Shown piece after piece: positions 1 to 64,000 of a DNA stretch of 64,000 nucleotides (position 1 is the first letter of the stretch; each line of letters starts with the position of its first letter). Both the position numbers and the translations under genes were made by a program. Source of the DNA: Cyanophora paradoxa CCMP329 (Eukaryota; Plantae; Glaucophyta); the NCBI GenBank assembly GCA_004431415.1, contig QPMI01000133.1, forward strand, positions 62,001 to 126,000, read 5' to 3'. The notes beneath the pieces were generated by a model that saw only the letters and a list, made by a program, of their open reading frames with translations, was not told where the DNA came from and did not search any database.

Positions 1-1
1 T

Positions 2-2512
2 CGAGTGAGTGGGCAAGGTGACTGATAAGGTCTTACTTCGATTCTCAAACGTGTTCTGTATGACAATATTGCAAGTATTAATATATCGAGAATCGAAAAA
101 GTAATTATTCGTTACTCGATTATCGATCAGAGTTGCATTGGTTCCATTAAATACGAAATTCTGCCCATTTATTCTCGTAGTATGGAGGTCGGTCACATCG
201 AGAGGATACCTTATTTTCAAGCGGTCTTCGGGGTCAAATCGCGGAATAGTTCCTGTTGCCTTCCAATTAATAGTAAAGGGAGGAGAAAGGGACACAGGTG
301 GGATTGGAGTAAGATTAAACTTCGCAAAATACAATCCAACAGGATATCCTGACAGAGCATAGGTCACTGTTGCATTTCCGACAAGTGTAAAGCCGGTGGT
401 TGTTATGTTAGTTGCAACAAATGGGGAGTAGCCGGCTGGTGCATTGTTAATAGAGGTGGTCGACCCATTATTGATCACATACAAATTCGTGTCAGTTATT
501 TCAATAGTAGGAGGGGAAACAAATGGTGTCTCAAATGTGAAATTAAAATTCGCTGGAACCGCTGCAAGGTATCTATATGTTGTTGCTGATATCTCGGATG
601 CCTGGAATACTTTGCTTCCCCTCTGCACTACATTACTGGTGTCTTTCACATTGTGATAGGATATACTGGGAGTTGGGGAGAGCACCAACGAAATAGCATC
701 TGGTAAATCAGACTTCGTTATATACAGTTCTTTGAGAAACTCCTTTCTAAAAGGGGCGGTCAGATCTCCAATAGTAGCCGATGACCCTGCGACCACAATA
801 TTACAGGTGTTTGCATTCAAAGTATAAACTGTGTTCCACCTCAAAGAATTCGCCCCAAGATCGAAATTCTGTGAGAAGGGCACGATATTGCTACCTTGTA
901 AATCTCGGTAAACCTTCACTCTGGGTTTGCTATCGAATTCAGGGGTGATATAATTGATGTTAAGAGTGAAACTAATAGTAGCTTCGGAACTCAATGAGTT
1001 GTTTCGGATGATAAGTAAATTGTATGTCTCGTTAATGACAAACGAAACCTGAAACCCTGTGGAGGTGACATTTTGGATAAATGCTTTATTAGATTCATTA
1101 TTGTTATAGATAGGATTATAATAAGTAGTGTGATCCACCAATGAAACAGTGGGTATATTCGTCTCGAAACCTGTGACACCCAACTGATCCCAAGTGAATG
1201 TATATGTAGGTTTGCCTACGTAAGCGACATAGACCCCATTTGCGAGCTGCTGAGGGTATCCCTCGACAGTGTAGGTCTCAGTTCGCGAAACTGAGCGGGA
1301 AAGATTGCTGTTAAAGTCGTTGTAGCTGATCAGAGCTCTCTCATCAGTGGGTATTTGATTGGGTCGGAGTGAGTGATTTAATGGAAGGATTAAATTGGAG
1401 GCAAACATGGAAACTCCATGCATCTCTGACCATCTCAGATTCGACAAACCAACTCGGTATGTGTTATCAGTCGCGGGGTAAATGTTCCTTTTCGATAGAA
1501 TATGGGCTAAGGTAATTGCAAGCGCTCCATCTGCTGCAAACAGAGCATTAATTTCGGATTGCAAAGCCGCGATTTCGGTAGTGTGGGTCGTGAGGGTTCC
1601 ATCCTGACTTGAATCTTTTGTGTTCTTGTTCCTCTCGAACTCCAAAAACGCCTTTACGATGTCCTTGCCCAAAAGATCGTTTATATTGTCTCTGGTAATG
1701 TAAACATGGTCTGTTCTCAGTGCCTGTTTCTCCGTGGTAAAAGCCGGAATTTCCTCTGCAAATGATATAGTCGTTTTATCAAGTGCTAAGGATCTCACAT
1801 TCGGAGCATTCGCACCGATAATATTTACGACGCTCCCATTTTCCGTGATCTCTAAGACAGGTTTCGCGGGGTCTAATGTGAAAACGCTCTCTGTTATCTG
1901 GGGAACCGATGCGCTCTTCTGAATCACAAAGGATTCGATGTTTAGGTTACAGGTTGCGACATTGGTGGCGAAAAACGACTCGGAGTTAAGCGAGTTTACG
2001 TTAAGAGTATTTGTAGATATGTTACTTGCTGTAATATTACTCGTCGTTAGATTACCTGCTGAGAGATCATGGACGACCTCTACCTTTGTTTTCCGCGTGG
2101 ATACTCCCGCAATAAGTGTGCTATTATCCACGATTCTCAGTGCTGCATTTTGGAAACCGCTCTCATCTTGAATGAAGAAGTTTAAGCGACCTCTATCGAA
2201 AGCTTTTGGGATGTTCCTCCGATTATATCGCACCGTTTTTGGTAGCTGGCGGGTTGCCTGAATGCTGGCGATTCTGTTTCGCTCGTTATCATCAAGTAAA
2301 AAGTCGATTCCAAGTTTATGATCCCCCTTCTCGACGTTCATTAACTGCAAAGCTGCGGGTCTGCTTGGTGTTCCACTGACTGGATCTTCGCGGTCTGCAT
2401 TGTAATTTATTCTCAGAGACCCGCGAATTTCAGTGTTTACCTGATCAGTGTCCTCTATCTGCGTGGTCGAATTAATTACTCGTGCATCTGGTCTCGGATT
2501 CAAAAACGACAT
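2..2512 (-). CDS. Long virion fibre/spike-like protein, at least 837 aa, 3' end outside window (absent from ORF track)
   Basis: Manual translation from ATG 2512 (MSFLNPRPDARVINSTTQ...) stays open to the window edge. N/T/S-rich beta repeats (NLTTSNITASNISTNTLNVNSLN), a short coiled coil (TTHTTEIAALQSEINAL), two fibre-type motifs (NIYPATDNTYRVGLSNLRWSE; NIVPFSQNFDLGANSLRWNT) and two lectin/gp53-like modules (NVTSTGFQV; FTFETPFVSPPTIEIT...NITTTGFTL). Confidence 0.8.
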   Translation of the reverse strand, partial: MSFLNPRPDARVINSTTQIEDTDQVNTEIRGSLRINYNADREDPVSGTPSRPAALQLMNVEKGDHKLGIDFLLDDNERNRIASIQATRQLPKTVRYNRRNIPKAFDRGRLNFFIQDESGFQNAALRIVDNSTLIAGVSTRKTKVEVVHDLSAGNLTTSNITASNISTNTLNVNSLNSESFFATNVATCNLNIESFVIQKSASVPQITESVFTLDPAKPVLEITENGSVVNIIGANAPNVRSLALDKTTISFAEEIPAFTTEKQALRTDHVYITRDNINDLLGKDIVKAFLEFERNKNTKDSSQDGTLTTHTTEIAALQSEINALFAADGALAITLAHILSKRNIYPATDNTYRVGLSNLRWSEMHGVSMFASNLILPLNHSLRPNQIPTDERALISYNDFNSNLSRSVSRTETYTVEGYPQQLANGVYVAYVGKPTYTFTWDQLGVTGFETNIPTVSLVDHTTYYNPIYNNNESNKAFIQNVTSTGFQVSFVINETYNLLIIRNNSLSSEATISFTLNINYITPEFDSKPRVKVYRDLQGSNIVPFSQNFDLGANSLRWNTVYTLNANTCNIVVAGSSATIGDLTAPFRKEFLKELYITKSDLPDAISLVLSPTPSISYHNVKDTSNVVQRGSKVFQASEISATTYRYLAAVPANFNFTFETPFVSPPTIEITDTNLYVINNGSTTSINNAPAGYSPFVATNITTTGFTLVGNATVTYALSGYPVGLYFAKFNLTPIPPVSLSPPFTINWKATGTIPRFDPEDRLKIRYPLDVTDLHTTRINGQNFVFNGTNATLIDNRVTNNYFFDSRYINTCNIVIQNTFENRSKTLSVTLPTHS

Positions 2513-2555
2513 CCTCTTTATAAACAAAGAAGATATATTAGAAGTATATAAGATA

Positions 2556-4049
2556 ATGAAGACCTGCCTCGCTTTGAGTGGCGGGGGGTCGCGCGGAATA
2601 ATCGAGGCTGCTATACTGGCACAGATTGAAGCCCAAACAGGTAAACGAATCCAACAGCTATTCGACTGCTTTGCGGGAACATCCACAGGTGGATTAATCG
2701 CGCTCCTATTAAATATCAAGGGAACCGATGGCGCCCCTAAATATACTGCCACTGATATTCTGGCGCTCTACAAAGCGAAGCTACCGCTCATTTTCGCGAA
2801 TCCACGAGTGCTCACATCGATTGTGCAACGCCCCAAGTATGAAGCCACGAATTTAGAAGCGGTGGCTCTCGAACTCTGCGGCTCAGCGACTATGGCGGAT
2901 CTCTATAAACCCACCATCGTGACTGCGTTTGACACGGTCTTAATGTCCCCCGTTTTTATTTCCAGCAACGACGAAGATATTAATGGGATGCTTGTGCGAG
3001 ATGCTGCAAGGGCTACCTCGGCTGCTCCCACCTATTTCGAGCCGAAACAAGTCACAGTCGCCGGGAGAACATACTGTTTAATCGATGGTTGCATGAGCGG
3101 AAATAATTCGCCCGGGGTTTGTGGCTACACATTCGCCCGCACTTTATTCGGAAACTCTTGCGAGGAGGAGCTTATCGTGGTTTCGATTACGGCGGGTCAC
3201 GTCCAAGACTTAGATAAAGCGACAGCTGGATATTCGTATGACACTATGAAAAATTGGGGAATCGTGCAATGGATGCTAAGCGCGACAGGATCGCCAATTC
3301 TCAGCATGTTCTTAGAGTCGAGCGATCTAAATGCCCACGTAAAGCTGCTGGAACTTTTACCCAGAAATGATGATCAGAACTACGATCGCTACTATAAGCT
3401 GAGCGTCCCTTTACCGAAAGACAAAATGACCCTCGATACTATCACAACGAGTCACCTGCAATATTTGGAAACGGAAGCGCTCGCGTTTGTTTCCGCACAG
3501 CAAACGTATTTTAATGCAATGTATTCAGTGCTGACAATGAATTTATCAGAGGGCGACGTTCCCATAATTAATCTGTCCGGGTGCACAGATGTAAGCGCAC
3601 CCCCGGAGTCCAACTGGGTGCCGCTCGATAATAGCGCTTTTATTGCGGAATTCGGGACAGCCTCCAATGCCCGCTGGTCGAATGCTACGGGGTGGGTGGG
3701 ATTTACCAACCCGCCGCAAGGTAGTAGGTCGGGAGGCAATTATTTACGCATCGATTTTCCGCGTCTGTTCATGCTTTCCTCAATAAAAATGAAGCCGGCT
3801 GCGAATGGCAACTATATTAAAACGTTTGAGATCGATTACCAGCTCACTCCCGGAGTTTCTGCGCTTGTTACATACACAGAAGCCGGCGCGACGAGAGTGT
3901 TTACCAATGCAAATCAAATAGCCGGAAGTGCGGAGCCCGACGAACATTTCTTAGCGAACCCGAGATCTGTGAGAACCCTCGTAATCTGGGTGCTCACGAC
4001 GAATATTGCTTCGGCATGCCGAATTGATTTCGAGGGCTACTACGTTTAA
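2556..4049 (+). CDS. Patatin-like phospholipase fused to C-terminal F5/8 type C (discoidin)-like domain
   Basis: LSGGGSRG glycine loop, GTSTG nucleophile elbow, IDGC catalytic Asp. C-terminus YLRIDF...YIKTFEIDY...PRSVRTLVI...CRIDFEGY fits discoidin spacing. Start taken at ATG 2556. Confidence 0.88.
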   Translation: MKTCLALSGGGSRGIIEAAILAQIEAQTGKRIQQLFDCFAGTSTGGLIALLLNIKGTDGAPKYTATDILALYKAKLPLIFANPRVLTSIVQRPKYEATNLEAVALELCGSATMADLYKPTIVTAFDTVLMSPVFISSNDEDINGMLVRDAARATSAAPTYFEPKQVTVAGRTYCLIDGCMSGNNSPGVCGYTFARTLFGNSCEEELIVVSITAGHVQDLDKATAGYSYDTMKNWGIVQWMLSATGSPILSMFLESSDLNAHVKLLELLPRNDDQNYDRYYKLSVPLPKDKMTLDTITTSHLQYLETEALAFVSAQQTYFNAMYSVLTMNLSEGDVPIINLSGCTDVSAPPESNWVPLDNSAFIAEFGTASNARWSNATGWVGFTNPPQGSRSGGNYLRIDFPRLFMLSSIKMKPAANGNYIKTFEIDYQLTPGVSALVTYTEAGATRVFTNANQIAGSAEPDEHFLANPRSVRTLVIWVLTTNIASACRIDFEGYYV

Positions 4050-4891
4050 TCCGTGATCACTTCCAGCTGGAACGAGTATGAGAGACCGTTTATATCCGCA
4101 ACAGAGCCCCTCCATTTTCGAAGCGAAATTGTGAGACGATCTAAATCGAGTTGCGATGTGACATTTACGAAAGGGATGCTTGCGCTCGGTTCGTGGTAAA
4201 AGGAATATCTACCAAAGTCCGAATTCATCTGAATTCGCAATAGATAGGAGTCGTCGACATTGTTCTGTCTACCTGTAACCGCTGCGAATTTGGTAAACGG
4301 GCGGAGCTCTTCGATATCAAGGTAAATATATGGAATCGCATTAAAGTCGACCATTTTCGGGCATATAATCGCGTAGCGACTGGGGTAATCTCTGAGTGGA
4401 ACCGTCACTGGTTCTGGTGTGCTGGCGTAAACCACTCCGGGTTCTATGCCGAGACAATCACAGAGCTCCTGGTCTGAGGACTCTAATGTAAACGGGCTGT
4501 TTGGAGACGAGAACACGAAGCGGTTAGTAGATAGAGCGAGAGAATAGGAAACCGGGAAGACACCGAGTGGATTAAAAGAACCGCCCGCAAATCCGAGTAA
4601 AGCATCACTGTTTAAAGCTCTCTCTTTCGGATATCGTTCGTTATCAGCATCGACGTAATAATAATCGTTTACGCTGGGAATCGGTGCTATCATTTTGGAT
4701 GCGGGGATTACTGTGGGCTCTTCGTTTAGAAGCGTTATAGTTATTGTCTGTTCGGGCGGAACAACATAAGAGCTATTGGGAATCTCAGCGGATAGCACTC
4801 GAAATCGTCGTACATTATTAAGGCGCGTTTTCAAGTGCAGCACGCCATTTTCAAGGTCTCTACTGTCGCAATTTATTGTTATTCTTTTCAT
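4046..4891 (-). CDS. Minor capsid (penton, single jelly-roll) protein 1
   Basis: N-terminal INCDSRD...LNNVRRFRVLSAEIPNS, YIYLDIEEL and C-terminal LDRLTISLR...DINGLSYSFQLEV, the typical penton pattern of PLVs/NCLDV. Confidence 0.8.
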   Translation of the reverse strand: MKRITINCDSRDLENGVLHLKTRLNNVRRFRVLSAEIPNSSYVVPPEQTITITLLNEEPTVIPASKMIAPIPSVNDYYYVDADNERYPKERALNSDALLGFAGGSFNPLGVFPVSYSLALSTNRFVFSSPNSPFTLESSDQELCDCLGIEPGVVYASTPEPVTVPLRDYPSRYAIICPKMVDFNAIPYIYLDIEELRPFTKFAAVTGRQNNVDDSYLLRIQMNSDFGRYSFYHEPSASIPFVNVTSQLDLDRLTISLRKWRGSVADINGLSYSFQLEVITD

Positions 4892-4907
4892 AATCTATTA
4901 TAGTAAG

Positions 4908-5834
4908 ATGAAAGAATACCTGAGCTTTTCGAGCGATGATCGCGACGAGGAGTTCACACAGCCAAACAAGTATGTAGTGACATTACCCCGTCGCTATGAC
5001 AACGTAAAATCGGTGCGCCTGGTGCAGGCAACGGTTCCGAATGTTCTTTCAACTGTGACGAACGATATCGACGCCACTGGTGCAACCATCGAGCGCATGG
5101 AACTCTATTTCTCGGTCACAGCTTCGGATTCTGGATTCGTGACCATCACAATCCCCAAAGGATTTTACACCAAAGACGACCTTGCCGCAAAAGTCACAGA
5201 AAGACTCGAAGCAGCTCGCCTTTCAGATTTCGGTGGAAAATATATTAAATGCCGCTATAATACTACTTCAAAGATCTATGAGTTTTTCAGTGATAGTAAC
5301 TTTTGGTTCAAGTTCTCCAAAGCTTCCCCTGAAACACTCAGAAAATCCAGTAACCGCAAAGCAATCGCTAAGAAACTCGCAATATTCGGTTTCAAAGATA
5401 TTCAACTATATGTTTACGAGACATTTACCCCTCTTGCAAGCGATACATTCCTTGTGTTTAATCCTGGGACGGGAACTGTGACACTCAATCGACGCATTCG
5501 CGGCTATACTCGTGGAGATGAGACCCCGGCTGCAATGATCTGGCTATATATTGACGAATTCGCGCCGTTTATTCGCTCAGTCAACAAGCACGTCGACGGT
5601 TATTTCATGCGCATTCCAATCCCACAGGAACTCGAACACGGTGATATCTACCACTTTGACACGTCCACTACTGTGCCTCTCGTTCGCGAGTTCCGCGAAT
5701 TAAAATCTTTCGACCGCCTCACGATTAAGCTCATCGACCATGACGGCGCTCTCTTAGATTTCGGGGTTTGGGCGCATTATTTCACTTTTGAAATCGAAAC
5801 CTACGACGCACCGCCGGAAATGAATTTCTACTGA
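4908..5834 (+). CDS. Minor capsid (penton) protein 2
   Basis: FSSDDRD...PNKYVVTLPRRYDNVKSVRLVQATVPN, TITIPKGFYT, IWLYIDEF, FDRLTIKLIDHDGALLDFG...FTFEIE. Start at ATG 4908. Confidence 0.82.
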   Translation: MKEYLSFSSDDRDEEFTQPNKYVVTLPRRYDNVKSVRLVQATVPNVLSTVTNDIDATGATIERMELYFSVTASDSGFVTITIPKGFYTKDDLAAKVTERLEAARLSDFGGKYIKCRYNTTSKIYEFFSDSNFWFKFSKASPETLRKSSNRKAIAKKLAIFGFKDIQLYVYETFTPLASDTFLVFNPGTGTVTLNRRIRGYTRGDETPAAMIWLYIDEFAPFIRSVNKHVDGYFMRIPIPQELEHGDIYHFDTSTTVPLVREFRELKSFDRLTIKLIDHDGALLDFGVWAHYFTFEIETYDAPPEMNFY

Positions 5835-5842
5835 GCCCTGTA

Positions 5843-5853
5843 AATTATTTTCT
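5843..5853 (+). promoter_or_regulatory. Shared viral upstream motif (AATTATTTTCT) before MCP
   Basis: Same motif recurs at ~7224, 8968, 9555, 10123 and 16194, each shortly before an ATG. Confidence 0.6.
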
Positions 5854-5881
5854 GAACCCAAAGATAAGAGAAGAAACGCTC

Positions 5882-7195
5882 ATGGAGACTAACAGCCAAT
5901 TCCAGCGCCCAACGCTGAAATCTATGCTCACCACCGACGACTACAAGGATTATTTCCTAAACAAGTCGCTGGTCATTGGAACGTCCTCTGGCACTAAGCC
6001 ACTTCGAGTTCTGGTCGCCCCCGACACTGAGCCACCCAGCGCTCTCGGCAACCGAGTTGTCTTCAAAATCCCCCGCTACCATTTCCTGAATGGTCTCGCG
6101 CTGCAACTCGATCTTAACCCGATCACCCTCACTGATCTCACGAATGGTGTCGCTGGAACTACTGGCTACCTTCGCGTTATTGGATCGCTAATTAAGCGCA
6201 TCGAAATCTCTCACGCTTCATTCCGCTACGTTGTCCCAGAGGATTTCGTCACCCAGTATTTTCTACTGATGACCGAACAGGGCGAACTCGATAAGAAACT
6301 TCGCTATGTGGGTGGTCTTGTCGGAACCGCTGGTAACACTGTCGGTGGAACCTACGAAATCGATTTACCCTCTCCTTTCGAGAAGGCGATGTTCCCACTT
6401 TGCGCTCTGAACTCTGAGATCGTGGTCGAAATCGAATTCAAGGCGATTGGTGATGGTATCATTGAGGATACTAACAATGTTGCCAATATTGCGGTTACCA
6501 ACAATGGCGCTTCCCTTCAAGTGCTGAAACCCCGCATTATCTGCAAGGTCGTAAATGCCGATGAGGCGGTTGTATCTGAGACCATTGCCCGTGTAAAATC
6601 GACTGGTATCGCGATCCCCTACAACGAAATCGGTTTCCTCCACACAGATTTCCAGCCGACCGCCTCCGGTTCGCGAGTCAATCTCTCGCAACTCACAGGT
6701 GCGGGTCTCATCCACACTCTCGTATTCTCTGTGCGCCAAAACGCGAAGACGAAGGTGAACAACGGAACTCTCTCGGTTCTGGCTCCTCGTGCACTCCGAA
6801 CCAACGCTGTGAACTTCTATGTGGAACTCAACAATAACCGCCTTTACTCGAATACTTCGCTTCCTCTCATGATTGCCGCGACCGAACTTCAAGATAAATA
6901 TAATTCGGCGATCTTTACCGAGAGCACAAGCTACCCCGCTCTCACTGGCATTTACTTCGGTGCTGGAAACGGAAAGGCGTCGCTTCTCAACCAAGAGAAC
7001 ACGGGCTACATCGATGCCACAGGCACATCGGCGTTCGATCTGGTCTTCGAATTCAATGGTGTCACAGCCGGTGGAGTCGGTAATGAGGAGTGGTATGCGG
7101 GCTCCGCGTATCAGAAGATGCAAATTCAGTGCATTGCCCTCGCTCATAACATAATGATAATTTCCGCCGACGGAATCCGAAGAGTATCAGCATGA
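5882..7195 (+). CDS. Major capsid protein (double jelly-roll, PLV-type)
   Basis: 437 aa, beta-rich; VVFKIPR..FLNGLAL, LIKRIEI, IDLPSPF...FPLCALNSEIVVEIEF; lies between the pentons and the ATPase. Confidence 0.78.
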   Translation: METNSQFQRPTLKSMLTTDDYKDYFLNKSLVIGTSSGTKPLRVLVAPDTEPPSALGNRVVFKIPRYHFLNGLALQLDLNPITLTDLTNGVAGTTGYLRVIGSLIKRIEISHASFRYVVPEDFVTQYFLLMTEQGELDKKLRYVGGLVGTAGNTVGGTYEIDLPSPFEKAMFPLCALNSEIVVEIEFKAIGDGIIEDTNNVANIAVTNNGASLQVLKPRIICKVVNADEAVVSETIARVKSTGIAIPYNEIGFLHTDFQPTASGSRVNLSQLTGAGLIHTLVFSVRQNAKTKVNNGTLSVLAPRALRTNAVNFYVELNNNRLYSNTSLPLMIAATELQDKYNSAIFTESTSYPALTGIYFGAGNGKASLLNQENTGYIDATGTSAFDLVFEFNGVTAGGVGNEEWYAGSAYQKMQIQCIALAHNIMIISADGIRRVSA

Positions 7196-7253
7196 GGAAT
7201 TCGTGCGATTACCACATTCAGTCTTATTTTTCTATTGTTTTTATAGTGAAAGA

Positions 7254-8120
7254 ATGCAAAAAGGGACGACGCCCATGGATCTCGAAGAATGGAACCCGAA
7301 ACAAAGGGTGAAACTTCCCGCACGATTTCTCCTATTGGCGAAAACCAATTGTGGTAAATCGGTATTCTTAAAGTGGCTGATCAAAGAACTCGAAGACCAG
7401 ATCTCGTATGTTCTGGTTTTCTGTCCTACGAGTTTTAACGGTTTCTGGGGTCAAATAACAGACGAAGTGCATGATACCTGGAAACCGGAATATGTAGAGT
7501 CGATCATAGAAGCCCGCAAAAAAGCCATCATCGCGGGTAAGAAACCAAAGAATATTCTCATTGTGCTCGACGATTGTTTGGAGTCCGGAACTATCGATCT
7601 CTCGCGCGATCATTTGCTAAATAAATTGATGGCGCAAGGTCGTCATACGTTTTGTTCCGTGGCTTTAATATCGCAGAAACTAACAAAGCTTTCAACGATC
7701 ATTCGCAGCAATGCGGAGTATATCATATTCCTAAGCTGGTCAAACATGCGAGAGTTTGAAGCATATCACGAGGAATTCGGGAACATGGATAAAGAGAGTT
7801 TCAAGCGCATGTTCCAAGAATTCTGTCATAGCTACCAAGCGATCATTCACGATAATACCGGGTATTCTGTGCGATGGTGGGTAGAGAAAGCCGATATGAT
7901 CGATGACCACCCGTTTACTAAATTCCACAAGCGGGCGGCTTTTGAAGAAAAGAAGCGCAAACAGCAAGAGGAGCAAGCTACAAAACCGCCGCCTGTCAAA
8001 GATTCGACAACTGTCTGTAAAACTTTATCCAAATTTGAACGTGAGCTTGAAGGTATCCCCAAACTTTCCCAAATTTCGCCTAAGAAAAAGAAAATGTTAA
8101 TCAAATGTAAGAGAAGATAA
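7254..8120 (+). CDS. A32/FtsK-HerA family DNA packaging ATPase
   Basis: Walker A AKTNCGKS, VLVFCPT, Walker B LIVLDDC, GRH arginine motif, ISQ, IRSN. Confidence 0.92.
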   Translation: MQKGTTPMDLEEWNPKQRVKLPARFLLLAKTNCGKSVFLKWLIKELEDQISYVLVFCPTSFNGFWGQITDEVHDTWKPEYVESIIEARKKAIIAGKKPKNILIVLDDCLESGTIDLSRDHLLNKLMAQGRHTFCSVALISQKLTKLSTIIRSNAEYIIFLSWSNMREFEAYHEEFGNMDKESFKRMFQEFCHSYQAIIHDNTGYSVRWWVEKADMIDDHPFTKFHKRAAFEEKKRKQQEEQATKPPPVKDSTTVCKTLSKFERELEGIPKLSQISPKKKKMLIKCKRR

Positions 8121-8122
8121 TC

Positions 8123-8806
8123 ATGGTCTACCGAAAGAAGCCTCAAACCATTCAAACGGTCGCTTCTGGTAATCCAAATCGCGGACTTGAAGAGTCTGGA
8201 TTAACGTCGGGTGGCGGTCTCGAAATGCCCGAATATCTTGTAGACACTTCGCCAGAGGAGGTTGCCAAGCGAGAGGCAATTATTGCGAGTGCCACCGCGG
8301 ACAAGGGAAACCAAGATAGCGGTAAACGCCAAATGGAGGATTTAGCTACTGTAAAACCACAGATTGGAGGCGGCTCTGTTGATGAAGCAACCGACAAAGT
8401 ACTCAAAGCGCAAGTTGTTGCAAGCCAGCACAAGACACAAGACGTCCCGAAAGCCGCCGAAACCGAGCTTAAAAAGCGCGGATCCTATCAAAAACACACT
8501 GTTCCAGTCGACGTTGTCATGAGCTTCGAAGAGAAAGTGCGAGATCTTGAAATGAAAGTGTCAAACTACGAGAAATGGATGCAAGATTATAACGAACGCA
8601 AGAAATTAAAGGGTCTCGTAAAGAAAGAGATCTCGAAACTCGGATTAAAGCAAAAGGTCGACGTAGAGGAGATTAAAAAGGAGGACAAGACAGATGCGCA
8701 AGCCGTAACTCGTCAGCAATCGGTCGCCCCGCAATATGCACATATAGTGCCGACCGCACCAGCAAATTATGCCGCAATGCTCGGTGGTAAACGCCATATC
8801 CGCTAA
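8123..8806 (+). CDS. Hypothetical viral protein with coiled-coil region
   Basis: 227-aa ATG ORF 2 bp after the ATPase; heptad-like FEEKVRDLEMKVSNYEKW. Confidence 0.7.
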   Translation: MVYRKKPQTIQTVASGNPNRGLEESGLTSGGGLEMPEYLVDTSPEEVAKREAIIASATADKGNQDSGKRQMEDLATVKPQIGGGSVDEATDKVLKAQVVASQHKTQDVPKAAETELKKRGSYQKHTVPVDVVMSFEEKVRDLEMKVSNYEKWMQDYNERKKLKGLVKKEISKLGLKQKVDVEEIKKEDKTDAQAVTRQQSVAPQYAHIVPTAPANYAAMLGGKRHIR

Positions 8807-8836
8807 TGGCTGTGAATATCCGCAAGGCAAAGCTGA

Positions 8837-8890
8837 ACCCGCCCGTATTTAGAGCGGGTCTTAATATGAATGCCCTTGCAAAACGGGCAT
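8837..8890 (+). terminator. Two short hairpins downstream of the morphogenesis module
   Basis: ACCCGC-11nt-GCGGGT (8837-8859) and ATGCCC-9nt-GGGCAT (8870-8890). Stems are only 6 bp. Confidence 0.3.
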
Positions 8891-9010
8891 GTCGGCTCCA
8901 TAAACAGCATTATAAGGTCGACCAATTCGTAGGGGAACACACGAGCAAGTAAAGCCCTCATTCCCTTTTATTTTCTCCGATATTTAATACGTTGCCCAAT
9001 TGTAGGGTCG

Positions 9011-9454
9011 ATGAATTTCATCACACAATGCATTGAGATGTTTCATCTGCACTTTATCTCTCACTGTAAATCCGGATGTTGCGACACAACCGTAGAGGTT
9101 AATATTTCTGACGACGAGCGGCACGCGAGCGAGCCTTGTGCGAGCACCAATGGAGGTAGGCGCCTTTCTGTATATTCTAACCACAGCGACAATCACAACC
9201 ACCCACGTTCTCGATCACCCTCACCTGTGCCCGCTGCCATGAGCTCTAATATAGAAGCCACTCAGATAGAGGATGTACAAATAGAGTATGTTAGAAGGCG
9301 CTCATGTCCCGAATTTGCAGAAGGGCATTTTCGCGCTGATTCACCTTATCCGATGTATAGATTGGATCAAATGGCATTGGGCGACGATGAAAACTTGACA
9401 AACCCTTATGTATATCCTCAGCAGCAAGAAAGACCTGTATGGAACGGTTATTGA
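9011..9454 (+). CDS. Hypothetical viral protein (largely disordered)
   Basis: 147-aa ATG ORF preceded by the shared TATTTTCTCC motif. Confidence 0.55.
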   Translation: MNFITQCIEMFHLHFISHCKSGCCDTTVEVNISDDERHASEPCASTNGGRRLSVYSNHSDNHNHPRSRSPSPVPAAMSSNIEATQIEDVQIEYVRRRSCPEFAEGHFRADSPYPMYRLDQMALGDDENLTNPYVYPQQQERPVWNGY

Positions 9455-9577
9455 GCGGTGAATTTCGGTGGCGCTTGTATCGATTCGAGGGCAAAAAATG
9501 AAGGTTTTGATAAAAGGTATATAAAGGCAAGGAAATAATACAGAGTGACAAAAAAATATTTTCTCCTGTTAGAGTAA

Positions 9578-9991
9578 ATGGCGGAACCCAAGATTTCTAA
9601 CAAAGAGGCGATGGCGACACAGCAGGAAAAGCGCAGACCCGGGCGACCAAGGAAGGTGCTCACAGAAGAGGAGAAAGCGGAGAGATTGAGATTAAAACGC
9701 GAGAAAGATGCCGAGCGGCAGCGAAACAAGCACCAAAGGCAAAAGGACGAGCGAATAGCCGCAGGAGAAGCGACTGTATTTACCCCGGAGCAGCTACATA
9801 AGATTGCACTCCGCAAGCAAAAGCGATACCAAGACGATGAAGAGTATCGGGAGAAAATCCGGGAGAAGGCACGGGAATACCAACGCAGAAAAAGAGCGGA
9901 ACGAAAGCTGAATCCGCCCGCAAAAACGCAGCCGCAAAAGCCCGCTGGAAGACCCCGAAAGCATGTCGTCGAGAATGTGGAAAATCCGTAG
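9578..9991 (+). CDS. Small basic DNA-binding protein with two AT-hook motifs
   Basis: RRPGRPRK and AGRPRK flank a K/R/E-rich helix. Confidence 0.7.
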   Translation: MAEPKISNKEAMATQQEKRRPGRPRKVLTEEEKAERLRLKREKDAERQRNKHQRQKDERIAAGEATVFTPEQLHKIALRKQKRYQDDEEYREKIREKAREYQRRKRAERKLNPPAKTQPQKPAGRPRKHVVENVENP

Positions 9992-10122
9992 TGAAAAGTA
10001 TCCAAACGACGCAAAAAATGACTTATTTTTTACCTCCCTTTTTATTCGTCTAACCGGTCAAAAAAGCACTTAAAGAATTGACAACAAGGGTATGAAAGGA
10101 AGGATTTGGTAGATTGCGCTAT

Positions 10123-10135
10123 AATTATTTTCTCC
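10123..10135 (+). promoter_or_regulatory. Shared viral upstream motif AATTATTTTCTCC before pPolB
   Basis: Identical 13-mer at 16194-16206. Confidence 0.6.
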
Positions 10136-10163
10136 ACTTATTTTAGGAGAACTAATAGACAAG

Positions 10164-13100
10164 ATGCCTCGGGCAACGAATAGAATCGCTAACAAAGTTC
10201 GGGAGGAGATTATTGGGTACATTATGATGGGATTAAGTCAGGATTTACTGACAGAAGAGCAAGCGCATTGGGCGATGCACAGCACAATGAACAGGAAGCC
10301 TAAGCTCCAAACATTGATCGACGTTCGGGATACTCTGAGTGGTATCATTACTCCCGCTCCGGTGCCTGTAAACAGAGAGAGGGAGTATCGAAATCGCATT
10401 CTCGATCAGTTGGGTGGTTTCGATGCGGGAACCACAGCCACTGTTCAGTTCCAAATTTGGGGGGATGGATCAGGAAAGCGCTCGAATGAGCAGTTCTTTT
10501 TTCGTGGGAGAAAACTCGTTCCCTATCGCCGGCATCAAGAAACAGCGACAGTTGATGTCCTGAGGCGGTGGGCAAGAATGACAAACGGAGACTTGGGGTT
10601 CCCAACCTCCGCAGATGAGAGTATATTTTGGGAAGAAGAGGGTAAACTGCTGCTCAAAAAGGCTCAGTTCGAGGAATCGCTGCGGCAGGTGTTCTTTGGC
10701 GATACCCTTACCGCATCACAGGAACAAATGTTGAAAATCATGAATCTTTGGGACAGCTTTGATTTTCTTGTAGAAATAACCGGCATCACAGTTCACGGGG
10801 CAGGTGAAGAGCCGGTGGACTTTCTCGATCAACCCCTCAGAGAGAGCATGAGATGCACCGCGGCTGTCAGCAAGTATCTTGACTACAAGCTGAACCCGAA
10901 CGCGGCAACCATCGAGGAACTGATAGAGCTACCACAGTCCTCAGAATCAAATGCCTGTGGCTACGATCTGATCATTTCACAGTGGGGCAGATGCATAGAG
11001 CGCTGTCAAAAGGAGTCCAAACCGCGCTACACCGGTATTAAAATGACCAAAGAGGGTCTATTCAAGTTCTTCCACGGTAGGGAATATCAACCGGGGGACT
11101 CTCTTGCACTCACACTGCGACAGCTCGAAAAGTTCTGCAAGAAAATCAGCACAGGATTCAGGGTGTTTGATGTCAATGGACAGCTGAAATACAAGTTTGA
11201 GTCGGGCACAGTCTCTCGGATCCGACCGCAAATAATCCATTTCATGGTTCACAATCGCCACATCTACATTTTCAACGACAACATCAAGTCCCTCGAAATG
11301 CGGGTCGCGAAAATGAGCCTCGAAGAGGTGGAAGGGGATAAGCAGCCACCGAAATCAGCGCTTGCATCCTATAAAATCCCGACGGGAATGACCTACGATA
11401 TATTCGCGTTCACCTCCAAGGATCTGTTGAAAATCACGGAAATGCAGCTGAATCCCGATGAGTCCGCATATGTAAGAATCCTATATACCGGAGGGCTTCC
11501 GGAGCTACTCCTAACGTTCCTAAAAATGAAATACGAGCCTTCTGTGTCGCTGACTGTCTCAAAGCAGATCAGGAAAATTTCGTTCAAGGCGAATGGCTCT
11601 ATGTTCACTATCACAGATCCACGCATGACTGATCACATGATAGAGCAGGAATTCGAGACCGAAGATTATTATAAGAGGGTTGCAGAGTATGAGAAGGGGT
11701 TTAGGGAATCACTAATTCACGCAGGGAACATTTCGTTTTACAGCCCCACAATTCGCCAGGTGTTTACCAGCTACAAACGATCGGCTTTGAGTGGCTATTT
11801 CGTCATGCCCGACCCTAACAAAGTATACACAGCCGTGGATATGGCAAAGTGCTACCCAGCCATGCTGAAATCAATGGAGTTCCTTCCAAGGTTTAATGTG
11901 TTTGACGATTTCGTTCCTTTCAGAAAGGGCAGCGAAATTCTCGAATATGCTATTTACTTTGTGAGGGTCTTCGGGTTCGAGAGGACGGATCCCGATGATG
12001 AGGATATAGACTTTGATATGGCACGTGCACGCAAGATAGAAGGCATTGAGATTGTACTCGATCGCGCTTTCGCTTCCAATGGTCAGTGCTACAATTTCCT
12101 CACCGGCTACACAATTAAAATGCATTTCAAGGACATAGTGAGCCGCATAGAAATCGTCGCAGTCGCTGAGCCTTCCCATCTCGTTCCCAATACAGCGACA
12201 GCTGAAATTAGAAAGGTTCTTGCAAGCGATCTCCACACAGCCGATAAGAAGCACATCCTTGTGAAAGAGATTGGAATGCTCGGAAAAATGAAAGACTCGA
12301 AAAGTTCCACCAAAATGTTCTATGACAAGGGTGAAGCCGAAGCCTATGCCAAGGAGACAGGCGGCGCAATTGATGTCTTTACCTTTGGAGCAAAGAACGC
12401 AAACCTTGTGAAAGAGCTCGACGATTTCGAGGGTCACATCTATTTCGTGAAGAACGATTTTCACAGGGATCTCGTGAACGGATTCCTTCCGATCCACTTC
12501 CATATTTACGATCGCAATCGTGCACACATGTTTGCTAAATACAAGGAGCTGACAGCAAAGGGTCGCAAGGTGGTGGGCATTAGAACCGACTGCCTTTATA
12601 TTGAGGGCTCATACAAGAGCAAGGAGGAATTCGATCGCAACGACTTTGAGAACATTGGGAGATTCAGCTTTGTTCCGAATCAAACCTGCCCGGAAACACC
12701 TATACGCGAAAGGAGGGGCATGGTCGTGGAGGTAGTAGACCCGGAGACGAGAATGAACCGTTTTCAGTTGAGAGACGAATTTAATCAGGATCATTTCAAT
12801 CAGACAGTGGAGAAATTCGACCGGACTCTGATCCTTGCGGAATCGCCCGGATCCGGCAAGACTACTGCAGGTGTTAATTATTTCGCGACCAAAAAGGGCG
12901 AGAGCTTAGTGATCTGCCCTTATAACAAACAGTGTGCGGAGCTTCGCGATTCCCTCAAAGCCCGAGGGATCACCAATATTTCTGTTCGCACTCTATACAA
13001 TGTTCTCGGCATCCGAGTCTCCAATGATCAGACCTGTGAGGAAACCATGAGCGAGAGCGATCAGAGAGCATTCGTTTCGCAGTTCTCTCACATAATGTTC

Positions 13101-14198
13101 GATGAAGTATTTGCGTATAATATCAGCGACCTTGCAAAAATAAAATCCTTTATGGATAGGTATCCCACAATAAAATATTTGGCAAACGGGGATACCTATC
13201 AGAACGAGCCGATTAACGATGCTCTCTCTGTCTCAGATCGGAAAGCTTACTATAAGCGGGCGGTCGAGAGCATTTACTGCAATATTCTGACTTTGAGGGT
13301 AAATAAGCGCCACAAGAGCGATGCCGACAGGCAGACCATTGCAGCAATAAAAAAGGATCTGTTCAAGGATAGACTTTCGAATGCCGAAGTGATCGAGAAA
13401 TACAAGCTACCGAAAATCGACAGTCTCAGCGCCATCCCTAATGGATTCTTTGGGATCGGATACAGAAACGAGACGACCCTTCTCTATAATAAGGAGATGC
13501 ATAGGAGACGAGAGGCACCTGCAAACGCAATAACAGTCAACGAAATCGCTTTCTACTGTGGCTTGGAAATAGTGTGCCGAAAGTATCTTCGCATCTCTCG
13601 CTCAAAGGAAGAGGTCATTAATGCATACGTTAATTACACCTATCGGATCAGCAAGATAAATTCAAAGATGGTGACCCTTGTAGACGTGTTTGATGATGTA
13701 GCTTTCGAAATGCCATGTGCTTACTTAGAGCACTTCTCGCTACCCTATGCAGGAACAGGTCATTCCACACAGGGACTCACAATTGATTCCGGGATCGTCA
13801 TTTGTGAAGCCACCTTTCCCTATACGACGCGCGAGTGGTTCTACACAGCACTGACACGAAACCGCGACCTTTCTCAGATACTGATTTACACGCCCATCCA
13901 CAAGTACCCAAAGAAGAGCGACTATATGGAATCATTAAAGGCAAAAGTGCGTGGATACAAGGCACAGGATCAAAGGGCGGGTCGTGAATTCGTAGAGGCG
14001 GATTATATTACGCCGGAGTGGATTTTGGAGCGCAAAAAGCAACAGAAGGGTGCCTGTGCTTTATGTTCCCTACCGATTCCGGCTGAGGCACAGGATCCAA
14101 ATTACAGGCTCGTGGTGGATCGCATTAATAACAAGCGCCCGCACGTTAAAGATAATTGTCAGCTTGCCCATCACGGGTGCAATTGCAGCAAAAAATAG
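10164..14198 (+). CDS. Divergent protein-primed family B DNA polymerase fused to SF1 helicase and C-terminal HNH-like domain
   Basis: PolB motif A AVDMAKCYP, motif B-like KKHILVKEIG, motif C GIRTDC. SF1 motifs ESPGSGKT, FDEV, NGDTYQNEP, NKR, TGHSTQGLT, YTALTR. C-terminal CALC...VDRINNKRPHVKDNCQLAHHGCN. Confidence 0.85.
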   Translation: MPRATNRIANKVREEIIGYIMMGLSQDLLTEEQAHWAMHSTMNRKPKLQTLIDVRDTLSGIITPAPVPVNREREYRNRILDQLGGFDAGTTATVQFQIWGDGSGKRSNEQFFFRGRKLVPYRRHQETATVDVLRRWARMTNGDLGFPTSADESIFWEEEGKLLLKKAQFEESLRQVFFGDTLTASQEQMLKIMNLWDSFDFLVEITGITVHGAGEEPVDFLDQPLRESMRCTAAVSKYLDYKLNPNAATIEELIELPQSSESNACGYDLIISQWGRCIERCQKESKPRYTGIKMTKEGLFKFFHGREYQPGDSLALTLRQLEKFCKKISTGFRVFDVNGQLKYKFESGTVSRIRPQIIHFMVHNRHIYIFNDNIKSLEMRVAKMSLEEVEGDKQPPKSALASYKIPTGMTYDIFAFTSKDLLKITEMQLNPDESAYVRILYTGGLPELLLTFLKMKYEPSVSLTVSKQIRKISFKANGSMFTITDPRMTDHMIEQEFETEDYYKRVAEYEKGFRESLIHAGNISFYSPTIRQVFTSYKRSALSGYFVMPDPNKVYTAVDMAKCYPAMLKSMEFLPRFNVFDDFVPFRKGSEILEYAIYFVRVFGFERTDPDDEDIDFDMARARKIEGIEIVLDRAFASNGQCYNFLTGYTIKMHFKDIVSRIEIVAVAEPSHLVPNTATAEIRKVLASDLHTADKKHILVKEIGMLGKMKDSKSSTKMFYDKGEAEAYAKETGGAIDVFTFGAKNANLVKELDDFEGHIYFVKNDFHRDLVNGFLPIHFHIYDRNRAHMFAKYKELTAKGRKVVGIRTDCLYIEGSYKSKEEFDRNDFENIGRFSFVPNQTCPETPIRERRGMVVEVVDPETRMNRFQLRDEFNQDHFNQTVEKFDRTLILAESPGSGKTTAGVNYFATKKGESLVICPYNKQCAELRDSLKARGITNISVRTLYNVLGIRVSNDQTCEETMSESDQRAFVSQFSHIMFDEVFAYNISDLAKIKSFMDRYPTIKYLANGDTYQNEPINDALSVSDRKAYYKRAVESIYCNILTLRVNKRHKSDADRQTIAAIKKDLFKDRLSNAEVIEKYKLPKIDSLSAIPNGFFGIGYRNETTLLYNKEMHRRREAPANAITVNEIAFYCGLEIVCRKYLRISRSKEEVINAYVNYTYRISKINSKMVTLVDVFDDVAFEMPCAYLEHFSLPYAGTGHSTQGLTIDSGIVICEATFPYTTREWFYTALTRNRDLSQILIYTPIHKYPKKSDYMESLKAKVRGYKAQDQRAGREFVEADYITPEWILERKKQQKGACALCSLPIPAEAQDPNYRLVVDRINNKRPHVKDNCQLAHHGCNCSKK

Positions 14199-14236
14199 GG
14201 TGGAAAAAATTGTCGGAAATTAATTAGGGAGAGGGC

Positions 14237-14245
14237 AAAAATTGA
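14237..14245 (+). promoter_or_regulatory. AAAAATTGA, Imitervirales-type early promoter motif, upstream of RING gene
   Basis: Exact match to the mimivirus/CroV early motif, ~50 bp before ATG 14297. Confidence 0.5.
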
Positions 14246-14296
14246 CATGTTTGTTAACTCCCTCGGACAGTCAAACAACCAAGTAAGTCAAGCAAA

Positions 14297-14782
14297 ATGG
14301 AACAGTTCATTGCATACTTCAAGGCGAACAAGATTGCCTATAAGGATGTCACTAACATTTTCACTCGGGATTTTGGAAAAGGCTTTGTACGAATTACAGA
14401 GCTGGCGATGAAGACCCCTGACATCGTGTATATTGGTCAGATTAAGAACATATCACCCGTGATGAGACTTGTATGTGGTTTTCAAAATAGTGAGATCCTA
14501 CTGATGAAGAACGACAACTGGTGCTCTGACGCCAAGTTTACGGAATTCCGAGTTAAATCATTTGTGGAAGGTAAACTACCCACATGTGTTGTGTGTTCTG
14601 ATGATCAGACCACCGGATTAGGCTGTGGGGTTTGCTATTCCACTGTGTGTGAGAGTTGCTGGCTGAAAATGAATAAAAAAGGCGATTTCAAGTGTCCTTT
14701 GTGCAGAACCAAAATTGGAGCGCCCTGCAAGGAGCAAATTGGCGAAACGCTGTGTGTTTACATGCCGAAGCAAGAAAAATAA
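14297..14782 (+). CDS. RING finger protein (putative E3 ligase)
   Basis: CVVC...CGVC...CESC...CPLCR. Confidence 0.78.
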   Translation: MEQFIAYFKANKIAYKDVTNIFTRDFGKGFVRITELAMKTPDIVYIGQIKNISPVMRLVCGFQNSEILLMKNDNWCSDAKFTEFRVKSFVEGKLPTCVVCSDDQTTGLGCGVCYSTVCESCWLKMNKKGDFKCPLCRTKIGAPCKEQIGETLCVYMPKQEK

Positions 14783-14800
14783 ACATGTTTAATAAAAAGA

Positions 14801-16183
14801 ATGTCGCGGATCGTTAGAAGAGTAGCGGGCGAGGAAACGGAGACGACCCTGTTACCAATCGCGGTTCCCGATTACGAAAAAGTACCCCAAAAAATCACAA
14901 AACGCCAAGCAAAATCCAATCTATTAGGAGATGTTCCTTTTAGACTTGCGAACCCATCCTCTAAGATTGTGCGGCGCATGTATGACCCAAAGACAGGTTT
15001 TAAGAACCCCTCCGCAATATACGAAGAGCTCAAAAAAGAGGACAAGAGCCTCACATTGAAAGATGTGCAAGAGGTCGCAGCCAAACAAGAATTCATGCAG
15101 ATCAACAAGAAGCCCCCCGCGCCGACTCAGACAGCTTTTATTCCCATCACAGCCCCGCCGTGGTGCTATCAAGCGGATCTCATCTTTTATCTCTCATATG
15201 GCAATTATAATTCCGGCTACATTGCAGTCCTTACTCTCATAGAGATGACGAGCCGAAAAGCTTATGCCAAGAAGTTAAAGAATAAAGAGGGGGCGAGTGT
15301 TGCCGCCGCTTTTGCCGAGGTGCTTGCAGAGCTCCCGGCTCCTATGGTTCGGTTGGAGACAGATAACGGTTCGGAATTCATTGCAAAGGAATTTCAGGAG
15401 GTCGTTAAAAATAATGCGATCGAGCACCGCTTCAAGCAGGTCGGAGATCACACTTCGCTTGGAATAATGAATCGCTTTCATTTGACCCTAAAAACGATGA
15501 TAAACAATTACTGTGTCGCATATAATACAGTGCGGTTCATGGACAAGCTGGACGACTTCGTTTTCAATTACAACAACACCCTTCACCGAACCATAGGAAT
15601 GAAACCGGAGGATGTGAAGCTCTCAGATATGGCGCGGATCCGAGCGACTATTATCTCAAAGAAGAATACGATCGTCAAGGATATATTCAGCGACTTTAAG
15701 CCTGGTCTCCACGTCCGCCTGTTATTGTCGAGATCAAAGTTCGATAAAGGGGCGACTCAAAGGTATAGCAGAGAGGTGTACAAGATTGTGGGAAGGAAAG
15801 GGAACGCAATAGAGGTGCAAGATGCAGCCGGGAATCTCATGCCGAAGCTGTTTAAGCCGCATGAATTGCAGATCATTTCAGAGGTTGAAGCAGTGGTGGA
15901 GCCCTCGGGCAACGCAATTAAATCAGCGGAAGTAGAAGCAGCCTCTATCCGGCAGGTTCAAAAGGAAGGAATCGATGTTGCCGCAAGCGTTCCCAAAGGG
16001 GCTCTATTGGAAGATCGCACAGAAAAGACAAAGAGGGCACTGAGAGAGCTCGCCAAATTAACGATCGCGGGCACTGAGAAGCTCTCAGAGGTAAATAGTC
16101 AGCGGTGGTATAAATCATTCAAGAATCAGAGCGCAAGCTACACAGCCCCTACTACGCGAATTCTTCGGTCTTCTCGTTCATAA
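14801..16183 (+). CDS. Retroviral-type (rve) integrase of Polinton/PLV type
   Basis: YQADL, LETDNGSEF, MNRFHLTLK, YNNTLHRTIGMKP, FDKGATQRYS. Confidence 0.92.
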   Translation: MSRIVRRVAGEETETTLLPIAVPDYEKVPQKITKRQAKSNLLGDVPFRLANPSSKIVRRMYDPKTGFKNPSAIYEELKKEDKSLTLKDVQEVAAKQEFMQINKKPPAPTQTAFIPITAPPWCYQADLIFYLSYGNYNSGYIAVLTLIEMTSRKAYAKKLKNKEGASVAAAFAEVLAELPAPMVRLETDNGSEFIAKEFQEVVKNNAIEHRFKQVGDHTSLGIMNRFHLTLKTMINNYCVAYNTVRFMDKLDDFVFNYNNTLHRTIGMKPEDVKLSDMARIRATIISKKNTIVKDIFSDFKPGLHVRLLLSRSKFDKGATQRYSREVYKIVGRKGNAIEVQDAAGNLMPKLFKPHELQIISEVEAVVEPSGNAIKSAEVEAASIRQVQKEGIDVAASVPKGALLEDRTEKTKRALRELAKLTIAGTEKLSEVNSQRWYKSFKNQSASYTAPTTRILRSSRS

Positions 16184-16193
16184 CAAACCCTAA

Positions 16194-16206
16194 AATTATT
16201 TTCTCC
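16194..16206 (+). promoter_or_regulatory. Shared viral upstream motif AATTATTTTCTCC before DUF5710-like gene
   Basis: Identical to 10123-10135. Confidence 0.6.
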
Positions 16207-16222
16207 GGTGAATATAAAAGAG

Positions 16223-16537
16223 ATGGAGGGTGAAAAGCATTTTATTGACATTCCCTATGAGAAGAAAGGCGTTGCGAAATCCCTCGGTGGTAAATGGGAT
16301 CCCGAGCATTCATGCTGGTATGTGACGAAGAAAGATCATGAGCTCTGTTCTCTATTCAAGACTCTAAGCTATGAGCAAGTGCATCAGAGGAACGTGAAGG
16401 TTTATCTCGATATTCCTTTTGAATTTAAGGATCAAGCGAAGGCTGAGAGAGCCCGCTGGGATCCCGTTATGCGATGCTGGTATGTCATGGGTCTCGATCA
16501 CCCGCTAACTGGAAAGTTTCCGCTCAAAGAGCATTAA
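16223..16537 (+). CDS. Protein with two DUF5710-like repeats
   Basis: IDIPYEKKGVAKSLGGKWDPEHSCWYV and LDIPFEFKDQAKAERARWDPVMRCWYV. Confidence 0.78.
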   Translation: MEGEKHFIDIPYEKKGVAKSLGGKWDPEHSCWYVTKKDHELCSLFKTLSYEQVHQRNVKVYLDIPFEFKDQAKAERARWDPVMRCWYVMGLDHPLTGKFPLKEH

Positions 16538-16565
16538 GCAAGCGCAATGTCGCTTTTTTCATTTT

Positions 16566-16958
16566 TTATGAAATTGGGAACCTTTGCTCAACCTGTAAGT
16601 CCCACTTTCGTACTTTTAGTCGTTCCTGTATGAGTTCGTTAATGTCCCGTGCTATACCCATTGTCTTCGCTTCGGCATTTGTGCCGCATGTAAATATATC
16701 GATCGCTAATAGCCCCTGGTCGCTATAAGAGTGAGCCGTCGCATGCGATTCATCTAATAGAAAGCCAATCGCGAAACCGGGAGGGGAAATAGAGCCATCG
16801 AAAATGCAGGTGTGCTGGTGCACGATGCGCATCTTGCGATCTGTTATATATTGCGATAGGTTCGCTGTGATCCACTCGGCGCATGCCTCCGGGGACTCGG
16901 TGAACGGCTCGGTTATATAGTCGAGCATAACGTGGTAGCCGCGGTATTGAGAATCCAT
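16566..16958 (-). CDS. speD: S-adenosylmethionine decarboxylase proenzyme, short prokaryotic type (pyruvoyl)
   Basis: GYHVMLD, H...F...PPGF, LLDESHATAHSY (E-S autocleavage site), AIDIFTCG; 130 aa. Confidence 0.88.
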   Translation of the reverse strand: MDSQYRGYHVMLDYITEPFTESPEACAEWITANLSQYITDRKMRIVHQHTCIFDGSISPPGFAIGFLLDESHATAHSYSDQGLLAIDIFTCGTNAEAKTMGIARDINELIQERLKVRKWDLQVEQRFPIS

Positions 16959-17725
16959 TATTATTTAAGTCGATATTTTTGTGAGCTGTGAGCTGTGTGT
17001 GCTTTCGTAGCCGCCAAATCGCGCCCTTTGCGAATCAGACCGCGCCACTTCGTAGTAGTGTAGAAAGACTCTATACGGACACGGATGCAAAGTATGACTA
17101 GTGGAGCCCTCCGGGAACGCGCGCCGGCGCTCAGAATGTAGCGGACACCTCGGTTTTCGGGCACTTGTGACTATGGCGAATTCGCGCTTCGCGCCACTGT
17201 TGAGTAAGCTAGTCAAACTAGCACCAACATGCCCGGAAGCAAGTTACGAGCACGTAGCAATTGAGAGCGCGCCGAGATCGGCTCGCTGTCCAAAGTTATG
17301 CCCGGAAAACGAAAGGGGGGGTCGCCGCCGAGTCGCGATCGCCGGGCGCCGGAGCCGGAACCTTAGGTAAATATTTGGCGGCGGCTATTATGGTTGTAAC
17401 TGAGAATTTGAAAGGTATAACAGACCAACTACAAGGTTCAGCTATACTGGCGCTTTCCTTAGGCGCGTTGCCTGAGCTTGCCGGCGCCGCAGTGCTACCG
17501 CCGAGTCGGCGCCGACCGGTATTCAGCTCGGGCACGCCTGGTTCCCTTGCTGTGAGCCCCGCATTTTTTTATAAAAATGCATTTTGCACATGATTTATTG
17601 AGCCTATGATACTTATATGGACGTGCTAGCCTCGTTAAGACGGTCACAGCGCTATTTTCCGTTTTGCAAGGCGATGAGCTGGTGAAGAGATACAAGCGTT
17701 CGACGGTTTGTATGGCGCCAATTCT

Positions 17726-17855
17726 TTCCCCCCATCGTTCTGACAACTTCCCCCCATCGTTCTGAAATCATCCCCCCATCGTTCTGACAACTTCCCCCCA
17801 TCGTCCTGAAAACTTCCCCCCATCGTCCTGAAAACTTCCCCCCATCGTCCTGAAA
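17726..17855. repeat. Tandem array of ~6 x 22 bp
   Basis: Units WTCCCCCCATCGTYCTGAMAWC start at 17726, 17748, 17770, 17792, 17814 and 17836; no spacers. Confidence 0.95.
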
Positions 17856-18183
17856 TGTCCGAAATTCCCTGGATTGGTATACAAATGTAAGTGTCTCATA
17901 TGCGAAAAAAGAGAAAAACCAAAAACAATAAAAGTTGTGCGGGATCACTTACACGGAGGTTCGGACATATATACGAAATATATACAGGACTGAATCGTTA
18001 TTCTTTTCATAGAACTCGCATGTAGTTTGCATGTATCTTGCATAGTGGGCGGGGCTTTTCTCTCCAATGGGTGTATCGGTGTCCACCACCTCATTTTTCG
18101 AATATGTACATATGTACTTTTCTCGATGGCATCGCCGATCACGATGCACAAAAAATAGGGAACATCAGCCTCGAAAATTTGTA

Positions 18184-18771
18184 TTAGTTCTTGGGGTGCT
18201 TTTTGCGAGTCTCATTGAAACACTTGCGACATTTTGAATATAGACCATCTTTGGCAGTACTTCTTTTATTATAATCACTTGCAGGCTTTTCGATCTTGCA
18301 GGCTGAACAGACCTTAGATTCGACGTTAATCTTTGGGCACATCTTCATTGATTCGGCATGCATTTTAGTATATTCGTTGACACAATCTTTGCATGATGAG
18401 TTGAACCCGTCAGCATTCATAGCATTCCTGTAAAACTCAGAGATTGGCTTAGTCTCTTCGCATTTGGTGCAAGTTTTGGACTCGATTTCAGGCTTTGGCT
18501 TTGAGGCAAATTTGGAAGCTTGTTCGGTGTGAACGATTTTAAAGCATGGGGCACAATATGCTTGCAGAGTAATGTTCCCCGATTTCAGCTTCCTCTTTCC
18601 ATACTCACAAGCCGGCTTCGTTTCCTTGCAGCGGTTGCATTGCTTTGACTCAGGTATGGGAAGTTGCCCCACAATTGGATACGGGATCAGTGGCGGCATT
18701 TTAGACAGCGGGATGCATTGAACAGTGAAAGGCATTTTTGTAGGATGACAGCGTTTATAAAAAGTTGACAT
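18184..18771 (-). CDS. Protein with three CxxC...CxxC Zn-ribbon repeats
   Basis: KQCNRCKETKP..CAPC; KTCTKCEETKPISEF..CKDC; KVCSACKIEKP..CRKC. Intronless. Start may be 18771 or 18735. Confidence 0.75.
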   Translation of the reverse strand: MSTFYKRCHPTKMPFTVQCIPLSKMPPLIPYPIVGQLPIPESKQCNRCKETKPACEYGKRKLKSGNITLQAYCAPCFKIVHTEQASKFASKPKPEIESKTCTKCEETKPISEFYRNAMNADGFNSSCKDCVNEYTKMHAESMKMCPKINVESKVCSACKIEKPASDYNKRSTAKDGLYSKCRKCFNETRKKHPKN

Positions 18772-21700
18772 CAAATTTTGCGAGGGGTCGATTGCGTCCA
18801 CCACCTTTTTCTATCGATCCCCGATGCATATGCTATCGAGAAATTCCCGATGGCATCGATATCGCCAATCCCGATCGCGATGACGCTTGCGATGCTATCG
18901 AGCAAGTTCCCGATGCACAGAATAGGCACAAAACAGGGTACATCGCGGGAAAACGAGCTAGCTATAGGACTATGATAAGAATACATAAAGTTATGATAAG
19001 TTATGCATAGTTTGGGGGAAACTTTGGGGGAAAGATAAAGATTTATGCAATGGGATACTGAGGATTGGGATAAAGTTAGTGCAAAGATATGCATAAAGTT
19101 ATAAAAACTATGAAAGATTTATGCATATTGGCACTGAGGAGACTGAGAATTCAAGATAGAGGGAAGTGGCGAGACTGAATAAGATAGGATAATGTCGGAT
19201 TTAATTGGTGTCCAGTACCCACACACCGACCAACACAGAACAGGCCCAGGACGCGCACGGACCTGGATCATGGCGACGACCCGGACACGTGCCTCTTGGT
19301 AGAGCGCCTCGTCCTCCCACGTCGGATTCTCGACCAGCAGCGCCCGGGCGAAGCGGTTGTGCTCCCGCAGCAGCGTGCTGCGATCGCGATAAATATAATA
19401 GCTAGCTATAGCTAGCTATAGATATCGATATTGCGCTGCAAAGCTTTGTGAAAAAAGTATGCCTCACCTGATGACGCCCAGTAAGGCGGGGCTGGCGTTG
19501 CCTTCGGGGCTGCCGGTCAGTCGCTGCCTCCTGGCGCGGTCGGCGGGCCCCCCCATCGGCAGGCCTTGCGTGTTGAGCGGCGGCCCCACAGTCTGCGCTG
19601 AAGAGCCTTCCTCCTTAAGCAGACCTGAAGAGCGAACCCCGGACCATTAGACCATTTTCGATTCGACCCGCCGATTGAATCAATTCCAAACAAGACGGAC
19701 CGCCGGAGAAGGCCCGCACGGAGGCAGAGCGTTCCGCAGTCGCGCCGTACAGGGGTCCTCCGTCGATCCGGCCCGTCACGCCGTTCACGAACGCCCCTCC
19801 AGCCGTCAGCGGAGCGGGGATGCTTCCGTTCCGCGGCGCGCAGCGACCCGCCGAGTCGCACGCGTCGAAGAGATACAGAAGCGGGTCGGCCGTTGCGTTC
19901 GTCGCGAAGTCCGCGATATCCTGGGGCGGACGCTCAGCTATTTCTACGCGCCGCGGCGGAGGATGGCTATAGCTAACGTTGACGATGGCAACTCACCAAG
20001 GCGAGAAACTGCCACCACCCGGCGACGAAAGCGGAGGTCGCAGCTCCGCTCGCGAATGGCACGGCAGTCTGCAGAAGGCGGCTGGCGTTCTGCGCGCCGC
20101 GGCGCCCTCCGCGAGTGAGTATGGCAGATAACATTGCATTCTATGCGTATACGTATACGTATACGTACCGTAAGTGACGGGACGGCAGATGACGCCGGCT
20201 GAGCCGCTGATACACGACGGAAAGTGGCGGCTGTACACATAGCTAAGGGTCATGCGGCCGCGGGGGCGCCGGCGGGTCGACGTCACTGAGTCAGGGGCAC
20301 GCACGGGGAGGGCTCCAGCGGGAGGCGGGGCCCGCTCCCGTCTTGCAGAGGAAAGTAGCGCAGGGGCTCGCGCTCGCGGGCGTCGTGACAGCCTGTCCGA
20401 GCGCCGTGGGCGCCCATATGCATGGTACGATGCAGAAGAGCGCCACTGCCGTGAGCGCCGCCAGCCGCAGCTGCCCGTGCAAGACCCGGCCGCGGATAGC
20501 TAAAGCCGCGCATCTGCATACAGCTACAGCTGCAGGCTGCCGCCTAAGCCTAGGCCTAGGCCTGGCCATGGAGCGCAGCTGCAACGCGGGCCCGGGCGGC
20601 CGGAGATCAGCTGCAACCCATATCGATATCATAGTACATAGCTTCCGTACTAGGCCGCGCCAGCTGCACCGGACCGGACCACCGTGGCACTACCGATCAT
20701 CGAGGCGACCCGCCGCGAGCAAGGCGCGCGCGAGCGGGGCTCCCGCTGATCGTGAGGCGAAGCTCGCTATAGAAAGACTGCCGGCCGGCGGCGGACTCGG
20801 CGAGTTGTGGGACCGTCGACGCGATATCGATCGGCGTTGGACGCACGCGCACGCGCGCGGCCGCCGCGCGCGCGCGGCGCCTTCGGCGCCTCCGCGCCGC
20901 CGGTAACGGTAAACTTACTAGTTACGCAGCTACCGCAGCTACGTATTCACCGGCACCGTTACTACCGGTACCCCGGTACCCCGAATCCGCGATCGCGAGT
21001 CACCATTGACTCACCAATGAAAACAATTCACTTCAACTTCCGCACGCGGTTGGGGTACGTGAAGATTACGTCCTGGCGGGTACCGGACCACTACCGATCG
21101 CACATTAGCGCAGAACGTCTAGCGGAGGGCCTACTCGGATCGAGGCTACTCCACAATTAAAATAAAACATTTTTTAGTTGGCAATATTTTTCAAGTTTGC
21201 ACAATTTTCTTTCGAATTCGTATGCATTTTTTTGAGATATGCATGTTTTTTCGGGCGAAGTTTTTTGTAAATTACCGGCAATTTACCGCCGCAATATAAT
21301 CTACCCGCCACAGTCTCTAGACACCAGCTAGCACTGCGGCGCCCAGTCTGCGGGGGCTGCCCATGGCCGGCGCGGCGGCGTCCCTAGTACTGCGGGCCAG
21401 TCTGCGGCCACTGCCGGCCAGGGGGCGCAGCTGCAATCGTTCTCAGAAGGGTCTCCATCGTTCTCAAGAAGGGCGCCTCCTCACTCTCGAGCTCGCGCTC
21501 GCCGTTCTGCTGCGCATTCTCACCCCTCAATGTGCCCTCCGAGGCTCCCTCAAGGGGTCCTGGTCGCGATCGCCAACCGTACCCCCCCCCCACCCCTCCC
21601 CTCGTCCTCCTCGTACGTATACCCCTAGGCCTGGCCCTCGGGTCCAGCCTTGGCGGTCGACGTCGACGTCGTCCGAGGCTTCCCGGCCCCGCCGGGCCTA

Positions 21701-22335
21701 TATTGCCTCCTTCTAGGCTGCTTCTCGCCCTCGCCCTCCTTGAACTTATAATTAGGTCTTCCTCCCCTCCGGTCGTCCTCGACGTCCTCGACGTCCTCCC
21801 CGCCCTGCTGCTCCGAGGCCTCGCCCTCCTCCTCCTTGCATGATCCGATGATCATGAACTTAGGGCGCCTCCTCCGAGGCTCCTCCGGTCGACGTCTCCA
21901 TCTCCGTATGCATGGCCCAGTGGCCATGGGCCAGCGGCCTCAAAATCGAACGTTAACGAATTCAAAGCGACACAATTGCAGGCACGAATCCTTTGGCGAC
22001 GGTACATAACATCTGCGCATGCGCCTAAATCTACTGCACATATATCTATAAGCGGCTATTCGTCCTAATTATAATCTACAAGCGGCTATTCTGCACATGA
22101 AATCTGCGCCTATTTGCCATATTAAAAAGCGGCTACGTACATAAATCACAACGCCGAAAAGAGGTCGCAGCCAGCCAGCGCCCTCAGGCACTCCTCTACA
22201 TCTGCCCCGGCCCCCGTCCCGCGATCAGTCCCACACACAAGAAATTAAAAAGAGAGAGAGAGAGAGAGACCCCAGCCCCGGCCCCGCGCTTGGCGCACCA
22301 AGCACGAGCGCGAGCGCAGTCGCGGGCCCCCGCTC

Positions 22336-25300
22336 CTAGTACTCGTCGTCCTCGTCGTAGTCGTCCGCCCGCCCCTCCTCCTCCTCCTCCTCGTCCGCCC
22401 GGTCGTCTTCGAAGGGATCCTGGTCCCCGTCGCCCTCCTCCTCCTCCTCCTCGCCGCCCTGCTCCTCCTCTTCCATGTTGTCCTCGAACGGGTCGTCGTC
22501 CGCGCCATCGTCCTCCCCGCCCGCCTCCTCGCCCTCGAGCTCGCCCTCCTCCGGCCGGTCTTCGTCCTCGAACGGGCCGTGGCCCATCTCCTCCCCCTCC
22601 TCCTCCTCCTGCTCGCCCGCGTCCCCGTACCCCTCCTCCTCCTCCTGCTCCTCGGCCCGATCGTCGTCGAGCGGGTCGTCGTACCCCACGTCGTCGTCCC
22701 CTTCCTTCTCGCCGCCCTGCTCCTCCTCCTGCTCCTCCTCCATCTGCTCCTCCTCGAACGGGTCGTGATCGCCGGCCTCGTCCGCCGCCGCCTCCTCTTG
22801 CATCTCCTCCTCACCTTCCTGCTGCTGCCCCCAGTCCTCGTACCCCTCCTCCCCCTCCTCCTCGTCGAATCCCCACCAGTCGGCTTCGTCCTCCTCCGCG
22901 TCCCACCAGTCCTCGTACCCCTCCCCCTCCTCCTCCTCCTCCTCGTCGTCCTCGTCGTCGTCGAGCTCCAGATGCTCCCAGCCATCCTCCTCCTCATCCT
23001 CGTCCAGGCCGACCATCTCGTCCAGGTCCGCGTCGTCGTCCTCGCCGTCCTCGTCCTGGTCCCACTGCTCCAGCTTAGCTCAGCGAAGTCGTACACTGAG
23101 GCGTATGGGAGAGCGCGCACCGGGTGGATCGCCTCGTCGTCGTCGCTGCCCGCGCCCATCTCCCACGGCTCGCCGATCGCCGCGTGTGTCATCACGGCGA
23201 CGGAGGCGGGCCCGAGGCCGCGCGCCGCGCGCAGCTCGGCCAGGCGGGCGGCCCCGTCCCGCATTATCTCGTCTTGGGCCCCGCGGATGACGAGGCGGCG
23301 CAGCCCCGGGAGCGCCGCGATCGCCTCGAAGAGCCGCGCCATCACCGCGGGATCGTACCTGGGTACGCGCGTTTCAGCAGGGGAGGTTAGAACGGGGGGT
23401 AGGCAGGCACGCACGGCATGTTGCGGTGGGGTTCGAGGGAGAGCTCGTGAATTGACGTCAGGTTGCCTGCATGCGACGTGAGGGGTACACAGGTCGGGAC
23501 GTGCAGGATCGCTCCCCCCGCGCGGGGGGGGGGGGGGGGGGGGGACCGCGCACCTGCGATCCAAGGGATGTCTTCGTTCTGCAGGCGGTGCAGCGCCCTG
23601 GGGCCGAGCGAGAGCTTTCTGCGGTACCCCGGTTGGGCGGGGGTACAGAGGTCAAGGCCGAGAAAAGGGGGTATACGATCGCGACGCGCTCGAGCCGGGT
23701 ACAAAGCGCACTGGACGGAGGGGCCGATGGCGGCGCCGATGTGGCGGAGGCCGGAGCCGTCGGAGAGGAGGAGGGCGCGGGGCCGGAGGCGCTCGACGCA
23801 GGCCCGCAGCAGGTCCGCCGGGCGGCGCCCGTTCGCGAACCCCGGCTCCGCGGGGCGCTCGAACGCCACGTCTCCCACCTTCACCTTGCCGACGCGCAGG
23901 GCCGGCCCGCCGCCTGCGAGGTCCGAGGGGGGGGCGAGCTCCTCCAGCATCCGAAGGAGGTGGGCCTCGGTGCACGCCGAGGCGCTCCTGAGCCGCTCCA
24001 GCCTCGGGAACTGGCGAGAGAGAGAGGGCGATCCAATGAGAGCGGCGGAGGGGAGGGGGGGGCGGGGGGGAGGCAGGGGGCGGGAGAAGGAGGGGGGAGC
24101 GACCTCGCGGAGGAACGGGGCGGCCAGGGGTACGTCGTTCGTCTCCCTCCCGAAGTGGACGTGGGCGTCGAGCCTGAGAAACAAGGCTCGTGATGGGGGG
24201 GGGAAGCGAGGGGGTACGCAAAAGAACGCACTCCTCGATGCGGCTGGAGGGCCCGCCGAGCGATTTGATGGCGGGGAAGTAGCCGCGGCCCTCGCCCGGC
24301 AGCGACAGGCGCCGCAGCCCGGGGAAGCGCTCCGCGACGCGCAGCAGCCGCGCTGCGCGGCCGCAGGGGGGTACGAGTCAGCCGCGGCGCAGGGGGGTAC
24401 GCGTCGCTCGCCCGGCCGCCCGCTGGCCCGCGCACCGGCGCTATCAAAGGCCTCGGACCGCGAGCCGCGGAAGCGGGCGCCCAGCGCCCCGCGCTGGTCC
24501 CCGCTGCAGGCGGGCAGCCAGGGCAGGCGCTCGGGTACAGGAACCCGCCTGCCCGTCCGGTCCACACCCAGGACGCTGCGCTGAACCTGAACAGCGCCGT
24601 CAGCTCATCGAGGCCGGCGGAGGGGGGGGGTACGGGGTACGGGCGGGCCCTGAAGACGCGCAGCTCGAGGGCAACGACGCCGGGCAGGGGCGGCGGGCCG
24701 GCGCCCGCCCCGCCGGCGCCGGGGCGGCGAGCGCGGCGAGGCAGCGCGCGATCTCGGCGGCGACGGGGCCCGAGCCGGGGCGGGCGGGCCGGCGTCGGAG
24801 AGGCCACCGACGAAGAGGTCCAGCTGCAGGTGCGAGAGGCCGCGGAAGCGCGGCAGCGCCGCCAGCGCGTGCAGCGCCCACGGCAGCTGCAGCGCGTGCG
24901 CCCTGCGCCGCACGCTCAGCAGCGGCCGGCACGCGGGCGGGCGGGCGGGCGGGCGGGGGACGCGCCGGAGGTGGAAGGCGGACCAGAGGCGCGGGTCGGA
25001 CGCGAGGCGGCGCCAGCGGCGGCAGACGCGCCCCGCCGCGCACAGCAGCCGGTGCGCCTCCGGCAGCGCCCCCTCCGCCTGCCCCCGCTGCGTCCCGCCT
25101 CAGCCGCCGCAGGCACGGGGCCGGGGCCGCCGGCGCGGGGCGGGGCGGGCGGACCCTCACGGCGAGTTCGAAGACGTACAGAAGGACGTCGTCGGGCAGC
25201 GCCGCCTCCGCCGCTTCCGCCGCTTCCGGCCCCGCCGCGCCCTCCGCCGCGACGAAGACGCCCGTCCGCCGCTCCGCGCACCGCCGCCGCGCCCGCTCCG

Positions 25301-25962
25301 CCTCACCGATCGCCTCCCGCAGCCGCGCCCGCTCGCCCCGCGGCCCCGGCGCCCCCCGGCCCCCTCCGTCTGCACCGCCACGCTCGCCGGCGCCCTGCGG
25401 CGTCGTCAGCTGCGGGGCCGCGGGCGGGGCGCCGGCGCCGTCGCTGCGCGCACCGCAGGGCGGCCGGGACCTGGACCTCGGGGTACGCGTACGCAAAAGC
25501 GCCCCCGCCGAGGGCGCGCTCGGCCGCCAGCGCCGCCTCCGCGCGCTCGAGCGCGGCGCGCAGCTCCCCGACCTCCTCTTCGCCCTCCTCCTGCCCGGGC
25601 CCGGGCCCGGCGCCCTCGTCCGGCGCCTCGAACTCCTCGCGGCCGCGCTTCCGCCCGCCCAGGAGGCGCCCCGCGAACGGGACGCGCCGCAGGAGCGCCG
25701 TCGCGAGGCGGCCGAGGCGCCCGTAGCGTCCCCTGCGCGAGGGGCGCGGGAGGCGCGTGAGCGGGCAGCGGGCGCTGCGACACGGCCGAGGCGCTTCGTG
25801 CGCACTCGTCTGTCTGCATCCCAGCGACTCGCCGCTCCTCCCCCGCACCGCTTGTCGAAGGAAGCCCGAGCCGGGAACCGCCCAGGCCGCTGCGGGCGAG
25901 TTAGGGACGCGTCCCCGGCGATGCCACGCGGGCGGAGGCGCGCACAGCAGGTTCAGCGCCAT
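22336..25962 (-). CDS. Host F-box protein (multi-exon) with LRR-like middle and long acidic D/E tail
   Basis: ALPDDVLLYVFELAV (~25150-25200) then ARGVCRRWRRLASDPRLW; FPRLERL and LPGLRRLVI LRR-like segments; acidic ORF 22336-23016. Start codon and exon borders uncertain. Confidence 0.6.
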
Positions 25963-26296
25963 CGCTGGGGTGCCGGAGCCTGGATTCGACTTGATGGGAG
26001 CGTTCCTTTCCGCGCCCGCCGAGCCGCTGTAACCACCGCGCTGGAGCCGGTGCTGGGAACGCTATCGCTGAGCGTGGCCTGGGTGCAAGGTCGAGCGGGC
26101 CGTCAAACTGCCGGTCCGCTCTAGCTGTGGCGGCGCGAGCTCGCTGCCAGCCCCGCAGCGTCGCGTCAGCACTCGTGCTGGTGCTCGGACGCGGCCCGCG
26201 GGCCGATCGGTCAAGAGAAGCGGTCGGAAGGGGGGGGATCGGTTCCAGCGGGGTAGGGCAACCACTTGAGCAACCAAGCAATTTCAGAAGCCAGTC

Positions 26297-27628
26297 ATGT
26301 CGTTCTTGGGCCTTGCAGGCGATGACCGCGTGAAGAAGCTCGAGGACAGAGTGCTGCAGCTCGAGAACCTCGTCGAGACGCTGCGTGCGGAGGTCGACCA
26401 GCTCAAGGGCAAGAGTGCGTGGCAGGCGGCCTGCGCGCCCCGCGTGGATCGCGTAAAGCACTCTCTCTCCGTGCCTGGCAGAATCTGAGGCCCCGCTCTC
26501 CAGCCGCAGGCCGCGGACCGAGGCCTCGCCCGACTCCGCGCCCGCCGGTGCGTACTCGCGTGCGACGTATCGTTGGCTCGGAGAGGATCTTTCGTGCGCG
26601 CTGGACGTGCGCCCCGGCCGATCTGACACGCTCTTTTTTTCCGCCGACAGGTGGCGAAGAAGGACAAGGAGAGCAAAGAGGAGAAGCAGCCAGCGGCAGA
26701 AGGCGACGCCAAGAAAGACGATGCCGCCCCGACCGCGAGCACGGCACGTTCGCGTGGGCGTTTCGCGGGCGCCGGCGTTACTGACGTCCGCGGCCGATGC
26801 GCGCAGAAGCTCGTCATGAAGCCCCGCGGCAAGCCGGGCAAGCCTCGCGGCAAGCCGGCGGACAAGCCGGCCGGGGACGCCGCCGCGAAGCCCGCGGAAG
26901 GCGAGGCCGCCGCCGGCGAGGGCGCCGCGCCCGCGCGCCCCAAGACCGCGCCAGAGGCGAAGGATAAGAAGGATGCGGCGGAGAAGCCGAAGCGGCCCTC
27001 TACGGCCGGCGCGGTGCGCGCGGCCCCGCTCCGAGTGAAGGCCCGGGCGCCCGCCCACGCGGCGCCAGCGCAAGCCCGCGGGGCCCAAGCCGGCGGGGGC
27101 GGCTGCGTCCGCGGACGGAAAGCCCGCGGAGAAGGCGGCGGGCGAGGATAAGCCGGCAGCGGAGAAGAACGGGCACGGCAAGCAGGCCTGGGTCCGCCCG
27201 CCCCGCCCTCTTCTCTCTCTCCTTCTCCTTCTCCTTCCTTTCCGCTCACCCTCTACAGGTCCCGAAGAAGCCTGCGCCCAAGGCCGAGGGCGCCGCCGAC
27301 GGGGTACGCCTTTTCCTCCCTTTGCTTCCGGGGTGCCGGCCCGCAGGAGAAAGTGACCGCTCCCCCCCCCTTCTCCTCCAGGCTGCCCAGGTCACCAAGC
27401 CCGCCCGCGGGGTACGCTCTATCTCTTTCTCTATTCCGCGCCTTCAGATTCTCACGCGCCCCGCAGTCCACGGGCAAGGGCAAGACCGCGGCGACTGCCT
27501 CTTCCCCAAAGGTGCCCCCCTCCTGACCCCGCCGAGCACCTTGCCCCCCCCCACCCCTTGACCCGCTCCGTTTGCAGAAGGACGCCGCACCTGCGGCCAC
27601 GGAGGCGGCGGCAGCCCCCGCCAACTAG
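26297..27628 (+). CDS. Host coiled-coil plus K/A/P-rich low-complexity protein (multi-exon)
   Basis: DRVKKLEDRVLQLENLVETLRAEVDQLKGK, then KP/AA-rich exons with GT-AG introns. 5' end unresolved. Confidence 0.45.
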
Positions 27629-27866
27629 CTAGACTGGGTCGTGTGCCATGACGCCGCGTCCCGCACAGTTTTGCAGGCCGGCCCTCGGTCTGCTCCGGGC
27701 CGGATTTACAGTGTACTAGGCTAGGCCGGCCCCTGGTGCTCATATGCTCAGGAGGCCCCTTTTTGTTGTTGTGGATTCGCTGTACAGATGTAAACGTCGC
27801 ACTGTGTCGAGCTGCCGCGCCGGCCAGGGGCGCCGGCCAGTACTACGGGAGGGCTCAGGATGCGTA

Positions 27867-30545
27867 CTAGTGTATGCCGCCGTAGGAGCAGCGCGCTGCT
27901 CCGGCCGCCGCCGCCGCCGCCGCCGCCGCCGAGCGCGCCACCAGCTCCACCTGCGCCCCCGGGCCGTGCCGGTGGTGAGGCCGGCCGCGGGGCCCGGCCC
28001 CCGCTCTGGTGCCGGCCCGGGATCCGCCGGCGCGGCGCGGCGCGACGCGACGGGCCTAGCCTAGGCTCTAGATTCGGCGCGGCGGGCCTAGCTGAGGCTG
28101 GGCCCCGGGGGCCTGCGGTCCAGCCCCGCCCAGGGCGGCTAATCAGTGCGGCTAATCATAAGGGCTCCGGCGAAGGCCTCGGAAAAGGGCGCAGGGCCAA
28201 GTCGAGGCTGGGGCCCGGGGCCCGCGGCCCCGCGGCGGCGGGGCGGGGCGGAGCCGGGCCTTCAGCAAGGAAAGATCTCCCACGGGCCCCCGGCGGCGGG
28301 GCGGGGCGGGCCTAAAGCTAGAAATCTGGAGCCTGGTCTAGGCTTGGCCCAAGGGCGCGGGGCCAGAGCGGGCTGGGGCCCGTGCTCTAGTCCGACGGTC
28401 TAGATCTTCAGCGGCGGGGCGGGGCGGGCCCGGGGCGGGCGGGGCGGGCCCGGGGCGGGGCGGGGCGGGGCGGGGCGGGCCTGGATGGTGGTGTGGTCGA
28501 TCGCGTGCCGCGCGAGGAGGATCTCCTGCGCCTGCTCCAGCACCTCCCGCTGCCCGCGTACCCCCCTCGTCGGCGCCCGGGGGGGGGAGGATAGGGGGGA
28601 AGGAAGAAGAGGGGGGGGTACCTGGACGCGGCCCTGCTGGCCAGGCTCGGCCTCCGCCACTGCGCGACGGCCCCCGGCTCGATTCGAATCGAGAAGGGCG
28701 TACCCCTCCCCCGCCCGGGCGGGGGTACCCAGGTGCACGGAGAGGGCGCGCAGGTTGACCGCCACGCTCCACACGTGCAGGTCTGGCGGGGGTACGTGCG
28801 AGCGTGAGGGGAGAAGAAGCCCGCGCGGGGGTACAGACAAGAATCGCAAGCACCGTGGACCTCCGTCACGGACGCGATCTGCAGCAGGTCTCCCTTCACC
28901 GTGTCTGGGGGTACGGCGCAGATTGAGCGGAAGAAACAGAGTAGGCGGGGTACAGGATGAGAAGGTAGGGCGCACCGGGGGAGACGCCAGGGGGGGTAGC
29001 CTCCATCAGGACGGCGACGTTCCCCGTGAGGAGGGATACCGTCGCCGGGAGCACGAGCAGCAGAACCGCCAGCGCCGCCGCCGGGTCCACCTACAAGATT
29101 TTAGAGGGGGGAAGGAGGCAGAGGGGGGTACGGCTGCTCGCCTGGTGCCAGTGGGCGGCGAGGGGGGAGAGGAAGGGCCACGCGGGCCGGTAGTGGATCG
29201 CGAGGGCTACCAGCACCACCACCAGGCTCTGGGGGGTACGTCAAGATCTAGAGGCGGGAGGGCCTGGGCGGGGGTACGGGACGGCGGACCTGCAGGAGGC
29301 CGATGGGCCGGGGGTGCACGCAGTAGGACCCGGAGCTGGGGGGTACGTGAGCGCAGGGCAGGCGATCGCTTTGGACAGGGGTACGGGAAAGGGAGGGGGT
29401 GCGGTCGCGCCTGCCGTGGGAGTGCCGGGGCGAGGCGGCGGAGTCGAAGGGGGAGGGGCCGCCCCTCGCGTAGTGCACGTGTCCGACGCCGCCCTCCCGC
29501 CCGCTCTATCCCCGAGGCTCAGGGGTAAGCGAGATTCAGGGGTACGCGAGGCTCAGAGGGGATACGGTGCGCTCGCTCGCTCGCTCGCCTTGAAGATGCC
29601 GCCGAAGATGTGGTGCACGCTGGCGGGGTACAGGGCGTGAGGAAGGAGGGGGAGGGGGGCGGGGAAGGATTCGGCTCACCTGAAGAGGGACTGCCCGTGG
29701 AGGAGTACCCCCACGAGGGCAACGATCGCGAGGGAGGCTGAGGCGGCGATCGCCATCCATTTCGTGTCCCCCAGACCCCGCGGCTGGCGGAGGGGGGTAA
29801 GGGATTCGCCCGGGCCCGAGGGGAGGGGAGGGGGTGGGGAGCGGGCGCGCGTCGCTGATCATGAGGCGATGGACGGCGGTCCAGACGAGGACGCCCGAGT
29901 ACCCCCAGATGACGAGCACGCCCAGCAGGGCTGCGGGGGGATAAAGAGGGGTACGGGAAGGTGATCCTAGGAGGCGCGTGGGGGGTACGGCACCGAAGAT
30001 GATCTCGGCGCGGTGGAAGCCGTAGGACCAGCGGGCGGAGGGCGGCTTGGCGGAGAAGTACGAGGCCGCGAAGCTGCGTACCCCGGAACGCGTAGGTTCG
30101 AAGAAGGAGGGGGGGGGCAAGAGGGCGCGGGGGGGGGTACCTGATGGAGAGGGCGGAGAGGTCGGAGGCGAGGTGGGCGACGTCGGCGAGGAGCAGGAGC
30201 GAGCTCGAGAGGACCGTCCCCGAGATCTGAGGCGCCCGTCGGCGAAGGAAAGCGAGCAGGCGCGTGCGGGGCGCCCGGCGCGGCGCACCTCGACGGCGAC
30301 GGCTGCGGGCGAGAGGCCGGGCGCGCACGTGGGGTCAGCACCGGAGGGCTAGCCACGCGTACGGGCGGCGGGGCGCGGTCGGACCCGCGAAGAGGAGAAG
30401 CACCGACAGAAAGTTCTAGAGCACAGATCCGGAGCTCGCGATCGGGCCGCTGCGGCGCGTGCGAGCTCGAGTTCGAGCTGCCAGGCTGCAGCTGCGCATA
30501 CGCATGCGGCACGTCTGAATCTCCTGCATCCGCCGCGAACGTCAT
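27867..30545 (-). pseudogene. CDF/ZnT family cation efflux gene, copy 1 (possibly disrupted)
   Basis: LLADVAHLASD, SYGFHRAEI, VDPAAAL..LMEATP, DLHVW, HTTIQ|VE. In-frame TAG at ~30416 in the first TM exon relative to copy 2. Confidence 0.65.
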
Positions 30546-30666
30546 GGTCAGCGGTCAACCGAGCCTGGGCCGACGTCGGAGGTTAGCATATGCATAGTGG
30601 GGGGAAAATGCCGCATGCGCCCAGCGGCCAAGCAAATGTCGAACGATGATGAAATTGCTAAGGGCG

Positions 30667-31094
30667 GCTCGTCCAAGAACAGTTGCAACACGCTTTATAG
30701 ATATGCTAGCAAAAGCTATAGAATAGATAGAGATATGAATTCGCGATCGAAGCACACTACAAGGCCTAGGCTATCAATAGTAGATATACATCGGTACGTC
30801 GCATAACTTGAGTCATGTCCGATACTTCTACACTTAAAACGTACATCTATAAATATTCTCCCCGAGGCCGGGCCCGGGGGCCCGGGGGCAGCTCGTCCGG
30901 GAACAATTGCAGCACGCTTTAGACTAGCTCTAGCTATAAAATTGATAGAGATGTGAACTTTTCGGAAGCACACAATCAATAGATATCGGTATTCAGGCCC
31001 TACAAAATCAGTCTAAGTACTTGAGCAGTGGCCGATAATTCTACACTTCTAAACGTACGCGTACATCTATAAAATATTCTAGCAGCTCCGAGGC
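30667..31094. repeat. Diverged ~200-bp tandem duplication
   Basis: 30667-30868 and 30891-31094 share GCTCGTCC..GAACA.TTGCA.CACGCTTTA, GATAGAGAT, GAAGCACAC, TTCTACACTT, CGTACATCTATAAA and CCGAGGC in order. Confidence 0.8.
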
Positions 31095-31233
31095 TCGGGG
31101 CGTCCTCTCGCAGACTCTAGATCTAAGAGCCGGCGCCGCCCTCGTCTTCAGGGCCCGTCGAATCCTGGAGGCCTGGATCTGACTGGCCGTCGTCCTTTCA
31201 GGCCCGCTGGCTCTGCAGAGGGATCGGGGGGAT

Positions 31234-34200
31234 TTAAGTAGGGGTTCTCCAGCTGGGAATCTCGGGCTGTGCTTCGCCCTCTGGGGGGTTTGCCATGACG
31301 CCCGAGCCCGGCGGGCCCAGCCAGTCGAGCAGCCCCGGGAAATCCAACGCGTCCCGCTCCAGCTGCAGCGCGTCGTAGCCGCCGGCGGCCAGGCGGAAGG
31401 GCTGCGGCTCCACTGCCACGGGCTCGCTCGCCGAGGCCGTCGCCCCTTCGGCCGCGGCCACCGGCGACGTGCCGGCGACGCTGGTCACGGTGGCCGAGCA
31501 GACGAAGGCAATGTCCGGCTCGGCGAGGGCGAAGCTGGCCTCGGCGACGAGCAGCCGCGGCAGAACGTTGGGCCAGTAGCGGGCGGACCTCTGCTGCGGG
31601 GTCGTGCAGTTCACGAGCAGCGGCTCGCCTAGCGGGCTGCTCGATGCGAACAAGTACGGACGGCTCGAGAACACCTGAAACGAGATAAGCGACAAGGTTC
31701 AATAATCGTGAGCTCACGTGAGCACCAAAGTGACGTTTGAAGCTGTCAGCACTGGCTCACTCCTGCCCTTTGGCTGGCAGCTGATGCTGGCAATGGTCGG
31801 AATGTCGGAGCCGCTTATAGTGTTGAAAGCGAAGACAAAGAGGTCGTACTGCCGCGCCCCGCCCACATTTGAAACGCTCGAAGCTACCCGGACGATTGGC
31901 GCCGCCGGAACAATCGCCCGTAAGGATGCCGCTACAGCTGCCCCCGGCATTGACGAATTGAAGGCTGCAGCGCAGATGCGCTCCTGCCAGCGCTCTGTGC
32001 GGTTTACAGAGCCGTACGTGCTCTTAAGCTCTTCGTCCGTAAAAGACCGCGAAATGCGTGCGCATGCAGACTTGGTCAACGCCTCCCGCGAGAGGTCGAT
32101 GATATGCATAGCATATTCGTCGTCTCCTACCACGTAGCGTAGCGCCACGTACATGCCATCGTCGCTGACGGTCGGTTGCGCGGGCAGTTGGGTATTTCCG
32201 TCGACGTACTTTGCGTCGACTGGAATCGTTCGCGCTCTATCAGCAGCGGAGGCGCCGTCCTCGAGGTCCATTATCTGAAGCTCGGAGAGCGACTTCCACA
32301 CCGCGACAAAGCGACCTGCTTCGGAGCTCGGACGTCCAAAAAGAGCAGTCACAACAGATTCGGGCGCACCGTTTCGTGAGAAGCGGGGACTGTATTTGCC
32401 GAACGGGATAAATATATTTGCAGAGTTTAGCGGCTGATCACCCACGCCGCTGTAGTTCATCCGCCAGAGCGATTCGATACTCTCGAATCCGCGCGCTCCA
32501 GTCGAGTCCACGAGCCAGAGCGTCAAGCCATCACTGGCAAGATACGTGTTGCAGTCCGCTATCGATATGCAAATTTGGATTAGTCATGATCATGATATCG
32601 ATTCCCATATATAGCAACTGTGAGGCGGACGGCGCTCACTGTAAGAAGGTCTGCGAATTTTGATATCAGTCGATATTAATGTCGACAAGGAATTTGAATC
32701 AGTTGCAATGTTAATGACGTCATCGCACCCGGCTCTGGCATTTTTTAGCAGTCGATTCTTGCCGCTTCGCATATTCATGTTGTATTTGTAATCTGGTGTG
32801 AACAAATTAAAGCTAATCATTCTGCCGACGATGCTGTAAGACATGAGCAGATGCGCACCAAGGTCATACTCGCCGAATCTCAGGTTAAAAGCAGAAGGTG
32901 CCAAGTCGAGCTGTGGTACTCCTGCAATAAACGTCAGTACTTATATATATTAATGAAAAGCTTGCTTAGTGACGTCGGTCGTGCCTGTCAGCTGTGCCAC
33001 ATGCACGTAGTCACCAGCACTGTTGACCACAAGAATAGCTTGCTTCAAATCAACGATAAGGGTTTCGTTCCAGAATGCCATCTGCCTGCACATGCGGACA
33101 CTTTCGCCGCTCCACTGAGGCACGACCGGCGGCTGCACGCTCCACTCGCTGCCGTCGAACGTCCCGCGGATGATCACGATGCGCTCGCGGCTCTCGGAGA
33201 AGCCCGAGCGACTGCCGCCACGAAGCGACTGTCGAGCATACACGTATTGCGAGCCGCCAAATGTAATATTGATTGGTAGCGCTTTGCCTGGTTCGTGCGG
33301 AGTGGGGCAGAAGACGGTGCCCTCGGGACAGTCGGGCGCATCTCCAATCGCGTAATCAACAAAGTTGGGCACTGCTTCTACCTGCCCAACGTATCCTTCA
33401 TATTGTTTCGAAGTTTTCAGACCCAAAAAGTTGTCCCACGAGAGCCCCTCGTCCAGAATAGTCGAGGTAGCGCTGAAACAAAACGCGAAGGATCCGTCGT
33501 CGCTGAAAGCAGCAGCATGCTGGGAATCTGCTGGCGAATTTGAGTCTAGCTATAGATCTCAAGCTCATGATAAAATGCATAAAGATATTCCCAGCATCTC
33601 ACCGGTGACTGAGGCTCTTATAGGCTGCTTCAAAGTGAAGCGGACTGGAACTTGATGGCCGGCTGTGTTTTCCACCGTAGCATTGGGAAGCCGCTCGTTC
33701 TGCTCCGCCTTGTAGCGCTCCATGTCACGCTTCCAGCGCATCAGCTCGTTAGTCGGAGTAAAGAGATGCTGGAAAGGCAATCGCAGCTCCGGCCATCTCT
33801 CGAACACGGAGAAAGCATCCGAAGCGTTTGGAATTCCCTGCAGAAGAGCAAATAAACGAGCAATAGTTTAACCGATTTTACTAACTCTCACATTCGAATC
33901 CGTCTTATAGATGACGCCAGCAATCGCGGCCCATCCATTTGGCTGAAAAGCGAGCGGCCGGTATGGCTCCGACGGTGAAGGGAACATGTTTGGATCGTAT
34001 TCGGCGAGCTTCGGCAGGGTCCCTTTCTTGGTAACAAAATATTGACCTTTTGTTTCATTGTACTTAATCTCATCGCCGGATATTATATTTGCTTGTATGG
34101 ATAGATAAGGAAGATCATCGGTGTCCAGAGCGAAGGTTCGAAATGCGGAGGTCGCCGAAACCTCCACCGTGAACGTGGTTGCATCGTCAAGCGCCTGCCG

Positions 34201-37200
34201 AAAAGAAGCAGGGGCCGACCAAGGACCCTCGGCGTCCGCTTTCCAATTCCTGAGCAGGAGTAGTGTCACGCTTTGAAGCTATCCGTTTTTGATGTCGAAG
34301 CCGATGCACATCAAATGAATCAACGCGTCTCGAAATTTCGAGATCTTACCAAGCTAGTGTTGGAGTTAATGTCGAGTTCGGAGATCCGGAGCATCCAAGA
34401 GAAGAGCTGGTCGTGGCAAACACGCTGCCGCCCGTTGCATTGAGCACCATCAGCAAACCAGACGGCGCGTGCTCCGCGAAGACTAAGTATGCTTAAGTCA
34501 GAAAGTTTTTCAAGTAGAGAATGTATTCACAGAATGATCAGTGATTCGCGCACAACGAGCCTTGTCGTCAATATTCAGGGACGTAAATGCCGAATCCGTT
34601 TCTCCAGAACTGCCGAGAGAGCATAAGCTTAAGCATAAAGCGACAATGCATGAGCAGTTCATAGATTACGAGTGTCGAAATAAATGCACTTTGATGCAAA
34701 ACCATTCAGGGATGCCTGCTCCAATAGTAGTTTACGCCCCCGGACAATCTAAAATGATTTGTGGGCCAATCGCGGAGCTTCCTTTGTATACGTAAATGAT
34801 TTCAAGTTTTGAGCTTCTGCACCTGCACGGGTTGGAGACGATAGGGGCTTGCTGGCCCGTCGATGTCATAAGTCATGCCCTGCTTGCGGGTCATGATTAA
34901 ACACGCTAATGATTAGTCAATGCATAATGTACATATATGCGCAGCTAACCGTGAGCCGAGCAGGCCAAACGAAGTGACAGAGCTTGTAGGCATTTGTTCC
35001 CAGGAAGGCACCTGTATTGGGCCCCAGCATTTCGACAAAGTCTTTATCTGTTTTGAATTCTTTTTGTTCAAATAGTCCTTCCACCCATGAACCGCGTCCA
35101 GACTGAATCGATGGAAACGTGGCGGAAACCCTATCCAGAAGTGAAACGAACTGCGCAGTTCCGATCGTGAGCTGCTTAAAATTGCGCAATGTGTACATTA
35201 GCACGCCAAATATTTACCTTGGCGTTCTTTACTACAATAGGAGATCCAGAACGCCACGCCTGTACATCAATAGCAAACGATGCCGAATTTCCGGCGGCAT
35301 CAAAAATTCGGAGCGTTTTCTGATCTTCCGACAATTTAAGTTTCCTTATGTCGCTTATGAAAACTTGAAATTCCACCTACGTGGCAGTAATTATAAGCCC
35401 ACTCAAAGTTGATGCAATACTTTCATTGCACCGGAGGCTGTTGTCTCGGAAGAATGGAAAATGAGCCGGTTGGGGGCCGGACATCGTAAATGGTGACCTT
35501 CCCTTGTTGGCCTCCAACAGCGACAAACGGCGTGTCGCCAAGCACTTCAATCTTATCATGCAAGTTTTCGAATCAATGCAATACGCGTTTGAACGATTTA
35601 TGTACACCGTGACAAGAATCCGAACCGCATCTGCACGACGCCTGAGATCTTGTGGCGAGCCGGTGTATGAAACCCCGCAACCCAGCTCTCCAACGACCCT
35701 AATCAGTAATGAGGAGACTGTTTAGCAACAAGTTTCTGTGTTCGAGAAATCGATCAACTGCGGACCAGTACGCATCAAGTATGCTTTTCAATGCAGTAAG
35801 GAAGTATGGATCAAAATTGAACAGAGCCTCATCCAGCGATAAAATTGCAATTAACTCATCGAGCTCAACGCTTGATGGTACGATCACAAGCTCCTGTCGG
35901 ACGCATCTTCGTTGGCCTATCCCTTCATTCGCTCGCTCTGCAAAGCAACCCTTAAACTTAATTGGATATCAGCTGTGTGCAAGAGCGCTGGCATGCGCGG
36001 TATATACGTACCAGCAGTCTGAACTTTTCGGAGAAGCAACGCGCTTGGCAGCTTCCGTATTATCTCAATAAATGTGCCACGAAATGATGCATCAAGTCTC
36101 AAAATTTTAATCAAGACAATGTCTGAGGGCGATTGTAGTTAAATAAAGACGAATTGGAACAGCTGAAAGAGGAATGCTTAAGCGTATCGTTTCCGGACCA
36201 GGATCGCGCGATCTGGTGTTGGACAAAGCAACGGAATCCCGGAAAGCTCGATTGGATGTTTGCGTAAACGTCGAATCAAAGGTCGGCTGCGAGAGGAAGC
36301 CCCAATCTTGAAATACGTTGTGAATGTTTGCTTTGATAGACACTACGGTACTTGTGTCCGGAACATGTCCAGTTGCAGGTTGAGAGATCGATTCGAACTC
36401 GACAGATGCATTGAAGAGAACATCAACTGGCACTGAGGCGCTGACCAAATGGTACGAGAGCTTTTGGAATGCACCCTCTGTCACGCCAACCTCCGACCGC
36501 AGGACTGCAGAGATCGTGCTACAGTCTGGCTCCACATGGAGATCGCTGATGCCGTACGACTTCTTTCCCTTCAAGTCCAAGCGGAGAGGGCTTACGTATA
36601 CGCTTTCCAAAGCAAATACAGGCATCCTTGAGTCTGGGACTGGCTTGTCTAGTTGATATCCAGGGATCTCGAAATAACCTTTGCCTGGCTCATCATTCGC
36701 GAATGTCATTCTAAAGCTCGGTGCGCGCTTCGAATTCAAGCTTGATTGCGAGGGCGAATTCAAAATCGAAGTCAACGTGTCGTTCCTGAGGAAGAAGAAC
36801 AAGCCCTGCGCATGCAGCATCATATGATTAGTAGCCTGCAGCATCATGTATGATCAGTAGCCTGCAGCTGGTGCAAACCTGCCCGCCAACAAGAATGTAC
36901 ATGTATCCTCCGGACTCGCATTTGTTTGAAGCAGTTGCGAACCCAGCGGGGTAAGGGTATGATGCCTTAAATAAAAGGGCAATTTGAGTCGCAATCAGTT
37001 TCATGAAACCAATCATGAATTTAAAGCTGAAGGCCAATACTCCACAAGCACCTCAATTCCGCTTGACAGATGCAGAGGGTGTGCACGATAGGAATTGGGC
37101 CTTGATCGGAATGGTGCGTTCGACACAATCCCTGCCCATTCTGGTTCCATCTCACTCTGTCGTCGGACTCTGTAAGCACACGTGTCGTTTTCTCCGGACT

Positions 37201-40200
37201 CGGAAGGCGCCTGGCAGCGGCGATTGAGCAGCTCGCTTCCGGAAAACTCGTCTTCAGTAAGTGGAAGTAGCCTCCAGCCATGCGGCGAGAATTGGCACAA
37301 ATCGGGGCTGCAGCGGATGCAATTGCAAGAGTGAGTGTGATCCGATATCTTATTTGGTAGTTTTCGAGTTTCGAACTAACCTTGATGGAAGGAGACCTTC
37401 CAATCGTGAAGGGAATATTCTCAAAAATCAACATTTGCGCACCGCAAACATTTGAATGCTTTTACAGGAAGTTGCGCACCAGCAAAAGGCGACTCGGACC
37501 GATCCAGGAATGCCATTCGACCGCTGTGAATGCGAAGCGTAACCGTGGATGCCTTCCTTGGAACATGAGCGAAGTCCGGGTTGTTTGCCATGCAGAAGCT
37601 CGCATCAACGTTGATTGCAGCTGGCAGTGCACGCCACCACTCGTACAAGCGCGTGCTTTCCCAACCTTAAAGCTTACAATCAATATCAATCAACGGAATA
37701 GACTATAGCAAAGATAGGCTAAATGTTTAAAGAACGTGCACGAAAGATAGGCTTAATGTTTCAAAGATATCGAGATACATATACCTTTCCATACCCCCTC
37801 AAGCTTGAAGTTCTGTTCGACCTCGAGCTGCTCGAAGAACCGCGTGATGTTATCTCCAGTGTAGATGCTGTCCGGGTCGCGGTACTTGTGCCGCGTGGTG
37901 GTGTATGAGTAGTGGGGGGACGACGCCGTCAGGAAAGCAACGTAATCGTCACCTGCGCCACGCGTACGGTTTAAACCATCAGGCGTATTGACGCGTGTCG
38001 ACGTCATTGCGATTGTGCAACCAAAAAAAATCAAGCAACCATGTACAAACCGACAAACACATCGTGAATGTCCAATAAATATCCGCCATCCTCCTCTTCA
38101 CGCTTCAGACAACCCCGCTGATGCGGCTTCTGCGCATTTACGTTTTCGATTTATTGTAAGCTATAGTGCAAGATATGATAACACGTATCCTTCGAATTCT
38201 TAGCTCTAGTGCAGAATATAATTTATGTTTCTGGAAAGACCTGCGACGTGTACACGAGCGCGATGCTGGTGACGCGAGGCAAGCACCCAAACCGCACGCT
38301 TTGACAGATCTGCAAAATTAATTCGAACTTCGATAATCGATGTTGCGGCCAACGTCGACTTTGAGCAATATTAAATACTCACGGGGACCTCGAACCCCAA
38401 GCGCCTGTACATGCGTTATGAACGTTGACGCTATCACCACGCGCCTGGTGCCATCATAATCACCTGACGTGGATGATCACATCTCCAAAGTTATCGACTA
38501 GGACGCGCATCGAGCCCAGGTAATGGGCCTGCGCATGCATTAAACAGAGTAATGTTTTAATTGAAGATGAAGAAGGCAAATCGGCATATTTATATAATTA
38601 CCCAGAAACTCGTGCGGTTGGGCCCGCCAATGAGGCGATCCTCGATCACATACGCGAGCTCTCCGCCCTTGTTAACGTTGCGCACATGCGCCATCAGCTT
38701 CAACTGCGACGCATGTCATGATCAGCCCGCGCAAAGAAAACAGTGGTCCAGAGTGGCCATGGCGCCAGTACCTGGAAGGTATCGGCAGGATCGGATATGG
38801 ATGATTCGTCTGTGAACTGCCTGCGAGACCTCGAAGGCTCGACGATGCCCACGGCGGCGAGAACCGAGTACACTCCGTTCGGGGACGTAGACGTAAAGAT
38901 TTGAAAGTCGAAAAACTCGTTGGCGGCTACGAATTCGTCGACGGGTACGGCCTGCAGAATAGGTTGCTCCTGCTTCAGCTCGCGGCGGCGCTTGCGGGCG
39001 GCTGCTGTCGAAGTTGCGCCGCCAGTCGACGTGTACTGATCGGCCGCCTGCTCGTCCAGAATGGCGCGAAGCGCGTTCTCCGCGCTGCTGATCGTCGGCG
39101 AGTTCGAGCTCTGGCTGCTGCCCAGCGCCTCAAGAGCAAACAGGAGCGCGAGCTCGGGGTCTGTGGAGCTGGAGGATACTGCGGAAGAAACACTGCTCGT
39201 TCAAATTCATCCCCCTGATCAGCTCATTTCAGTAATAAAAGCTTTTCGCAACAGGCACCTTAAGCGGTCAAGAGCGATGGCAGCTGCGGCCTCCGCGGCA
39301 CGGCGCTGTTCGTCTGCAACCTGTTAGCGATCGCGATCGGATCCATCAGCTTGCAATAACAAGGCCGACCGGAAATGCATAACTGCGCACTTTTCGCTGC
39401 GCTTCTGTCTCTTTCAAAGCAGCGGAGAGGTTCAGGTTTGCTTGTTGCGCGGCAGAGCGCTGTTCTTCCGCTATCTGTTCATATTCAAGAGCCATTAACA
39501 TGCAGTCGGCAGCATATATATACAAGACGGGCTATTACAATGACGCACTTTGCGCTGCGCTTCTGTCTCATTCAGAGCAACGGAAAGGTTCAGGTTCGCC
39601 TGTTGCACATCCTACGAAGGAAACCGAATTTGAATATATTGTTGGCGACAATGCCCGTGAATCCGATTTTCGTGCCGCACCAGCAGTCTCTGATTCGCCA
39701 AGTTTGCAAATAACGTCGCGTTCTGCGAACACGACATGTCCGGATGCCGCAGTGCCAAGAAGAAACCTCACGCTTTTATATACAAACAACGCACTGCCTC
39801 GTTCTTTCTGGCGAGTTCGGCGTTCTCCATCGCAATCTTGCTCTGCATCTCCGCCTCGCGCTTCTGATTTTCGGCCTCGCGCTTCTGATTTTCAGCCTCC
39901 TTCTTCGAAGCCTCCGATATGACTTGATGTGCGAAATATAAGATTTCGATTTGAGTACAATATCACAATTGCGCAAACGATGCTGCGGCTGACAGCTTAC
40001 CGAGGAACACAACAGCGGCGATGAGAGCTCCGATGATAACTGCTGATTTTAAGACATTCACATCCACATGTTTTCGAACTCAGAGCGGACCGGCAGCGAT
40101 CACCGATCCGACGCCGGCCCTGATCTTTTTTGCCCGAATGGAAGACCGAACGCTGTGATGCACGAGCACCTGCAGTAATTTAAAACTAGTGCTGAAACAT

Positions 40201-43104
40201 TTTAACATTCTTCTAGCGATCTATGGGAAGCCATATATAAATAGTGATTAGTTCAGAGGCTTGCCAGGTGCTCGGGTGTAGGGCGTAGTTGGGAGAGCTT
40301 CTTCTCGGCGTCGTGGCTGCGCGTATACGCCGAGGAGCGCGCGCTTGAGGGCTTGAACTGCGATAGCGATATTGATGCAAGTGAATTCGAACATGCTGTG
40401 GCAATCGAATTCACACCATCTTAGAGATGAAACGAGGAAGCACGCTTGTGCTGGGCGCGAGTGCAGGATCCGTTTTCTTTATCCACTGCGCCTTGAATCA
40501 ATATTGAGCCTTCAAATGTTTCAGTTGTACTCAAATTGGCGCACATCGAGGGCCTCCTGCAAAGCAAAGCCGTGGAGAAGAAAGGCTGCGAAGGAAGGCT
40601 GCTGTCAAACAAACAATGCACGCAGTCCGAGATGTGCAGAGAACTGGACAGACCTGCCGCCTTCTTTCTGTTCTCCTTCGGTACCTGGCTCAACTTGACG
40701 CTGTCAAGCCCTGTCCATCGCACGGCCGGGCTGAACCCGAGCGCTGCATTCGAAGCCGGGAATGAGATCTAGAGCGACTCCGCATCCCCATGCGCTGTTA
40801 TACGATAATAGCCAAGCACCTTCCTTGTACTTGTCCGCACGAAGCGTGAGCTGATGGACATCCCGGCCGCGGGGTCAGAACCGTATGCGAATGTGTGTGC
40901 ATGCATAAATATGCGGCGCTCGAGCTTTGATATCGACGACAGCGTTAGCCATGCGCTCGATTGCAAAATACCTGCGTGTGGAGCCTGGCCGTCTCGGCGT
41001 CAAACTGCATTCGACTCGCTTTCAATTGCAATTGAGAGAAGTGCAGTAACATTAATCCAACAATCGCGAACCGTGATGGCCTCCTCCATCTCCTGGACGG
41101 CCTTCTCGAAGGCGGGGCTCCCCCGCGCCGCGGCGAGCTTCTCGGGGCCGGCGCCGAGGAGGCCGGGGAAGGAGACCTTCTGCCACGTGTTGACGGCCTG
41201 CGCGCGTCTTCAGAAATTTGCGGCTGTAAAGCTTGAGGCAACCAACACAAATTTCAATGCGTACCTCGAGGCACATTTTCTGACGCCTGCAAACAAATAA
41301 AGAGAAGCGGCCGGTAAGACTCAAGATGAAAAACCTCGGCCTGAGGAGGCCGAGGAGCTGACCTGAGGAAGCTGCGCTCGGCGTCGGAGGCGCCGTCGCC
41401 GAGATCCTCGGGCAGGGCGGGGATCTCCTCCAGCTCCAGCACGCTGCCCGCGGCCGCTCTCAGAGGCGCGCGCGGCCCGATCTAGGCGCCGTCGGGGCGG
41501 GGAGCCGCGCACACGACCCGCTTGCTCTGCGCCAGCGCGTACTCGAACTCTGCGCGATCGAATCAGCGGGCGCTCGAGGCTTTTTACATACTTATAAATA
41601 ATTATATCATCGTTCTTCCGCAGACCGTCGAGGCAGTATTGGGACTGGAGCCAGTCCCTCGTGAGGAGGACGAGCATGACGCCGGAGCCCTTGATCGCAG
41701 CGGCGATCGCCTTGCCCCTGAGCGTCGAGCAGCGTTATTTATTTATATGCTGAATGAGTAAGCCCGATGACAACCGGGGATCTAACACAATCTATAGGCC
41801 CCCATGACAGCGCTAGCTTTATAGCCGACAGCGCTGCGGCGCCGCGGCGCGTATACGTACCATTGGACGCCCTTCAAAATTCCGTTCTCGGTGTTAACAT
41901 CGACCTGGCGCGGTCGATCCATCTAAGGAATATTGAACAATTGAAAGTGAACAAGAGCTCGCACCCAGTGGCTGATGCCCTTCTCCTTGAGCAGCTCGCA
42001 GACGATCTGCATCTCGGCGGTCTGCTTGCGGCGGTAGCTCACCATCACGTCGTACGGCTTGATCGGCACGTTCGCGTCTGCGACCGCAGGCCGCAAGCGC
42101 CTTCTCAGCAAGAGCAGCTTATACCGGTTCCGATTGCAAGCGCACCCGGCTCGACCACGGATGTGCCTTGCGGCTGTGCACGCGATCGTGATCAGATGAG
42201 CTCGTGATCATAATTATAAGATTCCGTAAGGGCAATCATGCAGCAAATTAAAGACGCACGCGTATCTCGGATGCGAGTCGCTCGAGAGCCTTCAGGTACT
42301 CGTCCCCCTGCAGCGCTCTGACGCGGATCTCCTGTCGCTGCTGGAGCAGCCCGCCGGCCTCCAGGGCCTCCTTCACGCCGGAGGAGGCGGCGTGGTCCGC
42401 GAGGGAGGGGCCCCCCAGGCTGAGGGTCACGATCTTGCGGCCCAGCCACGCGGCGTGCCGCAGCTCCGCCAGACAGGCCCTGAAGCGCGATTTGAATGCG
42501 AAGTCAACGAGACGTATACTAGTACTGGTGGACAGAACTTAAAAATATGACAACGCACGGGGACGAGAACCATTCTGGCAACGAGGAAGAATTTTGAAGT
42601 CAATCGATATCGATTATGATCAAGACAGCGATCATCGGATCGCGCTCAAGCTCTCGAGTACGCACCCTTGGTGGCGAGGACGACGACGCACTCGCAGCCC
42701 TCGATGGCGGCGGAGAGGCGCTTGCGGTGCTGCAGGTTCGCGATGTCGCCCGCAGCGTCCGCCAGCTCCCGGTCGTACCAGCACTGCGCGCGCGCACGCG
42801 CAAATTCGAATTGATGTTCACAATTTGCTGCGCATGCGCTGCGGCGCGCGGCGCCGGCCAACGCACATACGTCCTTATGCAAACATGAAATGGATAGTAA
42901 TTGATATTGGCATGGGCGGGATTTTTTTGTTTTTGGTGAATTACTGGCCACAGTCTCTAGATCTAGATCTAGACACTGGCATGCATATTGGCGAGATGTG
43001 ACCTTGAGCCCGTATCGCTGGAGCGCCGCTGCAAGACTCGCGACGGACGAGGAGTCTGCCTTTCCACGGGAATGGCTCAAAAATCTGCGCGCAACAGTAG
43101 TCAT
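31234..43104 (-). CDS. Large multi-exon TIR-TIR / helical / TM / coiled-coil / beta-propeller protein (bacterial TIR-WD40-type architecture)
   Basis: Hand-spliced GT-AG exons give TIR1 (FLSHS..LKCWYD..AIEGCECVVVLATKEWFSSPACLAEL) and TIR2 (DVMVSYRR..ISHWVD..ILKGVQWGKAIAAAIKGSGVMLVLLTRDWLQSQYCLDEFEYA), then LLHGFALQEALDW, a TM at 40001-40120, a coiled coil, DPELALLFALEAL, propeller-like exons and IIDLSREALTKSACARISRSFTDEEL. True 5' end and the exon chain in 32.5-38.8 kb not fully resolved. Confidence 0.75.
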
Positions 43105-44610
43105 GTACTACGGTGCAGTCCTACGATCAGCGCAGGCGGAGTTTGCGATTGGAAGCGCACGCATCGAGGTACATCACTTTCTCCTCGGGCAGAGGGTCGG
43201 GCAAGGGCGCAGACGAGTAGTCCCGCGTGCGCTTGCGCGAATCCCGACCGGCCTGCCGGGGGCACCGCAGTGCCACGGTGCGCGCGTCAGCAAGTATTAA
43301 TATCACCCATCGCGCGCGTGATCATGAATGATCTTGATCATGACTAGTACTCGCGCCCGGTGATCATGATCATAATCATGGCCCATGATCATGAGTGATC
43401 CGATGATCGTAGTGTTAAAAGAATGCGCGCACTTCGAGCGGGCCCGCAACCGGGGCGGCCGCGACGGGCCTGGGGTGCTTGGTGGACCCGGCCGCGCTGG
43501 GCCCGGCATCGTCGATATTCACGACCACGGTGCCGCTCTCCCACTTCTCAGAGACCATGCCCATATGCATGGCCATCGCCCCCGCGGCCGACGGCCGAGT
43601 CGCGCGCGCCGCACGCGTGCGATCGTAACGTCCCTAGGCCTGCAGCTGAGGCTGCACTGCAGACTCTCAGTCGCTGTCACAGCCGTGAGAGTCTTCAGGG
43701 CAGCCTGCAGTAGTACCGTGAGCGCGGCCGCTGAGCAGTGCAGCGAAGCGAACTCAGCTAGTAGTACTCGTACGTATACCGTAGTACGGTACGCGTTGAC
43801 TGGGAGCTGCAGCCGCTGAGCGGCAGCCTGCTGCTGCTGTTGCTGCTGTTCTACTAGTACTCTAGATCTGCAGCTGCCGCGCACTAGTACTGCGCATGCG
43901 GCACTGCAGCAGCGGCAGTGCGCAATGCGCATGCGGCTCATGATGCGGGCGGCGGGCGCGCGCGCGCGATCGCGAATCCTTATCCTGATTCAGGCCGCGT
44001 GGCCGAAATCTCGAGCCAAGATTCCGGAGTCCCCGGAACGCTTTCGATCCAAAACGAATGTTCATGATGCAGGCTGAACGCAGCCTGCAGCCGTTTTGAA
44101 CGATCGCGATCGCGATCGCGAGCTCGAGGCAGCGCTCAGCGGCCCGGCGGCTAGCGCTAGCGCTGGTTTATGATTATTATAAGCCTCCGCTAGGCTACCG
44201 AGTACCGGCGCTGGCGCCTGCAGAGGCTGCAGTTTGCAGCTGCCATGCAGCGCTAGCTCAGCGGCTGCCCGCTGCCGTCGACGTCGGACCGTCGGACGGT
44301 CCAACGTTAACTTGGCAACCCGTCGTAGAACCCGACGTCTAATATAAACTTGAAACCTGAAAAGCTCGATTGGGCGCCGTACCGATCATCGGATCGCGAG
44401 CCCCCCCTTCTTCGAGCTCGAGCGCTAGCTCTCTCTTCCCGTTCTCGTGCCCGCCACCGCCTTGTTGCGGCTGGCCCTCCCCCCCCCCCCGGGCCCCCTC
44501 AACTTGAGCCTATACTATAATATTACAGCTATAGTATGATAGCTAGCCAGAGCAGCTGCAGCTCCGAGGCTCGAAACGCGGGGGTTCGGGGACGCCTCGC
44601 GCTCGCCGCC

Positions 44611-47196
44611 TCAGTGTATGCCGCCGTAGGAGCAGCGCGCGGCGCCGCCCGCTGCCGCCGCCGCCGCCGCCGAGCGAGCCACCAGCTCCACCTGCGCCCC
44701 CGGGCCCCGGGCCGCAGGTGAGGCCGGGGTCCGCGGTCGAGTCTGGGTCTTCGGCGGGGGTCGCGACCCGGGGCGGGACTCGGGGTCTGAGGCTAGCGCT
44801 CTAGAGTCTTCGTATATGCTTCTAGGCTGCCGACCAGAGTTTAGAGTCTAGTGGAGGAGTAGAATCTAGTTCTTTAGAGCCCCGGACCGGAGTTGAGTGC
44901 CGGTCACGGGGCCCGGCCCCCGCTCTGGTGCCTTGATAAAATTCAAGGAGGGGGCCCGCGGCGTTGATCCAGGCTATATAGCTAGATCGCCCACGCCGTG
45001 ACGAGCCCACGGCGACGGGGCGGGGGGGGGGAGCCTGGTCTAGGCTTGGGCCGGGGAGCTCTTCAGCGGCGGGGCGGGCCGGGGGCGGGCCGGGGGCGGG
45101 GCGGGGCAGGGCGGGGCGGGGCGGGGAGGGGCGGGGCGGAGCGGAGCGGGGCGGGGCGGGCCTGGATGGTGGTGTGGTCGATCGCGTGCCTCGCGAGGAG
45201 GATCTCCTGCGCCTGCTCCAGCACCTCCCGCTGCCCGCATACCCCCGCGTCGGGGCCGGGGGGGGAAAGGGGATTCGGGGGGGGGGGGTACCTGGACGCG
45301 GCCCTGCTGGCCGGGCTCGGCCTCCGCCACTGCGCGACGGCCCCCGGCTCGATTCGAATCGAGAAAGGCGTACCCCTCCCCGCCCGGGCGGGGGTACCCA
45401 GGTGCACGGAGAGGGCGCGCAGGTTGACCGCCACGCTCCACACGTGCAGGTCTGGCGGGGGTACGTGCGTGAGGGGAAAGAAGCCCGTGCAGGGGTACAG
45501 ACGATAATCGAAAGCACCGTGGACCTCCGTCACGGACGCGATCTGCAGCAGGTCGCCCTTCACCGTGTCTGGGGGTACGGAAAAGATTGAGCGGAAGAAA
45601 CAGAGCAGGAGGGGTACAGGATGAGAATCGAAGGAAGGGCGCACCGGGGGAGACGCCAGGGGGGGTAGCCTCCATGAGGACGGCGACGTTTCCCGTGAGG
45701 AGGGATACCGTCGCCGGGAGCACGAGCAGCAGAACCGCCAGCGCCGCCGCCGGGTCCACCTACAAGATTTTAGAGGGGGGAAGGAGGCAGAGGGGGGTAC
45801 GGCTGCTCGCCTGGTGCCAGTGGGAGGCGAGGGGGGAGAGGAAGGGCCACGCGGGCCGGAAGTGGATCGCAAGGGCTACTAGCACCACCACCAGGCTCTG
45901 GGGGGTACGTCAAGGGGGCGGGAGGGCCTGGGCGGGGGTACGGGACGGCGGACCTGCAGGAGGCCGATGGGCCGGGGGTGCACGCAATAGGACCCGGAGC
46001 TGGGGGGTACGTGAGCGCAGGCCGGGCGATCGCTTTGGAGAGGGGCACGGCCGCTACGGGGAAGGGAGGGGGTACGGCCGCGCCTTCCGTGGGAGTGCCG
46101 GGGCGAGGCCGCCGAGTCGAGGGGGGAGGGGCCACCCCGCGCGTAGTGCACGTGACCCACGCCGCCCTCCCGCCCGCTCTGACGCCAAGGCTCAGGGGTA
46201 CGCGAAGCTCAGCGGGGGTACGGCGCGCTCGCTCGCTCGCTCGCCTTGAAGATGCCGCCGAAGATGTGGTGCACGCTGGCGGGGTACAGGGCGTGAGGAA
46301 GGAGGGGGAGGGGGGCAGGGAAGGATTCGGCTCACCTGAAGAGGGACTGCCCGTGGAGGAGTACCCCCACGAGGGCGACGATCGCGAGGGAGGCAGAGGC
46401 GGCGATCGCCATCCATTTCGTGTCCCCCAGGTCCCGCGGCTGGCAGAGGGGGGTAAGGGATTCGCCCGGGCTCGAGGGGAGGGGAGGGGGTACGGGCGCG
46501 CGTCGCTGCTCATGAGGCGGTGGACGGCGGTCCAGACGAGGAAGCCCGAGTACCCCCAGATGACGAGCACGCCCAGCACGGCTGCGGGGGCGGGGGGATG
46601 AACCGGGGTGCGGGAAGGGGGAACGAGGCGCCTGGGGGGGTACGGCACCGAAGATGATCTCGGCGCGGTGGAAGCCGTAGGACCAGCGGGCGGAGGGCGG
46701 CTTGGCAGAGAAGTACGAGGCCGCGAAGCTGCGTACCCCGGAACGCGCTCGCTCGCCAAGCGCGCGGGCCCGAGGGAGGGGGGGGAAGAGGGCGCGGGGG
46801 GGTACCTGATGGAGAGGGCGCTGAGGTCGGAGGCGAGGTGGGCGACGTCGGCGATGAGCAGGAGCGAGCCCGAGAGGGCCGTCCCCGCGATCTGAGGCGC
46901 GCGCGCGTCGGCGCGCTTGAGCTTCGACAGGAAGGAAAGCGAGCAAGCAAGCGCGTGCGGGGCGCACCTCGACGGCGGCGGCTGCGGCGGGCGGGGTCGG
47001 GCGTGCACGCGTACGTGGGGTCATGATCAGCGAGCGCGTTCCGGGCTCGCCACGGGCGGCGGGGCGCGGTCGGACCCGCGAAGAGGAGTAGCATCGAAAG
47101 GAAGAGCACGGAGCCGCCGCGGTGCGAGTTCGAGCTGTGGCACGTTTCCTGCGAAACGCGCGCGTCACATGTCCGACGGTCAGCGGTCAAGCCCAT
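44611..47196 (-). CDS. CDF/ZnT family cation efflux transporter, copy 2
   Basis: Same motifs as copy 1; first TM exon open (GSVLFLSMLLLFA); ends HTTIQ|VEL...YGGIH-TGA. Confidence 0.8.
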
Positions 47197-47641
47197 ATCG
47201 AGGACGGACGGGGCGCCTAGCAAGCGCTTCATTGCGATGAGACTCGCAGCCTCGAATTCTAAGATCTAACCGCTCGAGCTCAGCTCTGGACCCGCTGCGC
47301 GCGCGTGTGGGGTCGGAGTCAGGGTTACCTCGTGGCAGACGTGGCTGAGGAGCGGCTGCTCCTCAGCCCGTATGTATTGCGCCGCCGACGTCATTGCGAG
47401 GCCGTAGACCGGCGGGGCGTGCGCGCGCGGGGCGTTTCGGCCAGGTCAGATCGGCGGGCCTCTCTGGGTGTCCAGAGCCGCGGGGCTCGCAGCTGCAAGG
47501 CTGGACGTACTCGATCAGCTCACAGGCGAGCTAGGCCGCCGGCAAGCTTCGCGCAGGCCGACACCGTACCCCCCGGATGGCCTCTGAAAAGGCGGCTGCC
47601 CGCTCCGTAACAATCTGCGAGCACCGATCCCTCTGGCAACG

Positions 47642-49861
47642 ATGGCATCGGTACGCGCAGCGTGCGAGGGTCACGCGTTTGCTCGAAGCGCGCTGAACTG
47701 CGCTCGCAGAACGGCAAGGCGGCGAATGGCGCGGCGGCGACGGTGGACGGCGTGCTCTCCAGCATGGAGTGCATGCAGCTGGAGGACAAGCACGGCGCTC
47801 ACAAATATCCTTGAGCCGCTTACCTCTGCCACGCGCGCGGGGCGGGAGTCGCTCTCCTTCGCCCGCCTTCCCTGACCGCCGTGCACCTACCACCCGCTCC
47901 CCGTGGTGTTCTCGCGCGCGGAGGGAGTCAACGTCTGGGACCCGGAGGGCAAGAAGTACTACGATTTCCTGAGCGCTTACTCGGCCGTCAACCAGGGCCA
48001 CTGCCACCCGAAGATCATCAAGGCGCTCTGCGATCAGGCCGCCAAGTGCACGCTCAGCAGTCGCGCGTTCTTCAATGACATGCTCGGCACCTTCGCGAAG
48101 ACCGTCTGCGAGACGTTCGGCTTCGAGATGATGCTGCCCATGAACACCGGCGCCGAGGGCGTCGAGACCGCGATCAAGGCCGCACGTAAGTGGGCGTACA
48201 CCAAGGTTCGCGCTTGCTGGTGTAGCTGGAAGCAGGCGCACGCTGACGCCGCCCGCGCGCGCCGCCGAGCAGAAGAAGGTCCCGGAGGGCCAGGCGGTGA
48301 TCATCTGCTGCGAGAGCTGCTTTCACGGCCGCACCATCGCCGTCATCTCGATGTCGGACGACCCCTCCTCGTACGGCGGCTTCGGGCCGTACCTCCCCGG
48401 TGAGCGCGCGGCGCTCCTAGATCGCTTCGCGTTCCCCGTGGATAGGATGAAAGAACTTGCTCAACCGTTCCGGTGCTCCGCACCGACCGAGCCCCTGAAG
48501 CGTTCATTGATGGCGTAATCTTCTCGCTGAACCGCCGCTCCTTTCCCCGCTCCTTTCCCGCTCCTTCCTCGTCCCTCCTCTTGACCGCGCCCCGCCCGCG
48601 CGCCGCAGGGCTCGTGCGCATCCCTTACAACGACGTGGACGCGCTGGAAGAGGCGCTGAAGAAGTACGGCGACCGCGCGGCGGGCTTCCTCGTCGAGCCG
48701 ATCCAGGGCGAGGCCGGGTGCGAACGAAGAAGAAGCCCAGCCGCGCAAGCGGAGCGGCGCCGCCTTCGATTCCATTTCAGCGCGCTCGCTCGCGCATCGC
48801 TTACGCGCCGCGCAGCGTGTTCGTGCCGGACGAGGGCTACTTGGCCAAGAGCGCGGCGCTCTGCAAGAAGTACAACACGCTCTTCATCGCCGACGAGATC
48901 CAGACGGTGCGCCGCGCCTCCTCGCGGCTCGTTTAAAAACGTCGTTCTGAGCTTGGCGGGCCGCAGGGCATCGCACGCACGGGCCGAATGATCTGCTGCG
49001 AGTGGGACAACGTGAAGCCGGACATCCTCATCCTGGGAAAGGCCCTCTCCGGCGGCGTGTACCCCGTCTCCTGCATCTGCGCCTCCCGGGAGGTCCTCCT
49101 CTGCATCAAGCCGGGTACGCCGCTCCGCTTCGAGCTCCGTCCCCGTACCCCCCTCACTCTGCCCCGCAGGCGAGCACGGGAGCACTTATGGCGGCAACCC
49201 CGTCGCATGTGCCGTCGGCATCGCAGCTCTCGAGGTCGTCAAGGACGAGAGCCTCGTCAAGCGGGTACGGGAATTTCTCCCGGAGGGGGGGGGTACCGCC
49301 TCCCGTCCCTGCTGATTCCTCCCCCCCTACAGGCCGATGAGCTCGGCGAGTGGTTCCGGGCCCAGCTCCGCGGCCTTCAGAAGGAGTGCCCCTTCGTCCA
49401 GATCGTCCGCGGCCGCGGCCTCCTGAACGGTAACCGCGTACCCCCCAACTCGAAACTCGGGCCGAGCCTCAAGCTTGCCCTTCCGCCCCGCAGCCATCGT
49501 GATCGATCCGAAGTTCACCCGGACCGCCTGGGAGATCTGCCTCCTTCTCAAGTCCCGGGGGCTCCTGGCCAAGGTGCGGGAATCGCGTACCCCCTTTCCA
49601 AATCCCCCCCCCCCTCCCCCCGCCCTCCCCGACGCCTCCCGGCGCAGCCGACGCACGACAACATCATCCGCCTGGCCCCGCCCCTCGTCATCACCAAGGA
49701 GCAGCTGCAGGTACCCTCCCCTCCCTCTTCTTCCCCCCCTTCTCTGACTCAGCGTACCCCCCCCCCAGGACTGCTTCCTTATCATTTCGGGCGTCCTGCG
49801 TGACGTCGCCGGCATCTCCAAGGAGGAGCTCGCGAAGCTCGAGCCCAAGCTGCACCACTGA
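47642..49861 (+). CDS. OAT: Ornithine aminotransferase (class III PLP enzyme), multi-exon
   Basis: [92 protein letters not shown]. Confidence 0.95.
47805..47886 (+). other. U12-type AT-AC intron in OAT
   Basis: 5' ATATCCTT, branch-like TTCCCTGAC ~10 nt before the 3' end, terminal AC. Removal restores CAC AA|C TAC CAC CCG (HNYHP). Confidence 0.9.
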
Positions 49862-50568
49862 GCTCGAATCGCGGTTCCCGTCGTACCCCCAGCTTCGTTC
49901 TCTCCAGAGTCCGGCTTGAGCCCGAGCCGCGCCTCTGGGCTCCTTGGCTAGCGTTTAGCCCTTTCAAGGATGGATGTATAGACGCCCGTACCCCCTTTTC
50001 TTCCTCTGGGACCCCGGGCGTGGGGCCTTTCCCTTCCTATTTCTCGCTGTCGAGATTGTTTTATGGTAGCCCTAGCCCTAGCTAGCCCTTTCCCTAGGCC
50101 AGATTCCCCCTGGGCCCGCCGCCCGCGGGGCCACAACACTTTCTGCAGTTGCTTCAGTTTTGCCCTCCGCAGTTTCGATGCCGCTGCCTTGCAAATGCAC
50201 CAGTACAGACCGCTTGCAAAAACTGCACAGAATCGCTTTGCTTTGCGAACCGTGGGGTCGATCCGCCTCAGGGCCTACATCTATAATGATCATGATACTG
50301 TACGCGGGAAGGCGTTGGCCGCGTCGCAGTTCTAAGTGTAAATGATGTGCTTGAGCCGCAGCAGGCAGCCGCGCCGCGGCGAGCTGCCCAGCGCTAGCAT
50401 AGCTGCCCAGCTGCGCATGCAGAGAAGATAGAGTGCACGTGCACGTGGCCGCGTCGCGGCGGGCAGCAAATGGATAGTTAGATATGGATAGCTAATCATA
50501 AAGAGATCGAATTCCAAGTCGACGCTCACAAAACGGAGAGGGAGACCGCTGCCATGGCCCAGCCTAGC

Positions 50569-51754
50569 CTAGGGCATGGGGACCTCCCGGGCCCCCCGGT
50601 CGGGCTCCGGGGCGACGCGGGCTCCGGGGGGGGCCGGCGAGCCCGAGGGCAGCGCCCGCTGCGAGCCGCTGTTCGTCCTGTGCACCGCCGTACCCCCCAG
50701 GGCGCTGATGGCCCTCCCGAGCCCGCCCAGCAGCCTCCGGGTGATGCTGTCGTCGTTCCCTGTACCCCCTCCGAAGCCCGAGATCGGCACGCGCTTCTCG
50801 GGCCTCCGGTGCCGCACGACGTCTGTTCCCGGCATCAGAAAGGGAGCGGGGGGCGGCCCGGCGGGGGTACAGGAAAGGGCGCACGGTGCTGGGATACGTT
50901 GGCCTCGTCGAAGTAGTTGATCCCGAGGCCCTCGGCCAGGCGCTGTCCCAGCTCCCTCATCTCCTGCGGGGGGTACGAGCGAGCGTTCAGGGGGTAGAGC
51001 GACAGAAGAATCTTGGGGAGGGGGGGGGGGGGTGTAGGCGCGCCTCCATCTTCCGGGAGGTACCGGATATGATCTGCTTGTCTATCCTGTACCCGTTGAA
51101 GATGAGATAGTAATACATGCGCCCGGCGTCTGCGGTGGGGCGGGGCGTGAGTGAGGCGGGGCGCTGGGGTCGATCCGCGGCCGCGCCGCGCCGCACCGAA
51201 TCGCTTCCGAACGCGGATGTAGACGTTGTGGTATTCGCCCCTCGTGACCTCCTTCTTGCCTATGCGGAAGATGTACTGCTTGGCGTTGCCGTCCAGCACG
51301 TACTCGCGCATGTCCTTGTACGAGTAAACCGTCCCCAGCGAGAAGATCGTCACGCCGACGGTCATCACAAAGTACGCCTGCCCGCCCGTCGGCGCCGCCC
51401 GGGCGCGGCGGGCGTGCGCGAGGGCCGGGGGCGGACCTGGAAGACGGCCCCAGCGATGCCGCAGAAGATCATGCCGATAAGGCCGAGGACCAGGAACACC
51501 AACGCCACCCAGAAGCGTGAGTAGCGCACTTCGTATCGGTACACTGCGCGGGCGCCCGGCGCTCAGCCTGGGTGGCGCCGGCTCTCGAAGCGTCCCGTAC
51601 CATTGTCGTTGAGCTTCTTGAAGGGATAGACGGGGTTGCGGTCTAGCTTCGAGCTATACTGCTCGTACACGGTCCTGCGCGCGGGCTCTCAGCGCGCGCG
51701 AGGCTCGCGGCGCCGACCGGCCGGGACGAACTTGCGCTGCGTGAAGATGCCCAT
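50569..51754 (-). CDS. TMEM249 (DUF4579 / CatSper-theta)-like two-TM protein, multi-exon
   Basis: NPVYPF, two TM helices, YHNVYIRV, YYYLIFNGY, LGQRLAEGLGINYFD..SQHHVVRH; recognised from memory of the family. Confidence 0.65.
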
Positions 51755-52163
51755 GGCTGCCGGCTGGCGGACCGCGGGGCCGACCCGCCCCTAGCTCGCC
51801 TTGCCCGTGGACTGCGCCCGCAAGCCGCCTCCACGCTGGGACCCGCCAAGGAGCGCCGCTCCCAAAAAGGCTCTGCCCCACCCGGCGGCCTGGCGCGCCG
51901 GCCCTGCTCCTCCCGTTCGCCACGTCCGCTCCGGCTGGCGCTTTAGAAGCCCCGACGCGCTGCCTACCGGTGCCGAGGGGAAGTTTTCGGGGTCGACGGG
52001 TACGCGCGCGAAGGGCGTCAGTGTACCCATACAGAATTTCTTCGAGAGCGCGGCCTCGGTTCCCTCGATGTACTGAGCCGCAGCAGGCAGCCGCGAGCTG
52101 CCCTACCTCCCGCCTCTACCAGCTTGGCCAGGCTGGATACGCGTGGATGGAGAAGTAGATAGA

Positions 52164-55100
52164 ATGGCCGCGGATCGGAGCGTGGAGGCCGCAGGGGGCC
52201 GCGAGGCCCTGGCGGCGGGCGTGCAATCTCCGCCCAAGGGCGAGGTGCGGCCAGACGCGCCAACCCGCGCCCGTAGCCGGGGCCCTCCCGCCAGACTTTT
52301 TCCCGCCCATCTCCCCTGCTCACGCCCCAGGCGCCGCCCGCGCAGACCTGCGTCAAGCTCAAGGTTAGATATGGCGGCACGCTTATCGGGGAGGGGCGCG
52401 ACCGCTACTACAAGGACGGTCAGTTGGTTGTCTCCGTGCGCGATCCTGCCAGGAGCCCATAACGGGACGCCCGCAGGCGAGATTCGGCTGGTAACCTTTC
52501 CCTGGATGTGTGCCTACAGCGATCTCATGTACAGGCTGGCCGAGCAGTGCGCGGTTTTCTGTTTCGTTCTCATATGGCGCCTCGCCGCGCATAAGCTCAT
52601 TACAGCTTTTCCCGTGCAGGTATGGGCCGGTAACGCTCAAGTGAGATCCAATTTTCCGCTTTGCGTCGTTTCTGCTCTTTTCCTGACGCCCCGCGGCCAG
52701 GTATGCCCTAAACGACGGCGATCTGGTTACAGTGCGCCATCTTACTTTCCCGGCTTGTCTCTCGCTTCTCTGACGTTTATTGTGCTTCAGGTTCGCTCGC
52801 AAGAGGACGTGAACGAGCTCTGCGCCGAGTATCGTGAGATGAGGTGCTGATTGCCGCCTCCCTGGTTCAAATCCTGTTCGGGCTGACGATCCCTGCAGGT
52901 CCACCACGGACAAGCGCTACATCGAAGCGTATCTGTTCGACGCTATGGAGAGCGAGCATACGCCGGCGGGGCGCGATTCGTTCGAGGAGCCGAGCATGGG
53001 GACCTCGATCAACAGCAGCATCAGGTTCGCCGAGCTTTCGCGAGAAGCGAACCCTTGTCTTCAGGCTTATCTTTCAACCGGCTGATTCGCGTCCGCGGCC
53101 GCGCAGTTTCTCCGAGTACGAGGAGATGGATCCAGCGATGGAGCTGGAGGGCGAACTCTTCCTCACGGAAGTGGACGCCGACGACGTGATTAGCGAGGAG
53201 CCCGTGAATGCAGCCGACATCCTTCCGGCTCTCGGCGCCCCGCTGTCGCCACACGTGGTCCCTCGGGGCCACGCGCCGCCCACCTTCTACGGTGGCGCCT
53301 ACTATCACCACTTCAACACGGTCACCGCCGTCCGCAGCGGCAGCGATTCGGCCGCATCGACGCCCACGGGCACGGCCGCCACTTCCCCGACGGGGCTCCA
53401 CAACGGGAACACCGGGACGGCGGCGGCGCTCGCCTTCGCCGCCGGCGGCCTCCACACGATGGATTCGCCTGTCGTTGGCGAGCGGCGGCGCAGCAGTGGC
53501 AGCAGCACCGTCGTCGGCGTCAGCCTCCGGCGAGCCAACAGCGCTGGCCTGCACAGCCCTGGAACGCGGCGTGCGGAGAGCCCGGGCGACGGCCAGCTGG
53601 GGCGCGGGAGCCCGCCGAACAACTGGCAGCTGCAGGAGGAGCTGCACGTCGACGTCGGCATCGCGGAGGGCGATGCCGAGGGCGTCGACGCGTACCCGGA
53701 GGTGCAGTCGCCAGGCGACGAGACGGAGGAGGGCGAGGTGATCGTGTACCGCCCACCGACGACCGGCCGCAAGGAGGGCTCGCCGCGCTGCCCGATGGAC
53801 ATCTGCGACCGGGACAGCTTCACCTCGATCAAGACGTGCCTGCACGGGAGCGGGCAGGCGAAGCAGCACGACGCGGCGGCGGAGGCGCCGTCGTCGGCCG
53901 AGCGGCGCGACAAGATCGCGCCGCCGAGCCAGGGATCGGCCTGCTCCTCCAGCCTGAACCTGCAGGAGGTGGCCCTCGCCACCGCCGAGGCCGTCCTCGT
54001 CTCCACGGCCGGCGACGCCGAGCCGCCCAGCCCGCGCCGCCGCAACCTGCCGTTCGCCCTCCACGGCACCTCCCCCGCCGCCTCCATCGGCCCCGGCTCG
54101 GTCGCCGCCGGCTTCGGCCCGGGCATGAACCCGCTCAGCCTGCGCCGCATCGGCGTCGACCGCAACGTCCCGGAGAGCAATTTGATCCCCTTCTCGGACC
54201 TGGACCTGGGCGAGCCGCTCGGCAGCGGCGGCTTCGGGGAGGTGGTCAAGGCCAACTGGCGTGGCACGGAGGTCGCCGTCAAGCGCCTCTACCACTCGGT
54301 GGCGCCCAAGATCCTCATGAGCGAGTTCCGGGAGGAGGTCGCCCTCCTCTCGCGGCTGCGCCACCCGAACATCGTGCTCTTCATGGGCTGGTGCGCCCCG
54401 CCGGAGCTCTCCATCGTCACCGAGCTCTGCTGGGGCTCCCTCTACACCGTCCTCCGCATGCCCAGCGTCGTTCTCCAGTGGCCCAAGATCCTCAAGCTCG
54501 CCTTCGTGCGCCCCTTTCCTTTTCTCGTGCGCTTCGAAGCCGAGGGAGCCCCGCTGACGCCGCGCGGCTCGCAGGAGATCGCCAAGGGCATGAACTACCT
54601 GCACAACTGCTCGCCAGCGATCGTGCACCTGGACCTGAAGAGCCAGAACATCCTCGTGGACAGCAACATGACGGCGAAGATCGGCGACTTCGGGCTCTCG
54701 CGCTACAAGATGTCGTCGTTCATCTCCGGGCGCCACGGCATGCGCGGCACCTTCGGCTGGATGGCCCCAGAGGTCATCGGTGCGCTCCCCTCCTCTTCTT
54801 CCGCCTTGTTCCTCTTCTTCCTCTTCTCACGCCTGCCGCGCAGAGAAGGTCCCGTTCGACGAGAAGGCCGACGTCTGGTCCTACGGCATCCTCCTCTGCG
54901 AGCTCTGCACGCGGCGCGACCCGTTCGAGGGGAAGGACCAGTACCAGATCGTGTACGAGGTGATGGTCCAGAAAACCGTGCCGGACCTGCCGGCCTCGGT
55001 GCCGGCCGAGTTCCGCCGACTCGTCCTCGACTGCCTCGAGTACGCGCCGGCCAGGCGGCCCAAGTTCATCGAGATCCTCAACCGCGTCCAGGCCCAGTGC

Positions 55101-55256
55101 GTCATTTTTATTATGGTTCTCTATCGAAGAAGCTGTTTTCTTCGAGTAGTTCAAACTCGACCTCGCGACCCGTTCTGAAGTTTCTCCGCGCGCAGGATCC
55201 GGCACATGAAGCCGGAGCTCGAGGATCTCATCGTCGCGCCGTCGGCCGCCGCCTAA
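52164..55256 (+). CDS. PB1-domain Raf-like (TKL) protein kinase, multi-exon
   Basis: N-terminal VKLKVRYGG..YKDGEIRLV..DGDLVT|VRSQEDV (plant-type PB1). Kinase LGSGGFGEV, VAVK, LRHPNIVLFMG, HLDLKSQN, DFG, GTFGWMAPE, EKADVWSYG. Confidence 0.88.
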
Positions 55257-56787
55257 GCGGCCGGCCGGCCGGCCGCCCCGCGCGCCCGCGCGCCCCCGGC
55301 GGGCCGCCCGCCCACGGCCTGCATCCCGCACGCCCTTCCGGCGAACTCCGCCGCGCCCCACTGATGCCTGTGACCCGAACAAGACGCCCATTCATCCTCC
55401 CAACCCCTGCTCCTTCCGACGCCCTTCTTCTCTTCCGGGAGCCCCGCCTGGAGCTCCGGCCCCCGCAGCTCTCTCTACTTTCGCCGCGGCTCAGTCGGCC
55501 CCCTCTTCGCATTTTACAGAAGAAACCGACGCCCCCAACAGTGAGGTGGCACCCGCCGCCCTTCAGCCCGGTCGAACGCCGGCCGTCCCGTCATCATCGG
55601 CCTTTTCTATGTAGTGTTCGTTTGTTTGCTCTCTCGATTCAGCGCCGCGCCCTCTCTTTGTCAATGGGCCGCCGCCACCACACAGAATACCTCTCCCTCC
55701 TTTTCAAATAGGAGCACAGTCAGTAGCTCTAGCTTGTCTTCCGCAGCTCCTTTTATATCGCTCGGAAGCGTCGTAAGCAGCCGCTCGTCAGTAGCGTTTG
55801 TGCTTGGTTACACCTGGGTTTCTCAGTTCATGGCTCGCACGCCATGTTTGTGCACTAGAGATAGCTATGGGATTCAAACTTTCTCCTGCAATTTCTTACA
55901 TCTTTCGTACCCCCTTCCCTTCCCCCTTCCCTTGGCGTCCGTCTTCAGATCCGTTGGAGAGCGAGTGTTGAGTTACATTCGTCGATTGCGTGTAGATGCA
56001 GGCTCGGGCTTCGCCCGCCCTGCCCCTCCCCTCCTTTTGCTATTACCATGGGGTATCATGCAAAAATTCAAAAAACAAATCATGGGGAATCCCCCGTCGT
56101 GCGCGAGGTCCGGACTCGGGGGCTTCATTGGGGCGCGAATTCGAAGGCCGTGGCAGACTATAGCTAGACTCTGAGAGTCGTGATCATGATGGCATGATCA
56201 TGAACCTGTCCATCACAGCGCTGGCCGGACTAGTACGTACTCGGCGGAGCTCGACTTGGCGAGTGCTAGTTCCAAGAATCAACTTTTTGAGTCAAGCGCC
56301 CGCGAGTGCGGTGGCTCATGCATATGAATTCGAGCATGATAATGATCAAGCTTCAGGCCTTGAAGGCTTGGATCCGCCGGGCCAGAGCATCAGCTCTAGA
56401 CTCTGAGAGCTCGATCCGAGGAAACTCGGCGCCGGCGAATTCGATTCAAGCGTTTGATTTGATTTCATGATCCGATGATCTCAGATTATATTATAATTAA
56501 AAGCTACAATCAAATTAGTGTACAACGAGCAGCGAAGAACTTCACAAGAATTACGAATACAAGCTAATACAAACTGTTGTGAAAACAACGAGCCATGAGC
56601 GCCTAGCAGGATCGAGAGCGGGGAGACCCGCCGCAGCACGCTGGCGGCCGGCCGAAGGATGCAGGAGACTACTGTACTATATAACCTAGAGCGAAGCAGA
56701 GTATGGGGCCCCCGGTCGAAGCTTAAGGGGGACGCCGCGGCGCTGGCGATGGGAGCGATTCGAGGCAGAGGCGGAGGAGCACGGGGG

Positions 56788-57372
56788 CTAGCTAGAGGCG
56801 CGGTCCAATCCGGCTAGCAGGCGAGGACGGCGGCCGCGGGCGGCGCGGAGCCGAACATGCGCTCCGGGCAGAAGGCGCGCCGTGCGGCGATGCGGTCCGC
56901 GGCGCCGATCGGAGCGAAGAAGGCGCCGCGGGGCTCCGGCCGCGGCGCGGCGGGGCCCCACTCGAAGGCCGCGAGCTCCTCCTCTTCCTCCGCCGCCTCC
57001 GCAGGCGCGCCGACGAGCGCCGCAAGCGCCGCCGCAAGATCCGCGAGGCTGAGCGCCGACGGCGCCGCCTCCGGCTGCTCGGGGGCGGGGCGGGGGCCGG
57101 CGCCGGGGCGAGGCGGAGGGTGCGGGGCGGGCGGGGGCGGCGCCGGCGGGGCGGGCGTCGTCGGCGGGGACGGCCGCGGGGGAGTTGCGGGCTGCGTTCT
57201 CCTTGCCGCGCTTGGCGGCGGGCATGACAGGCGCCGAGAGGCGCTTCTTGCCGGGGCACGCGGGTGCGGGCGCCTCCGCGGCGCACGCCGGCACGGCCCG
57301 CGAGCTGCGGGAGCGCGCCGAGGCGAGCCCGGCGAAGGCGCCTTCGATCGGCATCACATCAACGACGGCCAT
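56788..57372 (-). CDS. Small hypothetical host protein (probably spliced)
   Basis: ATG 57372 in GCCATGG context, KKRLS/KRGKEN basic motifs; no recognised domain. Confidence 0.3.
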   Translation of the reverse strand: MAVVDVMPIEGAFAGLASARSRSSRAVPACAAEAPAPACPGKKRLSAPVMPAAKRGKENAARNSPAAVPADDARPAGAAPARPAPSASPRRRPPPRPRAAGGGAVGAQPRGSCGGACGARRRACGGGGGRGGARGLRVGPRRAAAGAPRRLLRSDRRRGPHRRTARLLPGAHVRLRAARGRRPRLLAGLDRASS

Positions 57373-59790
57373 GGCTGCTGCTAGCTGCTTGCTGTCTCGG
57401 CTGTGGACGGGGGCGAACTTAGCTACCGAAGGGCGCCCCGGCGATCTTGAAGGCCGAAGGGCTAGCGCTGCTGCTGGTCAGAGATCTGAAGGCCGAGCGA
57501 GGAATGAGCCGCTTCCGCTGCTGTCTGCTCCTTATGATGCTGTGCGCGCTTTCCGCCGCGCCGATGAGACCCGAAAAGGCCAGATTCTGGCGCGGGCGCC
57601 GGGGCGCGCCGAGGGTCCGCGCCGAGTTGACAGCGCCTTGGGATCCGCGCCGAGCTGACAACGCAGAATCTAGGGCGTGACTCCATCTAGCCTATGGCTG
57701 GAGAAAGTGCCGCATCACGCTCCCCCATGCAACGCCGGTCATGGAAGGCGCGGAGCGCGCGGACCGCGCGGCGGTCCTGGCGCGCGCCGCGCATTGAGAT
57801 CGTAGATATGGATCTGCGTCCATAGCAAACAGGATCAGAGGCGATCGGAGGTGCGCGCGGCGAGGCGCGCGGCGCTTGTCACACACCGCTTCATCGCCGG
57901 ACAAAAAAACAGCTGGTTGCAATTTGGCGGGGTACACTCGGACAGACCGCCTGCCTGCGTTTGGCTGCAGGTCGCTGCCGCACTGCAGGCCCTAGCGTAA
58001 GCTAGCTAAGAAGCACCTAGGCGGTCACTTCCATCGGTGCGCCGCCCGCGTGCCGCATTGCTCGGTGCTCCAAAACTTGGTTGCTGACTTCAACATGTGG
58101 CGCAACACAGCTTCCCAGCCCCCACGTAAGCGCCGCTGGTCGCTGGTGCCGTTCGCGCGCTACGCTCAATACCGGTGCGCCGTCCGCCTGCCAGCTGCGC
58201 TGCGCTCGCCTCGCACGCCTGCCGCTGCGTGACGCATCCGCAGCATTCGCGAGTCGGCGCCGTCACTACCGCTCGCCGCGCACCTCGCGCCTCGAGCGCG
58301 CGGCCCGAGCCATCGTGGGGCGCTAGATGCGCGAGGCGCGCGGCCTCGACCGCCTCGAGCGCCAGATCGCTTGAAGATCTCGTCTCCACGCATCTGTAGC
58401 TGCTGCTGGCGCTCCGAAGCGGCCCGTCTGGCGCCCGGCCGCGGCTCGCGCCGCGTCTCTCGATGTACGCGTACGGGCGCCAGGCGGAGATCGGGGATCT
58501 CGATGCGCCTCGAGCTCGAGCTCGCAGCCTGCAGCTGCAGAGTCCATACGCATGACCGGGCCTCGGCCTAGGCCTCCGGAGGCGAGCAGGCCGCCCGGTC
58601 GGAGCCGGACCCGGAGGCGCCATTTGCAGCTGCCATTTGCCCCGCGGCACGCGGCCGGCTTCCTTGCCCGCCGTCCGCCTCGTCCTTCTACTCGTACCCC
58701 CTCCCGGCGCTGTACCCTCTAGACCTGCTCAAACGCTGTAACCCCAGGCCCGCTCGCCAGCGCGAACGGCTCCAAGATCCTTCTCGATGGGGCACGCCGC
58801 CGGAGCTGCCTGGTGGGTTCTCCATTTTAGAAGCCCAACGGCCTTCGTTCGAATTCGGTTCTTGTTGACGAGTCCGCAGCCGACGAAGGCCGGTCCGCGC
58901 GTCCCGAGGCGCACGTGCGCACGGGGCGCCGATTCACAGCTCGCGCGCGGCATCCCGCGCGCGATCATCGGATTGGGGATATCGATGCCGCGGGGCGCGG
59001 CTCCGACCGCCTTCCCCGCCCGCCCCTCGAGCCGCCGCTCGCTCTCTTCCGGCCCGCCGCGGCGCGAGCCGCTGAGCGCCGGCGGGCTCCAAGCACCGGC
59101 ATCCCCTCCTCCGAGCAGTGCGCGTACCCACCGCCCCTCGCCCCACCCGTCCGACGCTCCTGTTCCTTATCCCGCTTTGTTTTCTGACGCTGCTCGTAGG
59201 CGGGACGGTACCAGGCGGCTAGTACTAGTGTCTCCCTCCGATCCCTTCTCGAGCTCCGATCCCCGGCCCGCCCTTAGCCTCATCTACGTATACGGATGCT
59301 GAATGTTCAATTGAAAGACAGTATACGTATTCAAAAGAAACGATTCGAGCTACCAAGCAGGCTAAGAATATAACTTGTTAATTCGGTTTAGGTTAACAGG
59401 CCAGGTTCGGTTACATAGGATGTGCACGTACATAAACTGCCGTAAATGCACGTACTAATAAGATTCGAAAGAATGTACAGCTGCCCCGGGGACGGGAATC
59501 GATGTCGCCCAGGGCACGTAAAAGCTCGCACCGAGCACGCGCGTATGATGAAAAAGGAGGGGATGCACGCTCGCAGATGCGAAAACGAAGGAGGAAGAGA
59601 CTCTACAGGGGGGCAGCCGCACCGCTGAGAAGCGGGCACCGCTCTAGCTAGCTTGCTCAAACGTTAACACTCTCAAAAAAACGACGCCGACAACTGCAAG
59701 CGAAAACGACGAAGGCGCCGCGGCCAGGGCGGGTCGCGGCCGGCCTCGGCGGCGAAAGGCGGAGCGGGCGGCCCCGGCCCCGCGCGCCCG

Positions 59791-60619
59791 TCAGTCCTCC
59801 GCCGACGAGAGACGGCTCACGCTCGGGCCGCAGGGCGGCACGTCCCGCAGGTCGAGGGACCAGGACCTGCCCGGCGCGAGCCGCGTGAGAGGGGCCGATC
59901 GCGACGCGAGATCGAATTCTCTCGATTCGGATCCGCACCAGAAGGGGTCGGCTTGGCGGGGGTCCTCGGGTTCAGGCGTCGGCGCCGCGGGGAGGCGCGC
60001 GAAGGAGGGACCCGGCGGCACGGAGGCAGGCCGCCGCTTGCACGAGAACGCCCCCCGCAGGAGGTTCTTCGCGACGCGCACGGCCGTGTCGCTGTGCCGG
60101 CGGATCGCGCGGACGAGCCGCTGGCCGCGGCCCCGCGGGTAGCACCCCGCCGCCTCGTCGTCCATCGCGTGCGCGCGGACGACGCACGTCCGCACGGCGT
60201 TCACGACTGCGACGCGCACGGCTTCAGCGAGAGAGCGCGCGCAGAGAGGGCCGCGGGGCGCACCGACTCCGTTCAGGAACGGCTTGATTCGCCGCGTGAA
60301 GAGCGCTCGGTCCTGGTTGTATCCCGGCACCTGCAGGAAAGAAGACGTCAGGGCGAGACGCGCGCGCGAGAAATCCGAAGGTACTGCGCCGCGCGCGGAC
60401 CTTGCCGAGAAGGTTGCGCCCGCGAGAGTCGACCCGCGCGGACTTGCACAGCGCCAGGACGATCATAACGAGGGGCGACTCTTCACCGTGGATCGAGTTC
60501 CTGCGAGCGCACGCCATGGCCAGCTCGTCAGCCGGGCGCTGACGTGAGCCCAGCCGAAAGCCGTACCAGATCCGTGAGTTGAGATCTTGTATGGAAACCG
60601 TGTCGCGAAGGAGGAGCAT
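59791..60619 (-). CDS. Hypothetical host protein (at least two exons)
   Basis: Non-repetitive protein-like frames (..NLLGK| and |VPGYNQDRALFTRRIKPFL..) joined by a GT-AG intron near 60330-60400. Confidence 0.35.
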
Positions 60620-62503
60620 CTTGCAGCGAGATCCCCTGTCAATCTACATCCAGGGAGCATATCAGCGCGGGCGCCACGCGATGAGAAGGGCGGCGGACCC
60701 TTTGTTCGAAAAAGCCCTCTTTGATCAGCGCCTCGACGACCATGTCAACGAAGCGCACTCCCGCGCTGGCTGTGGAGCCGCCGAGCTCGAGGATGCTGTG
60801 GCGGATGCGATCAGCCGCGCCGTGGCTCGAGCTCTAGATCTGCAGCTGCAGCTGCCTATAGCTGTATAGCTAGGCCTAGGGCTGCGCGCAAAAGATCCTC
60901 GCACCAGTCATGCAGGGTCGAGGCGGTGGGCATATCTCCGATGATCGACAACGCCGAATCAAGGAAGGCTGAGCGGTTTCGAACGAACTGGTCAAGGAGA
61001 GCGCGCGATCAAATTCGACGAAAAGGGGCGCACCCACGCCAGTGCTGGACTCTCCCCGTGCGGGGATAAGGATTTGTGGCGAGAGCTTCGCTGTTTTGCT
61101 TATGCTCCTGCCCGAGGACGCGAGCCGGATTCGCCCGAGATTCAACAGGTCAAGCATCGCTGCGCCAGCGAGACCGACCTGCACGAGCGCGCAGCATCAC
61201 TAGCGGTTCCTCTGATCACAGAGCGCACTCGGAGCTGAGTAAAGCGGCCGGTGGGGCCGGGAAAACACTTCTGGTTCAACGCAAAGGCTGGAACAGTGGC
61301 GGGAAGCTGGGGGCGCTCGGAGGACCCGTACATGGGCCTGAATCGCTCCAGAATGTGACCCGCACCTGGATTGCGCGCGGAGTCCAGTCCGCGCTGCGCC
61401 CGGAGGTGCTGCCCTCGCTCTCCCGGAGCGCCAGCAGCGCGAAGCTGCGCGTGAGGAAGCCCGCTTGCAGCTGCATTCGATTTTCGTACCGTTGCGCCGG
61501 CCGCAGCCGGGCTGAACGCCCTGGATCGATCCGATGATATCGTTGTGGTCTTGAATTTGCTGTACCCGGCCCCAAACGTGTTTCGCGCCGAGCGCGCCAG
61601 CGCTGCGGCCGCGCGTCACGCGCCGGGACTGCCACAACTCGCGATCGCGAGTTATCGAGCGCGAACCCGCATGAATCAGAGCGGGCTCGCACGAAACGCG
61701 ACCACGGACGTCGACGATCGATATGCTCTTCTGACACGATCTAGAACCCGAACTTCCTAGGCCTATGTGTGTACGAATCTGATAGAACACTAGCAGAACA
61801 CTACAATAATACAGCATGATATGTACGTAGAAATAAGCATGACACTTGAAAGCGTTACCATACGCATAACACCTGTGAGTCCATTCTCGCTCCTGACTAA
61901 GTCGCGCGAGGAGGACGAAGATAAGCGTGCGCACACCATAAGTTAACTAGCAATAAGTTCCCCATGAAAATACGCGGCCACGGAGGCTTGCGCGGGGGGC
62001 TACAGCTGCACGGCCTGGACGGCGCCGCCCCGGGCCAGGTCGGAGGCGGACGAGTCGGAGGGAACGGGCTGGCCCCGCCGGGCGGTGCCGCGGCCCCGCT
62101 GCGCCGACTCGCCGACCGACGAGCCGTTGCTGGGGCGCCTCCGGACCGGCGGGGTGCCGGAGGGGGTGGACTGGGCGGGGGGTAGCGAGGCGGAGGCGCG
62201 GTTGCGGTGGGGCGTCTCGAGGCTGGAGACGGAGTGGTGGACGACGTCCGAGGCGCGGGAGCCTGGGAAGGGGCGCTCGGGGGTGGCGGCGGGGGCGGAC
62301 GGGTCGATGTCCCACAGCGCCGGCCCGATCCAGAGCGGGTGCGCCGCGGTCGAGACGGGCCCGGGGCGGTGGGCGGCGGATCCGGAGTGCCAGGGGTCCC
62401 GGGGCGGCGCCGGCGCCGGGGCGAGGGGGGGCGTCTTCGCGGGCCGCGGGGCGGGGCCCGCGGCTTGGTGGCGTCGGCCCCAGGGGGCCCGGCGGCGACG
62501 TGG

Positions 62504-64000
62504 TCATGCGCCGGGCTTGCGCCGGGACCGACCGCGAGCGAGTCCGGTCGATGCGGGCGGGTGCGGGAGGGCCGGCCCGGCGGGTGCGCCCCCGGGGGCG
62601 AGGCCCTGGCCCGGAGGGGGTACAGGTCCAGGTAGATATCCTCGCTCTCGACCACGGAGTTGCGGTGGGCCCGCCCCGCCCGCCGCGCCCGGCGCGGCCC
62701 GCCGCCGCCGCGCCGCCGCCGCCGCCGCGCCGCCGGGGGTCGTCCCGCCCAGGGGTACGAGGACGCGCCCCTTGCCGCCGCTGCCGCTCTCGAGGGTGGG
62801 CGCCGGCTTGAGCGCCCCCGCGGAGCTCCCGCTCCCGTCCGAGTCCTCGCCGTCCGAGCTCCCCGGGGACGCCGGCTTCGGCTCGTACTTCTTGCCCGCC
62901 ATCAGGAGCGGGGGAACGGTCCGCCCGCGCTTCATGCAGCACTTGAGGAGCAGGATGTACCAGATGTAGAGGTTTCCCGCCACGCGGAACGCGAGCATTC
63001 CGAGGGAGAAGAGCGTCGAGAAGAAGTCGACGATGGAGGACTTGGCCTTCCGGTTCACGAGCACGTACGCGTCCGACAGCTCGAAGTAGACCTGGTAGAT
63101 AGAGAGAGAGGGCACGACAATGATAAGAATAACAACAATAAGACAGAGCCGAGCTCTACATGAAGATGGGCACCGTGTAGGCGAGGCGGTCCTTGGGGCA
63201 GACGGGCTGGTCGGGGAGGCACGGGTCGAAGTTCATCACGGTACGCTCCGCCTTCTCCGTGTCCGCCACCTGCCGAGCAAACAGACGGGGCGAAATCATG
63301 GGCGTTAGACTCAGAAGCAAAGCTGTGCTGCGTGCACTAGATTGATCCCCTTCTTCTTCTTCGAAGGGACGGACCTGGAGTGAGGCCGAGTAGCGGGGGT
63401 CGCCGTCCTTTTTGTCGGTGAAGTGCACGGGGGTCAGCCTGCGGGCGGGGATGATCATGAGCGCGCGCGGGGCGCCAGGGAGGAGGAGGAGGAAGGGGTC
63501 TTCGGGGCTTCCAGTGTCCCACCCACGGCTCCTAAGGCAAGCAGGCAAGCGGCCTTCTCTAGACATTACATCGTCGTCGAAGAGCTCTACGATATTCGAG
63601 GGGGCGCGAGCTTCCGGCGTGCGCATCGCAGCGCACGAGCTCTCAGATTATACGAGCTCTCGGACTATAGATCTCGAATTTTAAGATTTCAAAATCAGCG
63701 CACGAGACGACGAGGCCGACGGGTACGACGCCGCGGAAGACGCGGTCCGAGAAGCTCGTCGCGATCGTCCCGTTCGCCGACACGTCCGTCGGCACCTGGA
63801 GGCGCGGAGGAGGGTAAGGAAAGGGGAGGGGGGGAAGAAAGCGAGGGGGGTACTACGGCGCACGGCGGCGCGGTAGGAGACGAGGGCGGCGAGGGTGTTC
63901 CGCGAGGCGAGGAGGAAGGAGACGGTGACGTTGGAGGAGGCCGAGATGCGGCACGACTCGCAGACCCACGAGACGCTGCACGGTGCGCGGCGGGCCGCGT
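62504..64000 (-). CDS. 3' part of a host membrane protein, 5' end outside window
   Basis: Exons FTDKKDGDPRYSASLQ, VADTEKAERTVMNFDPC.., VYFELSDAYVLVNRK followed by hydrophobic IVDFFSTLFSLGMLAFRVAGNLYIWYILLL. Confidence 0.45.

What the first reader, a model, noticed from the sequence alone, without database searches (positions are those of the whole stretch)
31234..43104. Bacterial-type TIR-TIR-TM-stalk-beta-propeller 'inverted Toll-like' receptor as an intron-rich eukaryotic gene
Seen: the ORF track shows only fragments, but joining minus-strand GT-AG exons keeps frame and gives, in order: two TIR_2-like domains; AITFDAETARLHTQ..AVRW..FLLHGFALQEALDWIK..RPTPEHL; basic RAKKIR; a ~24-aa TM (AGVGSVIAAAVIIGALIAAVVFLVI); EAENQKREAENQKREAEMQ coiled coil; DPELALLFALEAL..AENALRAIL; many short beta-turn motifs (SPNGVY, AFQPNG, LSEDQK, VSDDG); and IIDLSREALTKSACARISRSFTDEELKSTY. 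Known: this motif series (HTRL..RA..W, LLRG..L.EA..W, TM, A..QR..A, DP.LALLLA.EA, WD40s, WDL....L...AC....R.LT..E) is the signature of bacterial TIR-WD40 and STAND-WD40 proteins linked to conflict/immunity, and TIRs with the conserved Glu cleave NAD+. Inference: a horizontally acquired or anciently retained, intronised single-pass type II receptor with cytosolic TIRs and an external propeller sensor, the reverse orientation of animal TLRs and without LRR or NB-ARC. I do not know of this architecture being described in a eukaryote.
Basis: partly seen in the sequence, partly recalled or inferred. Interest (0 to 1): 0.92.

Follow-up and report, generated by a model that had tools for sequence, protein, structure and literature searches.

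The report
Tandem-TIR membrane receptor gene, Cyanophora-type
This is a real, apparently intact, 56-exon gene of a glaucophyte alga (Cyanophora-like genome) for a roughly 2,500-residue single-pass membrane protein with two TIR "immune signalling" domains on the cytosolic side and a very large outer part that probably ends in a beta-propeller; its inner half is clearly related to bacterial TIR-membrane-WD40 proteins, and no paper in the searched library describes it.

Summary
All 15 quoted motifs are on the minus strand, with one extra Ala in the quoted TM helix. A 56-exon, 7,485-nt stop-free reading frame (2,494 aa) can be built from 43576 to 31234. Splice signals are uniform (GTGCG donors, GCAG acceptors, introns 46-411 nt).

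The gene is colinear with two full-length Cyanophora paradoxa gene models (2,350 and 3,079 aa). It belongs to a family that sequence search found only in that alga.

Supported:
- two TIR domains, both with the catalytic-position Glu;
- one TM helix with positive charges on the TIR side;
- a 136-aa coiled coil;
- a juxtamembrane linker plus TM homologous to bacterial TIR-TM-WD40 proteins (hhalign 95%, E 3.8e-8).

Only partly supported: the propeller. No WD40 repeat is detectable by sequence. The AlphaFold models are poor (pLDDT 42-48), yet every structural match for the last ~430 ectodomain residues is a beta-propeller (Z up to 10.9). The first ~900 ectodomain residues have no assignable fold.

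No RNA evidence could be obtained. Function (ligand-triggered TIR clustering, NAD+ cleavage) is inference. The scan noted a paralogue elsewhere in this genome (s1-509555).

The parts
31234..43576 (-). Whole gene as modelled: 56 exons, 7,485-nt CDS, 2,494 aa plus stop
   Evidence: Own spliced alignment guided by paralogues P0003, P0008, P0002, P0006 and P0001. Assembly without internal stop. Colinear tblastn to P0003.
43161..43576 (-). N-terminal non-TIR exons (43576-43433 and 43231-43161); first in-frame ATG at 43576; no hydrophobic signal sequence
   Evidence: P0008 and P0003 HSPs and spliced alignment. Upstream frame check. Hydropathy.
42260..43084 (-). TIR1: exons 43084-43003, 42783-42666, micro-exon 42574-42559, and 42479-42260; Glu at model aa 149 (ACLAEL, about 42466)
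   Evidence: Pfam TIR_2 on the first fragment, E 0.0054. P0008 and P0003 each have two TIR_2 stretches. Micro-exon matches P0008 5/5. Glu motif.
41363..42173 (-). Inter-TIR exon 42173-42146 and TIR2: exons 42077-41965, 41904-41861, 41717-41626, 41549-41513, 41443-41363; Glu at model aa 310 (YCLDEF), its codon split by the intron at 41625-41550
   Evidence: The P0003 equivalent aligns to the plant RPP1 TIR with the Glu of the plant WCLDEL motif conserved in the aligned column.
40119..41286 (-). Juxtamembrane helical linker (nine exons 41286-40265 plus the 5' part of a tenth, 40169-40119): motifs FDAETARLHTQ, LTLRADKYKE, AVRW, FLLHGFALQEALDWIK, RPTPEHL and the basic RAKKIR; includes one GC-AG intron (donor at 40264)
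   Evidence: Spliced alignment. hhalign of Cyanophora linker plus TM against bacterial TIR-TM-WD40 linker plus TM: probability 95%, E 3.8e-8.
39920..40118 (-). Single transmembrane helix (24 aa, model aa 535-558), split over three exons
   Evidence: It is the only Kyte-Doolittle peak (3.29) in the whole protein. There are 5 K/R and 0 D/E in the 15 residues before it.
39259..39919 (-). Coiled-coil stalk, 136 aa with no Pro or Gly; exons 39922-39795, 39722-39681, 39611-39549, 39474-39391, 39320-39259; two of the exons are duplicates of each other
   Evidence: Composition. Internal DNA repeat 39386-39448 / 39544-39606, 89% identical.
37480..39195 (-). Stalk motif (DPELALLFALEAL...AENALRAIL) and membrane-proximal ectodomain, 8 exons; fold unknown
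   Evidence: 67% identity to P0008. Stalk-motif hhalign to bacterial proteins is weak (E 1.2e-3, probability 19%). Atlas embedding of the P0003 equivalent gives no usable neighbour.
36879..37396 (-). Tentative bridging exons 37396-37377 and 36965-36879 that close the reading frame
   Evidence: Candidate enumeration. GLLPSR matches the end of P0008 6/6. The stretch that follows resembles P0003 1091-1106. Frame closure. Alternative exons are not excluded.
34350..36805 (-). Mid ectodomain, about 10 exons (boundaries tentative); the most divergent part, GC3 only 0.50; includes a 248-codon open frame at 36853-36110
   Evidence: It is covered by the 1,339-aa local BLAST alignment of the model to P0017, E 5e-105.
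32085..34020 (-). Propeller-like region (model aa about 1763-2238), about 7 beta-meander units with long inserts; includes a 54-nt intron at 32369-32316
   Evidence: Homologous to P0003 1743-2160. AlphaFold2 of P0003:1730-2250: pLDDT 48, pTM 0.43. All top 50 VIA hits are propellers, Z up to 10.9, 98 chains at Z>=8. All 50 listed Foldseek hits are propellers, with at least 500 matches at E<=1e-3. Atlas hits are propeller families.
32014..32103 (-). C-terminal cap motif IIDLSREALTKSACARISRSFTDEELKSTY
   Evidence: Present. Conserved in all paralogues. Pattern resembles the C-terminus of bacterial P0015 and P0016. hhalign is not significant.
31234..32013 (-). Beta-rich C-terminal module (Fn3/Ig-like pattern) and tail, last intron 31752-31675, stop at 31234-31236
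   Evidence: Spliced alignment to P0002 and P0006. Predicted strands after the cap helices. Weak fn3 hit in paralogue P0004.

Best explanation
The locus is one intact nuclear gene of a Cyanophora-type glaucophyte. It encodes a ~2,500-aa single-pass membrane protein.

Shown:
- Domain order is: short N-terminal tail, TIR1, TIR2, a helical juxtamembrane linker, one TM helix, a 136-aa coiled coil, then a ~1,800-aa C-terminal region.
- The TIR-linker-TM half is homologous to bacterial TIR-TM-WD40 proteins.
- The gene belongs to a paralogue family of at least six loci in C. paradoxa, with no homologue of the outer domain found elsewhere.

Inferred:
- The N-terminus is cytosolic and the large C-terminal region faces outside or into a lumen (type II topology).
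- The last ~430 residues before the cap helices fold as a roughly seven-bladed beta-propeller with long inserts, followed by a beta-sandwich.

Proposed mechanism, by analogy with TIR proteins of plants, animals and bacteria: binding of an external ligand (microbe, virus or another cell) to the fast-diverging outer region brings the coiled-coil-linked receptors together. The paired TIR domains then assemble across the membrane. Their composite active sites, with Glu retained in both, cleave NAD+ or make a nucleotide signal, leading to a defence or death response.
For: Gene structure:
- Stop-free 56-exon model with uniform splice signals.

Single-gene architecture:
- Colinear alignment to the single-model paralogues P0003 (2,350 aa) and P0017 (3,079 aa).

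TIR domains:
- TIR_2 scores 84 bits in P0003 and 77 bits in P0008, two stretches each.
- The window model is 76% identical to P0008 over aa 7-448.
- Glu is present in both S-x-x-C-x-x-E motifs and aligns with the Glu of the WCLDEL motif of the plant RPP1 TIR.

Membrane and topology:
- Only one hydrophobic segment, with K/R on the TIR side.
- No NxS/T sequon in the 534 N-side residues against 18 in the 1,898 C-side residues.
- A CUB domain, generally an extracellular module, follows the homologous outer domain in paralogue P0002.

Bacterial relationship:
- hhalign 95%, E 3.8e-8 for linker plus TM; pairwise E 6e-14 to P0009.
- P0009 lies on an intron-free bacterial contig near an EAD8 protein.

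Propeller:
-, and the embedding lead.

Sensor-like divergence against the closest paralogous locus:
- 76% identity in the cytosolic part, 67% around the membrane-proximal part, 59% at the C-terminus.
Against:
- The closest C. paradoxa locus is annotated as separate models (g7418 and g7420). The split falls exactly at the segment I could close only tentatively (37479-36806).
- Both AlphaFold models are of low confidence (pLDDT 42 and 48).
- No WD40 or PD40 repeat is significant by sequence.
- About 900 residues of the outer region have no fold assignment.
- GC3 falls to 0.50 in the mid ectodomain, so some exons there may be wrong.
- NADase activity, topology, localisation and any immune role are untested.
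Confidence: 0.6

Rival explanations
1. There are two or more separate genes: a TIR-TIR-TM protein with a short outer stub (43.6-37.4 kb) and one or more downstream genes for secreted or other beta-rich proteins (36.8-31.2 kb).
For: The nearest C. paradoxa locus is annotated as separate models: P0008 = g7418 ends at GLLPSR, and P0001 = g7420 is the C-terminus. P0002, P0004 and P0006 exist as ectodomain-only models. The joint at 37479-36806 needs a 20-nt exon and a 411-nt intron, longer than any other.
Against: P0003 and P0017 are single models spanning everything, and the window is colinear with both. The phase can be kept across the joint using exons that match P0003 and P0008. The downstream part has no start-plus-signal-peptide candidate of its own in the model. 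P0008 also lacks exons that are plainly present (the TM and part of TIR2), so that annotation is faulty.
Confidence: 0.15
2. The gene is real, but the TIR domains act only as assembly scaffolds or adaptors rather than as NADases. The outer region may mediate adhesion or cell-cell recognition rather than pathogen sensing.
For: Only the Glu column and general TIR similarity were tested. Other catalytic determinants were not. Paralogues carry CUB domains and Fn3-like patterns, which are typical of adhesion or matrix proteins.
Against: Glu is kept in both TIRs across the paralogues examined. The closest relatives by sequence are bacterial TIR_2 proteins and plant NADase TIRs.
Confidence: 0.15
3. 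This is a decaying paralogue (pseudogene) whose open frame is partly an artefact of free choice among GT-AG sites.
For: Mid-ectodomain exons have GC3 0.50 and only 27-30% identity to paralogues. My first alignments needed frameshift steps there. Several exon boundaries are tentative.
Against: With stricter settings a path without frameshift or stop exists through all 56 exons. There is a 248-codon and a 289-codon open frame in 49-52% GC sequence. Splice signals are consistent. Catalytic and structural motifs are conserved.
Confidence: 0.08

Closest known systems
Bacterial TIR-TM-WD40 proteins, e.g. 'TIR domain-containing protein' of Symploca sp. SIO2E9 (P0012), a Chloroflexi MAG (P0015) and P0009 on Logan contig SRR17893155_3342
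   Same: N-terminal TIR_2. The same helical linker motifs (HTR..L.RA.EW / LLxG..L.EA..W / P.P..L). A basic stretch, one TM helix, a coiled coil, then a beta-rich C-terminal region ending in an AC....SR/N.(L/F)(S/T)..E cap-like motif. Tandem TIR-linker units also occur in bacteria (P0012). Linker plus TM homology is significant.
   Different: The alga's protein is encoded by 56 exons. It has a 136-aa stalk and an outer region about three times longer, with no recognisable WD40 repeats. It also has an extra beta-sandwich tail, and CUB domains in paralogues. Identity in the shared part is only about 29%.
Cyanophora paradoxa gene models tig00020848_g14611.t1 (P0003), tig00020904_g15278.t1 (P0017) and tig00001181_g7418/g7420 (P0008/P0001)
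   Same: Same family and same domain order. The window model is 42% identical to P0003 and 40% to P0017 over about 1,000 aa. It is 76% and 67% identical to P0008 and 59% to P0001.
   Different: None is identical to the window, so the window's gene is either an unannotated paralogue or comes from another strain or species. P0017 has an internal duplication of part of the outer region. The public models carry no functional name.
Animal Toll-like receptors
   Same: Single-pass membrane receptor logic, with an outer repeat-type sensor and a cytosolic TIR.
   Different: Opposite orientation (TIR N-terminal, type II). Two TIRs. No LRR. The TIRs are closer to bacterial and plant TIRs, with the catalytic-position Glu kept. 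No evidence of common descent of the whole architecture.
Plant TIR NADases (RPP1 TIR, PDB 5teb and 7crb) and bacterial Thoeris ThsB / SAVED-TIR effectors
   Same: TIR2 core aligns with the WCLDEL region of plant TIRs, and the Glu is conserved. PADLOC TIR models match.
   Different: No NB-ARC, LRR, SAVED or SIR2 partner domain. The protein is membrane-anchored.

Membership tests
TIR domain (Pfam PF13676 TIR_2 / PF01582 TIR) | Profile match above the curated threshold | tested here: met
   Single window exons stay below threshold (17.6 and 13 bits against 28) because the domains are split over 4-5 exons. Paralogues pass: P0003 84.4 bits and P0008 76.6 bits, two stretches each. The window model is 76% identical to P0008 across both TIRs. 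The joined window protein itself was not scanned.
TIR domain (NADase-type) | Glutamate in the S-x-x-C-x-x-E motif of the alpha-C region | tested here: met
   The window model has SSPACLAEL (TIR1) and SQYCLDEF (TIR2). The P0003 equivalent aligns column-for-column with the plant RPP1 WCLDEL motif. Enzyme activity itself cannot be tested here.
Bacterial TIR-TM-WD40 proteins | Homologous helical linker and single TM helix after the TIR | tested here: met
   hhalign A3 against A4, TIR excluded: probability 95%, E 3.8e-8, 114 columns.
Bacterial TIR-TM-WD40 proteins | Post-membrane stalk motif (D..LAL.LA.EA ... ERTL) | tested here: inconclusive
Bacterial TIR-TM-WD40 proteins | Canonical WD40 repeats recognisable by profile | tested here: not met
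   No WD40 hit in P0003, P0017, P0002 or the window exons; there is only a sub-threshold PD40 hit, 16.7 bits. A blade HMM from 58 bacterial blades gives 3 hits at >=2 bits against 0.8 in shuffles, and none at >=4 bits.
Beta-propeller fold | Ring of four-stranded blades in a confident model or a significant structural match over a whole domain | tested here: inconclusive
   Model of P0003:1730-2250 has pLDDT 48 and pTM 0.43, with about 7 beta-meander units. All top 50 VIA hits are propellers, Z 8.5-10.9, 200-270 aligned residues at rmsd about 5-7 A. Foldseek E reaches 1e-7 but TM is 0.2-0.38. Atlas TM is <=0.51.
Animal Toll-like receptors | LRR ectodomain, type I orientation, C-terminal TIR | tested here: not met
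   No LRR family hit in any member. The TIRs are N-terminal to the only TM helix.
Plant TNL / SARM1-type TIR proteins | NB-ARC plus LRR, or ARM plus SAM domains beside the TIR | tested here: not met
   None of these domains is found by Pfam in P0003, P0008, P0007 or P0017.
Bacterial TRADD-N adaptor proteins (Kaur et al. 2021, PMC8195603) | TRADD-N domain between an N-terminal effector and a C-terminal sensor | tested here: not met
   No Pfam hit of any kind on the linker of the bacterial or the algal proteins. The paper's listed C-terminal partners do not include this arrangement.

The most novel reading that the evidence does not exclude
A glaucophyte alga took a TIR-TM-propeller conflict protein from bacteria, possibly of the multicellular cyanobacterial or Chloroflexi type. 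It filled the gene with introns and expanded it into a family of surface receptors with fast-diverging outer domains. These signal directly through tandem NADase TIRs across the plasma membrane. This would be an independent, reversed-orientation counterpart of Toll-like receptors and the first transmembrane TIR-enzyme receptor system in a eukaryote outside animals.
Probability: 0.3. Interest if true: 0.85.

Novelty: new variant of a known kind. Interest (0 to 1): 0.62.

Why it matters
TIR domains are the one signalling or enzymatic module shared by bacterial, plant and animal immunity. How sensing is coupled to TIR assembly differs in each.

A eukaryotic family that keeps the bacterial arrangement of TIR, linker, membrane helix and outer beta-rich sensor would be a missing intermediate. 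It would be direct transmembrane coupling of an external sensor to an NADase-type TIR, with no NLR and no adaptor.

Glaucophytes are the least studied primary-plastid lineage, and I found no description of their defence systems in the searched library. The locus also gives a testable case of bacterium-to-eukaryote transfer followed by heavy intron gain and paralogue expansion.

Tried and rejected
- Pfam on ten single exon frames gave only two sub-threshold TIR hits.
- phmmer of the C-terminal exon against 1.84 billion proteins gave five hits. Four are C. paradoxa family members. The fifth, P0005, is a repetitive protein that I take to be spurious.
- AlphaFold2 of P0003:1400-2290 was too poor to use globally (pLDDT 41.8).
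- Profile against PDB sequences for the C-terminal domain found nothing.
- hhalign of the C-terminal domain against the bacterial WD40 C-terminus was not significant (probability 6.5%).
- The WD40 blade HMM found nothing above shuffles.
- The Atlas embedding for P0003:760-1400 had no usable neighbour (0.83).
- I considered the linker being the bacterial TRADD-N domain and dropped the idea.
- Five literature searches found no description of this family.
- No tandem paralogue lies in the window: outside the locus, tblastn of P0003 gives only low-complexity hits and P0017 gives none at E<=1e-3.
- The joined spliced protein was not sent to any search or folding tool. Exons were searched by reference, and the natural paralogue P0003 was used by id as proxy. 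The joined model was used only inside the sandbox, for frame checks, hydropathy, motif counts and local BLAST against proteins already fetched.

Full report
**What is in the sequence**

The region has no long ORF spanning it. The minus strand between 43.6 and 31.2 kb holds many stop-free segments whose translations look like protein. Twelve lie inside single frames. The rest appear once exons are joined.

Pfam on ten single fragments gave only sub-threshold TIR_2 hits (E 0.0054 and 0.15). That is expected when a 120-aa domain is cut into four or five exons.

**Relatives**

phmmer of the longest exon (31717-32583, the C-terminus) against 1.84 billion representative proteins returned five hits.
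- Four are predicted proteins of Cyanophora paradoxa (EukProt EP00741).
- The fifth, P0005, is a repetitive protein that I regard as spurious.

One of the four, P0003 (tig00020848_g14611.t1, 2,350 aa), has two TIR_2 stretches (E 1e-23). It aligns colinearly with the window from 43225 down to 31420.

Further searches found these members:
- P0008 and P0001, two models at one locus (tig00001181), 76% and 67% (P0008) and 59% (P0001) identical to the window.
- P0007.
- P0017, a second full-length model of 3,079 aa.

So the window comes from a Cyanophora-type glaucophyte genome. The gene belongs to a paralogue family of at least six loci in C. paradoxa. None of the public models is identical to it.

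An unchecked note of this scan (s1-509555) reports another member elsewhere in this genome with Fn3 and CUB domains. In line with that, paralogue P0002 carries a CUB domain after the homologous outer domain (E 3.7e-12).

**Gene model**

I wrote a protein-to-genome spliced aligner in the sandbox. I ran it with P0003, P0008, P0002, P0006 and P0001 as guides.

The merged model has 56 exons, a 7,485-nt CDS and 2,494 codons without an internal stop, from the ATG at 43576 to the stop at 31234-31236.

| Feature | Value |
|---|---|
| Intron length | 46-219 nt in the 52 tallied; the three bridging introns are 83, 411 and 73 nt |
| Donors GTGCG[C/T/A] | 15 of 52 |
| Acceptors GCAG | 27 of 52 |
| GC-AG introns | one |
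| Exon GC / intron GC | 57% / 46.5% |
| GC3, TIR exons | 0.885 |
| GC3, mid ectodomain | 0.50 |

- The ATG at 43104 is inside a 76-nt intron. Conserved exons lie upstream.
- TIR1 needs a 16-nt micro-exon (42574-42559, EWFSS). It is matched 5/5 by P0008 and flanked by canonical sites.
- A 54-nt intron (32369-32316) removes 18 residues that all four paralogues lack.

Two parts of the model are weaker.
- The stretch 37479-36806 could be closed only tentatively, with a 20-nt exon and an 87-nt exon. These match the end of P0008 and P0003 1091-1106.
- Exon boundaries between 36.8 and 34.3 kb are guided only by 27-30% identity.

The joined protein was never sent to a search or folding tool. Exons were searched by reference, and P0003 was used by id as proxy. 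The joined model served only for local frame checks, hydropathy, motif counts and BLAST against proteins already fetched.

**Cytosolic half**

- Both TIRs keep the Glu in the S-x-x-C-x-x-E motif: ACLAEL at model aa 149 and YCLDEF at aa 310. The second Glu codon is split by an intron.
- The equivalent segment of P0003 aligns to plant RPP1 and related TIR NADases, with the Glu of WCLDEL conserved.
- It also matches bacterial TIR models in PADLOC.
- This agrees with the scan note s1-511337.

**Bacterial link**

One database hit, P0009, is a 933-aa protein with TIR_2, a helical linker, one TM helix, a coiled coil and eight or more WD40 repeats. It sits on an intron-free 43-kb bacterial contig, with an EAD8 protein a few genes away.

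Seven relatives were collected, among them proteins named from the cyanobacterium Symploca sp. SIO2E9 and from a Chloroflexi MAG.

| Module compared, Cyanophora vs bacterial | Result |
|---|---|
| Linker plus TM, TIR excluded (A3 vs A4) | probability 95%, E 3.8e-8, 114 columns |
| C-terminal domain and cap motif (A5 vs A6) | pattern visibly similar; not significant |

No Pfam family covers the linker, and it is not the TRADD-N domain.

The claim 'bacterial-type TIR-linker-TM module' is therefore supported. Homology of the rest is suggested only by shared order.

**Membrane and topology**

- The protein has a single hydrophobic segment, aa 535-558, with a Kyte-Doolittle mean of 3.29.
- Five K/R and no acidic residues lie in the 15 positions before it.
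- There is no N-terminal signal-like segment.
- After the helix come 136 residues without Pro or Gly, 76% of them E/Q/A/K/R/N/L. Two of the coiled-coil exons are duplicates of each other.
- NxS/T sequons number 0 in the 534 N-side residues and 18 in the 1,898 C-side residues.

Together with the CUB domain of P0002, this favours an N-in, C-out (type II) orientation. It remains an inference.

**The outer region**

Sequence methods give no fold.
- There is no WD40, PD40 or LRR hit.
- There is no PDB sequence match.
- A blade HMM from the bacterial relatives finds nothing above shuffled controls.

Two AlphaFold2 runs on P0003 segments, with alignments of five or six family rows, were of low confidence.

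| Segment | pLDDT / pTM | Structural matches |
|---|---|---|
| P0003:1400-2290 | 41.8 / 0.30 | Two short stretches match propeller blades at Z<=7, which is background level |
| P0003:1730-2250 | 48 / 0.43 | About seven beta-meander units. All 50 top VIA matches are propellers (Z 8.5-10.9, 200-270 aligned residues; 98 chains at Z>=8). All 50 listed Foldseek matches are propellers, at least 500 matches at E<=1e-3 (best 1e-7) but TM-scores only 0.2-0.38. ESM-Atlas shape matches are PD40, YncE, lactonase, WD40 and TolB families, plus one bacterial TIR_2+WD40 cluster, with TM <=0.51 |

A language-model neighbour search had pointed the same way (0.92 to a bacterial WD40/PD40 cluster).

The segment corresponds to window 34020-32085. 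I read it as probably a seven-bladed propeller with long inserts, not proven.

After it come the conserved cap helices (32103-32014) and a beta-rich tail.

The ~900 residues between the stalk and the propeller-like part have no fold assignment. They are also the most divergent part among paralogues.

**How it most likely works**

The architecture and its bacterial kinship are shown. Topology and the propeller are inferred.

By analogy with TIR proteins in three kingdoms, I propose the following sequence. Ligand binding outside clusters the coiled-coil-linked receptors. The tandem TIRs assemble on the cytosolic face. They consume NAD+ or make a nucleotide signal.

The identity gradient to the nearest paralogous locus (76%, 67%, 59% from the inner to the outer end) fits a conserved signalling part and a diversifying sensor.

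**Rivals**

- Split genes. This is supported by the split annotation of the closest locus, whose break coincides with my tentative joint.
- Scaffold-only TIRs or an adhesion role.
- A decaying paralogue.

**Novelty**

Gene models of this family are public but unnamed. Five searches of the paper library found no description.

I class it as a new variant of a known kind, the bacterial TIR-TM-propeller proteins, now seen in a eukaryote with tandem TIRs, 56 exons and a greatly enlarged, non-WD40 outer region. It is not a categorically new system. Direction and age of any transfer are open.

**Surroundings**

The gene sits alone in a 14.4-kb lower-GC segment between two direct repeats of about 2.3 kb: 27879-30238 and 44620-46903. 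They are 82-98% identical and 16.66 kb apart. They appear to carry part of a cation-efflux-type gene (weak Pfam hit, E 0.0027).

Such repeats could mediate gain or loss of the receptor gene by unequal recombination.

Noticed in passing
window 27879-30238 and 44620-46903: Two direct repeats of about 2.3 kb, 82-98% identical in register and 16.66 kb apart, bracket the receptor gene at about 1 kb from each end. One ORF in the repeat gives a weak Cation_efflux (PF01545) hit, E 0.0027, so they may be duplicated copies of a CDF transporter gene. They could drive deletion or duplication of the receptor gene.
   Followed up: partly
window 30300-44600 versus flanks: The receptor locus is a lower-GC island (47-60%) in 65-79% GC surroundings. 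Within the gene, GC3 falls from 0.885 (TIR exons) to 0.50 (mid ectodomain) and rises again to 0.67 at the C-terminus. The cause is unknown. It could be wrong exons, relaxed or diversifying evolution, or a different origin of the parts.
   Followed up: partly
window 39386-39448 and 39544-39606: An 89% identical 63-nt direct repeat shows that two neighbouring coiled-coil exons (both ...ANLNLS.AL.ETEAQRK) arose by exon duplication. The stalk length varies strongly among paralogues.
   Followed up: partly
window 42559-42574, 37377-37396, 33610-33624, 40264: Unusual splicing features in the model: micro-exons of 16, 20 and 15 nt (the last two tentative) and one GC-AG intron (donor GCAAGC at 40264). 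Most introns are only 46-120 nt.
   Followed up: partly
window 22333-23073; 28402-28506; 45032-45187: A degenerate tandem array (16 overlapping copies of a 138-nt unit) lies at 22.3-23.1 kb. (GGGGC)n-like G-rich microsatellites lie inside both flanking repeats.
   Followed up: no
P0017 (C. paradoxa tig00020904_g15278.t1), residues 1346-1770 and 1892-3039: This 3,079-aa paralogue matches the window's outer region twice. Part of the ectodomain, including propeller-like segments, is therefore internally duplicated in that copy.
   Followed up: no
L001:16611-17927 (bacterial contig with P0009): An EAD8 (effector-associated domain) protein lies about 6 kb from the bacterial TIR-TM-WD40 gene. This hints that the bacterial relatives sit among conflict-system genes.
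   Followed up: no
I saw only that the stretch is of lower GC (43-50%) than the rest, and did not examine it.
   Followed up: no
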